Assembly: GCF_044704955.1 (NCBI RefSeq)
Contig: NC_091999.1
Coordinates: forward strand, 31,434,001 to 31,498,000
Direction: 5' to 3'
DNA length: 64,000 nucleotides
From: Pristiophorus japonicus
Lineage: Eukaryota
Part shown: positions 1 through 64,000 of the stretch, piece by piece
Layout of the letters: every line of letters starts with the position of its first letter
How positions within the stretch are numbered: position 1 is the stretch's first letter
Made by a program: the position numbers and the translations under genes
The notes under the pieces: generated by a model
The model's input: only the letters and a program-made list of their open reading frames with translations
The model's database searches: none
What the model was told of the DNA's origin: nothing

Positions 1-4
1 AAGT

Positions 5-488
5 TGTTAGGGTTAACTTCAAACCACCACTCGGAGTCCGTTAGCCTTAAAGTAAATGCAGTTTTTATTAATAAAAGATACAAGCTGGCAGGGGAGCTAT
101 CCTTGAAGGAATGCTTAGAGAAACTGCCAGAGACATCTTATTTTATACAGTTTCAGATTATAGTCTTACTTAATTACGCAAGTTACAATTAATATGTGCT
201 GATTGATTATTACATGATTATCTGGTAGGTTGCTTCCTCCAATCTGGCCTCTATATGTTTAATTAGTAATTCAGGATACATGTTGTTATGATTCTTTTTA
301 TTTAACTTGTATCTTATTACAGAATTCAAATTCTATGTTAGCTGTGTCTGTGCCCAGCTCCCAAGGCCTTTGGTCTATGAATTGGAACATCTCACACTCT
401 GTGGAAGGCATCCCACACATGCTTCCCACAATCTGAAAAACAGGCTGTGGGATCCATTTTAAAAATCTGTTAACTCCATTTTAAAACA
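5..488 (-). mobile_element. Probable solo LTR or LTR fragment
   Basis: Starts TGTTAG and ends near TTAAAACA. The - strand has AATAAA (64-69) and TATAAAA (141-147) in the same order as the other LTRs here. No TSD identified and boundaries are approximate. Confidence 0.35.
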
Positions 489-504
489 TCCCAATTATTA
501 TTAT

Positions 505-1100
505 TAATTGGAATTACGATTTGTGATCTGCTCTTTCAGTCTATTATGGGGTATCTTATCGAAGGCCTTTGGAAATCTAGATAAATTACATCTACTACAT
601 TACATTAGTTTACGCTATCTGTTGCTTCTTCGAAAAATTCAAAGAATTTGGTCAATTCAAGACTTTCCCTTTTATAATCCATGCTGACTATTCATTTTTG
701 GTGTCTATTTGTTCTTCCACTTTCTCCTTCAGTAGGGAATCGAATATTTCTCCTCCCAACGACGTTAAGTTGACTGGCTTATAGTTCCTCAGACACGTTC
801 TACCTCACTTATTAATAATAGGTATTACATTAGGTATCTGCCAATCCTCTGGCACTGCACTTTATTCTAGTGAAATATTAAATATGTTTATTAATGCCTC
901 TGCTATCTCTTCCCTCGATGTAATTTGTCCGAAGCCGGCATTTTATCCATTTTCGGTTTGATTAGTTTATATTATATTTTCCTCATGTTATTTTAAATGC
1001 AGTTATTTTATTTCTAATATCATCCAATGCCATGTCCACCTGTGTTGACTCCCTGATAAATACTGATGCAAAGTAATTGTTTAATATTTCTTCCTATCTT
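505..1100 (-). mobile_element. CR1 LINE ORF2 (RT) fragment
   Basis: The - strand encodes VDVIYLDFQKAFD and other CR1 RT-like remnants; degenerate. Confidence 0.8.
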
Positions 1101-3214
1101 TGCCTGTGGACAACCTTGTGAGCCACGTACCTTGGTATATATTGTGGATGTCCTCCACGCAATCTTTATCCTTATCGTTGGGCAGGAGCAGTGTCTCATT
1201 CTCAGCCTCTCCTCAGTTCTCGCTACATGGCACCCAATCAGCCACGGACTTTCCTGAACCTGCGCCTTTCTGTGGGATGTGACTGTTTTCTGGATTAAAT
1301 CACTTCTCCTGTGTGTTTCAGAGTGTGTCGAACTCGCACTCCAGCCCAATTACCCTGAGCCAGAGAGAATAAAGCAGACATTTGCTGCAGATGTGGGAAT
1401 GTGGGACAGATTTGCTGTCCACAAACTCACACACATTACAGTCTCGACTCATTGCCTGCCCTGCCATCATTAGTTATTTTTTATAAATGTATTTGCTTAT
1501 TTACAAACTGAATTAATTTAATTACTTAGTTTTTATTCAAATGCTTATTTATAATTATTTTAATTAATTAGTAATTATAGTTAAATTATTAATTTAATAA
1601 AGTATTGTTATTGCTCCCAGGTCTTAGTGTGGACCAAGCTTCGAGAAAAAGGTAATACTCTCCAAACGTTCATCTACCTGCTGTATTTTGGAGGCCAAAG
1701 CAGCACCTCCTTCAACCACTGTTCCCATTCAAACTCTCACCAAATTCCGTTTAATATCACTGTGCAGGACACACTGTGAATCAGCAGTTAGTGTTTACTT
1801 TTATAACTTTGGAGCCACACACAAGTTACAAGTGCTGTCTCAGCTCCATGCACATTGCTCGCAGTAATTAGCACATATTTAAGACTAACACTTACAGCTG
1901 ACTGATAGTTAACTACCACTAACAGGCAGTTTCTGCTGACTTCTGTATTTGAAGTTCTACGTTCAATTCAAAACGTTAATCTAAATGTCCCTTTTTACAG
2001 CTAATACACAGCCAGACTCACCACGGACTTACCACTGAATCTCACTTTCTCTACGTTCCCGAGTTTACCACTTTCTTTGCGCACTCCGTTTAAGATCATG
2101 ATGTGGTGCTAGAGTAAGCTCTGACATGCTTTGCTGGGCCGAAAGGGTCGGGGTGGGGAAGGTCGCTCTGTAAATTTGCAGTCCACAGGCAGATGGGCTG
2201 CTAACTCCCAGGACCCCCAGGGAAACGTCAGGGGAACGGCCTCAGACCAGTTTGCAGCCGCGAGCACCGAATGGCCTATTTATGTGCTGCAGACATTAAG
2301 TAACTCTATGTAAAGTGATGTGTGAAGGAGAAGGGATGTCTGAAATGCAATTTTGGGTCAACCACAGACCAGGGCGTGGTCAGAAGGGCAAGTCTGTGAT
2401 GTCACAATACTCAGGCACAGTGTCATGCGAATTTCCCCGCTTTATTACATCACACATACTGCAATATCTAGTAACAAAGCTAGTTACCACCCTGCCTGAA
2501 CACTGCATATTATGGGCTATGTTTAACACGGAGATTTTACAGAGAGTGAGGAGGAGCTGAGTTTAATGTGTGTCGAGTGCGTGCGGGGAACACTTCATCC
2601 TGCAGGTCACCGCATTATTCAGCCAAACTTACAAAGGAACGTTACAGTGGTGGATGTCACTGGGACATACTCCGTCTGCAGGAGACCCTTTAATCCCAAG
2701 GTAGATTATCTGAAACAAGGATACGTCGCTATCACCAGGCGCTGGGGCTGCTCAGGTTAAACCCCACTGGGAGAAAAACACAAGGAGCCTTCAAAAGGAT
2801 GAAAGCACTGACCTTTGAGCCTTTGAAACCTTCCCTCCCTGGCTGTTGTTTGGTCCCAGGTCATTTCCCCCCAGCTTTCACTGGGAGTGCTGGGGACTGA
2901 GCGGCACTTCCGCCCGTGGACTGAAAAGTAACAGAGCCACCTTCCCCGTGCCGCTCCCTTTGGGGAAACACATCTGACACGAGCCTGGCAGTCGGGAGCT
3001 TTATAAACCCGTCCCAGACCGCAGCAGACGTCTTAGCGGGGATAAAACCTGCAGGAGTCCAGCGGGACTGATCTCCGTGGACTTCCCCACCTCTATCATT
3101 TTTGTTAGTCGCTGAATCCGCGCGGTGAAAGATGAAAACAGGCCTCACTGTGTGTGTATCACAGAGATGAGCGGATTGGGCAGAACACCCGCCCAACACA
3201 TTGTGTGATTCTTA

Positions 3215-4113
3215 TTATTTAATGCATTTAACAATTACAGTAAAGGGATATTTCACCACATTCTTCAACTCCTCTCTGAATTTCGTCTGGGTCACGGCAT
3301 AAATACATGTGTTGGTGCAGCAACTCAGGAGCTGAAGCATTAATCCCATTTCCTGTACATATGTAGGTAGAGATACAGGAATAACGTTTAACGAATACAA
3401 TCGTTCAACCACACAATACAACAGAAACACTGCCCATAATAGGATAAAATTGCCGGATATAACAAACAGTAAAATGATGGATTTCCTTCGCTTCTCCATC
3501 TCTGGGTCACTGGGACTCTCTCCACTGCTGTGGGCCCTGAGTCTCCTGCGGGCTCTGCTCGACACTAAAACGTGTCTGACAGTTAATGTATTGAGCAGAA
3601 GGATCAGAACAAATGGAATAAACGGTGTTATAATATAATTAAGGAATTCAATTACTGCCCATGATACTGACTCATAGACTTCCAATCGAACAAAACAAAA
3701 CCAGGGACTATTGGAAATCTGATACATACCTCCATACATAAAGTACCAGAAAGTGTTCTTTACACAGAACAGCGCACTCACTGTTCCTACAACCACAGTC
3801 GCCGTTTTCTCGTTGCAGTATTTGGTTTTGAGCTTCTGACAACAAATGGCTATACATCGATCAAAGGTAAAAGCAACTGTGAACCAGACGGAACAGTCCG
3901 TGACTGCGTAAAGCAGGATGGCATGGATATTACAAACATTAATCTTCCACATGAACTCAAACTCGGTTGAATAAAGAATATAAATTTGCCTGGATATCAG
4001 GTCGAGGATAACGACCAGTAAATCCGCCGCTGCCATTGCCACCAGGTAACGGCTGACACACTTGGAGAGACCGCACCATCCTCGAGACAGGATCATTATC
4101 GTCACTAAGTTCA
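3215..4113 (-). CDS. GPR139-like class A GPCR, exon 2 (TM1 end to stop)
   Basis: Open frame with NLVTIMILSRG, YLVAMAAADLL, FTVAFTFDRCIAICC, LLNTLTVRH and CTNTCIYA. Acceptor ttttctctttcttacag|TGAAC at 4114/4113. The ORF-track start at 4180 is intronic. Confidence 0.93.
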
Positions 4114-4216
4114 CTGTAAGAAAGAGAAAAACAGGGAATTTATATTTCAGATTGAGAGCAACAACAGCTGTCTCAAACAATTATGTGTGAAATGAGTCAG
4201 GATTAAATGAACCAGC

Positions 4217-4515
4217 CAATGGGACTTGTGGTGTTTGGGTCACGACTGATGAAATCATCGGATGGGATGTGTGCTGTTTGGGACAGGACTGATTACAACA
4301 GCGGATGGGACGTGTGGTGTTTGGCACAGGTATTGAAAAAACCACTATATGGGACGTGTGGGTGTCGGGACAAGGACTGAATGTACCAATGGATGGGACG
4401 TGTGAGTGTTGGCCCTGGACTGAATGTACCAGTGGATGGGATGTTTTGGTGTTGTGACAGGAAGTGAATGAAGCGGTGGATGTGATGTGTAGGTGCTGGG
4501 TCATGACTGAAATAA
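4217..4515. repeat. Minisatellite, about 43-44 bp unit, about 7 copies (GPCR intron)
   Basis: ggatggga...gtgt...ggactga recurs near 4260, 4303, 4346, 4391, 4434 and 4478. Confidence 0.8.
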
Positions 4516-4664
4516 TTAATGTATTGGACTTTTGCCAGGTGTGTAAAGCTCCGAATGATACTCTGAAATCACGCCATATCCAAGTCAGAGGAAGCAATAA
4601 TTCAGCACAAGAAGCCGCTAGTTTGTGAACAGCCTGCGTCCATTTAGGGGAATAGTCATTGTAC

Positions 4665-4940
4665 AAGGATGGGAATGTAGTATGGGGACAGCGAGGGGGA
4701 TGAAATCTTTATCCAGGGAAGAAAATGGAATTGGAGGCCAAAGGAGGGAATGGAGTCTGTGGCCGAGGAAAGGAATGGAGTCTGTGACTTGGAGGGGAAT
4801 GGAGTTTGTGGCCAAGGAGAGGAATCGATTCTTTGTCAAGGAAGGGGAATCGAATCTGTGTACAGGGAGGGGAATGGAGTATTTGGCCAAGGTGGGGAAT
4901 GAAATCTGTGGCCAGAGAGGGGAATGGAGTCTTGGCGAGG
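4665..4940. repeat. Minisatellite, about 24 bp unit
   Basis: Repeated ggggaatggagtctgtggccaagga-like unit. Confidence 0.8.
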
Positions 4941-5955
4941 TTACTGCGGTTGTGTCGTAAGCTGAAGAAGATGACTTGAATTGTATTATGTGTCGAAATC
5001 AGAACCTTTCCAACCATTGTTTTGAAAGTACACTTTGTAACTGGCTTAAGCTGACTTTCCAAGAATATTGCAAATAATCTTTAAAGAAGGGACTGTCGCT
5101 TTACAATTAGACTGATGATGACCCATGTTGTAAGATGTCACAGAAGATTTTCGAACGTGTCTGTTTACAGCTGGATCTGTGTCAACCAACTTCCTTTCAC
5201 CTGATGTGAGAAAGTTACAGACTTCCAGTTGACAGAGAGAGTTTGAGACTGGAAATATCAAAATATTTCACAATATAGTGCTCCATTTTGTATAGTTGCT
5301 ACCGTGCGGCCCACCCCGAGCTCTCCTGAACTGTGGCCGAACAAGGGAAATAAATCAATTCAAACACAACTGAATAAACATTTTACTGAAATCCGTATTG
5401 CAGTTTTAACCCTGTCCTGATCATCTGGAATTAGTGACTGTGAGGCAGAGTGGGAGGCTGTGGAAATTACGACAACTGTCTATAGCTGAATCATTAGTGA
5501 ATAATGTCTCATATCTCAGTGTATTTGTGAAGGATCTCTCAACGCTGATTTCCACTGGTCAGTGTCATTAACAATAACCAGTGGACCTTAAAACACTTGT
5601 TACCGCTGAACACATATTTATTATCCAACACTGGGCATCAGTGCAGAAAGCTGACTGCAAGCTGTTCAATAATATAATCGTTCACTAACATATCTGTGTC
5701 AATAAAATCAAATTTCTGTCAAATTCTGTAAACCACTATCACTGGAAGCAAGTTGTGGAAACAACATACTGTTCATTGTACTGGGAGCAGCGAATTAACA
5801 AATGATCAAACATTACATGACAGAAACTTATTTTCATTGCCAGACTCAGAACAAGAGGTTGAAATTGAATAGAATTATTAACTAGAACTAAAGGACAAGA
5901 ACAGCAAATACAGAGAAACATGGGTTACATAATTAATTGCAGATGAAGGACTCAC

Positions 5956-6052
5956 CAGGAACACCAACAGCAGTGAGGAGCGGGTAATAAATACGTTCCA
6001 CTTTGAAAAATGCCCACAGGATCCAAAGCTCAGTTGGAATCTCCCAGAACAT
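5956..6052 (-). CDS. GPR139-like GPCR, exon 1
   Basis: Encodes MFWEIPTELWILWAFFKVERIYYPLLTAVGVP then G|gtgag. The phase-1 join gives GTG (Val) in frame with exon 2: 97+899=996 nt, 331 aa. There is an in-frame TAA 4 codons upstream of the ATG. Confidence 0.88.
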
Positions 6053-6509
6053 GATTTGACTTTATGTGACCTCCAATGAGCGCTGTTCGTTTTAGACAAC
6101 AACTTCAGTCAATCATTGCTGTACAGACTGAAAAAATAATCCCTATTTATAGTCTGAGGGAACTCTCCAGTGAGACAATTAAACTGCATACTGAAGGATA
6201 TTAATCACAGTCACTGAATAAACAAGTTGTCCGAACCTTTTCTTTGCATCACTTTCAATTGCAAAATATCTTAAAAGCAACGTGGCTTTCAGATGAAATA
6301 ACTTTATCCAAAACCAAGCACTATTGGTAAAAGCAGAAATAGTTAATTCAACAGAATCACAGCATGCATGTGAAGGGAGCAACTTTCATTTAGGCAGTTT
6401 CTATTATTACTGAGATGTAAAATAACTCTGCAATTTCAGATTTTCAATTCACTTCTCGGGCTAACACAAGTGAAATAAAACAAATGGAAGAATAGAGGCA
6501 GGCTAAGTA

Positions 6510-6950
6510 AATGTCAGTAACATACACGGGGACTGACAGTACAGTTGAAATTAAGGATACATGGGCACTGATAATATATTGGTCAGTAAGGGTACATGGA
6601 GCAGATAATATATTGGTCAGTAAGTGTACATGAGGAATGATAATACAATTGCCAGTAAGGGTACATGGGGACTGATAATACAGTGGTCAGTAAGGGTACA
6701 TAAGAACTGATAATACAATCGTCAGTAAGGGTACATGGTGACTGTTAATATAATTGTGAGTAAGGATACATGGGTACAGATAATACAGTGGTCAGTAAGG
6801 GGACATGATGCAGATAATATATTGGTCAGTAACGGTTCATGGGAACAGATAATACAGTGGTCAGTCAGGGCACATAGGGACAGATAACATATTAGTCAGT
6901 AAGGATACGTGTGTGCTATTATTACAATGGTCAGTAAGGATTAATGGCGA
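6510..6950. repeat. Minisatellite, about 34-35 bp unit, about 12 copies
   Basis: Repeated ggtcagtaagggtacatggggactgataatacagt-like unit. Confidence 0.85.
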
Positions 6951-6997
6951 CCGATGTCATACCGACAGTCACACGCCATCAAATCGTTTATTTTCCT

Positions 6998-9172
6998 CAG
7001 AGCAGGGAATGTAGAGACTGGAGGTGAGGAATGGAGATAAAAGGAGCAGAGAGGTGAGGAGGGGAGAAGAGAGAGGACAGGAGGTGGGAGGGGAGTAGCC
7101 GAGAGGAGATGAGTGTGGAGGAGAGGAGAGGAGGGGAATAGGAGAGCAGAGGTGAGGAGAGGAGAAGCGTGGAGTGGAGTAAACAGCAGAGCAGAGTAGA
7201 GGATAGGAGGTGAGAGGAGAGGGTGGGAGAAGGAAAGAGTGAAGATGAGCAGGAAGGGGAGGAGAGGTTAGTGGAGGATAGGATAGATGAGAGGGGAAGT
7301 AGAGAGGAGAGCAGAGGAGAGCAGAGCAGAGATGAGTCGAGGAAAGCAGAGGAGAGTTGATAAGATGAAAGGAGAGGAGAAGAGAGGAGAAAAGAGGGGA
7401 GAAGAGAAGATAGGAGAGGGGAAGAGAGGAGAGTAGGGGAAAGGAGATGATAGTGTAGGGGAGATGGAAAGAGAGGAGAGTGGAATAGAGGTGAGGAGAA
7501 GGTAGGGGAGAGGAGAGGGATGAGTGGAGAGGAGAGGTGAGGGGAATGGAGATGAGAGTGTAGGGGAGAGGGGTGGAGAGGAGAGTGGAGTAGAAGTGGG
7601 GAGAAGGTAGGGGACAGAAGAGAGATGAGAGGAGCGGGGAGAGGAGGATAGGAGCATAGCAGAGAAGGGAGGAATGGAGAGAAGTGGAAAGGTGAGAGAG
7701 GATGAGAGAGAAGGAGAGTAGAGCAGAGGAGAGGGGAAGGGCAGTAGGAGAGCAGAGGAGAGACCGTCAGAGGAGAGGAGAGGAAGAGAGTGGGGAGAAC
7801 AGGGGCGAGAAGAGATGAGAAGGGAGGGGAGGAGAGGGGAGAAGAGAGGGGAAGTGGAGAGGAGAGTGCAGGAGAGAAGAGCTGTGGAGATTCGAGCAAT
7901 GGAGAGGAGAATAGAGGAGATGAGAGGATAGGAGAGAAAAGATGAAAGCAGAGTGGAGAGAGGAGGTTGTAGATTAGAGGAGAGGAGAGGACAAGAGAGG
8001 GGACAAGGGAGGAGATTAGAAGAGAGGGCAGGAGAGGGTAGAAGAGTGGGTAACAGAGAGGGGAGTAGAGGTGAATGGAGAAGAGGGGAGGAAGTTAGGA
8101 GAGAGAAGAGGAGAGAGAAGACAGTGCATGAGAGGAGGAGGTGAAAAGAGGGTAGAGGAAAGGAGAGCAGAGGGGATGAGAATGTAGGAGGGGGAGGAGA
8201 GAAGTGGAGAAGAGAGGACTGGAGAGGGTACAGGAGAGCAGAGGGAAGGAGAGGAGCGGGGAGGAGAGGAGAGGGGAGAACATCAGAGGACACAAGTGAG
8301 GAGAGGAGTTAAAATTAAAGGGGAGAAGAGGTGAGGAGGAGAGGAGAGGGGTGAGGAGAGGAGGGGAGAATTTAGGGGAGAGCAGTCTAGATGATTGGAA
8401 TGGAGACGAGTGGAGAGGAGAGAGGAGAGTGGAGAGAGAAGCGACCTGAAAACAGGAGAGAGGAGAGGATAGGTGAGGATAGGGGTGGATCGGGGAAGAC
8501 AGGAGATGGGAGAGCAGAGGAGATGAGACGAGAATGGAGGAGAGGGAAGGGGAGGAGAATAGTGTAGGGGAGAGGGGAGAATGGAGTAGAGGCGTGGAAA
8601 AGGTAGGAAAGATGGGAGAAAATAAGGCACAAGAGAGTTGAGGAGAACAGCTGAAAGGGGAGGAGAGTTGAGGGGAGAGGAGAGAGGAGAGGAGACAGGA
8701 GAGAACGGGAAGACAGGTGAGAAGAGAAGTGGAGAGGAGAGAATAGGAGATGGGAGAAGGGATGAGCCGAGTGGAGAGGATGGGGGAGGAGAGGGGAGAG
8801 AAGAGATGATGAAAGGATAAGGTGGTGAGCAGAGGGGAGAGGAGAGGATTGTGAAGGAGAGGAGAGGCGAGAGGAGGAGAGTAGTGGAGAGGGGAGGAAA
8901 AGAGAGACGAGGGGAGGAGAGGGGAGACGAAAGCAGAGCAGGGGAGAGTAGTGGAACGGAGAGTGGATGTGATGAGAGGAGAGGAGAGGAGAGGAAAGCG
9001 GAGTGAAGAGGGGAGGGAATTAGAGGAGAGGACTGGGGAGAGGAGAGGGTTGAGGCGAAGGTGGGAGAGGAGAATAGAGTAGAGGAGGGGAGAAGGTAGG
9101 GGAGAGGAGAGGAGATGAGCAGAGGAGAGACGTGAGGAGAGAGGAGAGGAGAGGGAGGGTGAGGAGGGGTGG
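6998..9172. repeat. 2.2-kb degenerate polypurine (GGAGA)n-like tract
   Basis: The + strand is overwhelmingly G/A. This explains the Ser/Pro/Leu pseudo-ORFs on the - strand. Confidence 0.95.
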
Positions 9173-9767
9173 TGTTGTGGTAAAAGGAGGCTTCTCTCCC
9201 TCGGGATGGACCAACTGATATAGTTAACCGACACCTCGCCCAGCTTCCCACTGTATGACGAACACGGAAGTAAACAAACGAAAGCTCAGGTTTACCGGTT
9301 TTATTACGAGCAATGCACGGGAAGGTTCAGTCTTGGAACCTCCGAAATAGAAGAGTTTTGAAGCATAATGTATACAGGGGTTGGAGAGGAGCTATCCTAC
9401 AAAATCATCGAAAGGTCTATTGCTATCAGCGAAGTTACAGTGATTTGTCGACTCTTATCAGACGGGCTCTGAGTGGTACATGAAACTGCCCATCTCTCAT
9501 CATTGTTTTATTGTATTTTGCCCTCTACCCCAGTCTATCCGACGCCTAGTGTGGTTGTTCTGGCTTCTTTATCTCTTCATCAGCGACTTTTAAACAAAAC
9601 TGCTGACTTTGCTTGTTTAAGTGTTACGAAGGTTAAGCTATAATATAATGCGCATAGGTGTGTCATACCTATATAGGCAAGTGTTACATACATCGACAAT
9701 TGATAAGTTCAGTACCTCCGGCATAGTTCTGACCCACTATCTCCAACCTTACTATTTATCCTTTACA
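9173..9767 (-). repeat. 3' LTR of the ERV
   Basis: TGTAAAG...CAACA on the - strand; aligns with 17570-18168; AATAAA at 9300-9305 (-). Confidence 0.9.
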
Positions 9768-9777
9768 ATTCCCCCCT
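9768..9777 (-). promoter_or_regulatory. Polypurine tract
   Basis: AGGGGGGAAT immediately 5' of the 3' LTR TG on the - strand. Confidence 0.85.
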
Positions 9778-10344
9778 AATGGCACTGGCTATATGCCCAA
9801 ATAGGCAATTTCGCAATTAATTCCACATGGGTGAGCTTCCAGGGGTGTCCTTTCACTTGGGTAGTGCTGCTTCCCGAGCTCCTGGATCTACCTGTTGGCT
9901 TTCCCATCAAGGTTATACTATGTAAGTCCTTTCTGACGGACTGTCTGATTTCCCTTTCTTCAATGTTTTAACTATAGTACGGGCTCGGGCCTACCTCTTA
10001 CGTCGGTTACAGCTTTTTAAAGGATAGCAAGGTGAGCCCCCTTGCTCGACAACCAATACATTGAGTCTAGCTTAGTTCGTGTGTAAGTCATTTGTAGCCA
10101 ACATTTTCTCGGTGTTCGAATTATGCCGCGCCTGGGGTATCTGCTGTTTCATCTATCTTCCCTCCACTTGGGGTCTTCACTGTTCTGCCGAATTTCTGCC
10201 CCGCCTGGAGTATCCTCTATGTTGTCGAATGGTGTCCAATTCAGTGGAGTTTGTTTCTCTTTCAATTCGAGTATCGGTTTTCCTTGTGGCCCGATGATCT
10301 TCGCATAACCTCCTCAGGCAATGTCCATCAATGTCCCATCGATC

Positions 10345-12017
10345 ATTCCTCCTTTAGCTCAGGGGTTATTGTAAACCCATTAATATCTGTCTCATCAAGT
10401 GGAGTAAAGCAGAAGTCAATATCCATAATGGTGCATGAGGTTTTCCTTTCTTCATTTCAGTTGCCGTGGTGCTCACACATCAATCTCCATATCCTCGTGA
10501 AACAGCGATAATTTATAATCCTGTGTTAGTGGGGGTGATACTCAAGGTGCACCCTTCCACTTGGTTATATCCACAGTCATCTTTGATCATTCGTAGTGGA
10601 TCTCGACATAAAGCAACTTGGTTATTTTTATAACAATCTACGTATGCTGAGATTCTTAGTACTGTTGTTCTCTTCAATTAAATTTCTGGTTTTTCATCGT
10701 ACCGCATGCGAGTTTGATTCCTTATATCTCCTACATTGTTTGGTATAGAGGATCTCCTGTTGTCACATCATACTGTCGTATAGATAATACAAAATCTATT
10801 TAAATGTCCGGTAACACAGCTGGCCTTTGAAACCCAAGCATGATTGGTTCTCTGCACCTCGCAGGCATGAGTCATGTTTTTGTCTAAGGTCCAGTTGGTA
10901 AATATATCGAATGTTATCCAATCCGGCACCTTTCTATTCTGAAGCTACTCTATGTTATGTTGTATTCCATTGAGCAACCATGCTCCATATCCTGCACGTA
11001 CGAGTTCTGTCTGTATGGTTTTACTTAAGTTGCGTTATGCTCTATTCATTTATAGTTCTGTGTGGTCTCGCAATGTGTGGACCACTGTAATAATTCGCTT
11101 TCTGCGCCATTACCCAGCTGTGCCTGTATTTGTCCTTATCCTTATCCCTTTCCAGCAATCCCTGTCAGGTTCATTTTAAGGCGTTAACTCAATCATCTAT
11201 CGTGTGTTGGTCTAGAGTGTCGCAACTCCCTCCACATACACGTATCCAGCCGTGTATTCTGCAGAGTATCCTGCCACGTATCCTGCCGTGTATCCTGCCT
11301 CGTACCATTTCTAGTATCCCTCGTTTTCCCCTGTCCCGTTTTTTTTTACCTGACCCTCTTTCCACATTAAACTTCCTGGTTTTGGATTCAGCGCCTTTAA
11401 GTGCTTGAAGAATCAGGTTTCTATACAGGCTTATACTGTTTAACCCGCAGATGTTGGGGTAGCTTTATTGTTTAAATTTAGGAATACAATAATTATTCGC
11501 TGACGTACCCTGAAGTGTATCTTATCCTTGGTCTGCCTTATCAATTTCTCTTTTGCCCAGTGTTCACAGTTGGACACGTTTGTGGCGCTGAGGGTGTGAT
11601 GGTCGAGGCCCTGGTCGTGCTCACTGTTGCTAATGTAGTGGATGGGGCCGTGTTGGTGGGGCTATCTCTGGAGATATTCCTCCAACACCATTCATAGATG
11701 TTCGTGAAATCTGCACCCCCTTCCCCTGTTGCAATATGTTTGTCCCTCCTGATTATAAAACACACCGCGGTCTTATTCCCACTAATTATGGTTCTATATT
11801 ATTGGCTCATCCCCAATGTTGTTTCGTTTCCTTGTAACGTTATTTTATGCCCGTTATTTAACTCTACTGTTGCTCCGTCCGACACCATCAGTGTTTTTGA
11901 TGTTTTATTAAACTAATGTCGCCCGAGTCCCTGTAATACAGGCCTTGCCATCCCTCAGTCTGTTGTCCCTGATATGAGGCTGCGTTACTCCACGTTATTT
12001 CCACGAGCTCTCGAGTC
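10345..12017 (-). pseudogene. env: env-like glycoprotein remnant; C-terminal TM appears deleted
   Basis: Acceptor ttgctttttgcag|G at 12018/12017. N-glycosylation sequons (NET, NKT, NIS), a Thr-rich stalk, furin-type RGKR/GILE (11332-11309), then YGAWLLNGIQHNIE*LQNRKVPDWI, DCGYNQVEGCTL, CVSTTATE and CTIMDIDFCFTP. Confidence 0.7.
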
Positions 12018-12049
12018 CTGCAAAAAGCAATATTTTCCGGTCGTCACTG

Positions 12050-14970
12050 GTTAGTTAGTGACCATGCTTTTTTAACTGGGTCCAGTGTTTCCACTTGCCG
12101 ATACTCCTTATAAGTACCATAACTTACCATGATTACCTGATAGAGACCGATCCATTTGGATGCGATCTCGAACATCTCTGGGGTAATTTCTTGACTGCTG
12201 ATTTGGTGTGTTTGGAATTTCTGTTTCTTAGTGTCGTTCTCTAAATCCTTGATTTGTTGATCTCTAACCTTTGACTCTATATCATGTAACTGCTTACAGA
12301 GTTCCATTACAGATTTCCATATTTTTTTAGTTCAGAGGGTATTCTTCCTGTCGTCCGACTAGGGGTTGCCTTGAGCTTTATTTATACTCGAGGTATCCTG
12401 ACTAACCATCCCTTTCCATTCTCTTTGATGTGGGATATTTTTTGTCTAATCCCTAAGCGCACGCCTGTTTCATTATCTTCCCTGTGAAGTGTGAACTTTG
12501 ATCTGAGTTCAGCTGCAGTGCCATTATTTTGTTTGCTAGGATCCTGGCCATGGTTTCTATTGAACAATTCCTAGTGGCGAAAGCTTCTACCCACATCATA
12601 AACGTGTCTATTATAACTAAGCAGTATGTTTTCCCCTTGTTGCTGGATAATGGTCCAGTAAAATCTGCCTGAAAATTTTCCCAGAGTCCCTTCGCTCGGG
12701 GCTAATGTCCCATTCTGACCTTTATTTTCTCCACTGGTTTTATTTTTTGCATATCACGCACCTTCTGCAGAGGTCGTCTATATCTCGAGATATTCCCTTC
12801 CACCACCAGCATCTGGACATCGAGCTTATCATGCTGGTTCTACCTGTATGGACATACCCGTGGTATAAATTTAATAGGCTCCCCTGGAAGCATTCCGGGG
12901 CCACCACATTCCCATCTTTTCTCCATTTCCCGTCGGTCCCTTGTTTGACCCATCTCTGCTTCCATCCCTCCTGTTCCTGCGGAGTGGCCTCTCCCTGTAC
13001 CTCAAGCATATTTACTTCCTCAGGCCCGATTGCACATGCTCCGCCTTGGGCTTCCCCGGCCAGTGCACCTGCCACTCGCTTGGCTGCTTCATCTGTCCAT
13101 GCATTCTCCTGTTCATACTGATCATTATTTTTTACATGTGCTTTGATCTTTATTATCGCACACTCCTGGGGTAGGAGGGAGGCTTCCACTAGATGTTTAT
13201 CAATCTCCTCTTGTTTAATCGGTCCTCCTCCTGAGGTCGTGTATCCCCGTCTGCTCCAGGCTATCATATAATCATGCACTAATCCGAAAGCGTATCGACT
13301 GTCTGTATAGACGTTTACTCATTTTCCCCTCGCAAGCCTCAGAGCCTCAGTGAGAACCACAACTTCAAACACTTGAACTGATAGATTTTCTTCTAACCAT
13401 ACTTCCCCTTTGTCCTGAACGCTGCGATCTCCCACGGCCCATCCTGTCTGTGGTGTCCCATTGATACAGCGCCAAAACCCATCTACATATAGATCCATGT
13501 CTGCCACCTCAAGCGGGGTTTCACTTGCCTGATTACTTCTCTCATCTTCTTCTGTTGTGCTACACTGATGCTCCTCTCCCTCTGTATTTTATTATTGTTA
13601 CCGTCCCGTTGTGTGGGTGGGGGGGGTGGGGGGATGGCGGGAGAGGAGGGGGGAGAGCATTATTTACCACCTCGCCATTTGTGCATCGAATACCTTTTTA
13701 GCCTTCCGGTATTGAATAATTCTACTAAGGTACGCTGGGTTTGTAGAATAATGCATCCTGTCATTATTATTGGTTCGTTAACTCTGCTGGCCCAAGCCGC
13801 ACAGTCGAGGGCAGCAACGCACCTGGACAGTCCTGCAGCTACAGGTTGCGGTTTATCTGAGTAATATACCACTGGTCTATGCCTGTCGCCATGTAATTGA
13901 ATCACTACCGCGTTATAATGATGGTTAATATGGTAGGTATAGACGTAAAAGGGCCTATTCTGGTCTGGTAGTCCCAGGGCTGGAGCACTTGTGAGAGTTT
14001 GTTTTCACCGCACACATGCAGTTTCTTGATCTAGACCCCAGTTTACTGGCTCTTAGGAGGGTTCCCATCCTTTGACCTGTTTCTGTATAGGTTAAGCCAC
14101 CTTGGCATATTCGGGAATAACATTTCTGCAGTAGTTTAATAGCCCTAGTACCTGCCTGACCCATTTCACGGTTCCTGGTCTGGGGATTGATTGAATTGCT
14201 TCCTTACTGTCCTTGGGCATCTGTCTCTTCCCTTACGATATTATGTATCCCAGGTATGTTACTTCGCTCCTTCTTTCTCCTAAGTCTACTGGTTCCAAAA
14301 TCCCTGACAATATTCGATGAAATATGCTCCAGCTGTTATTGAATCCCAGTGGTACCTTGGCCCATGTGTATTGTTATCCCTTTACCATGAAGGCAAATTT
14401 TCCTTGAGACTCTTTGGCTAAGGGAATGGTCCAAGTTCCATTCACTATATCCAGCATGGTGAATATCTTATGATCTGGATCCATGCCATTAAAAATTGTG
14501 GCCGGACTTGCCACGATTGGGTGTTGTCCGGAAGTCACCTTGTTCAGGGTGGTATAATCGATAGTCAGTCGGTAACACCTGTCGGGTTTCTTCATCAGCC
14601 ACACAGGTGAATTAATGGAAGCTATTACATGTTGCAATATACTTTGCTCCTCTAATTCATGCACTATCTGACAGACCGCTACCTCAGCTTCGGGTGTTAA
14701 TTGGTACGGTCGGTGAGCTTTGTGTTCAGGAAATTTGATGGGTGATATCTCTGATAATCCACAACCTTGTTTGCATTGTGCCCACAGAGTCGGGTATAAT
14801 TGGCACACGCTACCCAATACAGCCTTTGAATCCCACTCGGGTTGGATTATGGTTGTTCCTGCCATTCGTTGCTGCTGGTGTCCCGGGTTTTCGAACTTAA
14901 TTCGGTTTTCGTGCTTATCCCCCAAAATTATCCGATTACGCTGAAGAGCTATCAGTACCCCTATCTCCAT
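12050..14970 (-). pseudogene. pol: pol: RT, tether, RNase H, integrase (disrupted)
   Basis: RT: NSPVWLMKKPDRCYRLTIDY...LDIVNGTWTIPL...KFAF, with the YxDD segment deleted near 14280. Tether: HRPVVYYS...CVAALDCAAW. RNase H: LYVDG, TEAL, YTDSRYAFG, KIKAH. Integrase: H-GYV-H...CRRCVIC, FQADFTGPL, KWKHWTQLK. Confidence 0.92.
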
Positions 14971-14999
14971 TAATTTATCGCTGCCTTCTGTATACCTTC

Positions 15000-17420
15000 T
15001 TTATGTTGCCTTCTGTATTCTGACAGCACCAAAACTGAGCAGGTAGCATTAGCCCTGTACTTCGACAACACCATCTCACTTTGGGTTGCTTTCTGATATG
15101 CCCCACTCTCTCCTTGTATGTTGATGGTCCTATGGGTCAGGTGCAAATCTAAGTTGGTTATTGGGTGTTCTCTGGTTGGGGCGGTGGTGGCAGTGGTACC
15201 AGTGGTACTGGTACCTGTCTGAGCATGTCCATCAGATCTGCCCTGCTTAATGGTATTCCCTTCTTTGCCTGTTTGTGGTCTCGCCATCCAGCGCATTCCT
15301 CATAACTCCAGCAATCTTTGGCCAAATGTCCAAGTTTACCACAATTTTGACATTTCCCTTTAGAATTGCCGTAACCTCTGCTTTTCTGCAGGCAATCCCT
15401 ACTGAAGTTGCCTTCCTGATTGCAGTTTAAACATATCAGTGGAGCTGCGCGGGAGTCTGTCGCTTCCTCCTTCGTCTCTGTTGCTAACGCTGTTGCTCCT
15501 ATTTTTGCTCTTTTATCCCTTGTTCTAACTTTAACCCCTCTACATGTTCTGCCCTTTCCAAAGTTTCATCATAATCATCTCCAATCTTAAATACTCACTT
15601 CATTATCTTTTGATGTGCCTTTCCTAGTCCATCCTTAAAGATTTTCAAGAATGCTGCATCATTTCTGTTGCGGTCATCAGCCCCAGAGTGGTTTTTGAAT
15701 TCAATCCACTTTCGTTCCCCGTACTCCCCAACCCTTTTCCCTGCCTTTTGAGTCACAGTATTCTACTCCAATCTTTTGTCAGAGTTCTGTATCTCTACTA
15801 TTTTGCTTTAGCGGGTGGTAACTTATTCAATAGAATTTGTCTCCTGTGGGCTGATGGGCACCTCCTATATGGTAATGTGGGCTGCTCTACATCCGCTGGA
15901 GCGAATGGTGGTCGTGCATATCAGTGCCACTGATAAATAGCCATTAGCATGTGCCGGGGCCACCTCTACTCCAAACTCATTATCCCTCTCTGATTGACTG
16001 TTAGGTTGGGGTTGTGGACTGCACTTACCCACCTTGGGGTACATTATCTCTATTACCGTAGGTGATGGTGCTATGGCTGTGCTCTGCATTATCCATCTGG
16101 TCCTGTCTTTTTCTCTGGCAGCTTATTTATCTTAGCTTCTAACTCTTGAATTTGATGTGTTTAAGTATCTATCTGTCCTCTGTAGCAGGTGAGTATTATT
16201 ACATAGGCTTTCTTCGTTTTGTTTTCATTCTGACTATCCCAACATTTCTTCTGTCTGTCAGGTGAGTCTTTTTTCTTTTATTAAGAAATCCAAATTAATA
16301 ATGTCCAGTATAAAACAGCTTTCAATGGAAAGGGTTAACTCTTTTTCAGATTTGTAAGAAGGCCTGGCGTCATTACGTGACTTCGGGTATTCATCTGCAA
16401 ATTTTTCCCCAAGTCTTTGTGTTTTCAAAACTTGCTAAGAAATTAGGAATCCGTTAAAATAGTAGAAATTATTAGTAAAGTTGTCAAAATAAAACCTTCT
16501 CAGCGGGAAAGGCAGCATTTTAGATTAAACTCCAATTTCTCTACACATCCAATTCAAATACTTGCCAACGAGTTTTTCATTGATTAAAAGCGAGACCACA
16601 CATTTTAATAGCTATTTTGTTTACAGAAATCCAATTTCCACGCAAGCTATATACATTCCAGTATTTTGTTTTTTTATTGTCCCGTTCACTGAGCAAATCT
16701 TGTGTTTAATTTCTCTCGGCACAAAATCTAAACTTCGGTGCCGGTCCATCTTTTTAAGAATCCTGTAATTCCGAGTTTTTTCTTTCTGTGCTGAGTTCAC
16801 ATAGCTTCGATCTTTTCCCCCTTTTGAATCTGAACTTAATCATTTTTTGATGACCTTACTCCAGTCCATAGTTAAACATCTTTGTTTCTCTTTCTCGGCA
16901 CAAAGCTTTGTCGGGTTTAACTCATAAGTTTTTATATTTCAACCAATATCCTTTTCACAGCCAATTTAAATCTCGTTTCTTAAAATTAGGTTTTGTATTT
17001 TGATGATCTTCCTCCAGTCCATTTTCCTCAACATCTTTGTTTCTCTGCAGCTTTCAAGGTCACATTTCTATCTTTTGATAAAAACGAATTGTCTTTTGTA
17101 AATTCAATTTGATTTCCAACATTTTTCTTTTCTTTTATTAATTTTCTATTTATCTCAGCTAGCATTTTATCCCACTGGCCAGTTTTCTTAGGATCCTGGG
17201 GTCTCTCCCCACGGTTTAGGTTGTATTTGTTCTTGTTTGCACCGCACACGATCAATACCAGCTTCACAGTGTTATTACCACGTCACGCTTCAGGACATAT
17301 GCCTTATATTTCCCATAACGATCGCTGGGATCCACTCCCCCTGCGGTTGCATTCTTTCTTTTTCAGGCATACACCTATCCCACCCTTGGTTTTCAGCCAT
17401 CTGTGGTTCGTTATAACTTG
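15000..17420 (-). pseudogene. gag: gag (long, Lys/Glu-rich N-terminal region, two CCHC zinc knuckles)
   Basis: CLNCNQEGNFSRDC and CQNCGKLGHLAKDC at about 15305-15440, with capsid-like remnants upstream. No protease DTG motif found, so it is probably deleted. The start is approximate. Confidence 0.75.
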
Positions 17421-17549
17421 TCCTACAGCTGACCCCTTCTAATCCTTTATACAAATTATCTCCTTCCCCGTCAATGCTACAGCTGCATGTGGTAAAAAAA
17501 CATGCTCACTACCATTTAGCTGTCACGTGATCCAGGTCGGAAGGTCTGC

Positions 17550-17567
17550 ATTCGGTTCAAGACGCCA
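17550..17567 (-). promoter_or_regulatory. Primer binding site (degenerate, possibly tRNA-Ser)
   Basis: TGGCGTCTTGAACCGAAT lies 2 nt after the LTR CA. It matches the tRNA-Ser(CGA)-type PBS TGGCGTCACGAACAGGAT (from recall) at 14/18. Confidence 0.7.
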
Positions 17568-17569
17568 AA

Positions 17570-18168
17570 TGTTGCGGTTAAAAAGGAGGCTTCTCTTCTT
17601 CGACGTGGACTAACTGATATAGTTCATCGACACCACACCTTTCTCCCACTGTATAACGACCACGGAAGTGAACACACGAAATCTCACGATCAACTGGCTT
17701 TCATTACGAGCAATTGCAAGGGAAGGTTCAGTCGTGGAACCTCCGAAATACAAGAGTTTTCAAGCATAACTTATACCGGTTTTGGAGAGGAGCTATCCTC
17801 CTGCAAAATCATCGATAGGTCTATCGATATCAGCGAAGTTACATTGATTTGTCGACTCTTATCCGACGGGCTCTAAGTGGTAAATGCAACAGTCCATCTC
17901 TCATCATTGTTTTGTTCCATTTTCCCCTCTACCCCAGTCTATCCGACGGTTAGAATGGCTGTACTTGCTTATTTATCTCTTCCTCAGGGACTTAAAAAAA
18001 CTGCTGACCGGCTGTTTAAGTATTACAGAGGTTACGGATTGAGTTCAATGTGTTATACATTTGCGCTGTACCTACATAAGCAAGTGTTACCTACATAGCA
18101 ATTAAAAGTTCAAGACCTTCATCATAATTCTGAGCTCCTATTTACAACCTTACAATTTATCCATTGAA
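17570..18168 (-). repeat. 5' LTR of the ERV
   Basis: Diverged direct repeat of 9173-9767; the outer end is degenerate. Confidence 0.88.
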
Positions 18169-18169
18169 G

Positions 18170-19554
18170 GGGTCGATGCAAAGCCTCCATCATTTCTCCC
18201 CATGAGTCATCTCATTGTTTGGTGAGACGTTTATTCTCTCTGCTTAGATCTTCTTTTTAAACCTCAAGATTTCCTAATTGTTTACATTGCAGTCCCTACG
18301 TGAATTGCATTGATACTCTGCTGTTGGATTACTGCAGTAGCTCAGGCAAATTGACTCTGCAAATTCAAAATTTTCTGTTTAATGTCTGAATCTATTTACT
18401 GCAATTCTTCATTCTTAGACGATTTTTTTTTTCCAGTTCTGATATTTTATCCTCTAATTCTTTCTTGACCTTTGATTGACGTCCTGGGAAGTACGAAGCT
18501 GCACAGGTGACTAGACTCATCGCCTTACCCAGCTTCCATTGCTTAGCTTTAATCTGTTCATCAATAAAAGTGACCATATCCTTAAGGGATACATTCGGAT
18601 TCTTCCATAGGCAATCTAGCAACAGTGTCTGCACTTGCGTTTCGTCACATATTTTTTCTAACTTTTTCTGATACTCTTCCAAGAGACACTCCTCCGGCAT
18701 CTGAAAATTAATTATTTTTAAGTAAGCTTCCTTAATGAAGATAACAGTCACTAGCAGTTGACGTAAATCAACCTTACACAAGATTTGATCGGTGATCAAA
18801 CGATCTGCCTTGCATCTGCTGGTGATACATAACAACTTGTTTTCAAATAGACAGAAAAAATTACAAGAGTTCCCGATTAACTTGATTATTGAGTATATTT
18901 CATTTTGTTCAATATCTCTTTGTTTTATTCCTTCGTGGTCGCCAGATGTAGTTTTTAACCAATGAGCAGCTTTTTGCCGCTTTGCTAACTATAGCAATTC
19001 AGCTATTTCCAGGGTATATACTTAATTCAAACTGGGAGACTCTTGTTCAGATCATACCAAATACTTTTAATACAGGTATAGTGAGTAAAAACAGTGTTTT
19101 ATCAAGTAAATTACATTCTGTTACAAAAATAATACTTACCAAATTATAGTCACAGCCTAATTCTCGATAGCGTCCTCTCGAGCTGACCGTGGTGCCGACT
19201 CCTTATCTCCTGTTCGCTTGATTCGCACTGCCTTCTGAGTAGAAGAGCTGTTACTTTATACCATTTTTCTCCCATTCAAAAGATGTGAAAGTTTACAGCT
19301 GTTGTAGCCTTACAATAGATCATGTTATCTATTGCCTTTGACTTTCTATGTTATCTCTATCTCCGTCCCTCTCTGTGGCAAGAATCACTTCTCTGAGAAC
19401 AATTATACAGACCATGGTCACACAGAATTCATTACTGAGCTTGGCTTTACAAAAATATGACAAGAACTGGTACGCAATATATACCTTTATGTTATTGATT
19501 AATAATTTTGGCCTTGATCTTTCTATTTCTAAATGAAGCTTCATCAGCAGTTAC
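18170..19554 (-). mobile_element. 5' part of a second, different LTR element (LTR, PBS, gag N-terminus)
   Basis: The LTR ends ...TACA at 18947, followed by TC and a PBS. ORF 18392-18835 is gag-like with a coiled coil. The far LTR boundary is uncertain. Confidence 0.65.
18927..18944 (-). promoter_or_regulatory. Primer binding site, tRNA-Arg type
   Basis: TGGCGACCACGAAGGAAT matches the tRNA-Arg-type PBS TGGCGACCACGAAGGGAT (from recall) at 17/18. Confidence 0.8.
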
Positions 19555-19599
19555 AAAAATGGATAAAATAATAATGACTCAATTTAACATGATGCTTTG

Positions 19600-20190
19600 T
19601 TCATGTGTGGAAATGTGTAAGTATGGTTATGTCGAAATGTTTGTTTATGTTGAGGTGTAAGTGTGTTTGAGTTTTAGTGTAACATTGTGTTTACATGTAA
19701 GTGTGTGTGTGTGTGTTTTGTGTTAGTCTGTGTTTGGATTTATATGCATGTTCATGTTTGTGTAAGTGTGTTGAGGTGTGTCTTTTCCTGTAAGTGTATG
19801 GTTATGTCTCAATGTTGTTCATGTTTAGGTATAAGTCTGTGTGTGTTTGTGTGTGTATGTTTCGTGTAAGTGTGTGTTTTGATTGATGCGTGTGTATAAG
19901 TGCAATAGTGTGTTTGCATGTAAGCGTGTGTGTGTTTTGTGTAAATCTGTATTTGGATTGATGCGTTTGATTACGAGTGTGTGTGTGTTTTGTGCAAGTC
20001 TGTGTGTGGATGGACGTGTGTATTTATCTGTGTGTAAGTCTGTTTGTGTGTTTTGTGTAAGTGTGTGTGTGGATTGATGTATGTGTTGATATGTGTGTAA
20101 ATGTGTGTAAGTATGTTTTGTGTAAGTGTGTGTCTGGATTGATATGTGTGTCTATGTTTGTGTAACTGTGTATAAGTTTCCATTGTGTTA
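19600..20190. repeat. Degenerate (TG)-rich satellite
   Basis: Repeated gtgtgtgttttgtgtaagt-like units. Confidence 0.9.
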
Positions 20191-21153
20191 GTGTACGTTT
20201 CGATTGACGTGTATTATTTCTGTTGTTCAAAGTTTCAGAGAGTACCAATAACTGGATTTGACAATGATGGTTTTCATTATATTCTAGTTATGTGTAATAT
20301 TATGTGTCAGGTTGTTAGTATGTCTTTATTTGTAAGACTATGTGTGTTTATGTGTAATTGTGCACTTACACAAAAACACAAACTTATACAAAATCATCAA
20401 AACACTTACATGTGAACACACACAAACTCACATTCACATGTATTCTCCTCCGCTCTGTGTAAATGTGTTCTGTGTGAGGCGCAATGTGACATCAGCCGAA
20501 CGAATGCAACAATTCAACCGATGTGCTTCAGCAACATCAGGGACACAACTGTGAGAAACCCGCAGAGGATTCAGTCACCAGTTGAGACATGGCCCATTAG
20601 AATTCAACATGTTAGTTTACAATTAACAGGGACTGTTGCAGCCCCAACCCTATTTAAAAATATTACGTGGAATAAATAGTTATTTCAGAATATAATACTC
20701 ATATGGCAAGTTTACAATCTTTAGATCATGGGTTAGAATGTACGATGGCAACTTAGTGCATTTAAAAGATGGTGGTTCACTTCCCATCTCCCTGCGGAAG
20801 GGGCAGTGGGCGTTACATGAATTACACGTTTCCCTTTCTCCTCTCGCTGGTGCGTGTGTGAGGTACAGTGAGTTAAAATGACCCTTTACTCCCTCTCAGC
20901 TGAAGTTACCTTCAGGTATCCTGTAATGAGAGAACTCCACCCAGTTTCTAACTCATGCTGTATCTGAGCTGGGAGCGCTGGCTGTACAAGCCTTGGGACC
21001 GAGATCCGCAAACACCCTACTTCAGATAAACAGCCCTCACATTGTCCAAAATAGGAAACATAATTAATTGAGTGGCTGTGTGTTTAACTCACGATTGGAA
21101 GAAAAGCCCTTTATTGTTTTTTATTTAAGAACTGAAATGCAATCGAGACATTC

Positions 21154-21171
21154 TCATTGACAAGAGTGACG
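21154..21171 (-). pseudogene. IGHM: End of the IgM secretory tailpiece (SCQ*)
   Basis: TCT TGT CAA TGA followed by two AATAAA (21125-21120, 21115-21110); separated from ISLVLMDT by a CR1. Confidence 0.8.
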
Positions 21172-23082
21172 AAGAAAGCAATAAAGAAAGGAAAGATCGA
21201 TTATGCAAAACATGAAAACGGATATTAAAGCTTTTACAGATATGTAAAACGGAAAAGAGTGACTAAAGTAAAAGTTGGTCCCTTAGAAAATGAGAAGGGA
21301 GTTTTAATAATGGGAAATGTGGAAATGGCTGAGAGCTTAAACAATTATTTTGCTTCGGTCTCCACAGTGGAAGACACAAAAACCATGCCATAAATTGCTG
21401 GTCAAAGGAATGTGGGAAGGGAGGACCTTGAGACAATCACTATCACTAGGGGGGTAGTGCTGGACAGGCTAATGGGACTCAAGGTAGACAAGTCCCCTGG
21501 TCCTGATGAAATGCATCCCAGGGTATTATAATAGATGGCGGAAGTTATAGCAGATGCATTCGTTATAATCCACCAAAACTCTCTGGATTCTGGGGAGGTA
21601 CCAGCGGATTGGAAAGCAGCTAATGTAACACTTCTGTTTAAAAAAGTGGGCAGACAAAAGGCAGGTAACTATAGGCCGGTTAGTTTAACATCTGTAGTGG
21701 GGAAAATGCTTGAAACTATCATTAAGGAAGAAATAGCGGGACGTCTAGATTGGAATAGTGCAATCAAGCAGACGCAGCATGGATTCATGAAGGGGTAATC
21801 ATGTTTAACTAATTTACTGGATTTCTTTGAGAAGATAACGAGCATGGTGGATACAGGTGTACCGATGGATGTGGAGTATTTGATTTTCAAAAGGCATTCG
21901 ATAAGGTCCCACACAAAAGGTTACTGCAGAAGATAAAGGTACGCGGAGTCAGAGGAAATGTATTAGCATGGATAGAGAATTGGCTGGCTAACAGAAAACA
22001 GAGAGTCGCGATTAATGGGTCCTTTTCGTGTTGGAAATCGGTGGTTAGTGGTGTGCCACAGGGATCGGTGCTGGGACTACAACTGTTTACAATATACATA
22101 GATGACCTGGAAGAGGGGACATAGTGCAGTGTAACAAAATTTGCAGATGAAACAAAGAGTAGTGGGAAAGCGGGTTGTGCAGAGGACACAGAAAGGCTGC
22201 AAAGAGATTTAGATAGGTTAAGCGAATGGGGTAAGGTTTGCCAGATGGAATACAATGTCGGAAAGTGTGAGGTCATCTACCTTGAGGAAAAAAAACAGTA
22301 AAGTGGAATATTATTTGAATGGGGAGAAATTATAACATGCTGCGATGCAGAGGGACCTGGGAGTCCTTGTCCATGGATCCCAAGATGTAAGTTTGCAGGT
22401 GCAGCAGGTAATCAGGAAGGCGAATGGAATGTTGGCCTTCATTGCCAGAGGGATGGAGTACAAAAGCAGGGTGGTCCTTCTGCAACTGTATAGGGTGTTG
22501 GTGAGGCCGCACCTGGAGTACTGCGTGCGGTTTTGGTCACCTTACTTAAGGAAGGATATACTAGCTTTGGAGGGGTTACAGAGACGATTCACGAGGCTGA
22601 TTCAGGAGATGAGGGGGTTACCTTATGATGATAGATTGAGTAGACTGGGTCTTTACTCGTTGGAGTTCAGAAGGATGAGGGGTGATCGATAGAAACATTT
22701 AAAACAATGAAAGGCATAGACAAGATAGAGGCAGTGGGGGTGTTTCCACTGGTCGGGGAGACTAGAACTAGGGGGCACAGCCTCAAAATACGGGGGAGCC
22801 AATTTAAAACTGAGTTGAGAAGGAATTTCTTCTCCCACAGAGTTGTGAATCTGTGGAATTCTCTGCAAAGGGGTGGAATTGAGGATAGCTCATTGAATGT
22901 ATTCAATTCACAGATAGATAGATTTTTAAACAATAAGGGAATTAAGGGTTATGGGGAGCGGGCAGGTAAGTGGAGCTGAGTCCACGACCAGATCAGCCAT
23001 GATCTTGTTGAATGGCGGAACAGGCTCGAGAGGCTAGATGGCCTACTCCTGTTCCTAATTTTTATGTTCTTATGTTCTTATG
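21172..23082 (+). mobile_element. 5'-truncated CR1 LINE inserted in the IgM secretory tail
   Basis: [23 protein letters not shown] and RPHLEYC motifs; 3' tail of (ttatgttc) repeats. Confidence 0.95.
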
Positions 23083-23444
23083 AAGGTGTCCATCAGAACA
23101 AGGGAAATGCTTTACCACTGGATTTATTGACGGTTCTGTTGGTGATTATCAATGGGATCGCTTCATGTCCCACCACACAGGAGTGAGAGGCGCCGCTGGC
23201 CCATTCCTCGGCTGCAATGGATAGCAGACTCTACATGAAGAAGGAGCTGCTGCCGTTCTCCGCCATCACCTCGGTGTTCTTGTAGTTGCCGTAATCCACC
23301 AGTTTGTTATTGACGGTCTTTTTGACGAAGATTTTTCGGGGGGAGAACCTCTCACTAAGCAGGTGAGGCTGACTAACCTCTGAGCAGAGACTTCTTCTGC
23401 CGAGGGCAGGAGGACAGACATGGCCGGTTCCCGCGGATCATTAG
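23083..23444 (-). pseudogene. IGHM: IgM CH4 exon plus start of the secretory tail (frameshift and stop)
   Basis: [33 protein letters not shown]/fs/SPRKIFVK...[11 protein letters not shown]...[29 protein letters not shown]...NRTVNKSSG|gtaaag, then ISLVLMDT. Matches shark IgM CH4 as I recall it. Confidence 0.93.
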
Positions 23445-24361
23445 CTGTAGAACAGTTACAACAAAGGCCAATGAACTGGATAGTTCCAGAGACAATGGGG
23501 GAATTTCAACCCAATACAGCGGGCGGGTTTTGGGCGTGGAGGTTGTTAAATTGGTAAAAATCAGAATCCCGACCTCAACTCGCCTACTTCCGGTTGTAAT
23601 ATTATATTTGAGTAATATATTTAAATGAGATTGGAATCCTCTATTTTAACCACCATTTGGTGTTTAACTGTCGCTGGTCCGGCTTGACACACTGTGTAAA
23701 TCTCAGCAGTTACAGCAAGGCGGGGATTGCTGCACCCAGGTGGTAATTGCCCTTACACCGACCTCCTGGATCCAGGGTCCCTGCCTAACCCATCGCCCGC
23801 GATCCGCAACCTTCTCACTCGGCTTCCAATCCTCCCGTTCTCACTGGTGGCCTGTGAGACCAACGCCCACAACTCGCCTTCCTCATTTAAATTCAGCCAA
23901 TTTCCGGTGGTTAGATGTGAGAGAAATGGACACTGCGTTGAATTTTAACGCTTTTCCTTTTCCCCTCTGTTGCCTCTCTGGTTTTCCATCCCTTATCAGA
24001 GGGAACGTCATCTTTCTCTCTGAAATCTTGAAGCGTTGCACTGGAAAATGACGTGGAATTTAATGCACAGAACGAGGAGATTTGGCCAACTGGTCTATGC
24101 CAGTGGTTATGATCCACACAAGCCTCCTCCGAGCCCACTTCATCCAACCCTAATAATATACCCTTCTATTTCTTTCTCGCTCATGGACTTATCCAGTTAC
24201 CCCTAAAATACATAATGTCAGGTCCCAGAGTGCTGAGTTGGTGGAATTACCAACCTGAATGATCAGAGTAGCCATTAAACACTTTATATAATCAATTGGC
24301 CCTTGCACACGCATCGAAATTGTCGCAGTGTCTCAATTATTGCAACAATCTCCCCGCTCAC

Positions 24362-24669
24362 CCTTTTCCTTGTGGATGGAATCTCTGAGAGGAGACGGCA
24401 TTTCCTGATGGCTCACCACGCAGTAGAACTTATCCCCACTCAGCCAAACTTGTGTCGAGATGTTTAAGTTGCTGATCACACTGTTGGGATCCTCTCCGGG
24501 TTTGACGGCAATCTCTGATTTCAAAGTCTCGTTTTTTCGGGTCCAGGTCACGGTGAGCCCATAAGGAGTGTCAGACACGACGCAGGTTAAGGTCACCGTC
24601 GCCTCCAGTAAAACCTGTTCCAGTGACGGTGGGCGAAGAGTGATTTTTAATCGCTGCATGGGACATCCA
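24362..24669 (-). pseudogene. IGHM: IgM CH3 exon
   Basis: [25 protein letters not shown]...[29 protein letters not shown]|gtgag. Acceptor ttcgcag at 24670. Read in the usual phase 1, a 1-nt deletion gives an early TAA. Confidence 0.92.
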
Positions 24670-25377
24670 CTGCGAAACAGAAATGAAAGTCAGGAAAAGC
24701 CGCATCTTCAGAATCAGGACACCAATAATTAGCTTTAAATCTTTCAATGGGAATAATTCACTTTTGGGATATCAACCTCTCGCTATTGCTTGAACACCGT
24801 CGTTATGGAAGGACAATGAATTGGCAACGATTCCGGGAGGTCTGTAATATTTCCTGTGTATTTGAGCCAGAGCCACCTGTAATGGGCTGTGAACCAAATA
24901 CCTGGCGTAAAATGGGAATACATTGGGACGCAATTGTGATAGGCACTGAATAGCGCTCTTCCTGAAATCCCTTGCTCCTTTACGCCCGTCTATAGATTCT
25001 TGCACCCAAGTGCATCTCCACTGGTTATAATAGCTGAAGCCCGAATAGCCCCAAGTTCAAGAGGTCTACACCAGCATTATACTGATTCAAAACCAGTGTG
25101 AAATTAATTGCAGGATTTATGGGACAACAGGAAACAAAGTTAAGTTTCTAGTCTTTTGCTGCTATTTTTGTTGCGATGAAAATGTGCAGGAACCAGTCAC
25201 ATCCCCCGTCAGAGGAGAAGTGCAAGGTCCGGAGAATGGAGTTGCAAGGAATCTTTTGTTGTGGGGCATCATTTGTAATGAGGTGAGGTAGTTTGTTAAT
25301 ATCTGTAATTACTGAACATTTATCATGTCTGGTGAGAGAGATTCAGAAAGCACGATGACCTCAGGGCATTAATAGCA

Positions 25378-25868
25378 ACATAGGAATAGGAGAAGGCCAT
25401 TCAGTCCATCCATCCTGTCCCGCCATCCAGTTAGATCATGGCTGATCAACACTCAACACCATCTTCACGCCTTGGTTATGTAACCCATGATAAACTTGCC
25501 GAACAAAAATCTATCAATTTCAGTTTTCAACGTTTCAATTGAAAGCAAGTGTCAGCAGCTTTTGGGGAGGGAAATCCCGACTTGCACTATTCTTCCTGTG
25601 AGAAAATCCTTTCTGACATCCCCTCTGCACGGCCTAACTCTAATGTTAAGGTTCTGCTACTTGTTGTGGACTCTCCCATGAAACTAAATAAAAGTTTCTA
25701 TATCTACTCGATACAATTCCATTTATCAACTTAAACACGTCAATTGGATCATCTCTTAACGTTCTATACTCGCCACCTGATCATTTTGCATTATTAGCCC
25801 CGGTATAATTCGGGTAAACCTGCAGTTTAGCACCTCCACGTATATCCTTCCTCAGGTGCGGAGCCCAG
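25378..25868 (-). mobile_element. CR1 3' fragment
   Basis: Typical CR1 3' end in reverse (taggaataggagaaggccattcag...). Confidence 0.75.
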
Positions 25869-25869
25869 A

Positions 25870-26390
25870 ATCCAGGAGGATTTCCTGGAGTGCATAAGGG
25901 ATGGTTTTTTACACCAATATGTCGAGGAACCAACTAGGGGGTGGCCATCTTAGACTGGGTGTTGTGTAATGAGAGAGGATTAATTAGCAATCTCGTTGTG
26001 CGAGGCCCCTTGGGGAAGAGTGACCATAATATGGTGGAATTCTGCATTAGGATGGACAATGAAACAGTTAATTCAGAGACCATGGTCCAGAACTTAAAGA
26101 AGGGTAACTTTGAAGGTATGAGGCGTGAATTGGCTAGGATAGATTGGCGAATGATACTTAAGGGGTTGACTGTGCATGGGCAATGGCAGACATTTAGAGA
26201 CCGCATGGATGAACTACAACAATTGTACATTCCTGTCTGGCGTAAAAATAAAAAAGGGAAGGTGGCTCAACCGTGGCTATCAAGGGAAATCATGGATAGT
26301 ATTAAAGCCAAGGAAGTGGCATACAAATTGGCCAGAAATAGCAGCGAACCCGGGGACTGGGAGAAATTTAGAACTCAGCAGAGGAGGACA
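25870..26390 (+). mobile_element. CR1 endonuclease-region fragment
   Basis: ILDWVLCNE...PLGKSDHNMVEF; homologous to 35890-36400. Confidence 0.9.
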
Positions 26391-27780
26391 GTAAAATATA
26401 GCCTAATTTACAATTCTGGTGTATTCATGTCCCACAACTCCAGAGTCCAATTAAAAGGACTTCAAAAACCCAATTTCCGGTATTATACGGCCGATGCACT
26501 GGCAGCATGCTTCAAGAGTGAAAAACAATCTCGGGGTCCTGGTTGATAGTGGCTGCTGATTTTTGTTTTACATCATTCCAATTGCTCCACCTCATCCTAC
26601 CTCACAGTACTCCTCAGTTGTTGATGTGGAAAGAAACTACCCTGGGTCGTGGGCAGGTTATGATGTGAGAAACGTTATTACAAGCATGCAGGGGAGAGAA
26701 TATTAGCAAAGACTCTCTCTGATAAACAATTACATCAGGTTTTATAAATGATTGTGCGGAAGTGTAAGCTTGACAATTTACAATGATAAAAAACATCTCT
26801 ATATGTCTGTGACTAGCAGCTGTTCAACTGTTGGCTCTGCCCATGTGACTGGTTAATGTCTACGCCCATGTCTCTTCCAAAGCAAGATCAGAGTCTCGCA
26901 CGTAGGCTTTGGAAGATGCTTTCCGTTATCTCAAATATTTCAGTTTCAAGACATTTACATCTCACCTTCTGTGGTTCTTCAACCACCATATCTGAAGTCA
27001 CAAGTTGAACTTTCTGTCCTTTGTTCTAAACTGCTAAGCCTGCAGTTTTAACATGTTTAGCTTACAAATGGCCAAACGAAACGTCATGCCTTACGATGAC
27101 AATAGCTTGTTACTAACATAGCTACAGCATCCATTAAAATGTCATTCTGACTTGCACGTGATGGAATAATCACAGGTTATCAACACATCAGCACATTAAG
27201 AAATGCTACTATCCTATTAGCGCTTTAAGGCAGCTCCAGACCCTCGAGGTCGCCACATCAGCTTTTTCTCAACATGTAAATAATATATTACAATCATCGT
27301 AAGTTACATTTATTCTGAAACTCCACCATTTATTTTGAATTTGCATCAATTATCATACTGATCAAAAAAATTTATGTTAAATTTGTAAAATTTACGCCAC
27401 AATTTAAGCAAGTGGTACATTGTATCGTCAACAAACTCTACAACGTTGGACAGCTGCTGTGAAGCTGATGGACTGATGGTCGTTGCAGGTTCTTTCAAGT
27501 CCTCCATTTCAGTTCTTGCATTTTGCCCATATCCGTACAGTGTACAGACCTGCTTTGGTTTCAAAGGGACAAGAGAATATTCCAGAACAAGTCCCATTTG
27601 TGAATCCCTCTCCATTCCCCTGCCCAGTGTCCAGTACGCAAGTTGGTGATTGGTTCGCAGAAATAATGAGCATCATAACAGTGGGAATATCTCCAACAAG
27701 GTTTAGACATATATAGAGTTACATAAATATAATGACCAGGGATTTCCGTGGCATTTAATGCATACATGGTGCCTATGTGG
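26391..27780 (-). mobile_element. Possible LTR plus adjacent internal remnant of an unclassified element
   Basis: The CR1 breaks abruptly at 26390. About 0.9 kb of noncoding block with TATA-like TTATAAAA (-) and a purine-rich run near 27320-27340, adjoining coding-like sequence. Confidence 0.35.
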
Positions 27781-28224
27781 CCATAAGTTCCACGCAAGTT
27801 CCAGCTTTCTGGGAGTGATGTGCATTCATGAAAACCCAGAAATTGCAATCTGTCAAGATTTTGCTTGACAGATCGGCCGCATCCCTGGGAAATGGACATT
27901 TGATGGTGGAGATTTTGGCTATTTGCCTAGCGAATGCCCATGAAAATCTTGCACCTGTTAAAAGGAGGCAGAGTGTTTTATTTTACCAGTGTAAGATTGC
28001 AGTTATTATTCAAATATATTTTAATCATTTAAACATAATAAAACCTTTAAAAGTTATTATGTTAACTTAACTTCTTGAAAACGTTTAAATTTATTTTTCA
28101 AAAAGTTAAATATTTGTTTAAAATGTTTACTTTAATTGTATTTTAATTCATTTTGATGTATTGCTTGAGTTATAATTAAAAGGTGTGTAGTTCTGTTTTT
28201 AGGGGGTTCCTATTTTCTTCTCTT

Positions 28225-31200
28225 AGGCAGAGCCCAGAGTTGAGGATGACTTGCTTCCACACTAAAATGGGTTCGAAGGTGACTGCTGAGAACAATGCTG
28301 GATTTAGAGTCTCTCTCACAGGTGGGGCAGAGGGTTTTTGGAGGGAGTGGTGGGTGGGGTGCTTGATTTGTCGTTCACTCCTTCCGCTCTTTATAATTGG
28401 CTTCTACTTGATCACGGCGGAGAAACTTGAAGTCCTTGGTGCCTTGTAGGATTCTTCTGATCCACTTGGGCCAGGTATTCCCAAGGGTCAGTGGGGATGC
28501 TAATTTTTATCAAGGAGGCTTTGATGGTGTCGTTGAAGCGTTTTCTCTGCCCTCCTCGACCTCGCCTGCTGTGACATAGCTCAGAGTAGAATGCTTGTTT
28601 CGGAACTCTAGTATCAGACATGCGGACAATGTGGCCCGTCTATCGGAGCTGATCGAGCATATTAAATGCCACGATGCAAGGGAATTTGGCCTGAGAGAGA
28701 ACCCTGATGTTGGTGCGCTTATCCTGCCAATAAGTTCGCATGATCTCGCAGAGGAAGCGTTGGTGCTACTTCTCCAGTGCTTTGAGGTGCCTACTGTACA
28801 TAGTCCATGTCTCTGAAGCATAGAAGAGGGCGGATACCACGACTGTTGCCTGTTTCTGGGATTGAGATCTTGGTGTTTGAACACTCTTTTCCTCAATCGA
28901 CCAAAGGCTCCACTGGCGCATTGAATAATGTGATGGACTTCGTCATCGATGTCTATCCTTGCTGATAGTAGGCTCCCAAGTAATGGGAAGTGGTCCCGAT
29001 TGTCAAAGATCCCGACATGGATCTTGATAATCGAGGAGCAGTACTGTGTAGCGGGGTCGGGTTGCTGGAGAACGTTTGTCATACTGATGCTTAATGAAAG
29101 GCCCACTCTCTCGTATGCTCCAGTGAAATGTCAATGATGGTTTGGTGTATGGGCTCTGAATGTGCACAAATGCAAGCAACGTCTGAATACTGTAATTCAA
29201 TGAAAGAGGCTGGACCTACCTTGGATCTGTACCGGAGGCGTCACAAGTTGAACAATTTCCTGCTTGTCCATTAGATTAACTACACACCAGTGGCGAGATT
29301 TTTAAAGGTGACGTGAAGCATTGCAGCGAGGAAGATTGAGAAGAGCGTCCTTGTGATGACACAGCCTTGCTTAACCTCCTTCTGCACTTATATTGTGTTT
29401 GTAGTAGATCCTTTGGTGACAAATTTCAGAGGAGATCCAAATTTTAGAATGACTGATGTGGAGTATTAAAAAAGATACTCGATACAAGTTTGTCCATGTT
29501 TCTGTTTTTATACAGTCAAAATACATACAAAATCATAAAGTTCCATGTGGAGGCTTTCCATTTTTTGTTTCCCTGCTGCGTCACAAAATTTTCGCCTACC
29601 TACTACGATTACAAATATTAATTGTTTAAGACAATTACTTTGAAAGCAAGCTTCGTTACGTCCTCTGTGCACTTTTTATCTGATAAGTTAAGTGTCACAT
29701 CATTCTTAGCTCTTCTCCTCTTTGCCTAACTGCTTTGAATCAGGTGAGATATTCTTCAATCATCTTTTGTTACCCGTATTCTCTTACTACCCCATGTAAC
29801 CTAGCCTTGGAATGTATTTTTCCCAACTGTCTGGTTTATACTGTGATAAGATGATCTATCTTCCTGAGCATTCCAGTTCTATCATTTTCCCTATGTTCGT
29901 AGCACGTATTTTTTTCTCTTACAAACTTGCTTTTAATTTTTAGCTTTACTTAATTAGGTCCCCTTATTAACCAATTAGGTTCACGCTACATATTTTTTTT
30001 CTACAATGACACTCCATAATCCCTCATGGTTGACGGATTCGGAGACCTTTGTGAGAGCAAAGTAAGCGATGTACAGAGATTGAAGTAGCTCCATACATTT
30101 TTCGTGGAATTGTCACACGGTGAATATCATGCCCATTGTGCCCCTTAGTTTGTGGAATCCGCATTTTGACTGTGGGAGGAGCTCTTCAGTCATTGGGAGG
30201 AGATAATTGAGGATGACTTGTGCGATAACTTTTCCTGCGGATTTCTGTAATTACTGCAATCGGACTTGTCACCTTTCTTGAAGATGGGCACGATTACGGC
30301 ATCTTTGAGAGGCCCTGGTATGCTCTCCTCCTTCCAGTTAAGGGATATGAGGACATGAATTCGGGCCAAGTGTATTACTCCACCATGTGTTAGTGCTTCG
30401 GTGGGGATTCCTGAGGCCTTGTTGTTCTTTAGTTGTCAGATAGCTTTTTCACTCTCGTGCTGGGCCAGGATTTTACCGATGTGGTGACGGGTTATATGTT
30501 GTGGGATGGGGTCAAGGACACTCACATCAAAGACAGAGGCTTGGTTGAGGTGATCCACGAAGTGCTCCTTCCAGCGGCTAATGACTGCCTCTATGTCCAT
30601 GATGAGCACTCCTCCATTCTAGGCTCTCAGTAGAATCGGACAGTGTGCTTGGGCCGTAGGTGATCTTGATTGTGCTAAAAAAATATCCACGCACGTCATG
30701 ATTGTCAGCTAATTGCTGGATCTCCTGCGCGTTTTCCACCCACCATCTGTTCTTATGTCACGAGTTTTTTGTTGTACCTCAGCCTTTACTTGTCTCTAGA
30801 ACTGCTTGCTTTCACTCGAGTTGTGGTGTTGTTTCCAATTCAGAAATGATTTGCGTTTGCGGTTTATTAGCTCCTGGATCTCTTGGTCATTCGCATCGAA
30901 CCAGTTTTGATATTTTCTGGTATTGTAGCCAAGAGTTTATTCGCAGATGCTAATTTTAGTGGATTTAGGCAGAACAGGCACGATGGACACTCTGCGGCTT
31001 TGGTTGATTGGAAGTCGTTAGGTAGGCTGTGAGCAGTTGGCTGATTAGGACTTTCTTTGCAGGGTCTTTGAGAGCTTCAATGTTGATTTTTTACGGCAGC
31101 ATTTATGTTGCCCCTGCTGTTTTGAGGCTGTATTGATGGAGATAATAGAGCGGATTAGGCGGTGGTCAATCCAGCAGTCAGTAGCTCCTGTCATGTCATG

Positions 31201-31690
31201 AGTGATGCGGACATCCTTGTGGTCCCTCACTCGGATGCCAGTGCCTGGAGCGAGGGTGTTGCCTTGTGGCCTTGTAGTTGTCATTCTGACGAAACAAGGT
31301 GTTGGATATGACAAGACCATGTTATAAGCAATTCCTCAGGAGGAGAATCCCATTGGAGTTGGTTTTCCCTACTCCTTCCCTGGCAATCACTCCTCTCATG
31401 AGGTCTGTGTCCTTTGCAACTCTGCCGTTAAAGTCATCAAGGAGAATCAGCGTGTTGCCTGTTGGGAGTCGGGACAGGGATTGTTCCAGGCTGGAGTAGA
31501 ATTCCTCTTTGTTCCTGTCCGTAGTTTCCAGGGTTGATGCGTATGCCCCATTGAGATGGTGTTCTTCTTCTGGTGTGCCGTTTGAGAATGTGTATCAACC
31601 ACCTTGTTCCTTCAGCTGACCTTGTCCTGCCCACTGTGAGGCACAGCATAGAAGCCAAGTCGTTGAAGCCAAGACAGGCAATAAAGTTGG
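28225..31690 (-). mobile_element. RTE-clade LINE, decayed, interrupted by a solo LTR
   Basis: C-terminal PKQAFYSEL...GGQRKRFNDTIKASL, FPLLGSLLS, DCWIDHRLIRS, and N-terminal endonuclease GQGQLKEQGG. Confidence 0.85.
29454..30005. mobile_element. Solo LTR (552 bp) with 5-bp TSD ATGAC
   Basis: TG...CA termini; ATGAC at 29449-29453 and 30006-30010; the RTE sequence resumes on both sides. Confidence 0.85.
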
Positions 31691-32207
31691 CATCCCGGGA
31701 AGGTTCATCACAAACCAGCAGTGAGGTCGGAGTCTGAGGCCAACAGCAAGGTCGGTACTCGAGGATGGTAAGGTACGGAACAACAGGGTGATCGGGACCC
31801 AGGGAAGGTACAGCACGGTCCAACAGGTAGGTTGCGACCAGGAAAGGTATAGCACGGACCAACAAGGAGATCGGGACCAAGGGAAGATAAAGAAAATACC
31901 AGCAGGGAGGTCGCCACAGGTGGCTAGCAGCATGGCCGGGACCCGAGGCGAGCAGCGAGGTCGAGACACGAGGCCAGAATGTACGTGGTCACTAGAAAAC
32001 AACCAACGACAAAAGTGTGAGCTGTTGGAGAGAGAATCGGAAAGCGCAGGAGAGTCACGTGCTGGAGCTGGTGCCGGGGTGGGGGGCGTGGCACTGTGTC
32101 AGTATACTATGCACAAGTCCGCAAACTGCTTCACGATTAAGGTGCTAACCTACACTGTGATCTCTGAAAACCAGGTAGAGAGGACGTGACAGAGCAGGTC
32201 AGTAGGA

Positions 32208-34200
32208 ACATCGAAGCATAGAAACATAGAAAATAGCTGCAGGCGTAGGCCATTCGGACCTTCGAGCCTGCACCACCATTAAATAAGATCACGGCTGAAC
32301 ATTCACCTCAATACCCATTTCCTGCCTTCTCTCCATACCCCTTGCTCCCTTTAGCAATAAGGTCCATATTCAACTCCCGCCTGAATATATCTAACGAACT
32401 GGCATCAACAACACCCTGCGGAAAAGAATTCCACAGGAGAGCAACTCTCTGAGTGAAGCAGTTTCTCCTCATCTCGGTCCTAAATGGCTTACTCCTTAAC
32501 CTTAGACGCTGATCTCTGGTTCTGAGCTCCCCCAACATCGTGAGCATTCTTTCTGCATTTAACCTGTCCGGTCCCGTCAGAATTTAGTATGTTTGTAGGA
32601 GATCCCCTCTCATTCTTCTAAACTCCAGCGAATAGAAGACCAGTCGATCCAGTCTCTCCTCAGATGTCAGTCCTGCCATCCCGGGCATCAGTCTGGTGAA
32701 CCTGCGCTGCACTCGCTCAATAGCAAGAACTTCCTTCCTCAGATTAGGAGACCAAAAGTGAACACAATATTCCAAGTGAGGCCTCACCAAGGCCCTGTAG
32801 AGCTGCAGGAAGACTTCCCTGTTCCGATACTCAAATCCCTAGCTCTGAACGCCAAAATGCCATTTGCCTTCTTCACCACTTGCTGCACCTGCATTTCAAG
32901 CATCAATGACTTACGTACCATGACACGCAGGTCTTGTTGCACCTCCCCTTTACATAATCTGCCACCATTCAGATAATATTCTGGCTTCACGTTTTTTCCA
33001 CCAAATTGGATAACCGCACATTTATCCACATTATACTGCATCTGTGATGCATTTGCTTACTCACCTAACCTGTCCGAGTCATCCTGCAGTCTCTTAGCAT
33101 CCTCCTCACAGGTCACACCACCACCCAGCTTAGTGTCATCTGCAAGCTTGGAGATATTACTCTCAATTCCTGCATCTAAATCATTGATGTATGTTGTAAA
33201 TATCTGTGATCCCAGCACTGACCCCTGTGGCACCCCACTAGTCACTGCCTGCAATTCTGAAATGGACACGATTAACCCAACGCTCTGCTTCCTTTCTGCT
33301 AACCATTTCTCTATCCACGTCAATACATTGCTCCCAATACCATGTGCTTTACTTTTGCACACCAATCTCTTGTGTGGGACCTTGTCAAAAGCCTTTTGAA
33401 AGTCCAAATACATCACATCCACTGGTCCTCCCTTGTCCACTCCACTAGTTACATCTTCAAAAAGTCTAAAAGATTCTTCAAGCATGATTTCCCTTTCCTA
33501 AATCCATGCTGACTTGGAGCGCTCCTTTCACTGATTTCAAAATGCCACTAATTCATCTTTAACAATTGATTCCAACAGTTCCCCCAATACTTATGTCAGG
33601 CTAATTGGTCTATAATTTCCCCTTTTCTCTCTCCCTCCTTTTTTAAAAAGTGGTGTTACATTAACTACCCTCCAGTCCATAGGAACTAATCCAGAGCCGA
33701 TAGACTGTTGGAAAATTATCATCGATGCATCCATTATTTCTTGGGTCACTTCCGTAAGTACTCGTGGGATGCAGACTATCAGGCCCTGGGAATTTATCGG
33801 CCTTCAACCCCGTCAATTTCCCTTACACAATTTCCTGCCAAATAAGAATTTCCTTCAGTTCCTCCTTCTCGCTAGACCATCGAGAAGGAGGAACTAGTAT
33901 TTCTGAAACGTTCGTTGTGTCTTCCTCAGTGAAGTCAGAACAAAAGTATTTGTTCAATTGATCTGCCATTTCTTTGTTTCCCATTATAAATTCACTTGAT
34001 TCTGATTGAAAGGGGCCTACGTTTGTCTTCACTAATCTTTTCCTCCTTGCATATCTATAGAAGCTTTTGTAGTCAGTTTTTCTGTTCCCAGAAAGCTTCC
34101 TCTCTTAATCTATTTTCCCCAGCCGAAATTGACCCTTTGTCCTCCTCTGCTGAATTGTAAATTTCTCCCAGTCGTCAGGTTTGCTGCTTTTTCTGGCCAT
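32208..34200 (-). mobile_element. 5'-truncated CR1 LINE
   Basis: [33 protein letters not shown] and RPHLEYC; tail of catagaaa repeats on the + strand. Confidence 0.95.
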
Positions 34201-34494
34201 GTCCAACAGGCACATTCCTATTTATGTTTTTAGTGATTCCATAAGTTAGTGGAATCTCCATGATCATAACTGGGATTCACTTTTTGATTGGTCGGCCTGG
34301 CCCAATGATCCCAGGGTCACATGCTAAACGCGTGCACCCCTGGGATATGTGGACCTTTATGCATGCGTACCTGTAGAGGCCGAGGAGCGCCAGTGTTCGA
34401 ACTTCCGTGACCATCAGTTAGGTTCGTATTTTCTTGTGGTTCAGAGGCATTCGACCATGGGAAAGCTCTGACCGAAAATTCAGGCCAATAATAT

Positions 34495-34810
34495 TCGATA
34501 GAGACAGATCGATAGAAGGAGTGATGGAGACAGATAGATGGATAGACAGATTTAGAAAACAACATATAAAGAAAGTTAGAAAGAGAGATAGATAGATTAT
34601 GGAGATAGATAAATATGTAGATAATGGTAGAAGGATTCTGTGTGAGAGATATTAATCGATGCATCAACAGAAACATACATAGAAAGATGGAAAGTGGTGG
34701 ATGGTTGGATAGATATGCACATGGTTAAACTGTACTTGTAGTGATACGCGGAAAGATAAATCAACAGAGAACAAATTTATGAGTAAGTAACATTGATAGA
34801 TAAATGTAAT
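34495..34810. repeat. Degenerate (GATA)n microsatellite
   Basis: gatagatggatagacagat-type runs. Confidence 0.75.
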
Positions 34811-35051
34811 CATTCGTTCGTGATAGACACACAAGCTAAGTTTGGACTGATTTCACTTCAGGCAAGTTCAATCTGCTATAATTTGTAGCATATTTGCTCA
34901 GCCGCAATTACTGGCCCAAACAGTGTTGCTCCTGATGTCCGTGTCTTCAGCACATTCTCTCCGAACTTAATGTGGAAAAGCAGATTGTAAGTTCTTACAC
35001 TCTAACTCAGACCCTGCTGATGTGAGCGTGTGGATTACTGTTCGGAGCATG

Positions 35052-38000
35052 TTACACAGTGCAGCAGCGCGATCGCCATTCAAAGCTCTGCGACCTGAAA
35101 ATGTACAGCAAGGGATTGAGGAAGGCAATGAATGAAGTGAGGGTCCAGTTCTAAAATTCACCATTGCCCCTGTAAAAAAAACTGAGAATGGATCCGCTGG
35201 ATCTAGCAAATCCTTTATCTCAAAATACAATCAAAATACAATTCAGGGATGTGATAAGGGTCAAAGCAGAAAAGAAGAAACAAAATTACACGAATGTACT
35301 TCAGCACTTTCTTCTTCATCAGCTCCATAGATTCCTTCTCAGCTCCCGGTTCTATCATTATTTTTGCGGTTAGGGTATAGCAGATCAACAACATCAGGAT
35401 TGGAAATAATTTAATTTCAAAAAATTGCATGAACATTTGCCACGATAATTGCATAAAGTTGCATGAAACCTTAGCAGCTAGTTCTCATTATGAAAAGGTT
35501 ATCAGACTCAGGGCCAAAACTGCCACTCAAATTGCATAGGCTAGAATGAGGTAGCATCGAGGCCTTCTCCAGACATGAGACCTAATGTGGTGGACAAAAA
35601 AATATATTGGTCAAGGAGATGGGGTAGCGTTGCTGGTTAAAGAGGAGATTAAAGCAATAGTAAAGAAGGACATTAGCTTGGATGATGCGGAATCTGTATG
35701 GGTAGAGCTGCGGAACACCAAAGGGCAGAAAACGCTAGTGGAATTTGTGTACGGACCACCAAACAATCATAGTGAGGTGGGGGTGGCATCAAACAGGAAA
35801 TTAGAGATGCGTGCAATAAACGTACAGCAGTTATCATGGGTGACTTTAATTTACATATAGATTGGGCTAACCAAACTGGTAGCAATATGGTGGAGGAGGA
35901 TTTCCTGGAGTGTATAAGCGATGGTTTTCTAGACCAATATGTCGAGGAATCAACTAGAGAGCTGGCCATCCTAGATTGTGTAATGAGAGAGGATTAATTA
36001 GCAATCTTGTTCTGCGAGGCCACTTGGGGAAGAGTGATCTTAATTTGATATAATTCTTCATTAAGATGGAGAGTGACACAGTTAATTCAGAGATTGGGTC
36101 CTGAAATTAAAGAATGTTAATTTCGATGGAATGAAACGGGTTGGCTAGGATAGACTGGCGAATGATACTTAAAGGGTTGACGGTGGATAGGCAATGGCAG
36201 ACTTTTAAAGATCACATGGATGAACTTCAATAATTACACATCCTTGTCTGGCATAAAAATAAAACGGGGAAAGTGGCTCAACCGTGGCTATCAAGTGAAA
36301 TTCGAGATTGTGTTAAATCCAAGGAAGAGGCATATAAACTGGCCAGAAAATCAGCAAACCTGAGCACTGGGAGAAATTTAGAATTCAGCTGAGGAGGACA
36401 AAGGATTTAATTAGGAGGGGGCAACTAGAGTATGAGAGGAAGCTTGCCGAGCACATGAAAACTGACTGCAAAGCTTCGATAGATATATAAAGAGAAAAAA
36501 ATTAGTTAGGACAAATGTAGGTCCCTTGCAGTCAGAATCAGGTGTTAGGGAAATTGATGGGATTGACGGCCGATAAAACCCCAGGGACTGATAGTCTGCA
36601 TCCCTGAGTATTTAAGGAAGTGGCCCTAGAAATAATGGATGCATTGGTGCTCATTTTCCAACATTCTATAGATTCTAGATCAGTTCCTATGGATTGGAGG
36701 ATAGCTAATGTAAACGCACGTTTTAAAAAAGGTGGGAGAGAGAAAACAGGGAATTATAGACCGGTTAGCCTGACATCGGGAGTGGGGAAAACGTTGTAAT
36801 CCATCATTGAAGATGTAATAGCAGCGCATTTGGAAAGCAGTGACAGGATCTGTCCAAGTCAGCATGGATTAATGAAAGGGAAATCACGTTTGCCAAATCG
36901 TCTAGAAGTTTTTTAGGATGTAACCAGTAGCGTGGAAAAGGGAGAACCAGTGGTTCTAATGTAGTTGGACTTTCAAACGGCTTTTGGCCAGGTCCCACAT
37001 AAGAGATTAGTGTGTAAAAATTAAAGCACATGGTATTGGGGGTAATGTATTGACGTAGATAGAGAACTGATTGGCAGACAGGAAGCAAAGAGTAGGAATA
37101 AACGGTTCCTTTTCAGAATTGCAGACAGTGACGAGTGGGGTACCTCAAGGTTCAGTGCTGCGACCTCAGCTAGTTACGATATACATTAATGATTTAGGCG
37201 AAGGAATTGAATGTAATATTTCCAAGTTTGCAGATGACACTAAGTTGGATGGCAGTGTGAGCTGTGAGGAGGATGGTAACAGGCTGCAGGGTGACTTGGA
37301 CAGGTTAGGTGAGTGGGCAGATGCAGTATAATATAGATAAATGTGAGGTTATCCACTTTGGTGACAAAAACAGTGAAGCAAAATATTACCTGAATGGTGA
37401 CAAATAAGAAAAGTGGAGGTGCAACGAGACCTGGGTGTCATGGTACATCAGTCATTGAAAGTTGGCATGAAGTTTCAGCAAGCGGTGAATTACATGTTGG
37501 CCTTCTTCGCGAGAGTTATTGAATATAAAAGCAGGGAGGTCTTACTGAAGTTGTACAAGGGCCACACCTTGATATATGTGTAGAGTTTTGGTCTCCTTAC
37601 CTGAGGAAGGACATTCTTGCTATTGAGGGAGTGCAGCGAAGGTTCAAAAGACAGATTCGCGGGATGGCAGAACTGACATATGAAGAAAGACTGGATCGAC
37701 TTGGCTTATATTCACTGGAATTTAGAAGAATGAGAGGGGATCTCATAGAAACATGTAAAATTCTGACGGGATTGGACAGGTTAGATGCAAGAAGCATGGT
37801 CCCGATGTTGTGGAAGTTCAGGACCATGAGTCTAAGGATAAGGGATAAGCCAATTAGGACCGAGATGAGAAGAAACTTCTTCACTCAGAGAAATGTGAAG
37901 CTGTGGAATTCTCTACCACAGAAAGTTGTTGAGGCCAGTTCGTTAGATATATTCAAAAGGGAGTTAGATGTGGCACTTGCAGCTAAAGGGATCAAGGGGT

Positions 38001-38472
38001 ATGGAGAGAAAGCGGGAATGGGGTAATGAAGTTGCATGATCAGCCATGATCATGTTGAATGGTGGTGCAGGCTCGAAGGGCCGAATGGCCTACATTTGCA
38101 CCTATATTCTATGTTTCTATGTAATAGCAATGCAGGTCATGAAAAGTGCGTTGCCATAAAGATTGATTGGACGCAAGAGGGCACTGACGTCACGGAATTA
38201 CTCCATAATCTGCTTCCAAGGATACATTGAATATGGGAAAGTATAGAGACCAGGATAATCAAGAAGTCGGTGATCATTAAATCCAGAAGGAGGACATCAC
38301 TTGCTTGTGAGACCTTCTTCATTCGTATGATGTGCCACAGTGCACTTGAGGTCCCCGTAATGCCCGATACAAGCACTAATACAAGGAAACAGGGAAGGGC
38401 GATGATTTTGATCTGAGCCACTTCGTCATAGGCGTTGTCCATCGAGGGCCCAGTCTGATTGGATGAGTTGAT
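35052..38472 (-). pseudogene. P2Y/LPAR-type (delta group) class A GPCR pseudogene split by a CR1
   Basis: N-half (38125-38472): NSSNQT, IIALPCFLVLVLVSGITG, DVLLLDLMITDFL, MTCIAI. C-half (35052-35588): LFPILMLLICY, FCFDPYHI, FLNPLLYIF...RCCTV*. Stops and frameshifts present; DRY region missing. Confidence 0.8.
35590..38121 (+). mobile_element. CR1 LINE (endonuclease to 3' tail)
   Basis: GDGVALLVKE, ESVWVEL, KFADDTKL; tail ttctatgtttctatg. Confidence 0.95.
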
Positions 38473-38659
38473 CTCCGACCAGGATCTGTTGACTTGCGTT
38501 CCAACTCTCAAAACTAACCATTTGATGTTGTGGCAAATAATAAAGAGCAACCAATCAAAATATGGGGTAAATTAAAGATATATTCTCCAAAAACAGTTGA
38601 TACTGCCCTGTAAGGTTATTTGTTGTTGAAGTTATCAGTTGCTTCTCCACCATGTTAAT

Positions 38660-39925
38660 CCGATCTCAGTGGGTCTGACTGGTTGAAGTTATCTCCTTTT
38701 TGAGGAATTAACCAGGTTGGTCGATGAGGGCCAACCATATGAAGTAATGTATATGGATTTTCGCAAAGCATTTGATAAGGTCTCACATGGCAAACTGATC
38801 ACAAAAGTAAAAACTCTTGCGATAAGGGCAAAGTGGCAAGTTGGACCAAAAATTGGCTCAGAGGCAGGAAGCAATGGGTAACGGTTGATTGGTGTTTTTG
38901 TTGCTGCAAAGATCTTTCCAGTGTGGTTCCACAGTGCTCAGTAATAGATCTCAACTTTTTGTGATATACATCAATGATCTAGACTTGAGTATAGGGGGTA
39001 TGATTGAGAAGTTTGCAGATGATACTAAAACTGGCTATATGGTTGATAATGAAGAGGAAAGTTGCTAATGCAGGAAGATATCAATCAACTGGTCAGGGGT
39101 GCAGAATAGTGCAAATTTGAATTGAATCCAGAGAACTGTGAGGTAATGCATTTTGGGATGGCTATCAAGGAACGGGAATACACTTTAAATGGTTGGAAAC
39201 TGAAAAGTGTAGAAGAAGAAAGGGACTTTGGATGTCCAAAGTGCATGTCCACAGATCCCTGAAGGTAATAGAGCAGGTAGATAAGCTGGTTAAGAAGGCA
39301 TACGGAATGCTTGCCTTTATTAGGCAAGGCATAGCATACAATAAAGGTGGTTTATGTTTGAACTGTATAAAATACTGGTTAGGCCACAGCTGTAGTACTG
39401 GTCACTACATTAAAGGAAGGGCGTGATTGCACTCGAGAGGGTATAGAGGAGATTTAGGAGGATGTTGGCAGCAGTGGAGAATATTAGCTGTGAGTACAGA
39501 TTGCACAGGCTAAATTTGTATTCCTAGGAACAGACGAGGCTGAGGGGAGAACTGATTGAGATGTATTCAATTATGAGGGGCCAAGATAGAATAGATAGAA
39601 AGGGTCTATTTCCCATAGCAGAGGGGTCGACATACAGCGGGCATAAATTTAAAGCAATTGGTAGAAGGTTTAGAGGGCAGTTGAAGGGAATTTCTTAACG
39701 CAGAGCGTTACGGAGGTCTGGAACTCACTGGCTGAAAGGGTGGCATAGCGAGAAACCCTCACCACATTTACAAAGTACTTGAATGTGCAGTTGAAGTATC
39801 GTAACCTGCAGGGTTACGGACCAAGGCTGGGAAGTGGGATTTGGCTGGTTTGCCTCTGATTGACCGGCATAGTCACGATGGGAGGAAATGGCCTCCTTCC
39901 GTGCTGTAAACATTTGTGATTCTAT
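38660..39925 (+). mobile_element. CR1 LINE 3' portion (different subfamily)
   Basis: YMDFRKAFDKVSHG, KFADDTK and a CR1 3' end. Confidence 0.9.
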
Positions 39926-40089
39926 GATGTTGCTCTCTGAAATCTTTGGAAACCAGTAGATACGAGAGATCCCTGAGGGTCCAGCATGCATAATTTCACA
40001 CATCAAGGACGAAACTGCATCCTGTAAATGGACGGATATGATTAAAGTTATTGAAATATTGAAAATAATGTCATCCTATACGTGAGAAA

Positions 40090-40807
40090 GCGAGATATCT
40101 GTGCACTGACTAATGTCTCAGTCCCTCTCCCTCCCGATGTTAACTGTATATTTACAGATGTCTCGATGCCCCCCACCCCTCTCGCAGGAAAACATATTTA
40201 CGTTGACTGGTGTCTCCCAGTCTCTTGTCACTCAAGAAATGTTTGTACAGTGCTGGTATCTCTCAGTCCCTTCCCAACTCAGGGAGATTTCTGTAGACTG
40301 GCTGGTGTCCCTCAGTCCCTGCTCGCACAAGAGATATCTGTGCAGTGCCTGGCGTCTCAGTCTACTCTCCCTGAGGGAGATAGCTCTACACTGGCAAGTG
40401 TCTCTCCGTCCCTGTCCAGCATGGAGGTATCAATATATCGACAGTTTTCCTCATTCCCCTATCCCTCATGGCTATACCTGCACACTCAAGAAATATCTGG
40501 ACACTGACGGGTGTCTCTCTGTCTCATGTCCTGAGGAGCTATCTGTACAATTGACGGTTTATCTCTGTCCCTCTCCTTCATGGATATATGAGAATATTGA
40601 CTGATGTCGTTCAGTTCCACTCCACAGGGAGATATCTGTACGTTGACTGATTTCTCTCACTCCTTCTCCATCAGGGAGAGATCTCGACATTGATTGGTAT
40701 CCATATGACTTCCACCCTCAGGGACATATCAGTACATCGACTGGTGTCTCAGTCTGTAACCCTCATGGTAATAGCTGCACAGTGTCGGGTGCCTCTTAGT
40801 CCCTGCT
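40090..40807. repeat. Minisatellite, about 45 bp unit, running into the gap
   Basis: Repeated gagatatctgtacactgactggtgtctctcagtccct-like unit. Confidence 0.8.
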
Positions 40808-40997
40808 NNNNNNNNNNNNNNNNNNNNNNNNNNNNNNNNNNNNNNNNNNNNNNNNNNNNNNNNNNNNNNNNNNNNNNNNNNNNNNNNNNNNNNNNNNNNN
40901 NNNNNNNNNNNNNNNNNNNNNNNNNNNNNNNNNNNNNNNNNNNNNNNNNNNNNNNNNNNNNNNNNNNNNNNNNNNNNNNNNNNNNNNNNNNNNNNNN
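40808..40997. other. Assembly gap (190 N)
   Basis: Run of N. Confidence 1.
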
Positions 40998-41039
40998 GGG
41001 AAATTGAGTTGACTACTCCTATATCCTCTAGAGTTACGA

Positions 41040-41416
41040 AGAATAAAATGTCATATAAAAACTACAAAATTCTTCCAGGGCTTTACAGAGTAGACGCAGG
41101 CAAGATCTGGCAGGAGAGTCTAGAACTATGCTTTCACTATCTCAGGATAAATCAGGACTTAGATGAAGAGAAATGTCTTCACAGAGGTGGGTGATTCTTT
41201 GGAATTCTCTGCTCAAGAGGGCAGTGGAGGCATACTCGTTCAGTAAGGTCAAGGCAGATATCGATAGATTGTCGAATAATAAGTGAATCAAGGGATTCTT
41301 GATAGTGCTGGAAAGTGCAGTTGAGGTACAAGATCAGCCATTACCTTACTGAAGGGCGGAGCAGGCTCGTGGGGCCAAATGGCCTCCTACTGCTCCTATT
41401 TTTTATGTTATTATGT
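41040..41416 (+). mobile_element. CR1 3' fragment
   Basis: CR1 3' end with agatcagccat...aatggcctcctactgctcctatt and tail. Confidence 0.8.
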
Positions 41417-41839
41417 ATCCCTGCATTGTGCCTCACTGATTTTCAATTGAATATGATTTCTGATGTGACTCGTAATGTACTTCCACGGTTTTAAGGACTG
41501 TTGAGATAGTGTCCACTTGATCCTGAGACATAGCGTCACATCCAGCAACAAGCAAAGGAGATGAAGGTCGGTCTGATTCAGACTGGATGGGGAAGTTGTT
41601 TACATTCTTTAATTACAGTGTGCCAAATGTACATTTATCAAGTGTCAGTACACCCTGCGGTTTCCATCTCCTGACCCTCGCCCCTCTCCTGCATTATGTT
41701 ATTGCAGACCCCGCTCGCCAGTCCCACCATGCAGTGTATTACATGGCAGTACAAAATGAGATTTCCATAACTTGATTTTGAAAGTGTATCTTTTCCACAC
41801 ACACAAATCGAACTGCAAACAGCGCTCAACATTATAGTT

Positions 41840-42096
41840 ACCGATCTACCGAGCTATCTGTCTATCCTATCAATATCTATATTTCAATCTGTCTCTATAT
41901 CTATAGATTCTTCTAGCCCTTTCTGTCTATCTGTCTAACTATCTATCTGTTAGTCTGTCTGTCAGTCTGTCTATCAGTCTGTCTGTAGGTATATCTGTCT
42001 ATCTATCTATATATTTATCAGTCGATCTATGTAACTATCAATCTATTCGGCTGTCTGTCTATCTTTCTATCTGCCTATCTGGCAGATTATCCCACT
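41840..42096. repeat. (TCTA/TCTG)n microsatellite
   Basis: Seen directly. Confidence 0.9.
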
Positions 42097-42258
42097 NNNN
42101 NNNNNNNNNNNNNNNNNNNNNNNNNNNNNNNNNNNNNNNNNNNNNNNNNNNNNNNNNNNNNNNNNNNNNNNNNNNNNNNNNNNNNNNNNNNNNNNNNNNN
42201 NNNNNNNNNNNNNNNNNNNNNNNNNNNNNNNNNNNNNNNNNNNNNNNNNNNNNNNNNN
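42097..42258. other. Assembly gap (162 N)
   Basis: Run of N. Confidence 1.
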
Positions 42259-42294
42259 GAATTTATCTCTTTTTCAATATCTTGATTCGTTTAT

Positions 42295-42480
42295 AATTGT
42301 AGCGCCCCCTACTGCTTTCTTAATTTTTTAACGCATGGAATGTCATGTTCTTTAATAATTGTTGCGCCCCCTGCTGCCCTCTGACTGATTTGCCGCAAGA
42401 CAAACGACGCTCTGTACAAATTTAGCACCGCCTACTGCCATCTGACAGATTTAGTGCAAGAGAACGGACACTCTACAAAC
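42295..42480. repeat. About 60-bp tandem units carrying CTCF-like cores; continues at 44636-44780
   Basis: GCGCCCCCTACTGC (42302), GCGCCCCCTGCTGC (42364) and GCACCGCCTACTGC (42425); related units at 44642 and 44701. Confidence 0.6.
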
Positions 42481-42489
42481 AAAGATACG

Positions 42490-44590
42490 AGCATACATAC
42501 AATGATGGAAAGGTTAAGACCATCTGGTCCATTGAGCCTGTCCCACGCCGCCCGAAACGATGTGATCTCCTGGAAGTAGCAAAAATCTGATTAAAAACCC
42601 AGGCCAATTTGGGGGAAGAAATTTGGCAAATTCTTCTCTGATCCATCTAGGTGATCGAAACTGGTCCAAGTGATCACTCTGGCCTTGAATTCCCTGCAGT
42701 ACATACCTTCTGTAACATGTGATCTCTACCGCAGCCAGAAACAAATCCAGCTTTCACTTGAGGAATTCAGTGAGTCTGCATTCATTACATGAAATGACAG
42801 ATTGTACAATGGTCTACTATCTTCTGGGAAAAGATCCACCTCCTGACATCTAACCTAGATCTAGTCCTATACAACTGAAATATGTGATACCTGGTCCTAC
42901 CTAACCTATTTAATTGAAATAAACTATCGACTGGAAAACCTTCTATTTCCTTCATTATTTTAAAAACCTCAATCAGATCCCCCCTAAGTCTATGCTGATC
43001 TAAGGAATTGAGTTCCAACTCTTTCAACCTATCTTGGTAATTAAAATGCTTTATACTTGGAAATAGCCTAGTGACCCTCTTGTTCTCCTTTTCAGAGCGT
43101 CAATATCACCTATCATGTGAGGAGGACAAAACTGGACACAGTATTCAAAGCTCGGTCTGACTAAGGCCTTGTTCAAGGACAAAACAGTACACGTCCTATT
43201 ATAATCAAATGTCCTTTGGATACACCCCGATGCCTTATGTGCTGTAACTATCACTGCACAGCATTGCTCATGTACCTTTAAGGATCTATGTACTAGAATG
43301 CGCAATTCTATTTCTATCTGCGCCAAATTTAATACCTTTCCCTGGAGGGTGTAAGAATGTGAACATTTGCCCTACCCACATGCATAAATATGCACTTATC
43401 TAAGTTGTACATCATTTTCCAGACTTGAGCATAATCTACCAGCACATTCAGATCTGCCTGAAGCAGTCGAGCATCTGCTATAATTCAAAATCTCACTCAG
43501 ATCTTGGTATCATCTGCAAATTTAAAAGTTTTGCGCGCAATCCCAAAATCTAGATCATTAATACAAATAGTAAAACACAATAGTCCCAACACTGTCCGCT
43601 GCCAGACACCACGGGTGACTAGTCTACAATCAGATTCAAATCCATCAATTATTACTTTTTACCAGTGTCCTGCCAGCCAGTTCTGAATCCAACTCAATAT
43701 ATTTCAACGTTTACCAGAGGCTCCGATCTTATACAAAAGCCTTTTGTGCGGTACTTTTTCAAAATGTTTTGGGAAATCAGAGTAGACAATGTCTGCTGGG
43801 CTTCCCTGATCCACAAACTTCGTAACTGTTTCAAAAAATACAATTAGATTTGTGAGATATTACCTCTTTTGTATGAAGTCATATTGGTATGCCTAAAATG
43901 TCCCTCCCTATCCAATATTCTTAAATCCCTTATGGTTGCTTCAAACATCTTACCTATTACTGATGTTAAACTGATGGGCCTATAGTTGCCCGGGTCTGTC
44001 TTGTCACCTATTTCAAAAATGGGGTCTGCATTAGTCTCCTTCCAATCTGTGGGAAACATTCAAGAGAGCAGTGAGCTATTAAAAATACAGGCCAGGAGCT
44101 CTCACAGCTCATGTCCTATCTCACAGAGGACCATCAGGCGGATATCATCCAGCACGGATGCTCTATCTATTTTCAAGTTCTTAATTATTTTTACCCTAAC
44201 GTTTTTCTCTTTGGTAATGCTGCTAACAAAATTAGTAGAATTAAATTCTAATATTCGAGCATCATTTTCAAGGGTGAAGACTGATGGAAAGTACAAATGT
44301 AATATTTCCACCATTCTTAGTGAATCCTTTGCAACCTGCCCTTGAACACCCTTCAGTGGACCAATACAGTCTTTGATAAGTCTCTGATTCACCACGTAAA
44401 GAAAAATGCTGATCCCATTACTGCCACAGTTGTCTACAAACCATTAGTCCATTAGTGTTTGATGATATAATAGCAGCCATCATTTTCTTTAGCTGTTTCC
44501 TGGATTCAACCCTGTTTATTTGAGTATTACATGTTTTAATTGATAATAAAAACGTTTCTGTTTACATCTTATTTGTCTGTCTAGTTTTAC
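42490..44590 (-). mobile_element. CR1-type LINE, 5'-truncated
   Basis: DPGNYRPISLTSVIGK, KFADDTK, RPSFEYCVQF and RLRGDLIEVFKI. Confidence 0.92.
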
Positions 44591-44809
44591 CATCCCGATT
44601 ATTGATTTATCGGATGATGAGGGATGTGGTTTATAATATTAGCACCCCTTCTGCCGTTTGACGGTTTGCTGCAGAACAAGGGGTGCTCTGTCCAATGGTA
44701 GCACCACCTACTACCCTATGACTGCTTTATTGCAGGATGAGAGACAAAAGTTATCATTAGATCGCAACAACTGCTTTCTCCCACTGAGATAATTTGGGTC
44801 CAATTAAGG

Positions 44810-45105
44810 AACATAACAAACATTAGAAATAGGAGCAGGAGTAGGCCCTATGCCTCTCGAGCCTGCTCTGCCATTCAATAAATTCATGATTGATCATCGA
44901 ACTCAACTACACTTTCCTGCACAATCTTTATATCCACAGATTCCCCATAGATTCCAAAAATCTATCTGCCTCAGTCTTGAATATATTCAGAGATATGATG
45001 CCGAGAATTCAAAAGATTCAGAACCCTCTGAGTGAAGAAAATCCTCCTCATCTCGATCCTAAATGGGCTTCCCCTTATCCTGAGACTGTGTCCCATAGTT
45101 CTAGA
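44810..45105 (-). mobile_element. CR1 3' fragment
   Basis: agaaataggagcaggagtaggcc-type 3' end in reverse. Confidence 0.8.
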
Positions 45106-45449
45106 GAAAACACCAGGAATTGAACTCGGACCTCCATGCTGTGTATGGTTTTATGGCATCTTCGAATGTCCAGATGGAGATTTTCATTTTATTTTTCTTA
45201 GAAAGATACGGAAGTCTTTTTTCCCCTTCCACATGGTGCAATATTCATTGGAAGCTATTCTAATGTAGAAAAGGTGAGCTCGAAATTGGCTGCCTTAATT
45301 TGTTTGTTTCAATGACCAGAGCTAACAATAAAATTGCACAATCTGATTGGCTCACTAGGGATTAACATTCGGTATAACTAAGGGATAATTAGAATGAGCC
45401 ACAACTCATGTTGGAGCTACTGTCTCCAGCAATTCTTTTCTCACTGAGA

Positions 45450-45545
45450 ATGCACGCCCCTGGAAACAGTCCAATACTTGCCATTTACTATCCGCTTCTC
45501 GCTGCTGTCATTGCAAGTCATTACAGCAAGTCATTGGTTGTTAAG
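45450..45545 (+). pseudogene. GPR139-like pseudogene, exon 1 (damaged 3' end)
   Basis: MHAPGNSPILAIYYPLLAAVI is paralogous to IYYPLLTAVGVP of exon 1 at 5956-6052; followed by triplicated GTCATT. Confidence 0.7.
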
Positions 45546-46581
45546 GTTTCTGCTGATATTCTGCGTCTTTACAGTTTTGACATTTTGTGTTTCGAGATTT
45601 TGCTTCACAGCCGCTTTGTTCATTGTGTTCTAATGAAAGATCACTGATCTGATGCATTAACTCATTTTCTCTTTCCACAGATGTTGCTTGATCTTCCAGA
45701 TTTTCTGTTCTCATTTCAAATCTCCCTGAGTCAGAGTATGTGTCTTTTGTATCCCTGTTCATTGTGAAATTTTATTGGAATTGTAAAGTTCCCCGGTGTA
45801 CAAAGCAAAATTTATTACAACATCATTCTGCATCAGCGTGACTTCTTGTCCCAGATCTATATTCGCACTGCCTTCAGCTAACAATCTCTGTTCAAGTCCA
45901 AAAGTCGTTATTTTTAAAAAGTAAAAATCGTGTGACTAATGAAAAAATATGAAGTGAACCGATGCAACAATGATCGGTCAATAATGTGTATCTTGATATG
46001 TATTTCCCGCCACTTTTCATCAGTGCAGTTAATTCTGGTGATCAAGCACTGTTTCACAAATGCTGTCTATGGACAAATGTCCAGAAATGATGCCTGTAAA
46101 TGTTTATTAAAATGCATCTATTTCTGAATATTGCGTTGAAACGATACGAAAATCAGCTGTGTAGTTGATAATGAAGAATAAAGGTGCGGACAGCAGGAAA
46201 ATGTCTATCAACGGGTCAGGTGGGCAGAACAGTGGCAAATTGAATTTAATCCAGAGGTTTGTGAGGTAATGCATTTGGGGAAGGCTGACAAGGAAAGGGA
46301 ATACACATTAAATGGTACACTGAGAAGTGTAGAGGGACAAAGAGACGTTGGAGTGCATATCCACAGAACTCTTTTTTTGGGAGAAAATTAACACATGAAA
46401 TCAGTAAATCGTGCCCCCCCCGATCTGGGGGGCGCACCAACATTTCAAAGCACTTTTTTTTTTTCGTAAGTTTTTTTTTGGGCACTAAAATCTTTTTTTT
46501 TCTCCAAGTGCCCCCTATAAAAGGGGAGGGGGACACTAAAAACACCGGCAATTGAAACAAATTAAACTTTAAAATATAAAA

Positions 46582-49500
46582 TCAAATTAAAATTTGGTTG
46601 CCGGGCGTGACGATGCACTCCAGTCCCTCCGGCGCCCACCTCTCGTGGAAGGCCACGAGCGTACCAGTGGACATCGCATGCTCCATCTCCAATGACAGCC
46701 TGGACCGGATGTATGCGCGGAAGAGAGGCAGGCAGTCAGGTTGTACGACCCCCTCGACCGCACACTGCCTGGACCGGTTGATGGCACCCTTGGCCGTGCC
46801 CAGGAGCAGTCCTACGAGGAGGCCCTCGGACCTACCCGCTCCCCTCCGCACAGGGTGCCCAAAGATCAGGAGTGTGGAACTGAAGTGCAGCCAGAATTTC
46901 AGGAGCAGACCCTTTAAATAATATAAAAGGGGCTGCAACCTCGCGCATTCCATAAAAACATGGAACACGGACTCTTCCAGACCGCAGAAATTGCAGGCGG
47001 ACTGCGAGCCCGTGAACTGGTTTAAAAATTTATTGCACGGGACTGCTCCGTGCACCACCCTCCAGGCCAAATCCCCGATAAATACTGGAAGGACTCCCGC
47101 GTCGAGTGCCCTCTATTGGTGACCCCCGCCTCCTCCGGACGGCAAGATGGTACGCCATGGCGTGTCCGGATGGCAGATGAGGATGGCAAGGTTGAGAGTG
47201 TGCAGGAGCAGCCCGTACAGGAAACCCCTCCGCACGGAACTGAAAGGCACGGAGGGGATTTCCTCGAGGCAGCTCAAGTTGTGAGGCGCCGGCTCCCGAG
47301 GGAGGTTCCGGGGTTTGGCGCCGATGAGGAATTCCGTCCGGACGTGGGTCAGTTCGGACGGGATCTCCCCACGTGCTTGAGCCTCCTCGATGCACCTAAT
47401 GGAGTCAGGGTCCAGAGCTGTTTTTAGCGACTCAATGGCATTGGCCGCGTGGCGGACGTTGGTGGAATTTAGGCGCCACGCCAGCATGTCTGGCGCCATC
47501 CAGCCCGCTCCTTCGCCATCGAGCAGGTTCCTAACCCTGGTCACCTCACCAGCCACAGCCCTCTCGTCCGACCGCCACCTAAAACCTCGGTCGTGGAGGT
47601 ACGGATTCCCGAGCAGCGGCTCCTGCAGGACGGCCGCCACTCCAGCCAGTGGAGAGCTGCGCTTGGTGGAGACTTTGTTCCAGACCGTGGTGAGTTCCTT
47701 GTAAAAGACAGGCAGCTCCTGGAAGGCGGTCCTGACGCCCCCCAAGCTCACAAACAGGAGCTGCGTGTCGTAGTTGAGGCCGTGCTGCTGGCGGAAGAAA
47801 TACGTCGCCAGAGCACGCCACCTAGGAGGGGGCTCGACGAAAAGGTATCTCTGCAGGGTCTGAAGACGGAAAGTCGCGAGCTGGGTGCTGACGCACACCA
47901 ACGACTGACCGCCCTCCCCAAGCAGGAGACTCAAGACCGCGGCAGAGACCCAGTGCTTCCTGTTGTTCCAGAAGAAATCCACCAGCTTCTTCTGTATCTT
48001 GGTGACAAACGCAGGGGGAGGGGTCAAAGTGGCCAGCCGGTACCACAACATGACTAGCGCTCGACCCCTGTAGGACAGCACTCGGAGCAGTACTGTCCAG
48101 CGCCCTAGGCGAGCTGCGAACTTGGCCTCCAGCTCTTGCCAGTTCGCTGGCCAGGATTCCTCCTCGGGGCTAAGGTAGACTCCCAGATAGAGGAGATGGG
48201 TCGTGCTCCAGGCAAAAGGCCTGAGCTCCTCCGGCAGGGAGTCCACCCGCCAATGACCAACCAGGAGTCCGGAACATTTCCCCCAGTTGATGCTGGCGGA
48301 GGATGCGGCCGAGTAAATCTCCCGGCACTCACGCATCCTCCGCAGGTCAGCGGGATCCTCTACCGCGAGGAGCACGTCATCGGCGTAAGCCGAGAGGACG
48401 ACCTGCACGCCCGGCCCTTGCAGAGCCAGTCCCGTCAACCTCGTCCGCAGGAGGCGCAGGAAAGGCTCCACGCTGATGGCATAGAAATGGCAGGACATGG
48501 GGCATCCCTGGCGCATCCCTCTCCCAAAGCCAAGGGGCGCCGTCAAGAACCCGTTTACCTTTATCAGACACTCTGCAGCGGCGTGCAAAAGTCGGATCCG
48601 GGCGACGAAATGCGTCCCGAACCCGAAAGCGCGCAGAGTCCCGAACAGGTAGTCGTGATCCACCCTGTCGAACGCCTTATCTTGGTCGAGAGATAGGAAG
48701 GCGACCGACAGACCAGCCTCCTGGGAATGATGGATGAGGTCCCGGACCAGATGGATATTATCGTGAATTGTCCGGCCAGATACCGTGTAGGACTGGTCGG
48801 GGTGGATCATGAGGTCCAGCACGGCGCCAAGGCGAGCAGACATCGCCCTGGCGAAGATTTTGTAGTCCGTGCTGAGGAGGGAGACTGGGCGCCAGTTCTT
48901 AAGGAGGCGGAGATCACCCTTCTTAGGCAGCAGGACGATGACTGCCCTGCGCCAAGAGAGGGGCATCTCCCCGGTCGCCAGACTTTCCCCCAGGACCCGC
49001 GCATAGTCGCCCCCCAGGACGTCCCAGAATGCCCTGTGGAGCTCCACGGTCAGCCCGTCCAGCCCCGGGGCTTTTCTCCTCGAGAGCCGGGCGAGGGTGC
49101 CGGTCAGCTCCGCCAAGCTTAGCGGAGCTTCCAGATTTTCGGCGCCCTCCGGGCTGACCTTCGGCAGGTCCTCCCACAAAACTCTACGCGCTTCATCGCT
49201 GGACAGCTCCGGAGAAAACAGAGCCCCATAATATTCACGGGCCGTGTTGTTGACGCCCTCCGGATCCGAGACGCGAGAGCCGTCGTCGGCCAGCAGCGTC
49301 AAGAGCTGCTGACGGACACTCTGCCTTTTTTCCAGAGAGTCGAAGAAGGGCGAGCCACGGTCCAGATCCCGCAGGAACCGGATCCGCGACCTCACGAACG
49401 CGCCTCGGGACCCGACGAGCTGCATGTCCTTCAGCGCGGCCTTCTTCACTTCGTACACCATCGGCAGTCCGGGTCCTCGACGTCTTGACCGAGACGGGAC

Positions 49501-50443
49501 TTTTTTTCTAGGCGCCCGACTCTGGCCGCCCGCCTCTAGGTCGACCTCCTTGCGTACTCTTGACAGAAGACGCGGACGTGAGCCTTGCCCACGTCCCACC
49601 ACAGCCTCAAGGAGGGGAAGCCCCCCTGCTTCCTCCTACAGTCGGCCCAGAAACGACGGAACGAGTCCTGGAACCGCACGTCCTCCAGCAGCTGGTTGTT
49701 AAAATGCCAGTACGTGGACCCCGTCCTCGCACGGAGCGAAGCGAGCTCCGCCCACACCAAGTGGTGGTCCGAACACAGCACCGGTCGCATGGAGGCCGCC
49801 GGGACGCAGAAACGTACGCCCGAGACACGTAAAGGCGGTCGACTCTGGACCATCCCACTCCAGGGATCACCCAAGTAAAGGCGCTGGAGTCGGGATGGAG
49901 ATTTCGCCAGACGTCCACCAAGTCGAAGGACCCGACCAGGTCCCTCAACTTCTCCATCGCCGTCATGCTCTGCGGGGCACCGGAGTGGTCCCTCGCCGAG
50001 AGGGTGCAGTTAAAATCCCCCCCGAGGACAATGCAGTCACCGACGTCGACGGAGCCAAGTAGAGCGGACACCTCTTCGAAGAAGCGCGTCTGCTGCGGTC
50101 CGGGCTGAGGGGCGTACACGTTCACGAGATGGAGCGGCACGTCCCCCAGGCGAACCGTGACGTGCAGCAAGCGGCCTGACATGGGCTCTTAGACCACCAA
50201 GATCTCCGGCTGAAAATGCGGGGCCAACAAGATGGCCACCCGACAAGAAGTGGTAGTGAGGTGGCTCATGCGGACCTCTCCTTGCCATTCTAGGAGCCAC
50301 GTGGCTTCGTCTCCTGGAACGGTGTGTGTTTCTTGCAGGAAGCACACCGCATATTTCCCCTCACGCAGGAGCGAAAAATTGTTAAATCAACGGTGTGCCC
50401 CTCTGCTGCCATTGATGTTGAGGCTGGCTATGGTTATCTTCAT
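46582..50443 (-). pseudogene. Tx1 ORF2 (APE endonuclease, RT, C-terminal zinc finger), disrupted
   Basis: MKITIASLNING, FLQETH, NVYAP, GGDFNC, SDHH, KNWRPVSLL, LDQDKAFDRVDH, RQGCPMS, YADD and CNFCGLEESVFHVFMEC; several stops and frameshifts. Confidence 0.93.
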
Positions 50444-50468
50444 GACAAAAGCATAATGCAACCTCTAC

Positions 50469-52587
50469 CTAACCTATTGTGGGGGGGGGGGGAGTGGAGT
50501 ACTTTGTTGACCTCCACTCCTTCAGCAGCCCAGCGAGGAACTTTTTGAGCCGGCGCAGCTCAAGGCCTTGCGCCTTTGATAAGGGCCCGCACGCGACCAT
50601 GGTTTTAGTGGCGACGCGGACGGAAGCGATGAGCAATCCCGGCTCGGACCATCTTTCACGGGCCAGATGGGCTTGGTCGCGGCGACCCTGGCTCTGGACC
50701 AAAAAGTCCCGGAGTTCCTCTAGGGGAATGAGGGGGGACTCAGCGGCGGGCACGAGGAGATCCACCGCCTCACTGGCGATGGACTCGAGATCTACACCCG
50801 CGTCCTCCACCGAGTCCCCGTCCCCCTCCGGGTGGTCGCCGCTAGCAGCCGGCCCGTGGACCGCACGAGGTACGGCAAACGGCCCACCGCTCCATCCGGC
50901 CCTGGCTCTGCCCCGATCCCACCCCCAGGATCGTCGACAGAGGAGTCTCCACTGGGCTCTGTTAAAAGTGGTGCTGGGTCAGGAAGTGACAGCGGAAGGG
51001 GATCCTCCCCCTCCCCAGGAACCGGGGAACACGGAGAGACCTGGCCAAAGTAATGTTCCAGGTCCTCCAAGTACCCCAGCTTCAAAGTCGGGGGCGAGGG
51101 TTGTTGTACTTCCCCCTCCCCAACGCCACCCCCCGGCCCAGCGTGTACAGATTCATAAAAATTGTTGATACTGTGTATTTCCGCCGAGTCGAGCAAGTCC
51201 CGGGGGATGTTGGATATTGGCTGGGCGGGCTCAGGTTCGGCATTTTCGGCCCCGCCCACCTCAGTCCCCGGGACGCTCGACCCGGCGGCAATGAATTCCA
51301 CCGCTGGCCCCACGCCCCCCACGACAGGCAGATCTTCCACGCCATCACCGGGAGGCAGAGGCTGGGCAGCCTCGACTGTCTCACCCTCCCCGGGGACAGA
51401 TTCCTCCTGCCTACGGCGCAGTTTGGAGGCGCTCGTGGGGGACGCGGGACACGTGGCAGGCACTGACTCCTCCACGGAGGGATGTTGTTCCCCCTCCGCC
51501 TCATTGGAGCGGCGCCTCCTTTTGTTCCTGGTTGAGCGCGGAGGCAGGGAGACCTCCATGTCTGCCGACGCCTCCCGCTCCACCCCCCTCCTTTTTCTTT
51601 TCTTGCCCGCGCCCGAGCCCCTCTGTGATACTGGTGAAGGGCTTGGGCATGGGCTCAGGGCACCCCGCGCTCGCCGATGTCAGGGTTGGGCTGAGCGCGG
51701 TGTTCAAGCTGTCTGGCGCACTGAGGGGACCCGCCTCGAGATGCTTTGCCTTCCTCCGCACCTTCTTTCCGATCGGACGCTCTCCCTCTCCCCCCGCTGG
51801 AGGCATTGAAAACAAAGGCCCCCGACGATGACCGCGCACCCACAGCTCCCGGCACGCGGACGCTACTAGGGGGAGTGGTGGCGGCGGCGCCAGCCTTGGC
51901 CGCCTTCGGTGGTTTGGCGGCTTTGGAGGCGGAACAGTTCTTGCGAACGTGCCCCACCTCGCTGCAGGCATGGCACCGCACGCCGTCCGACGTCCAAAAG
52001 ACGCGGTAGGCTGTCCCCTCGTGCACCACATTAAAATTGCCCTCCATCGTCTCCTCCCGCGCCAGCCGGACAAAGAGCTGGCGGCGGAAGGAGAACACAT
52101 GGCGCAGGCTGTTCTCCCTGAGGCCGAGCGGTATGGGGTTGATCCCCGACCTTACATCCCCTAGTTGGTGTAGGTGAGGGAGGAGGAGCTCAGCGAGAAC
52201 AAAGGGCGGGACTTTTGAAATGATGACCCTCTGCGCGGTGGCCTCGAGAGGGTCCACCGGCAGGAACGTCCCGCCTACCGTGAGCCCCTTTTCGAGGGCC
52301 AGGGACACCGGCCGCTCTGACCCCATGAAGGACACGGCCTTCCCAGACATCTTGGAGGCTGCGACAATGGCCGAGGGGCCGACTACCCCAGCCATCGCCC
52401 GCACGCACTCTTCAATGCTCATTGTGGGGTGAGTGTAGCTCTTGACCCCGTGTTTTTTTGTTATCAGAATGAATGGTGGCAGGGCAGCAGGAGGCGCAGG
52501 AGGCGCAGGAGGCACCGTGGATGTGGACGCCGCCTGCGCATATGTCCTAGCTGGCCCTGCCACCAGCGTGGATGGGGTCGCCATCAC
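50469..52587 (-). pseudogene. Tx1 ORF1 (RRM-like region plus CCHC knuckle), frameshifted
   Basis: VGPSAIVAASKM, RVIISKVPPF, HVFSFRRQLF and CHACSEVGHVRKNC; continues through frames 51501-52100, 50792-51583 and 50469-50810. Confidence 0.88.
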
Positions 52588-54593
52588 GGGGTCCCTTTAA
52601 GGGCTACATCCACCCCAAAGTCACAGGCCTTAATAGTCTTTAATTGGCCTCGTTGGTGTTTTGAGCAGAGGGAGCTCTAAAAGAGTCACACCTCTCCTCT
52701 AGTTACCGAATGGGGAGGGGCCTTGCTCTCTCTGCTCAGTTGTCTTAATTGTTTTATAATTAGGAGCAAAGGGCTCTCAGAGAGAGAGGGGAGAGACAGA
52801 GAGAGAGAGAGAAAGAGCGAGGGGGGTATGAAAGAGGGTAGCTGCGAGGGCAGGTCTCCCCTCACAGTGATGGGTGGGTGTTTCTTGGGGTACACTCCCC
52901 AGATGGCAAAAAACACAGTCTTTGTAGAATGGTCTTCGGGTGGGGGGAGAAGATGTCTTCACCTGGGTTAGCTGGAGCCACCCAGGCACACACTCCCAAC
53001 GATGTTTAATAGGGTAATTAGTACTACTTCAGCCAGGTAGCTCCAGCTATCCCAGGCTAGGCAATGAGGGAGGTGTGATTCAGTGGTGTGTGGGGCCTAG
53101 CTGTAAGCAAGACCCCCACACACACTTCCACACACACACACCCGCCGCGATGTTCCGGCCCTCGAAATGTCTTCTTTCCTCCCCCCACCGATACAACAAA
53201 GTCTTTCGGGGAATGCACCAAAACACACCCACCTGTCGAAGATTGTCGAAATGGCTCTCCCTCCTTCCACACTGGATGGTGTTTTCTCAGGATGTTCTTT
53301 TCACCCTCTCTCCAACTCTCTGTAGTAGCAATAAATGACACATTTTCTGCTCTCCTCCTCTCCCTCTGGACCTTGAATTGTAGTAAGCCAGCCCTCTCCT
53401 TCTCTTCCTGGGCTGGTCTCAGGGTTCACTCTCGGCCTTCCAGACAGGAGCTTCAGCAGGGAATTCCTTCTCTCACAGCAGCAATGCTCCAACTGATTAG
53501 GCCACGCCTCCAAAGCTCCACCATTGGTCCACAGATTCCCTGAAAGTAACAGGCCAGGTGGATAAGGTGATTAATAAGGCATAATTAAAGCTTGCATTTA
53601 TTAGCCGCGGCATAAAATACAAGAGCAGGGGGGGCTTATGCTTCAACTGTATAAAACACTGGTTTGGCCACAGCTGAAATATTGCGTGCAGTTCTGGTCA
53701 CCGCATTGCAGGAAGGAGATGATTGAACTGGAGATTTACGAGCATGTTGCCGGTAGTGGGGAATATTAGCCACGAGGACAGATTGGATAGTCTGGATTTG
53801 TTTTTCTTGGAACAGAGGGGAAACTTCATTGAGGTGTATAAAGTTATGACGGGCCGAGATATAGTGGATAGAAAGGGTCTATTGCCATTAGCAGAGGGAT
53901 CAACAACCAGGATACATCAATTTAAAATAATTATTAAAAGTTTTAAAGGGGATTTGAGGGGAATTTCTTCATGCAGTGTTGTGGTGGTCTGGAACTCACT
54001 GCCTGAAAGGATGGTGGAGGCAGAACCCCTCACCACATTTAAAAAGTACCTGGATATGCAACATATGTGCCATAACCTGCAGGATTACAGACCTAGAGCT
54101 GGAACGTGTGATTAAGCTGGATAGCCTCTTGTTGGTCGAGGGCCTTAAATGGCCTCCTTCCGTGCTGTAAACTTCTATGACTCTATTAGTCTATATGATC
54201 GAATTTCTGAACTGATTTAATGATTGCATGATTGAAGTGTGATTTTAGCCATGCATTTAATGAAGGGATATTCTGCGTCAGTAAATGGTTGACAATCAGT
54301 GAACGATAAACAGTTTTAGTCACGAAGTTGCACCTAAAACTCCATGGCCTGTTCTCAGTGTCCTGCTCCTCATTCATTGCTTCAGTCCGCCCTCGCTCCT
54401 TCACATTCGCTGTTCCCGCTTCCCTTCCTCAAACACTATTCAAATCTTAACAGATCAATCTCTGCCGACAGGTAACTGAATAATTCCCATTGCGAGGTGA
54501 AGTATCTAAGACTGAAATATGATCAAAATAAATAAACATCAAGGAGGAGTGATACATAATGTTACTGATTTCTTTTCTGTCTCTTTCTTGCAG

Positions 54594-55503
54594 CTAACTT
54601 GGTGACAATTGTGATCCTGTCCCGAGGAAAGTGCGGTCTTTCCAGATGTATCACTTGGTACCTGCTGTCCATGGCAGTGGCAGATCTCCTGGTCATTATC
54701 ACCGCTGTGATATTAAACCGGATCAGTGGAATTTATCTTCAATTTGGTCTGCTGTCCACCACTCCAGGCTGTACTATAATATCTATCCTAATTTATGTCG
54801 CCACGGATAGTTCCGTCTGGTTAACGGTCGCTTTCACCTTCGATCGATTTGTGGCCATATGATGCCAGAAACTGAAACAAAATATTGCACTGAGAAAAAT
54901 GCGGCTCTGATTATAGTCATGGTCGGTTCCCTGAGCTGTTTAAAAAACATTCCTTCTTATCTCACATATGAGCCTATGTTCATAACTGACAATGTCCCGT
55001 GGTTATGTAACATCAAAGTAATATTTTATACTTCTCCTCTATGGATAGTATATGACTGGCTTGACAGAATTTTAACGCCATGACTCCCCTTTCTCCTGAT
55101 ATTGCTGCTCAATGCTCTGACCGTCAGACATATTCTAGCGACCAGCAGAGCCCGCAGGAGGCTCCGGGCCCATAGCAGTGGAGAGAATCAAAGTGACCTA
55201 GAGATGGAGAGACGGAGAAAGTCCATCGTTTTACTCTTTACCATCTCAGGCAGTTTCATCCTATTATGGACAGTGTACGTTGTAAATTTCTTGTATGTCC
55301 GAATTACAAAGAATAATTATTTCTCAGGTTCCAATTTCAAAGACCCAAAATGTATTTTCCAAGAAACCGGAAATAGTCTTCAGCTTTTGAGTTCCTGCAC
55401 AAACACGTGTATTTATGCAGTGATCCAGAGTAAATTCAGAGAGGAGTTAATGGATGCGCTGAAATATCCAATGAATCTCTTTATAAAATTAATCAAATTA
55501 TAA
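54594..55503 (+). pseudogene. GPR139-like pseudogene, exon 2
   Basis: Acceptor tctttcttgcag|CTAAC; NLVTIVILSRGKCGLS...FTFDRFVAI*, a 1-nt deletion in KLKTKYC, LTP*LPF, then CTNTCIYA. Confidence 0.92.
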
Positions 55504-56079
55504 AAATGTATTTTCGTGTTAATTCTGCATTATATCACACCCAGTGGGCCATCCTGTCCTGTCAGTTCTGAACCAGCTTTGTCCAGCTCCATCAGCCCCA
55601 ATAACATGGCCCATCTCGACATCCAAGTCTGAGAAATCGAATATCTCGACATCCTCATGCGCGATATCGTATATCTTGACATTCATGTGTGAGAAATCGT
55701 ACAATTGATTTGCGTGTAATTAAGATTATATTTTAATCAGAGGGCCTTATTTCAGTACTGCCGGCGGTTTGTTTCCTCAGAGTAGTATTATCATACGAAT
55801 GCTAGCAGATACTTTTCCATTCTATTGAGCTCTCATGAATCACCATCGGCTCACTGCATTACAACAGTGACTACACTTTCAAAAAGTATTTCACTGGCTG
55901 TAAAGCGCTTTGAGACGTCCACGCGTTGTGAAAGGTGCTATATAAATCCAGTACTTTCTTTATTTCCTTGTTAGAGTCAGGATTATGCGACTATGTGACA
56001 ACCAGTTGTTATCCTGTAGAGACCGCTCTGAATAACCTTGATTCATAACTCTCAGGAATATTGCGAGTGGTGGATCATG

Positions 56080-57442
56080 GCAGCAGTCTCTGTGATCCTG
56101 CGAAAAATAGAGACAAAATTAACAGTCACTTGGACAAGTATGGATTAATTAAAGGAAGCCAGTATGCAGTTGTTAAAGGTAAATGGTGTTTAAATAACTT
56201 GATTGAGTATTTTTACATTGGTAACAGAGAAGGTAGATGAGGACAATGCGGTTGATGTGGTATACATGGACTTACAAAAGGCATTTGTCGAAGTGCCAGC
56301 TAGTACGTTTGCCTGCAAAGTAGAAGCCCATAGAGTAAAAGGGAAAGTGACAGCATGGGTACCAAATATGCTGAATGACAGGAAAGAGGGATTAGTGATG
56401 AATGGTATATGTTTCTGACTGGAAGCTGTTTTTCAGGTATCAGTGTTACCCAGGGGTCTTTATCAGGAACGTTGCTTTTCTTGATATATATTGACGAATT
56501 GGACTTGGGTGTACATGTCTCAATTGAAAAATTTACAGACGGCACAAAACTAAGAAGTATGCTGAACATTGACGCGGACAGTGATAGACTTCAAAAGGGG
56601 ACCGCAGGCTGGCGGAATTAGCGGACCCGTGGCAGATGAAATCCAGTGCAGAAAAGTGTGAAGTGTAACATTTTGGTAGTAAGAACGAGGAGAAGCAGTA
56701 TAAATTAAAGGGTACAATCCTAAAGGGGGTGCATGAACAGAGAGACCTGGGATACACGTTCACAAATCGTTGAGAGTGGCAGGTTGAGAAAGCAGTTAAA
56801 ATAACAATCGCCATCCTGGGCTTCATAAATAGCGGCATAGCGTACCAAAGCATGGAAGTTAAGATAATCCTCTATAAAACGTTCGTTCGTGCTCAACTGG
56901 AGTGTTGTATCCAATGCTGTGCATCACACTTTAGGAAGGATGTGAAGGCCTTCGAGAGAGTGCAGAAAAATTAGAAGAATGGTTCCAGGGATGAGGGATT
57001 TCATCTACGTGCATAGACTGGAGAAGCTGGAATTGTTCTCTGGAGCAGTGAACCTTGAGAGGACATTTGATAGAGGTATTCAAAATCATGAGGGTTCTGG
57101 ACAGAAAAGACAGGGTGAAACTCTTCTCATTGGCGGAAGGTTCGAGAACAAGAGGACACAGATTTAAGTGGACTGGCAAAAGAACCAAAGGCGACTTGAG
57201 GAATAACTTTTTTATGCAGCGAGTGGTTATGATCTGGAAAGCACTGCCTGAAAGGATGGTGGTGGCAAGTTGAATGGTGGTTTTCAAAAGGATGTTGGAT
57301 AGCTACCTAAAGCGGAAAAATGCAGGGCTATGGGGAAAAGGTGCGGAGTGGGAATAGCTGAGGTGCTCTTGCAGAGTGCGGACAGGGGCTCCACAGGCCG
57401 AAATGTATCCATTTATGCTGTAACCCAATCTATGATTCTATG
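56080..57442 (+). mobile_element. CR1 LINE 3' portion
   Basis: VDVVYMDLQKAF, KFTDGTKL and RGHLIEVFKIM; tail ctatgattctatga. Confidence 0.9.
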
Positions 57443-58314
57443 ATCCTGCACCAGCCACAATATAATGATATGATGGTACGATATGGGCGCTATTACAATG
57501 TCACCAACAACACCTTAAAATTGAAATTCTATTTCCCATTGCAAGCTGCTATACTCAGTAAAGTGAGCAACTGTTTGGCAGGGAGGTATAACAGAAAGTA
57601 AAGAAGCATTGCATGCAATTCTTTTCCTGGTAAAAGGCACCAAATTCTTTAATTGGGTAACAGCATTTGTATAGGATTGACGAATCGCCACGATGTAGTT
57701 ACTCTCCTCCCTCTCATGTGAATTTGGCGCATCACTCAGAATGCCACTCAGTAACAATAAAGGAGGAGTTACACAGATTTTGGAGGAGCATTGCTCTGCG
57801 TAGTATTTCTGAATGGTAATTCAAGCCTCCCTCCCAACTGCACCTCACTTGTTCAAAATAAGAAAATATTCGGGGATGCAATTTAACCATTCAACGTTAT
57901 GAATATTGCAAAAGAAGAAATTGGAATCAGTAAATAGAGTGAACGAGAGAAAGTGTGAGAGAGGAGAGAAAGATTGAAATGGAGAAAGAACAAGAAGCGT
58001 AAGAGAACAAAATAAGGTAATAGTAAAAGAAAGCAAAAATGACAGAAACCAAGAAATGTTTAACTTGGTGATTGTCCTTCTATACCCGCTGTTTCTCTTA
58101 GATGTTTGTATCTATTCTCGAGATATGGGCGTAGATGGCAAGGCCGGAATTTATTGTGCATTACTGGCTGCCCTTGAAAAAGTGTTGGTGGGCTTTCTCC
58201 TTGCACCGCTGCAGTCCATGTGGTGAATGTGATGTCACGTAGGAAGTTCCAGTATTTCAACCCATGGACAATAAAGTAACAACGATAAATGAAAATTCCG
58301 GATGGTGCTTGACA

Positions 58315-58970
58315 TATAGAATCACACAATAATACAGCATTGATGGAGGTCGTCTGACCAATCTTGTCTGTGCTCGCTCTGTGAAAGAACCTTCTCCAAA
58401 CTACTCCTTCCATTAACCCCGCTGTGTTTTGGTCGACACGAATACGCTTCTTCTTATGATTTGCTGTAAAGAGACTTGCAGCATGATTCAAGGGGAATTG
58501 GAGCATTGCTGCGGGACAACGGTCCCGTACGTAGAATGATACAACACCTAAGGACGCCGTTACGATCCTTTGTGCCTCCTCTTTGCAAGAGCTGTTCAAT
58601 TAGTCCCACACCTTTGCATTCCGCCATAGAACTGTTCGTTTATTCGTTCAAGTGTTTACACAATTCGATTTTGAACGTTGCTACTGACTCTGCTTCCTCC
58701 CCCTTTTCAGGCTCTGCATTGCGGATCAAAGCAACTCGCCTGGTAAAATAATGTTTCCTCGTGTCATCTGTGGTTCCTTTCCCAATTACCTTAAATCTTT
58801 GTCCTTTGGTTACCGACCCTTCTGCTAGTGGAAACAGTTTCCATAATTTAATCTCTCAAAACTCTTCATAATTTTGAACAACTCTATTAAATCTCTTCTT
58901 AACCTTCTCTGTTTTAATGAGATCAATGCCAGCTTCTCCAGTCCCTCCACAGAATCCCCTCATCCCTGTT
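58315..58970 (-). mobile_element. CR1 3' fragments
   Basis: Reverse CR1 3' ends with typical wording; fragmented. Confidence 0.65.
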
Positions 58971-59288
58971 ATGAAAAAAAATTAAACATGTTGTTTTAAA
59001 AGTTCCCTCAATTACAGATATTGCTTTATCGAATCGCTCGATGACAGATATCTTCTTGGTTTGGTCTGTGGTTTCCCTGGAATTTTTTACATAGTCGATC
59101 AGTTTGAAGCACCGTGATTCTCAGTCAACAGAAATAGACGGCGCTGTATTCATTTTCTGCTACAAAAATTGACAAAGGAAAAATTAATATTCATTTAAAT
59201 GACGAGCATCGAATTTTCCTCTTGCAAAATCGGCACCAATTTCCCTGGTGTTATTGCGGTATAAGGTAAACTGCGTTGCCGGGATCAG

Positions 59289-59669
59289 GTGCAGGCGTAC
59301 CAGTAATGATCTGGATCTTCGGAACTGGTGTTGTAAGTACATTTATTTCAGCTTTATCTCCTTCATATACCGTCATCTCATATTGAGGCTGCATTACCGA
59401 ACTCCATTGGATTTTACCTGTAAAACTTATTTAAATCATCATTTAATGTCCTTCTTAATTAGCATAATTTAAACCAGCGCAGGCAACACTTACCACAACC
59501 TACCTGCTACCGAGATTATTCTGGTGAAATACATCGGCTATTATGAAGGTAATATATTTTGCCAGAGACGTTTCTCTGCAGATCTCTAAATTGTGACAAA
59601 GTTTACCAGTTTAACCATCTCTGGGCTGCAGATGACCGAACCTGCAATTTTTTAACGTGCCCTGGGGCT
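59289..59669 (+). pseudogene. TCR alpha/delta-type V pseudogene (leader remnant plus FR3)
   Basis: The frame from 59521 reads RRFSADL*IVTKFTSLTISGLQMTEPAIF*RALG, a decayed RFS...SLTISGLQ.TDSAIYYCAL. Leader-like MIWIFGTGV|gtaagt at 59306-59338. The 5' part of the V exon is unrecognisable. Confidence 0.78.
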
Positions 59670-59708
59670 CACAGTGATGGAACTCAGTTCAACCCTCGTA
59701 CAGAACCT
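59670..59708 (+). promoter_or_regulatory. 23-bp-spacer recombination signal sequence
   Basis: Perfect CACAGTG (59670-59676), exactly 23 nt spacer, then ACAGAACCT (6/9 to ACAAAAACC), directly after the V end. Confidence 0.8.
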
Positions 59709-60384
59709 CCCGCCACTTTGTAGATCTTGGCTCCGACTGCTGAAGTCGTATATAACGGCGGGCAGATCCTGCCACATTGGTTCCTGTGAGCCGACACATA
59801 CTGAGATGGACCCAAAGGACAGTCTCCTGTATGAAGGGCTCACAATAAACTGATTTCTTGATACTCGGGGAAATGTCCTGCAGAGCCAATCAATTGGGCA
59901 GGTTGAGTATCTTAGCGACATACACGAAGCATAAGCCAACTGGTTGCAGCTAAAGTTAATTGTGAGAACAGAATGACAACATTCGCTGGCATCACCTCGG
60001 ATCTAGAATCAGAATATTAAGCCTGTGCTGGCACTTTGAAAGAGCTATTCTATTAGTCCCACTCTTTTCTGAAAGCCCTGCAATTTTCTCCCTTTAGATA
60101 TTTAACTAATTCCCTTTTGAAAGTTAATATTAAGTCTTTCCCCCCACTCTTTCACGTAGTATATTCCTGATCATAACTGCATCAATAAATTCGGCCCTTT
60201 TCACCTCAGGCTCCTTTTCCAATTTGCTTAAATCAGAAATCAAACATCAGGAAATATATGTGTCCCTGGTACTAACTTCAACTGAGTTGCGTACCTGGAT
60301 TCCGTGGATGACGCCATAATTCCTCGCATACATCATAGCACAGTGATTGGCTGTTTCTTCGAAGGTTACTGCCGTATCCGTAGG

Positions 60385-60660
60385 ATTTGTTCACTGATTT
60401 CACGTTGATAGTATCAGAAGGAATGGCGCAGAGCAGGAAGACAGGATCTCCAGGGTGATGTTCAGTGAGTTCAGCGAGATGGTATCAAAGGGAATGAAGC
60501 AGAGCAGGGAGGCAGGATCCCTAGGAAGATGTTCAGTGAGTTCAGGGAGATGGTATCAGAAGGAATGGAGCAGAGCAGTGAGAACAAATCCGTGGTTGAT
60601 GTTCAGTGAGTTAAGCGAGATGGTATCAGAGGGAATAGTGCAGAGCAGACAGAAAGGCAG
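60385..60660. repeat. Minisatellite, about 70 bp unit, about 4 copies
   Basis: gttcagtgagttcagcgagatggtatcagaaggaatgg repeated at about 60388, 60460, 60531 and 60601. Confidence 0.8.
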
Positions 60661-60685
60661 TCCGGGGAAGAGGTGACAGCGGGTC

Positions 60686-61505
60686 GTGTTTAATGTGAGA
60701 TCATGCACTTTGGCAGAAAAAAATCAAAGAGCCAGTTATTATTTAAATGGAAAAATATTGCAAAGTGCCACAGTTCAGCGGGACCTGGAGGTACTTGTGC
60801 ATGAAACACAAAAGGATGATATGCAGGTACAGCGAGTGATCAGGAAGGCCATTGGTATCTTGGCCATTATTGTGAAGGGGATGGAGTATAAAAGCAGGGA
60901 AGTCTTGCTACAGTTATACAGGATATTGGGGAGGCCACAGCTGGAACTGTGTGCGGTTTTGGTTTACATATTTATGAAAGGATATACTTGCTTTGGAGGC
61001 AGTTCAGAGAAGGTTCACTCGGATGATTCCGGAGATGACGGTGTTGACTTATGAGGAAAGGTTGAGTAGTTTGGGCCTCGACTCATTGGAATTCAGATCA
61101 ATGAGATGTGATCTTATCGAAATGTATCAGATTATGAGGGGGCTTGACAAGGTGGATGCAGAGAGGATGTTTGCACTGATGGGGGAGATTAGAATTAGAG
61201 GGCATGATCTTAAAATATGGGGCCGCCCAATTAAAAAAGAGATGAGGAGAAATTTCCTCTCTAAGAGGGTTGTAAATCTGTGGACTTCGCTGCCTCAGAG
61301 AGCCGTGGAAGCAGGGACATTGAATAACCATATGATAGAAATAGACAGTTTTTTAAACGATAAGGGGCTATGGGGAGCATGCAGGAAAGTGGAGCTCAGG
61401 ACATTATCATATCAGCCATGATATTATTGAATGGCGGAGCAGGCTCGAGATGCAGTATGGCCTACTCCTGTTCCAATTTCTTATATTCTTATGTTTTTAT
61501 GTATG
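60686..61505 (+). mobile_element. CR1 3' fragment
   Basis: QRDLEVLVH and EAVQRRFTRMIP; 3' tail. Confidence 0.92.
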
Positions 61506-61934
61506 TTCCTCATAAAGGAGAACGGCTGGCAGTGATTACCGTACTCATTTCTGTCTGTGTGGACCATATGCATTCAGGTCACCTTTAAAGAGTTGAATCG
61601 AAAACAAAACTTACATTCTACGAATGCCCTCCCAGAGAGGAGGATGTCAATCGTATACTTGGGCAGAACAAAACGACAATGATTTTACATCAGAAATTGA
61701 TATTGCCCGTGCATCACACATTCTGTATGTAGGTGCCCAACGGGCACAAAGCTCCAAATGTACCTGCAGATGCCGCGTGAACCCTCATCTCCTCTCTGTC
61801 AAAAAGAGTCTCTCCACCTGTCGTCTCTTTCTTGGCTTTCTGTATGTATATAACAGAAACATTGGAGCGCCTGTCTGTGTGTCAGTTAGGCCCCAGTCTT
61901 TGGGAATCATTCCAAGAGTTTGTGCTCCCTAGTG

Positions 61935-62250
61935 TGTCTGGAAGTGTTTGATGGGACAGTATCGAGTGAGCTTTAATCTGTATTTAACCCGTGCTGCTCC
62001 TGCCCTGGGTGTGTTTGATGGGACGGTGTAGAGGGAGATTTATTCTATATTAAACCCGTGCTGTACCTGCCCTGGGAGGGTGTGGAGTGCAAGTGTAGAT
62101 GGAGCTGTTCTCTGTATCTAACCCGTACTGCACCTGCCCTGGGAGTTTTGATGGGACAGTGCAGAGGGAGCTTTACTCTGTATCTAACCCGTGTTGTACC
62201 TGCCCTAAGAGTGTTTGTTCGGACAGTAGAGGGAGATTTGCTCTGACGCA
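61935..62250. repeat. Minisatellite, about 67 bp unit, about 5 copies
   Basis: gggagtgtttgatgggacagtgtagagggagctttactctgtatctaacccgtgctgtacctgccct-like unit. Confidence 0.9.
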
Positions 62251-63021
62251 TACTATACTGTGTCGGACTTTGGTGCATCAGAGGCCTGCTCTTTAATATA
62301 ACCTGGCACGTGAAAGACCATAATATTAGAGGAGACCGCCTGGTTGCTGTGCAGTCATTCCGCCTCTGGTGCATGATGCAACAAGACAGGGGAAAATGTG
62401 CCTTCACTCTGATGGGACACTAGGTGGCGCAGTGGCTCCTTAACCGAAGGGACTTGGATTCAAACACAAACAGGATAGGACGCGGGAAGAATACATTTCA
62501 TGTAAATAAAACAACATGTGATAGGGAAATAGAACATGTGAAGGAGCCTTGAAGTAAGGAGTTCAGCAAAGTCCAATTTATTCCATTTGCCATTGCAGTT
62601 TTATTAACAATTTCACAGAGAACAATTTACAGAGAAGGTTTTCAAAAGTTCACACAAATTGAATATAACAAATGAGCGTCACATTAATACCAGAACACAG
62701 TCGGTCTGAGCTGCCAGCTATCTGTACAACTCTAACAGACATCAGGGAGCGAGAAACAGATGTTCAACACCAAGGGAAGGGAATAATTGTGAATCATGAA
62801 TGATAAAAGTGACTTATGTACACATGAGATATTCAAACAATTGTTTAACTCCGAGATACATTTACATTATAGCCACGGTTATCTCACACATTTCAAACAG
62901 AGAAATGAAAAATTGAAGGCAATTGACTCCGGGAATCACCAAGAGGACATAATTTATTTTCAGGACACAGTGATGTGAACAACCAGAGGAGAAAAATCCA
63001 CGGCGGCCGAAATTCAGTCAA

Positions 63022-63030
63022 TCACTTGAC
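63022..63030 (-). CDS. IGHM: IgM membrane exon TM2 (VK*)
   Basis: ccctcttttacag|GTC AAG TGA; AATAAA signals downstream at 62605-62600 and 62582-62577. Confidence 0.88.
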   Translation of the reverse strand, partial: VK

Positions 63031-63168
63031 CTGTAAAAGAGGGATAAAAGTTTGAAGCAGCGTTTTAGTGATTTGGCGCATTAATTTCAGGGTTGTTATC
63101 AATGAAACATTTAGAGATTTGTCAAACCTCTTCAATCAACTCGAACTGAGTGCATTGAATCTTCTCAC

Positions 63169-63296
63169 CTTCATCAGAGTGATGGCAGCGCTGTAAAAAA
63201 TGCTCAGGAAGAACAAGATGATGAATGTGGAAGCGGTTGTCCAGATGTTGCTGCTCTCGTCCTCACACTCTTCACTCCAGATGTGGTCTGAGGAAT
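63169..63296 (-). CDS. IGHM: IgM membrane exon TM1 (rest of the gene lies beyond the window)
   Basis: cccgtag|(D)[42 protein letters not shown]|gtgag. Conserved Ig TM motif, open frame and canonical splice sites. Confidence 0.93.
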
Positions 63297-64000
63297 CTAC
63301 GGGATGTAGGGAAGGAAATATATTCAGATCGTTTGTTAATCCAAGATCTCATCTTATTATTACGTATTCTATTTTCTTTTTTTAAGGTGTTAGTTTGTTC
63401 TCTATTTTAATGTTCAATGTATGCCCTGTGTTAAGTTAATCACGCTCACTAATCTATCTGTGTTCCTAATTCCACAGTCGTTCCTTCTTTATGATCCTTC
63501 TATAGTCGGTTTTGGAAAATATGACAGTTTTCCTTCAATGTTACAGGCTAATTGATTTTGCATCAATTCCATAGGATTTACCATTCGGGAATAGTATGAT
63601 GTAATATCGAGGGAACTATACTGAATGATATCGATTAATTTAACAATAGCTTCAGATAGCTAATTATTCGGAGGCTGTCAAAGGGACAGGGTAAGACATC
63701 AGATGTGAGTTATAATCTGGATTAATTTGTGGTAGTCAAGGTTCTGAACATAATTAATTTGCATGAGTTTCCAACTAAGAACTTTGATTCAGTTTGTGTG
63801 CAGGACCAGAATATAGGAATGTAAGATATTATGGTATCAGAAATGATTTATTTAATACAATCGTTGCAGACTGTCTGTTCAAAGAATTTATTTTAATTCT
63901 ATGTTCGTCTGTTACCTGACGTATTTTTTGCACTTTAGTGTTTGTGTATGTGTGTATGACGATCTCTTCTTTTGGTGTTGTCTGTGTTTGTGTGTTGATG

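What the first reader, a model, noticed from the sequence alone, without database searches (positions are those of the whole stretch)
59289..63296. TCR alpha/delta-type V segment with 23-RSS only 3.3 kb from IgM membrane exons
Seen: a V FR3 remnant ending (YYC)ALG directly followed by heptamer-23-nonamer on +, converging on intact IgM TM1/TM2 on -. The ORF track misses it entirely. Known: shark IgH genes are clustered mini-loci, and sharks use Ig-type V domains on TCR delta chains. Inference: this region interleaves TCR V segments with whole IgM clusters, the physical arrangement that would allow cis Ig/TCR chimeric rearrangement. This copy is dead, but it may mark a repeating IgM + TCR-V unit.
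Basis: partly seen in the sequence, partly recalled or inferred. Interest (0 to 1): 0.75.

Follow-up and report, generated by a model that had tools for sequence, protein, structure and literature searches.

The report
Dead TCR-V/IgM relic copied twenty times
A broken half of a shark T-cell-receptor variable gene lies 3.3 kb behind an equally broken IgM antibody gene, and the pair recurs 20 times in this genome, likely because it was copied, already dead, inside a large duplicated block of the known mixed antibody/T-cell-receptor chromosome, so it is likely an ordinary relic rather than a hybrid-receptor device.

Summary
Observation confirmed: a TCR alpha/delta-family V remnant (59510-59669) with a 23-RSS (59670-59708) faces IgM TM1/TM2, 3.3 kb away. 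A second, missed V pseudo-exon lies back to back on the minus strand (59417-59117). The predicted repeating unit exists: 20 copies at 94-100% identity (16 on this contig), each with an IgM TM about 3.4 kb away. But all 20 share the same 5' deletion, two stops and loss of Cys104. The IgM is dead too: CH1 is broken in 19 of 19 copies seen, and VH/JH are missing in 17 of 19. The pair rides in a 45-80 kb segmental duplication. None of 19 other IgM TMs sampled has a TCR V within about 9.5 kb downstream. The real TCR delta D-J-C, with its own Ig-type Vs 9-12 kb upstream, lies 21.8 Mb away. TCR V exons and pseudogenes between IgH clusters are already published (PMC12227049, text and Table S1). This scan noted two sister copies earlier with the same reading. 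Verdict: ordinary pseudogene passenger; a live chimera role is not supported. Interest 0.17.

The parts
59510..59669 (+). V-A: 3' half (mid-FR2 to FR3) of a TCR alpha/delta V pseudogene; leader, FR1, CDR1 and Trp41 deleted; TAA at 59587 and 59653; Cys104 codon changed to Arg
59670..59708 (+). 23-RSS of V-A (CACAGTG, 23 nt, ACAGAACCT)
59117..59417 (-).
59080..59116 (-). decayed RSS of V-B (heptamer CACGGTG at 59116-59110, poor nonamer)
59505..59512 (.). deletion junction joining the upstream flank of V-B to mid-FR2 of V-A; the same junction in 20 of 20 copies
59709..60095 (+). 3' flank homologous to the flank of TCR V genes L027/L028 in the true TCR array; the array-derived DNA ends about here
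63169..63296 (-). IgM TM1 exon (open, GT donor); its CH4-CH1 exons lie 2-7 kb beyond the window end (C23:31500129-31504793)
63022..63030 (-). IgM TM2 exon (V-K-stop)
26387..64000 (.). part of the segmental duplication that carries the pair; collinear at 93-96% with the copies at C23:23.1 and 58.3 Mb and running on beyond the window
23057..24665 (-). a further IgM relic (CH3 open, CH4 broken, no TM found), outside the shared duplicated block

Best explanation
This is a pair of dead TCR alpha/delta V genes next to a dead IgM constant locus, which likely arose once where an IgM minicluster sat among TCR V genes and was then likely copied as inert cargo in a 45-80 kb segmental duplication spread along the antigen-receptor chromosome. 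Steps. (1, shown) V-A and V-B belong to two families that stand back to back 5 times of 5 examined in the real TCR V array at C23:10.1-11.1 Mb, an array that also holds orphan IgM TM exons. (2, shown) One deletion removed the promoter, leader and 5' half of V-A, and stops and loss of Cys104 are shared by all 20 copies; CH1 of the IgM is broken in all 19 copies seen. (3, inferred from the shared lesions and the trees) Death preceded amplification. (4, shown) The block now stands 16 times on C23 between 17 and 64 Mb and 4 times on three unplaced contigs, several as mirror pairs. (5, inferred) It does nothing; the RSS survives only because too little divergence has built up to erase it.
For: 20 hits at 94-100% over the V region. 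The 20 best TM hits lie next to those 20, tail to tail. Same junction, TAA in FR3 and TAA-CGT in place of Tyr-Cys in 20 of 20 (alignment). The 20 TMs form one clade (SH-aLRT 100) whose sister family on other contigs has no V. CH1 stop plus deletion in 19 of 19; J-less upstream path in 17 of 19; the 2 VH-bearing copies have a stop before Cys104. Collinearity: about 45 kb with the 23.1 Mb copy, about 56 kb with the 58.3 Mb copy, about 80 kb between those two. V-A groups with L027/L028 and the 5 back-to-back partners (100/99); V-B groups with intact V L057 (95). Variable columns among copies: V remnant 20 of 160, heptamer 0 of 7, spacer 4 of 23, nonamer 2 of 9, flank 25 of 261, so no excess conservation of the RSS. 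Published parallel: 'TCRadV', 'TCRadV pseudo', 'IgM pseudo?' and 'IgM (missing V)' are interleaved on white shark chr27 (PMC12227049 Table S1).
Against: The heptamer is perfect in 20 of 20 copies while the nearest intact relative L027 has a poor one; with 7 sites this is within chance. TM1/TM2 and CH2 stay open in many copies. A second IgM subfamily in the same block has its own convergent V of another family 3.7 kb after TM, and the nearest V downstream of all 4 orphan TMs in the TCR array is also convergent. That is more regular than a single accident, though several of these share ancestry. The direct source locus (V-B/V-A joined to this IgM family in intact form) was not found in the roughly 0.47 Mb of the 2 Mb TCR array that I fetched as stretches. 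Only 19 of the other TM exons were checked downstream; the exact 17-mer alone finds 67 TMs in the genome.
Confidence: 0.87

Rival explanations
1. Fossil of a working device: a TCR V placed 3' of IgM C in inverted orientation, like TRDV3 behind C-delta in mammals (recalled), once joined by inversion to the cluster's 12-RSS D(J) to give TCR-V/IgM-C chains.
For: The geometry fits the 12/23 rule: the 2 copies that keep VH-DJ have a 12-RSS before a D-J pointing the same way as the V-A 23-RSS. Convergent V-to-TM pairs are seen for two IgM subfamilies and 4 orphan TMs.
Against: No copy is intact on either side. 0 of 19 other IgM TMs, including the subfamily whose 43.84 Mb member has open CH1-CH4 exons, have such a V. 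The chimeras described in the passages read are Ig V on TCR D-J-C, not the reverse. TCR V genes in the array face both ways, so convergence is expected half the time, and the cases reduce to 3-4 independent ones.
Confidence: 0.06
2. The surviving 23-RSSs, though non-coding, act as RAG targets that promote inversions and duplications, and so helped the block spread.
For: Perfect heptamer in 20 of 20; many mirror-image copies; a second RSS-like site (22 spacer) in the CH3-CH4 intron of many copies.
Against: The block ends found lie tens of kb from the RSS; the RSS and both flanks are copied intact, with no signal or coding joint. No excess conservation. Mirror duplications span megabases and include TMs without a V.
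Confidence: 0.04
3. Part or all of the repetition is an assembly artefact (haplotigs or false duplications).
For: C1724 is 100% identical to the 61.6 Mb copy over 9,238 bases; mirror pairs are 99.7-99.96% alike.
Against: Other copies differ by 1-6% with their own indels. Contigs of two DNA runs (one sample, possibly the assembly's own source) cover 30 of 30 bins of 59000-60700, bridge the V-B/V-A junction and show the paralogous variants. An artefact can lower the count, not remove the unit.
Confidence: 0.03

Closest known systems
TCR alpha/delta V exons between IgH clusters in the elasmobranch antigen-receptor complex (AgRC), Flajnik et al. 2025, PMC12227049 (abstract, introduction, first results sections, passages and all of Table S1 read; PDF supplement not opened)
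   Same: TCR alpha/delta locus and IgM clusters on one chromosome; TCR-type V exons and V pseudogenes next to pseudo or V-less IgM loci megabases from the TCR C genes.
   Different: Here one dead V pair plus dead IgM was amplified about 20-fold over 47 Mb in a segmental duplication. The parts of that paper I read do not describe such a unit or give V-to-TM spacing.
Ig-V/TCR-delta chimeras and TAILV (Criscitiello 2010, Deiss 2019, Ott 2021: not held; known to me from passages in PMC12227049 and PMC5931798 and from recall)
   Same: Physical mixing of Ig and TCR segments on the same chromosome.
   Different: Those use an Ig-type V on TCR D-J-C. Here the V is TCR-type, dead, and 21.8 Mb from D-delta. 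The Ig-type Vs next to D-delta are at C23:9.746-9.750 Mb.
NARTCR supporting V-delta
   Same: A TCR delta-locus V found near IgM loci in white shark Table S1.
   Different: Neither window V groups with supporting V-delta or NAR V; true NARTCR cassettes lie at C23:10.11-10.12 and 10.20-10.21 Mb.
Orphon/pseudogene V segments carried in segmental duplications, as for human IGKV and IGHV orphons (recalled, no call)
   Same: Dead V genes with surviving RSS copied away from their locus within large duplications.
   Different: Intrachromosomal, and paired with a dead constant locus of the other receptor class.

Membership tests
TCR alpha/delta V segment (V-A) | sequence groups with TCR alpha/delta V rather than VH, VL, TRBV or NAR V | tested here: met
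   Best BLASTP hit own intact V L027, 52% over 52 aa, E 1e-12; VL E 1.6; VH, NAR V and supporting V-delta rows gave no hit among 83 rows. Protein tree is a quick search with weak support (85-89) because V-A fills 44% of columns. DNA tree of 17 TCR V rows places it in the L027 subfamily, 100/99.
TCR alpha/delta V segment (V-A) | 3' RSS with 23-nt spacer | tested here: met
functional TCR alpha/delta V gene | split leader, Cys23, Trp41, Cys104, open frame | tested here: not met
   5' half deleted, two TAA, Cys104 codon now Arg, in 20 of 20 copies
TAILV | IgH-like V sequence | tested here: not met
TAILV | own D segment(s) with RSS behind the V (recalled) | tested here: inconclusive
   the 3' flank is conserved across the V family, and one relative (L029) has an inverted RSS-like site there; in the window it is decayed and no D can be read
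NARTCR supporting V-delta | groups with supporting V-delta and has NAR V-D-J upstream | tested here: not met
IgM heavy-chain locus | four C exons plus TM1/TM2 in order, matching shark membrane heavy chain | tested here: met
   [quoted passage not shown] IgNAR and IgW reference sequences were not compared.
functional IgM minicluster | VH-D-JH present and C exons open | tested here: not met
   CH1 broken 19 of 19; J-less 17 of 19; VH stop in the other 2; window copy also frameshifted at the CH3 start and lacks the tailpiece Cys
Elasmobranch AgRC (PMC12227049) | IgH clusters linked to TCR alpha/delta C genes | tested here: met
   C with J and D upstream (delta) at C23:9.72 Mb and a second TCR C at 9.58 Mb; 42 exact IgH TM matches on C23
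Elasmobranch AgRC (PMC12227049) | linkage to PSMB5, UrIg2, IgW and IgNAR | not tested
   not searched

The most novel reading that the evidence does not exclude
Shark IgM clusters embedded in the TCR V array could capture an inverted TCR alpha/delta V lying 3' of their C exons by RAG inversion to a 12-RSS D-J, making TCR-V/IgM-C antibodies, the mirror image of the known Ig-V/TCR-delta chains; the 20 amplified units and the orphan TMs in the TCR array would be fossils of that route.
Probability: 0.05. Interest if true: 0.7.

Novelty: new member of a known kind. Interest (0 to 1): 0.17.

Why it matters
As it stands it adds a detail to a published picture: it shows how Ig/TCR interleaving spreads in a shark, by segmental duplication of dead mixed blocks, and warns that counts of IgM clusters and TCR V genes on this chromosome are inflated by copies of one relic. 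It would matter more only if TCR-V/IgM-C joints were found in lymphocytes, which would make Ig-TCR exchange two-way.

Tried and rejected
IgNAR identity of the C exons: my first guess from recall, dropped when four C domains matched P0002 in order with JH directly upstream. PDB sequence searches gave only generic mammalian Ig hits and did not discriminate. A leader exon at 59289-59340: rejected, it is the antisense of V-B. V-B as NARTCR supporting V-delta: rejected, its intact relatives have leaders and it groups elsewhere. Same origin for the V behind the second IgM subfamily: rejected, it belongs to the L030 family. Expression: no RNA holder listed; two runs of unknown kind covered only a repeat; no conclusion drawn. 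One of 20 TM control regions (43.84 Mb) was fetched on the upstream side by my misreading and left out of the count, hence 19. The careful protein tree did not finish; the quick tree is reported. Literature searches: searches found no paper on an amplified TCR-V+IgM block, but key subscription papers are not held and the PDF supplement of PMC12227049 was not opened, so absence from print is not shown.

Full report
Observation. The window is G000:C23:31434001-31498000. At 59510-59669 (+) lies the 3' half of a V exon, followed at 59670 by CACAGTG, 23 nt and ACAGAACCT. IgM-type TM1 (63296-63169) and TM2 (63030-63022) lie on the minus strand with proper splice sites, 3.3 kb from the RSS. An RSS of this quality occurs 3 times in the window against 0.39 expected; only this one abuts V homology. 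The start of the reported interval is not part of the + gene: 59417-59117 is a second, frameshifted V exon (V-B) on the minus strand with a decayed RSS. A deletion at about 59510 fuses the upstream flank of V-B to the middle of FR2 of V-A.

What the Vs are. V-A's best match among 83 V domains is an intact V of the same genome at C23:11.49 Mb (52% over 52 aa, E 1e-12); VL scores E 1.6, and VH, NAR V and supporting V-delta give no hit. V-B's best match is the intact, leader-bearing V at 9.92 Mb (50%, E 9e-26). In a quick protein tree both fall among conventional TCR alpha/delta V, apart from VH, VL, TRBV, NAR V and supporting V-delta; support for V-A's place is modest because it is half a domain. 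Named homologues of the intact relative include TCR alpha/delta variable genes. A DNA tree puts V-A in one clade (100/99) with L027, L028 and the five Vs that stand back to back with V-B-family pseudogenes in the real array (positions). So the V-B/V-A pair is a known building block of this animal's TCR V array.

What the Ig is. Beyond the window end lie CH4, CH3, CH2 and CH1, matching the horn shark membrane heavy chain P0002 domain by domain. CH1 has a deletion and stops, CH3 is frameshifted at its start, and the secretory tail ends NSYQ where an open relative at 43.84 Mb ends NSCQ. No JH or VH was detected in the 100 kb fetched beyond the window. It is an IgM pseudogene with intact TM exons. 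A gene model from a sawshark (P0003) matches even non-exonic parts of these loci, consistent with a shark.

The unit repeats. The V region has 20 copies at 94-100%: 16 on C23 between 17.5 and 64.0 Mb and 4 on three unplaced contigs (a lower bound, 40 of 47 candidates scored). The 20 best TM matches lie beside those 20 in the same tail-to-tail layout. All 20 share the deletion junction, the FR3 stop and the stop-Arg in place of Tyr-Cys104. CH1 is broken in 19 of 19 copies where it was in view; 17 of 19 share a J-less upstream path; 2 keep VH and a D-J behind a 12-RSS, and their VH has a stop. V-B is present in 15 of 20. The 20 TMs are one clade, sister to an IgM family on other contigs that has no V behind it. 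Copies are collinear over 45-80 kb. Some are near-identical mirror pairs or possible haplotigs, so the number of independent duplications is below 20. Independent contigs of one DNA sample bridge the V-B/V-A junction and show the paralogous variants.

Control. Of 20 other IgH TM regions fetched, 19 covered the downstream side, and 0 of 19 had a TCR V within about 9.5 kb. The pairing is therefore not a general feature of IgM clusters. Against a purely one-off reading: a second IgM subfamily 56-64 kb away in the same block has its own convergent V pseudogene, of another family, 3.7 kb after TM (2 of 2 copies examined), and four orphan IgM TMs inside the true TCR array (10.136, 10.154, 11.118, 11.456 Mb) each have a convergent V as nearest downstream V. 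These show that IgM loci were once embedded among TCR Vs, which explains the origin; they reduce to three or four independent cases, too few to call the orientation non-random.

Where real cis mixing lies. A TCR C exon with nine J hits, a 12/23 D, and two VH-type segments 9-12 kb upstream of D is at C23:9.72-9.75 Mb; a second TCR C is at 9.58 Mb. That is the substrate for the known Ig-V/TCR-delta chimeras, 21.8 Mb from this window.

Mechanism. Shown: shared lesions, one clade, large collinear blocks, source families in the TCR array. Inferred: one junction between TCR-array DNA and an IgM locus, decay of both, then spread by segmental and inverted duplication. The RSS varies no less than its flanks, so no selection on it is seen, with low power. 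I put 0.87 on this reading.

Known work. PMC12227049 states that some V exons of TCR alpha/delta type lie between IgH clusters, and its Table S1 lists TCR V genes and pseudogenes beside pseudo and V-less IgM loci on white shark chr27. PMC5931798 (passages) describes chimeras as IgM/IgW V on TCR D-J-C. Deiss 2019, Ott 2021 and Criscitiello 2010 were not held. Earlier notes of this scan on two sister copies reached the same reading; my reading was set before that look-up, and those notes are not independent support.

Verdict. Real, repeated, dead, and an instance of a published arrangement. What I did not see in the papers read is the 20-fold amplification of one mixed block. Interest 0.17. The bold reading, inversional TCR-V/IgM-C joining in an intact ancestor, fits the geometry but has no intact example or transcript: probability 0.05.

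Noticed in passing
G000:C23, centres near 27.754 Mb and 49.212 Mb: Megabase-scale mirror duplications: copies at 25.9/29.6, 48.0/50.4 and 48.2/50.2 Mb are inverted pairs 99.7-99.96% alike over 16-20 kb, symmetric about fixed centres, each with an IgH TM within 10 kb of the centre. Real palindromes or assembly fold-backs.
   Followed up: partly
window 23696 (-) and the CH3-CH4 intron of many copies: An RSS-like site (perfect heptamer, 22 spacer, nonamer with 2-3 mismatches) inside the IgM CH3-CH4 intron of this pseudogene family; the anchor was not found in the open IgM at 43.84 Mb.
   Followed up: partly
G000:C23:23119172-23119988 and C3770:406506-407322: VH-23RSS followed by a 12-RSS directly before a D-like stretch fused to JH, suggesting a germline D-J join.
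   Followed up: partly
G000:C23:10136310, 10153952, 11118085, 11456445: Orphan IgM TM exons (one with a broken CH4) inside the TCR alpha/delta V array, plus a remnant of IgM 3' flank at 10161485.
   Followed up: partly
G000:C23:10114279-10119795 and 10198562-10209924: Two NARTCR cassettes (NAR V, D RSSs, supporting V-delta), both showing lesions.
   Followed up: no
window 3215-4180 (-): Open 321-aa single-exon rhodopsin-family GPCR frame (PF00001, E 1e-15).
   Followed up: no
window 47113-49635 (-) and 12740-13318 (-): Retroelement frames: an 840-aa reverse transcriptase ORF in an insertion absent from the 23.1 and 58.3 Mb copies, and an RNase H/integrase zinc-binding fragment.
   Followed up: no
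window 59709-59800 and L029: The 3' flank behind the RSS is conserved across this V family; in L029 it holds an inverted 23-RSS-like site about 70 nt past the nonamer.
   Followed up: partly
G000:C23:5500284-5500517: A V-B-family V pseudogene on the far side of the TCR C genes, about 4 Mb from them.
   Followed up: no
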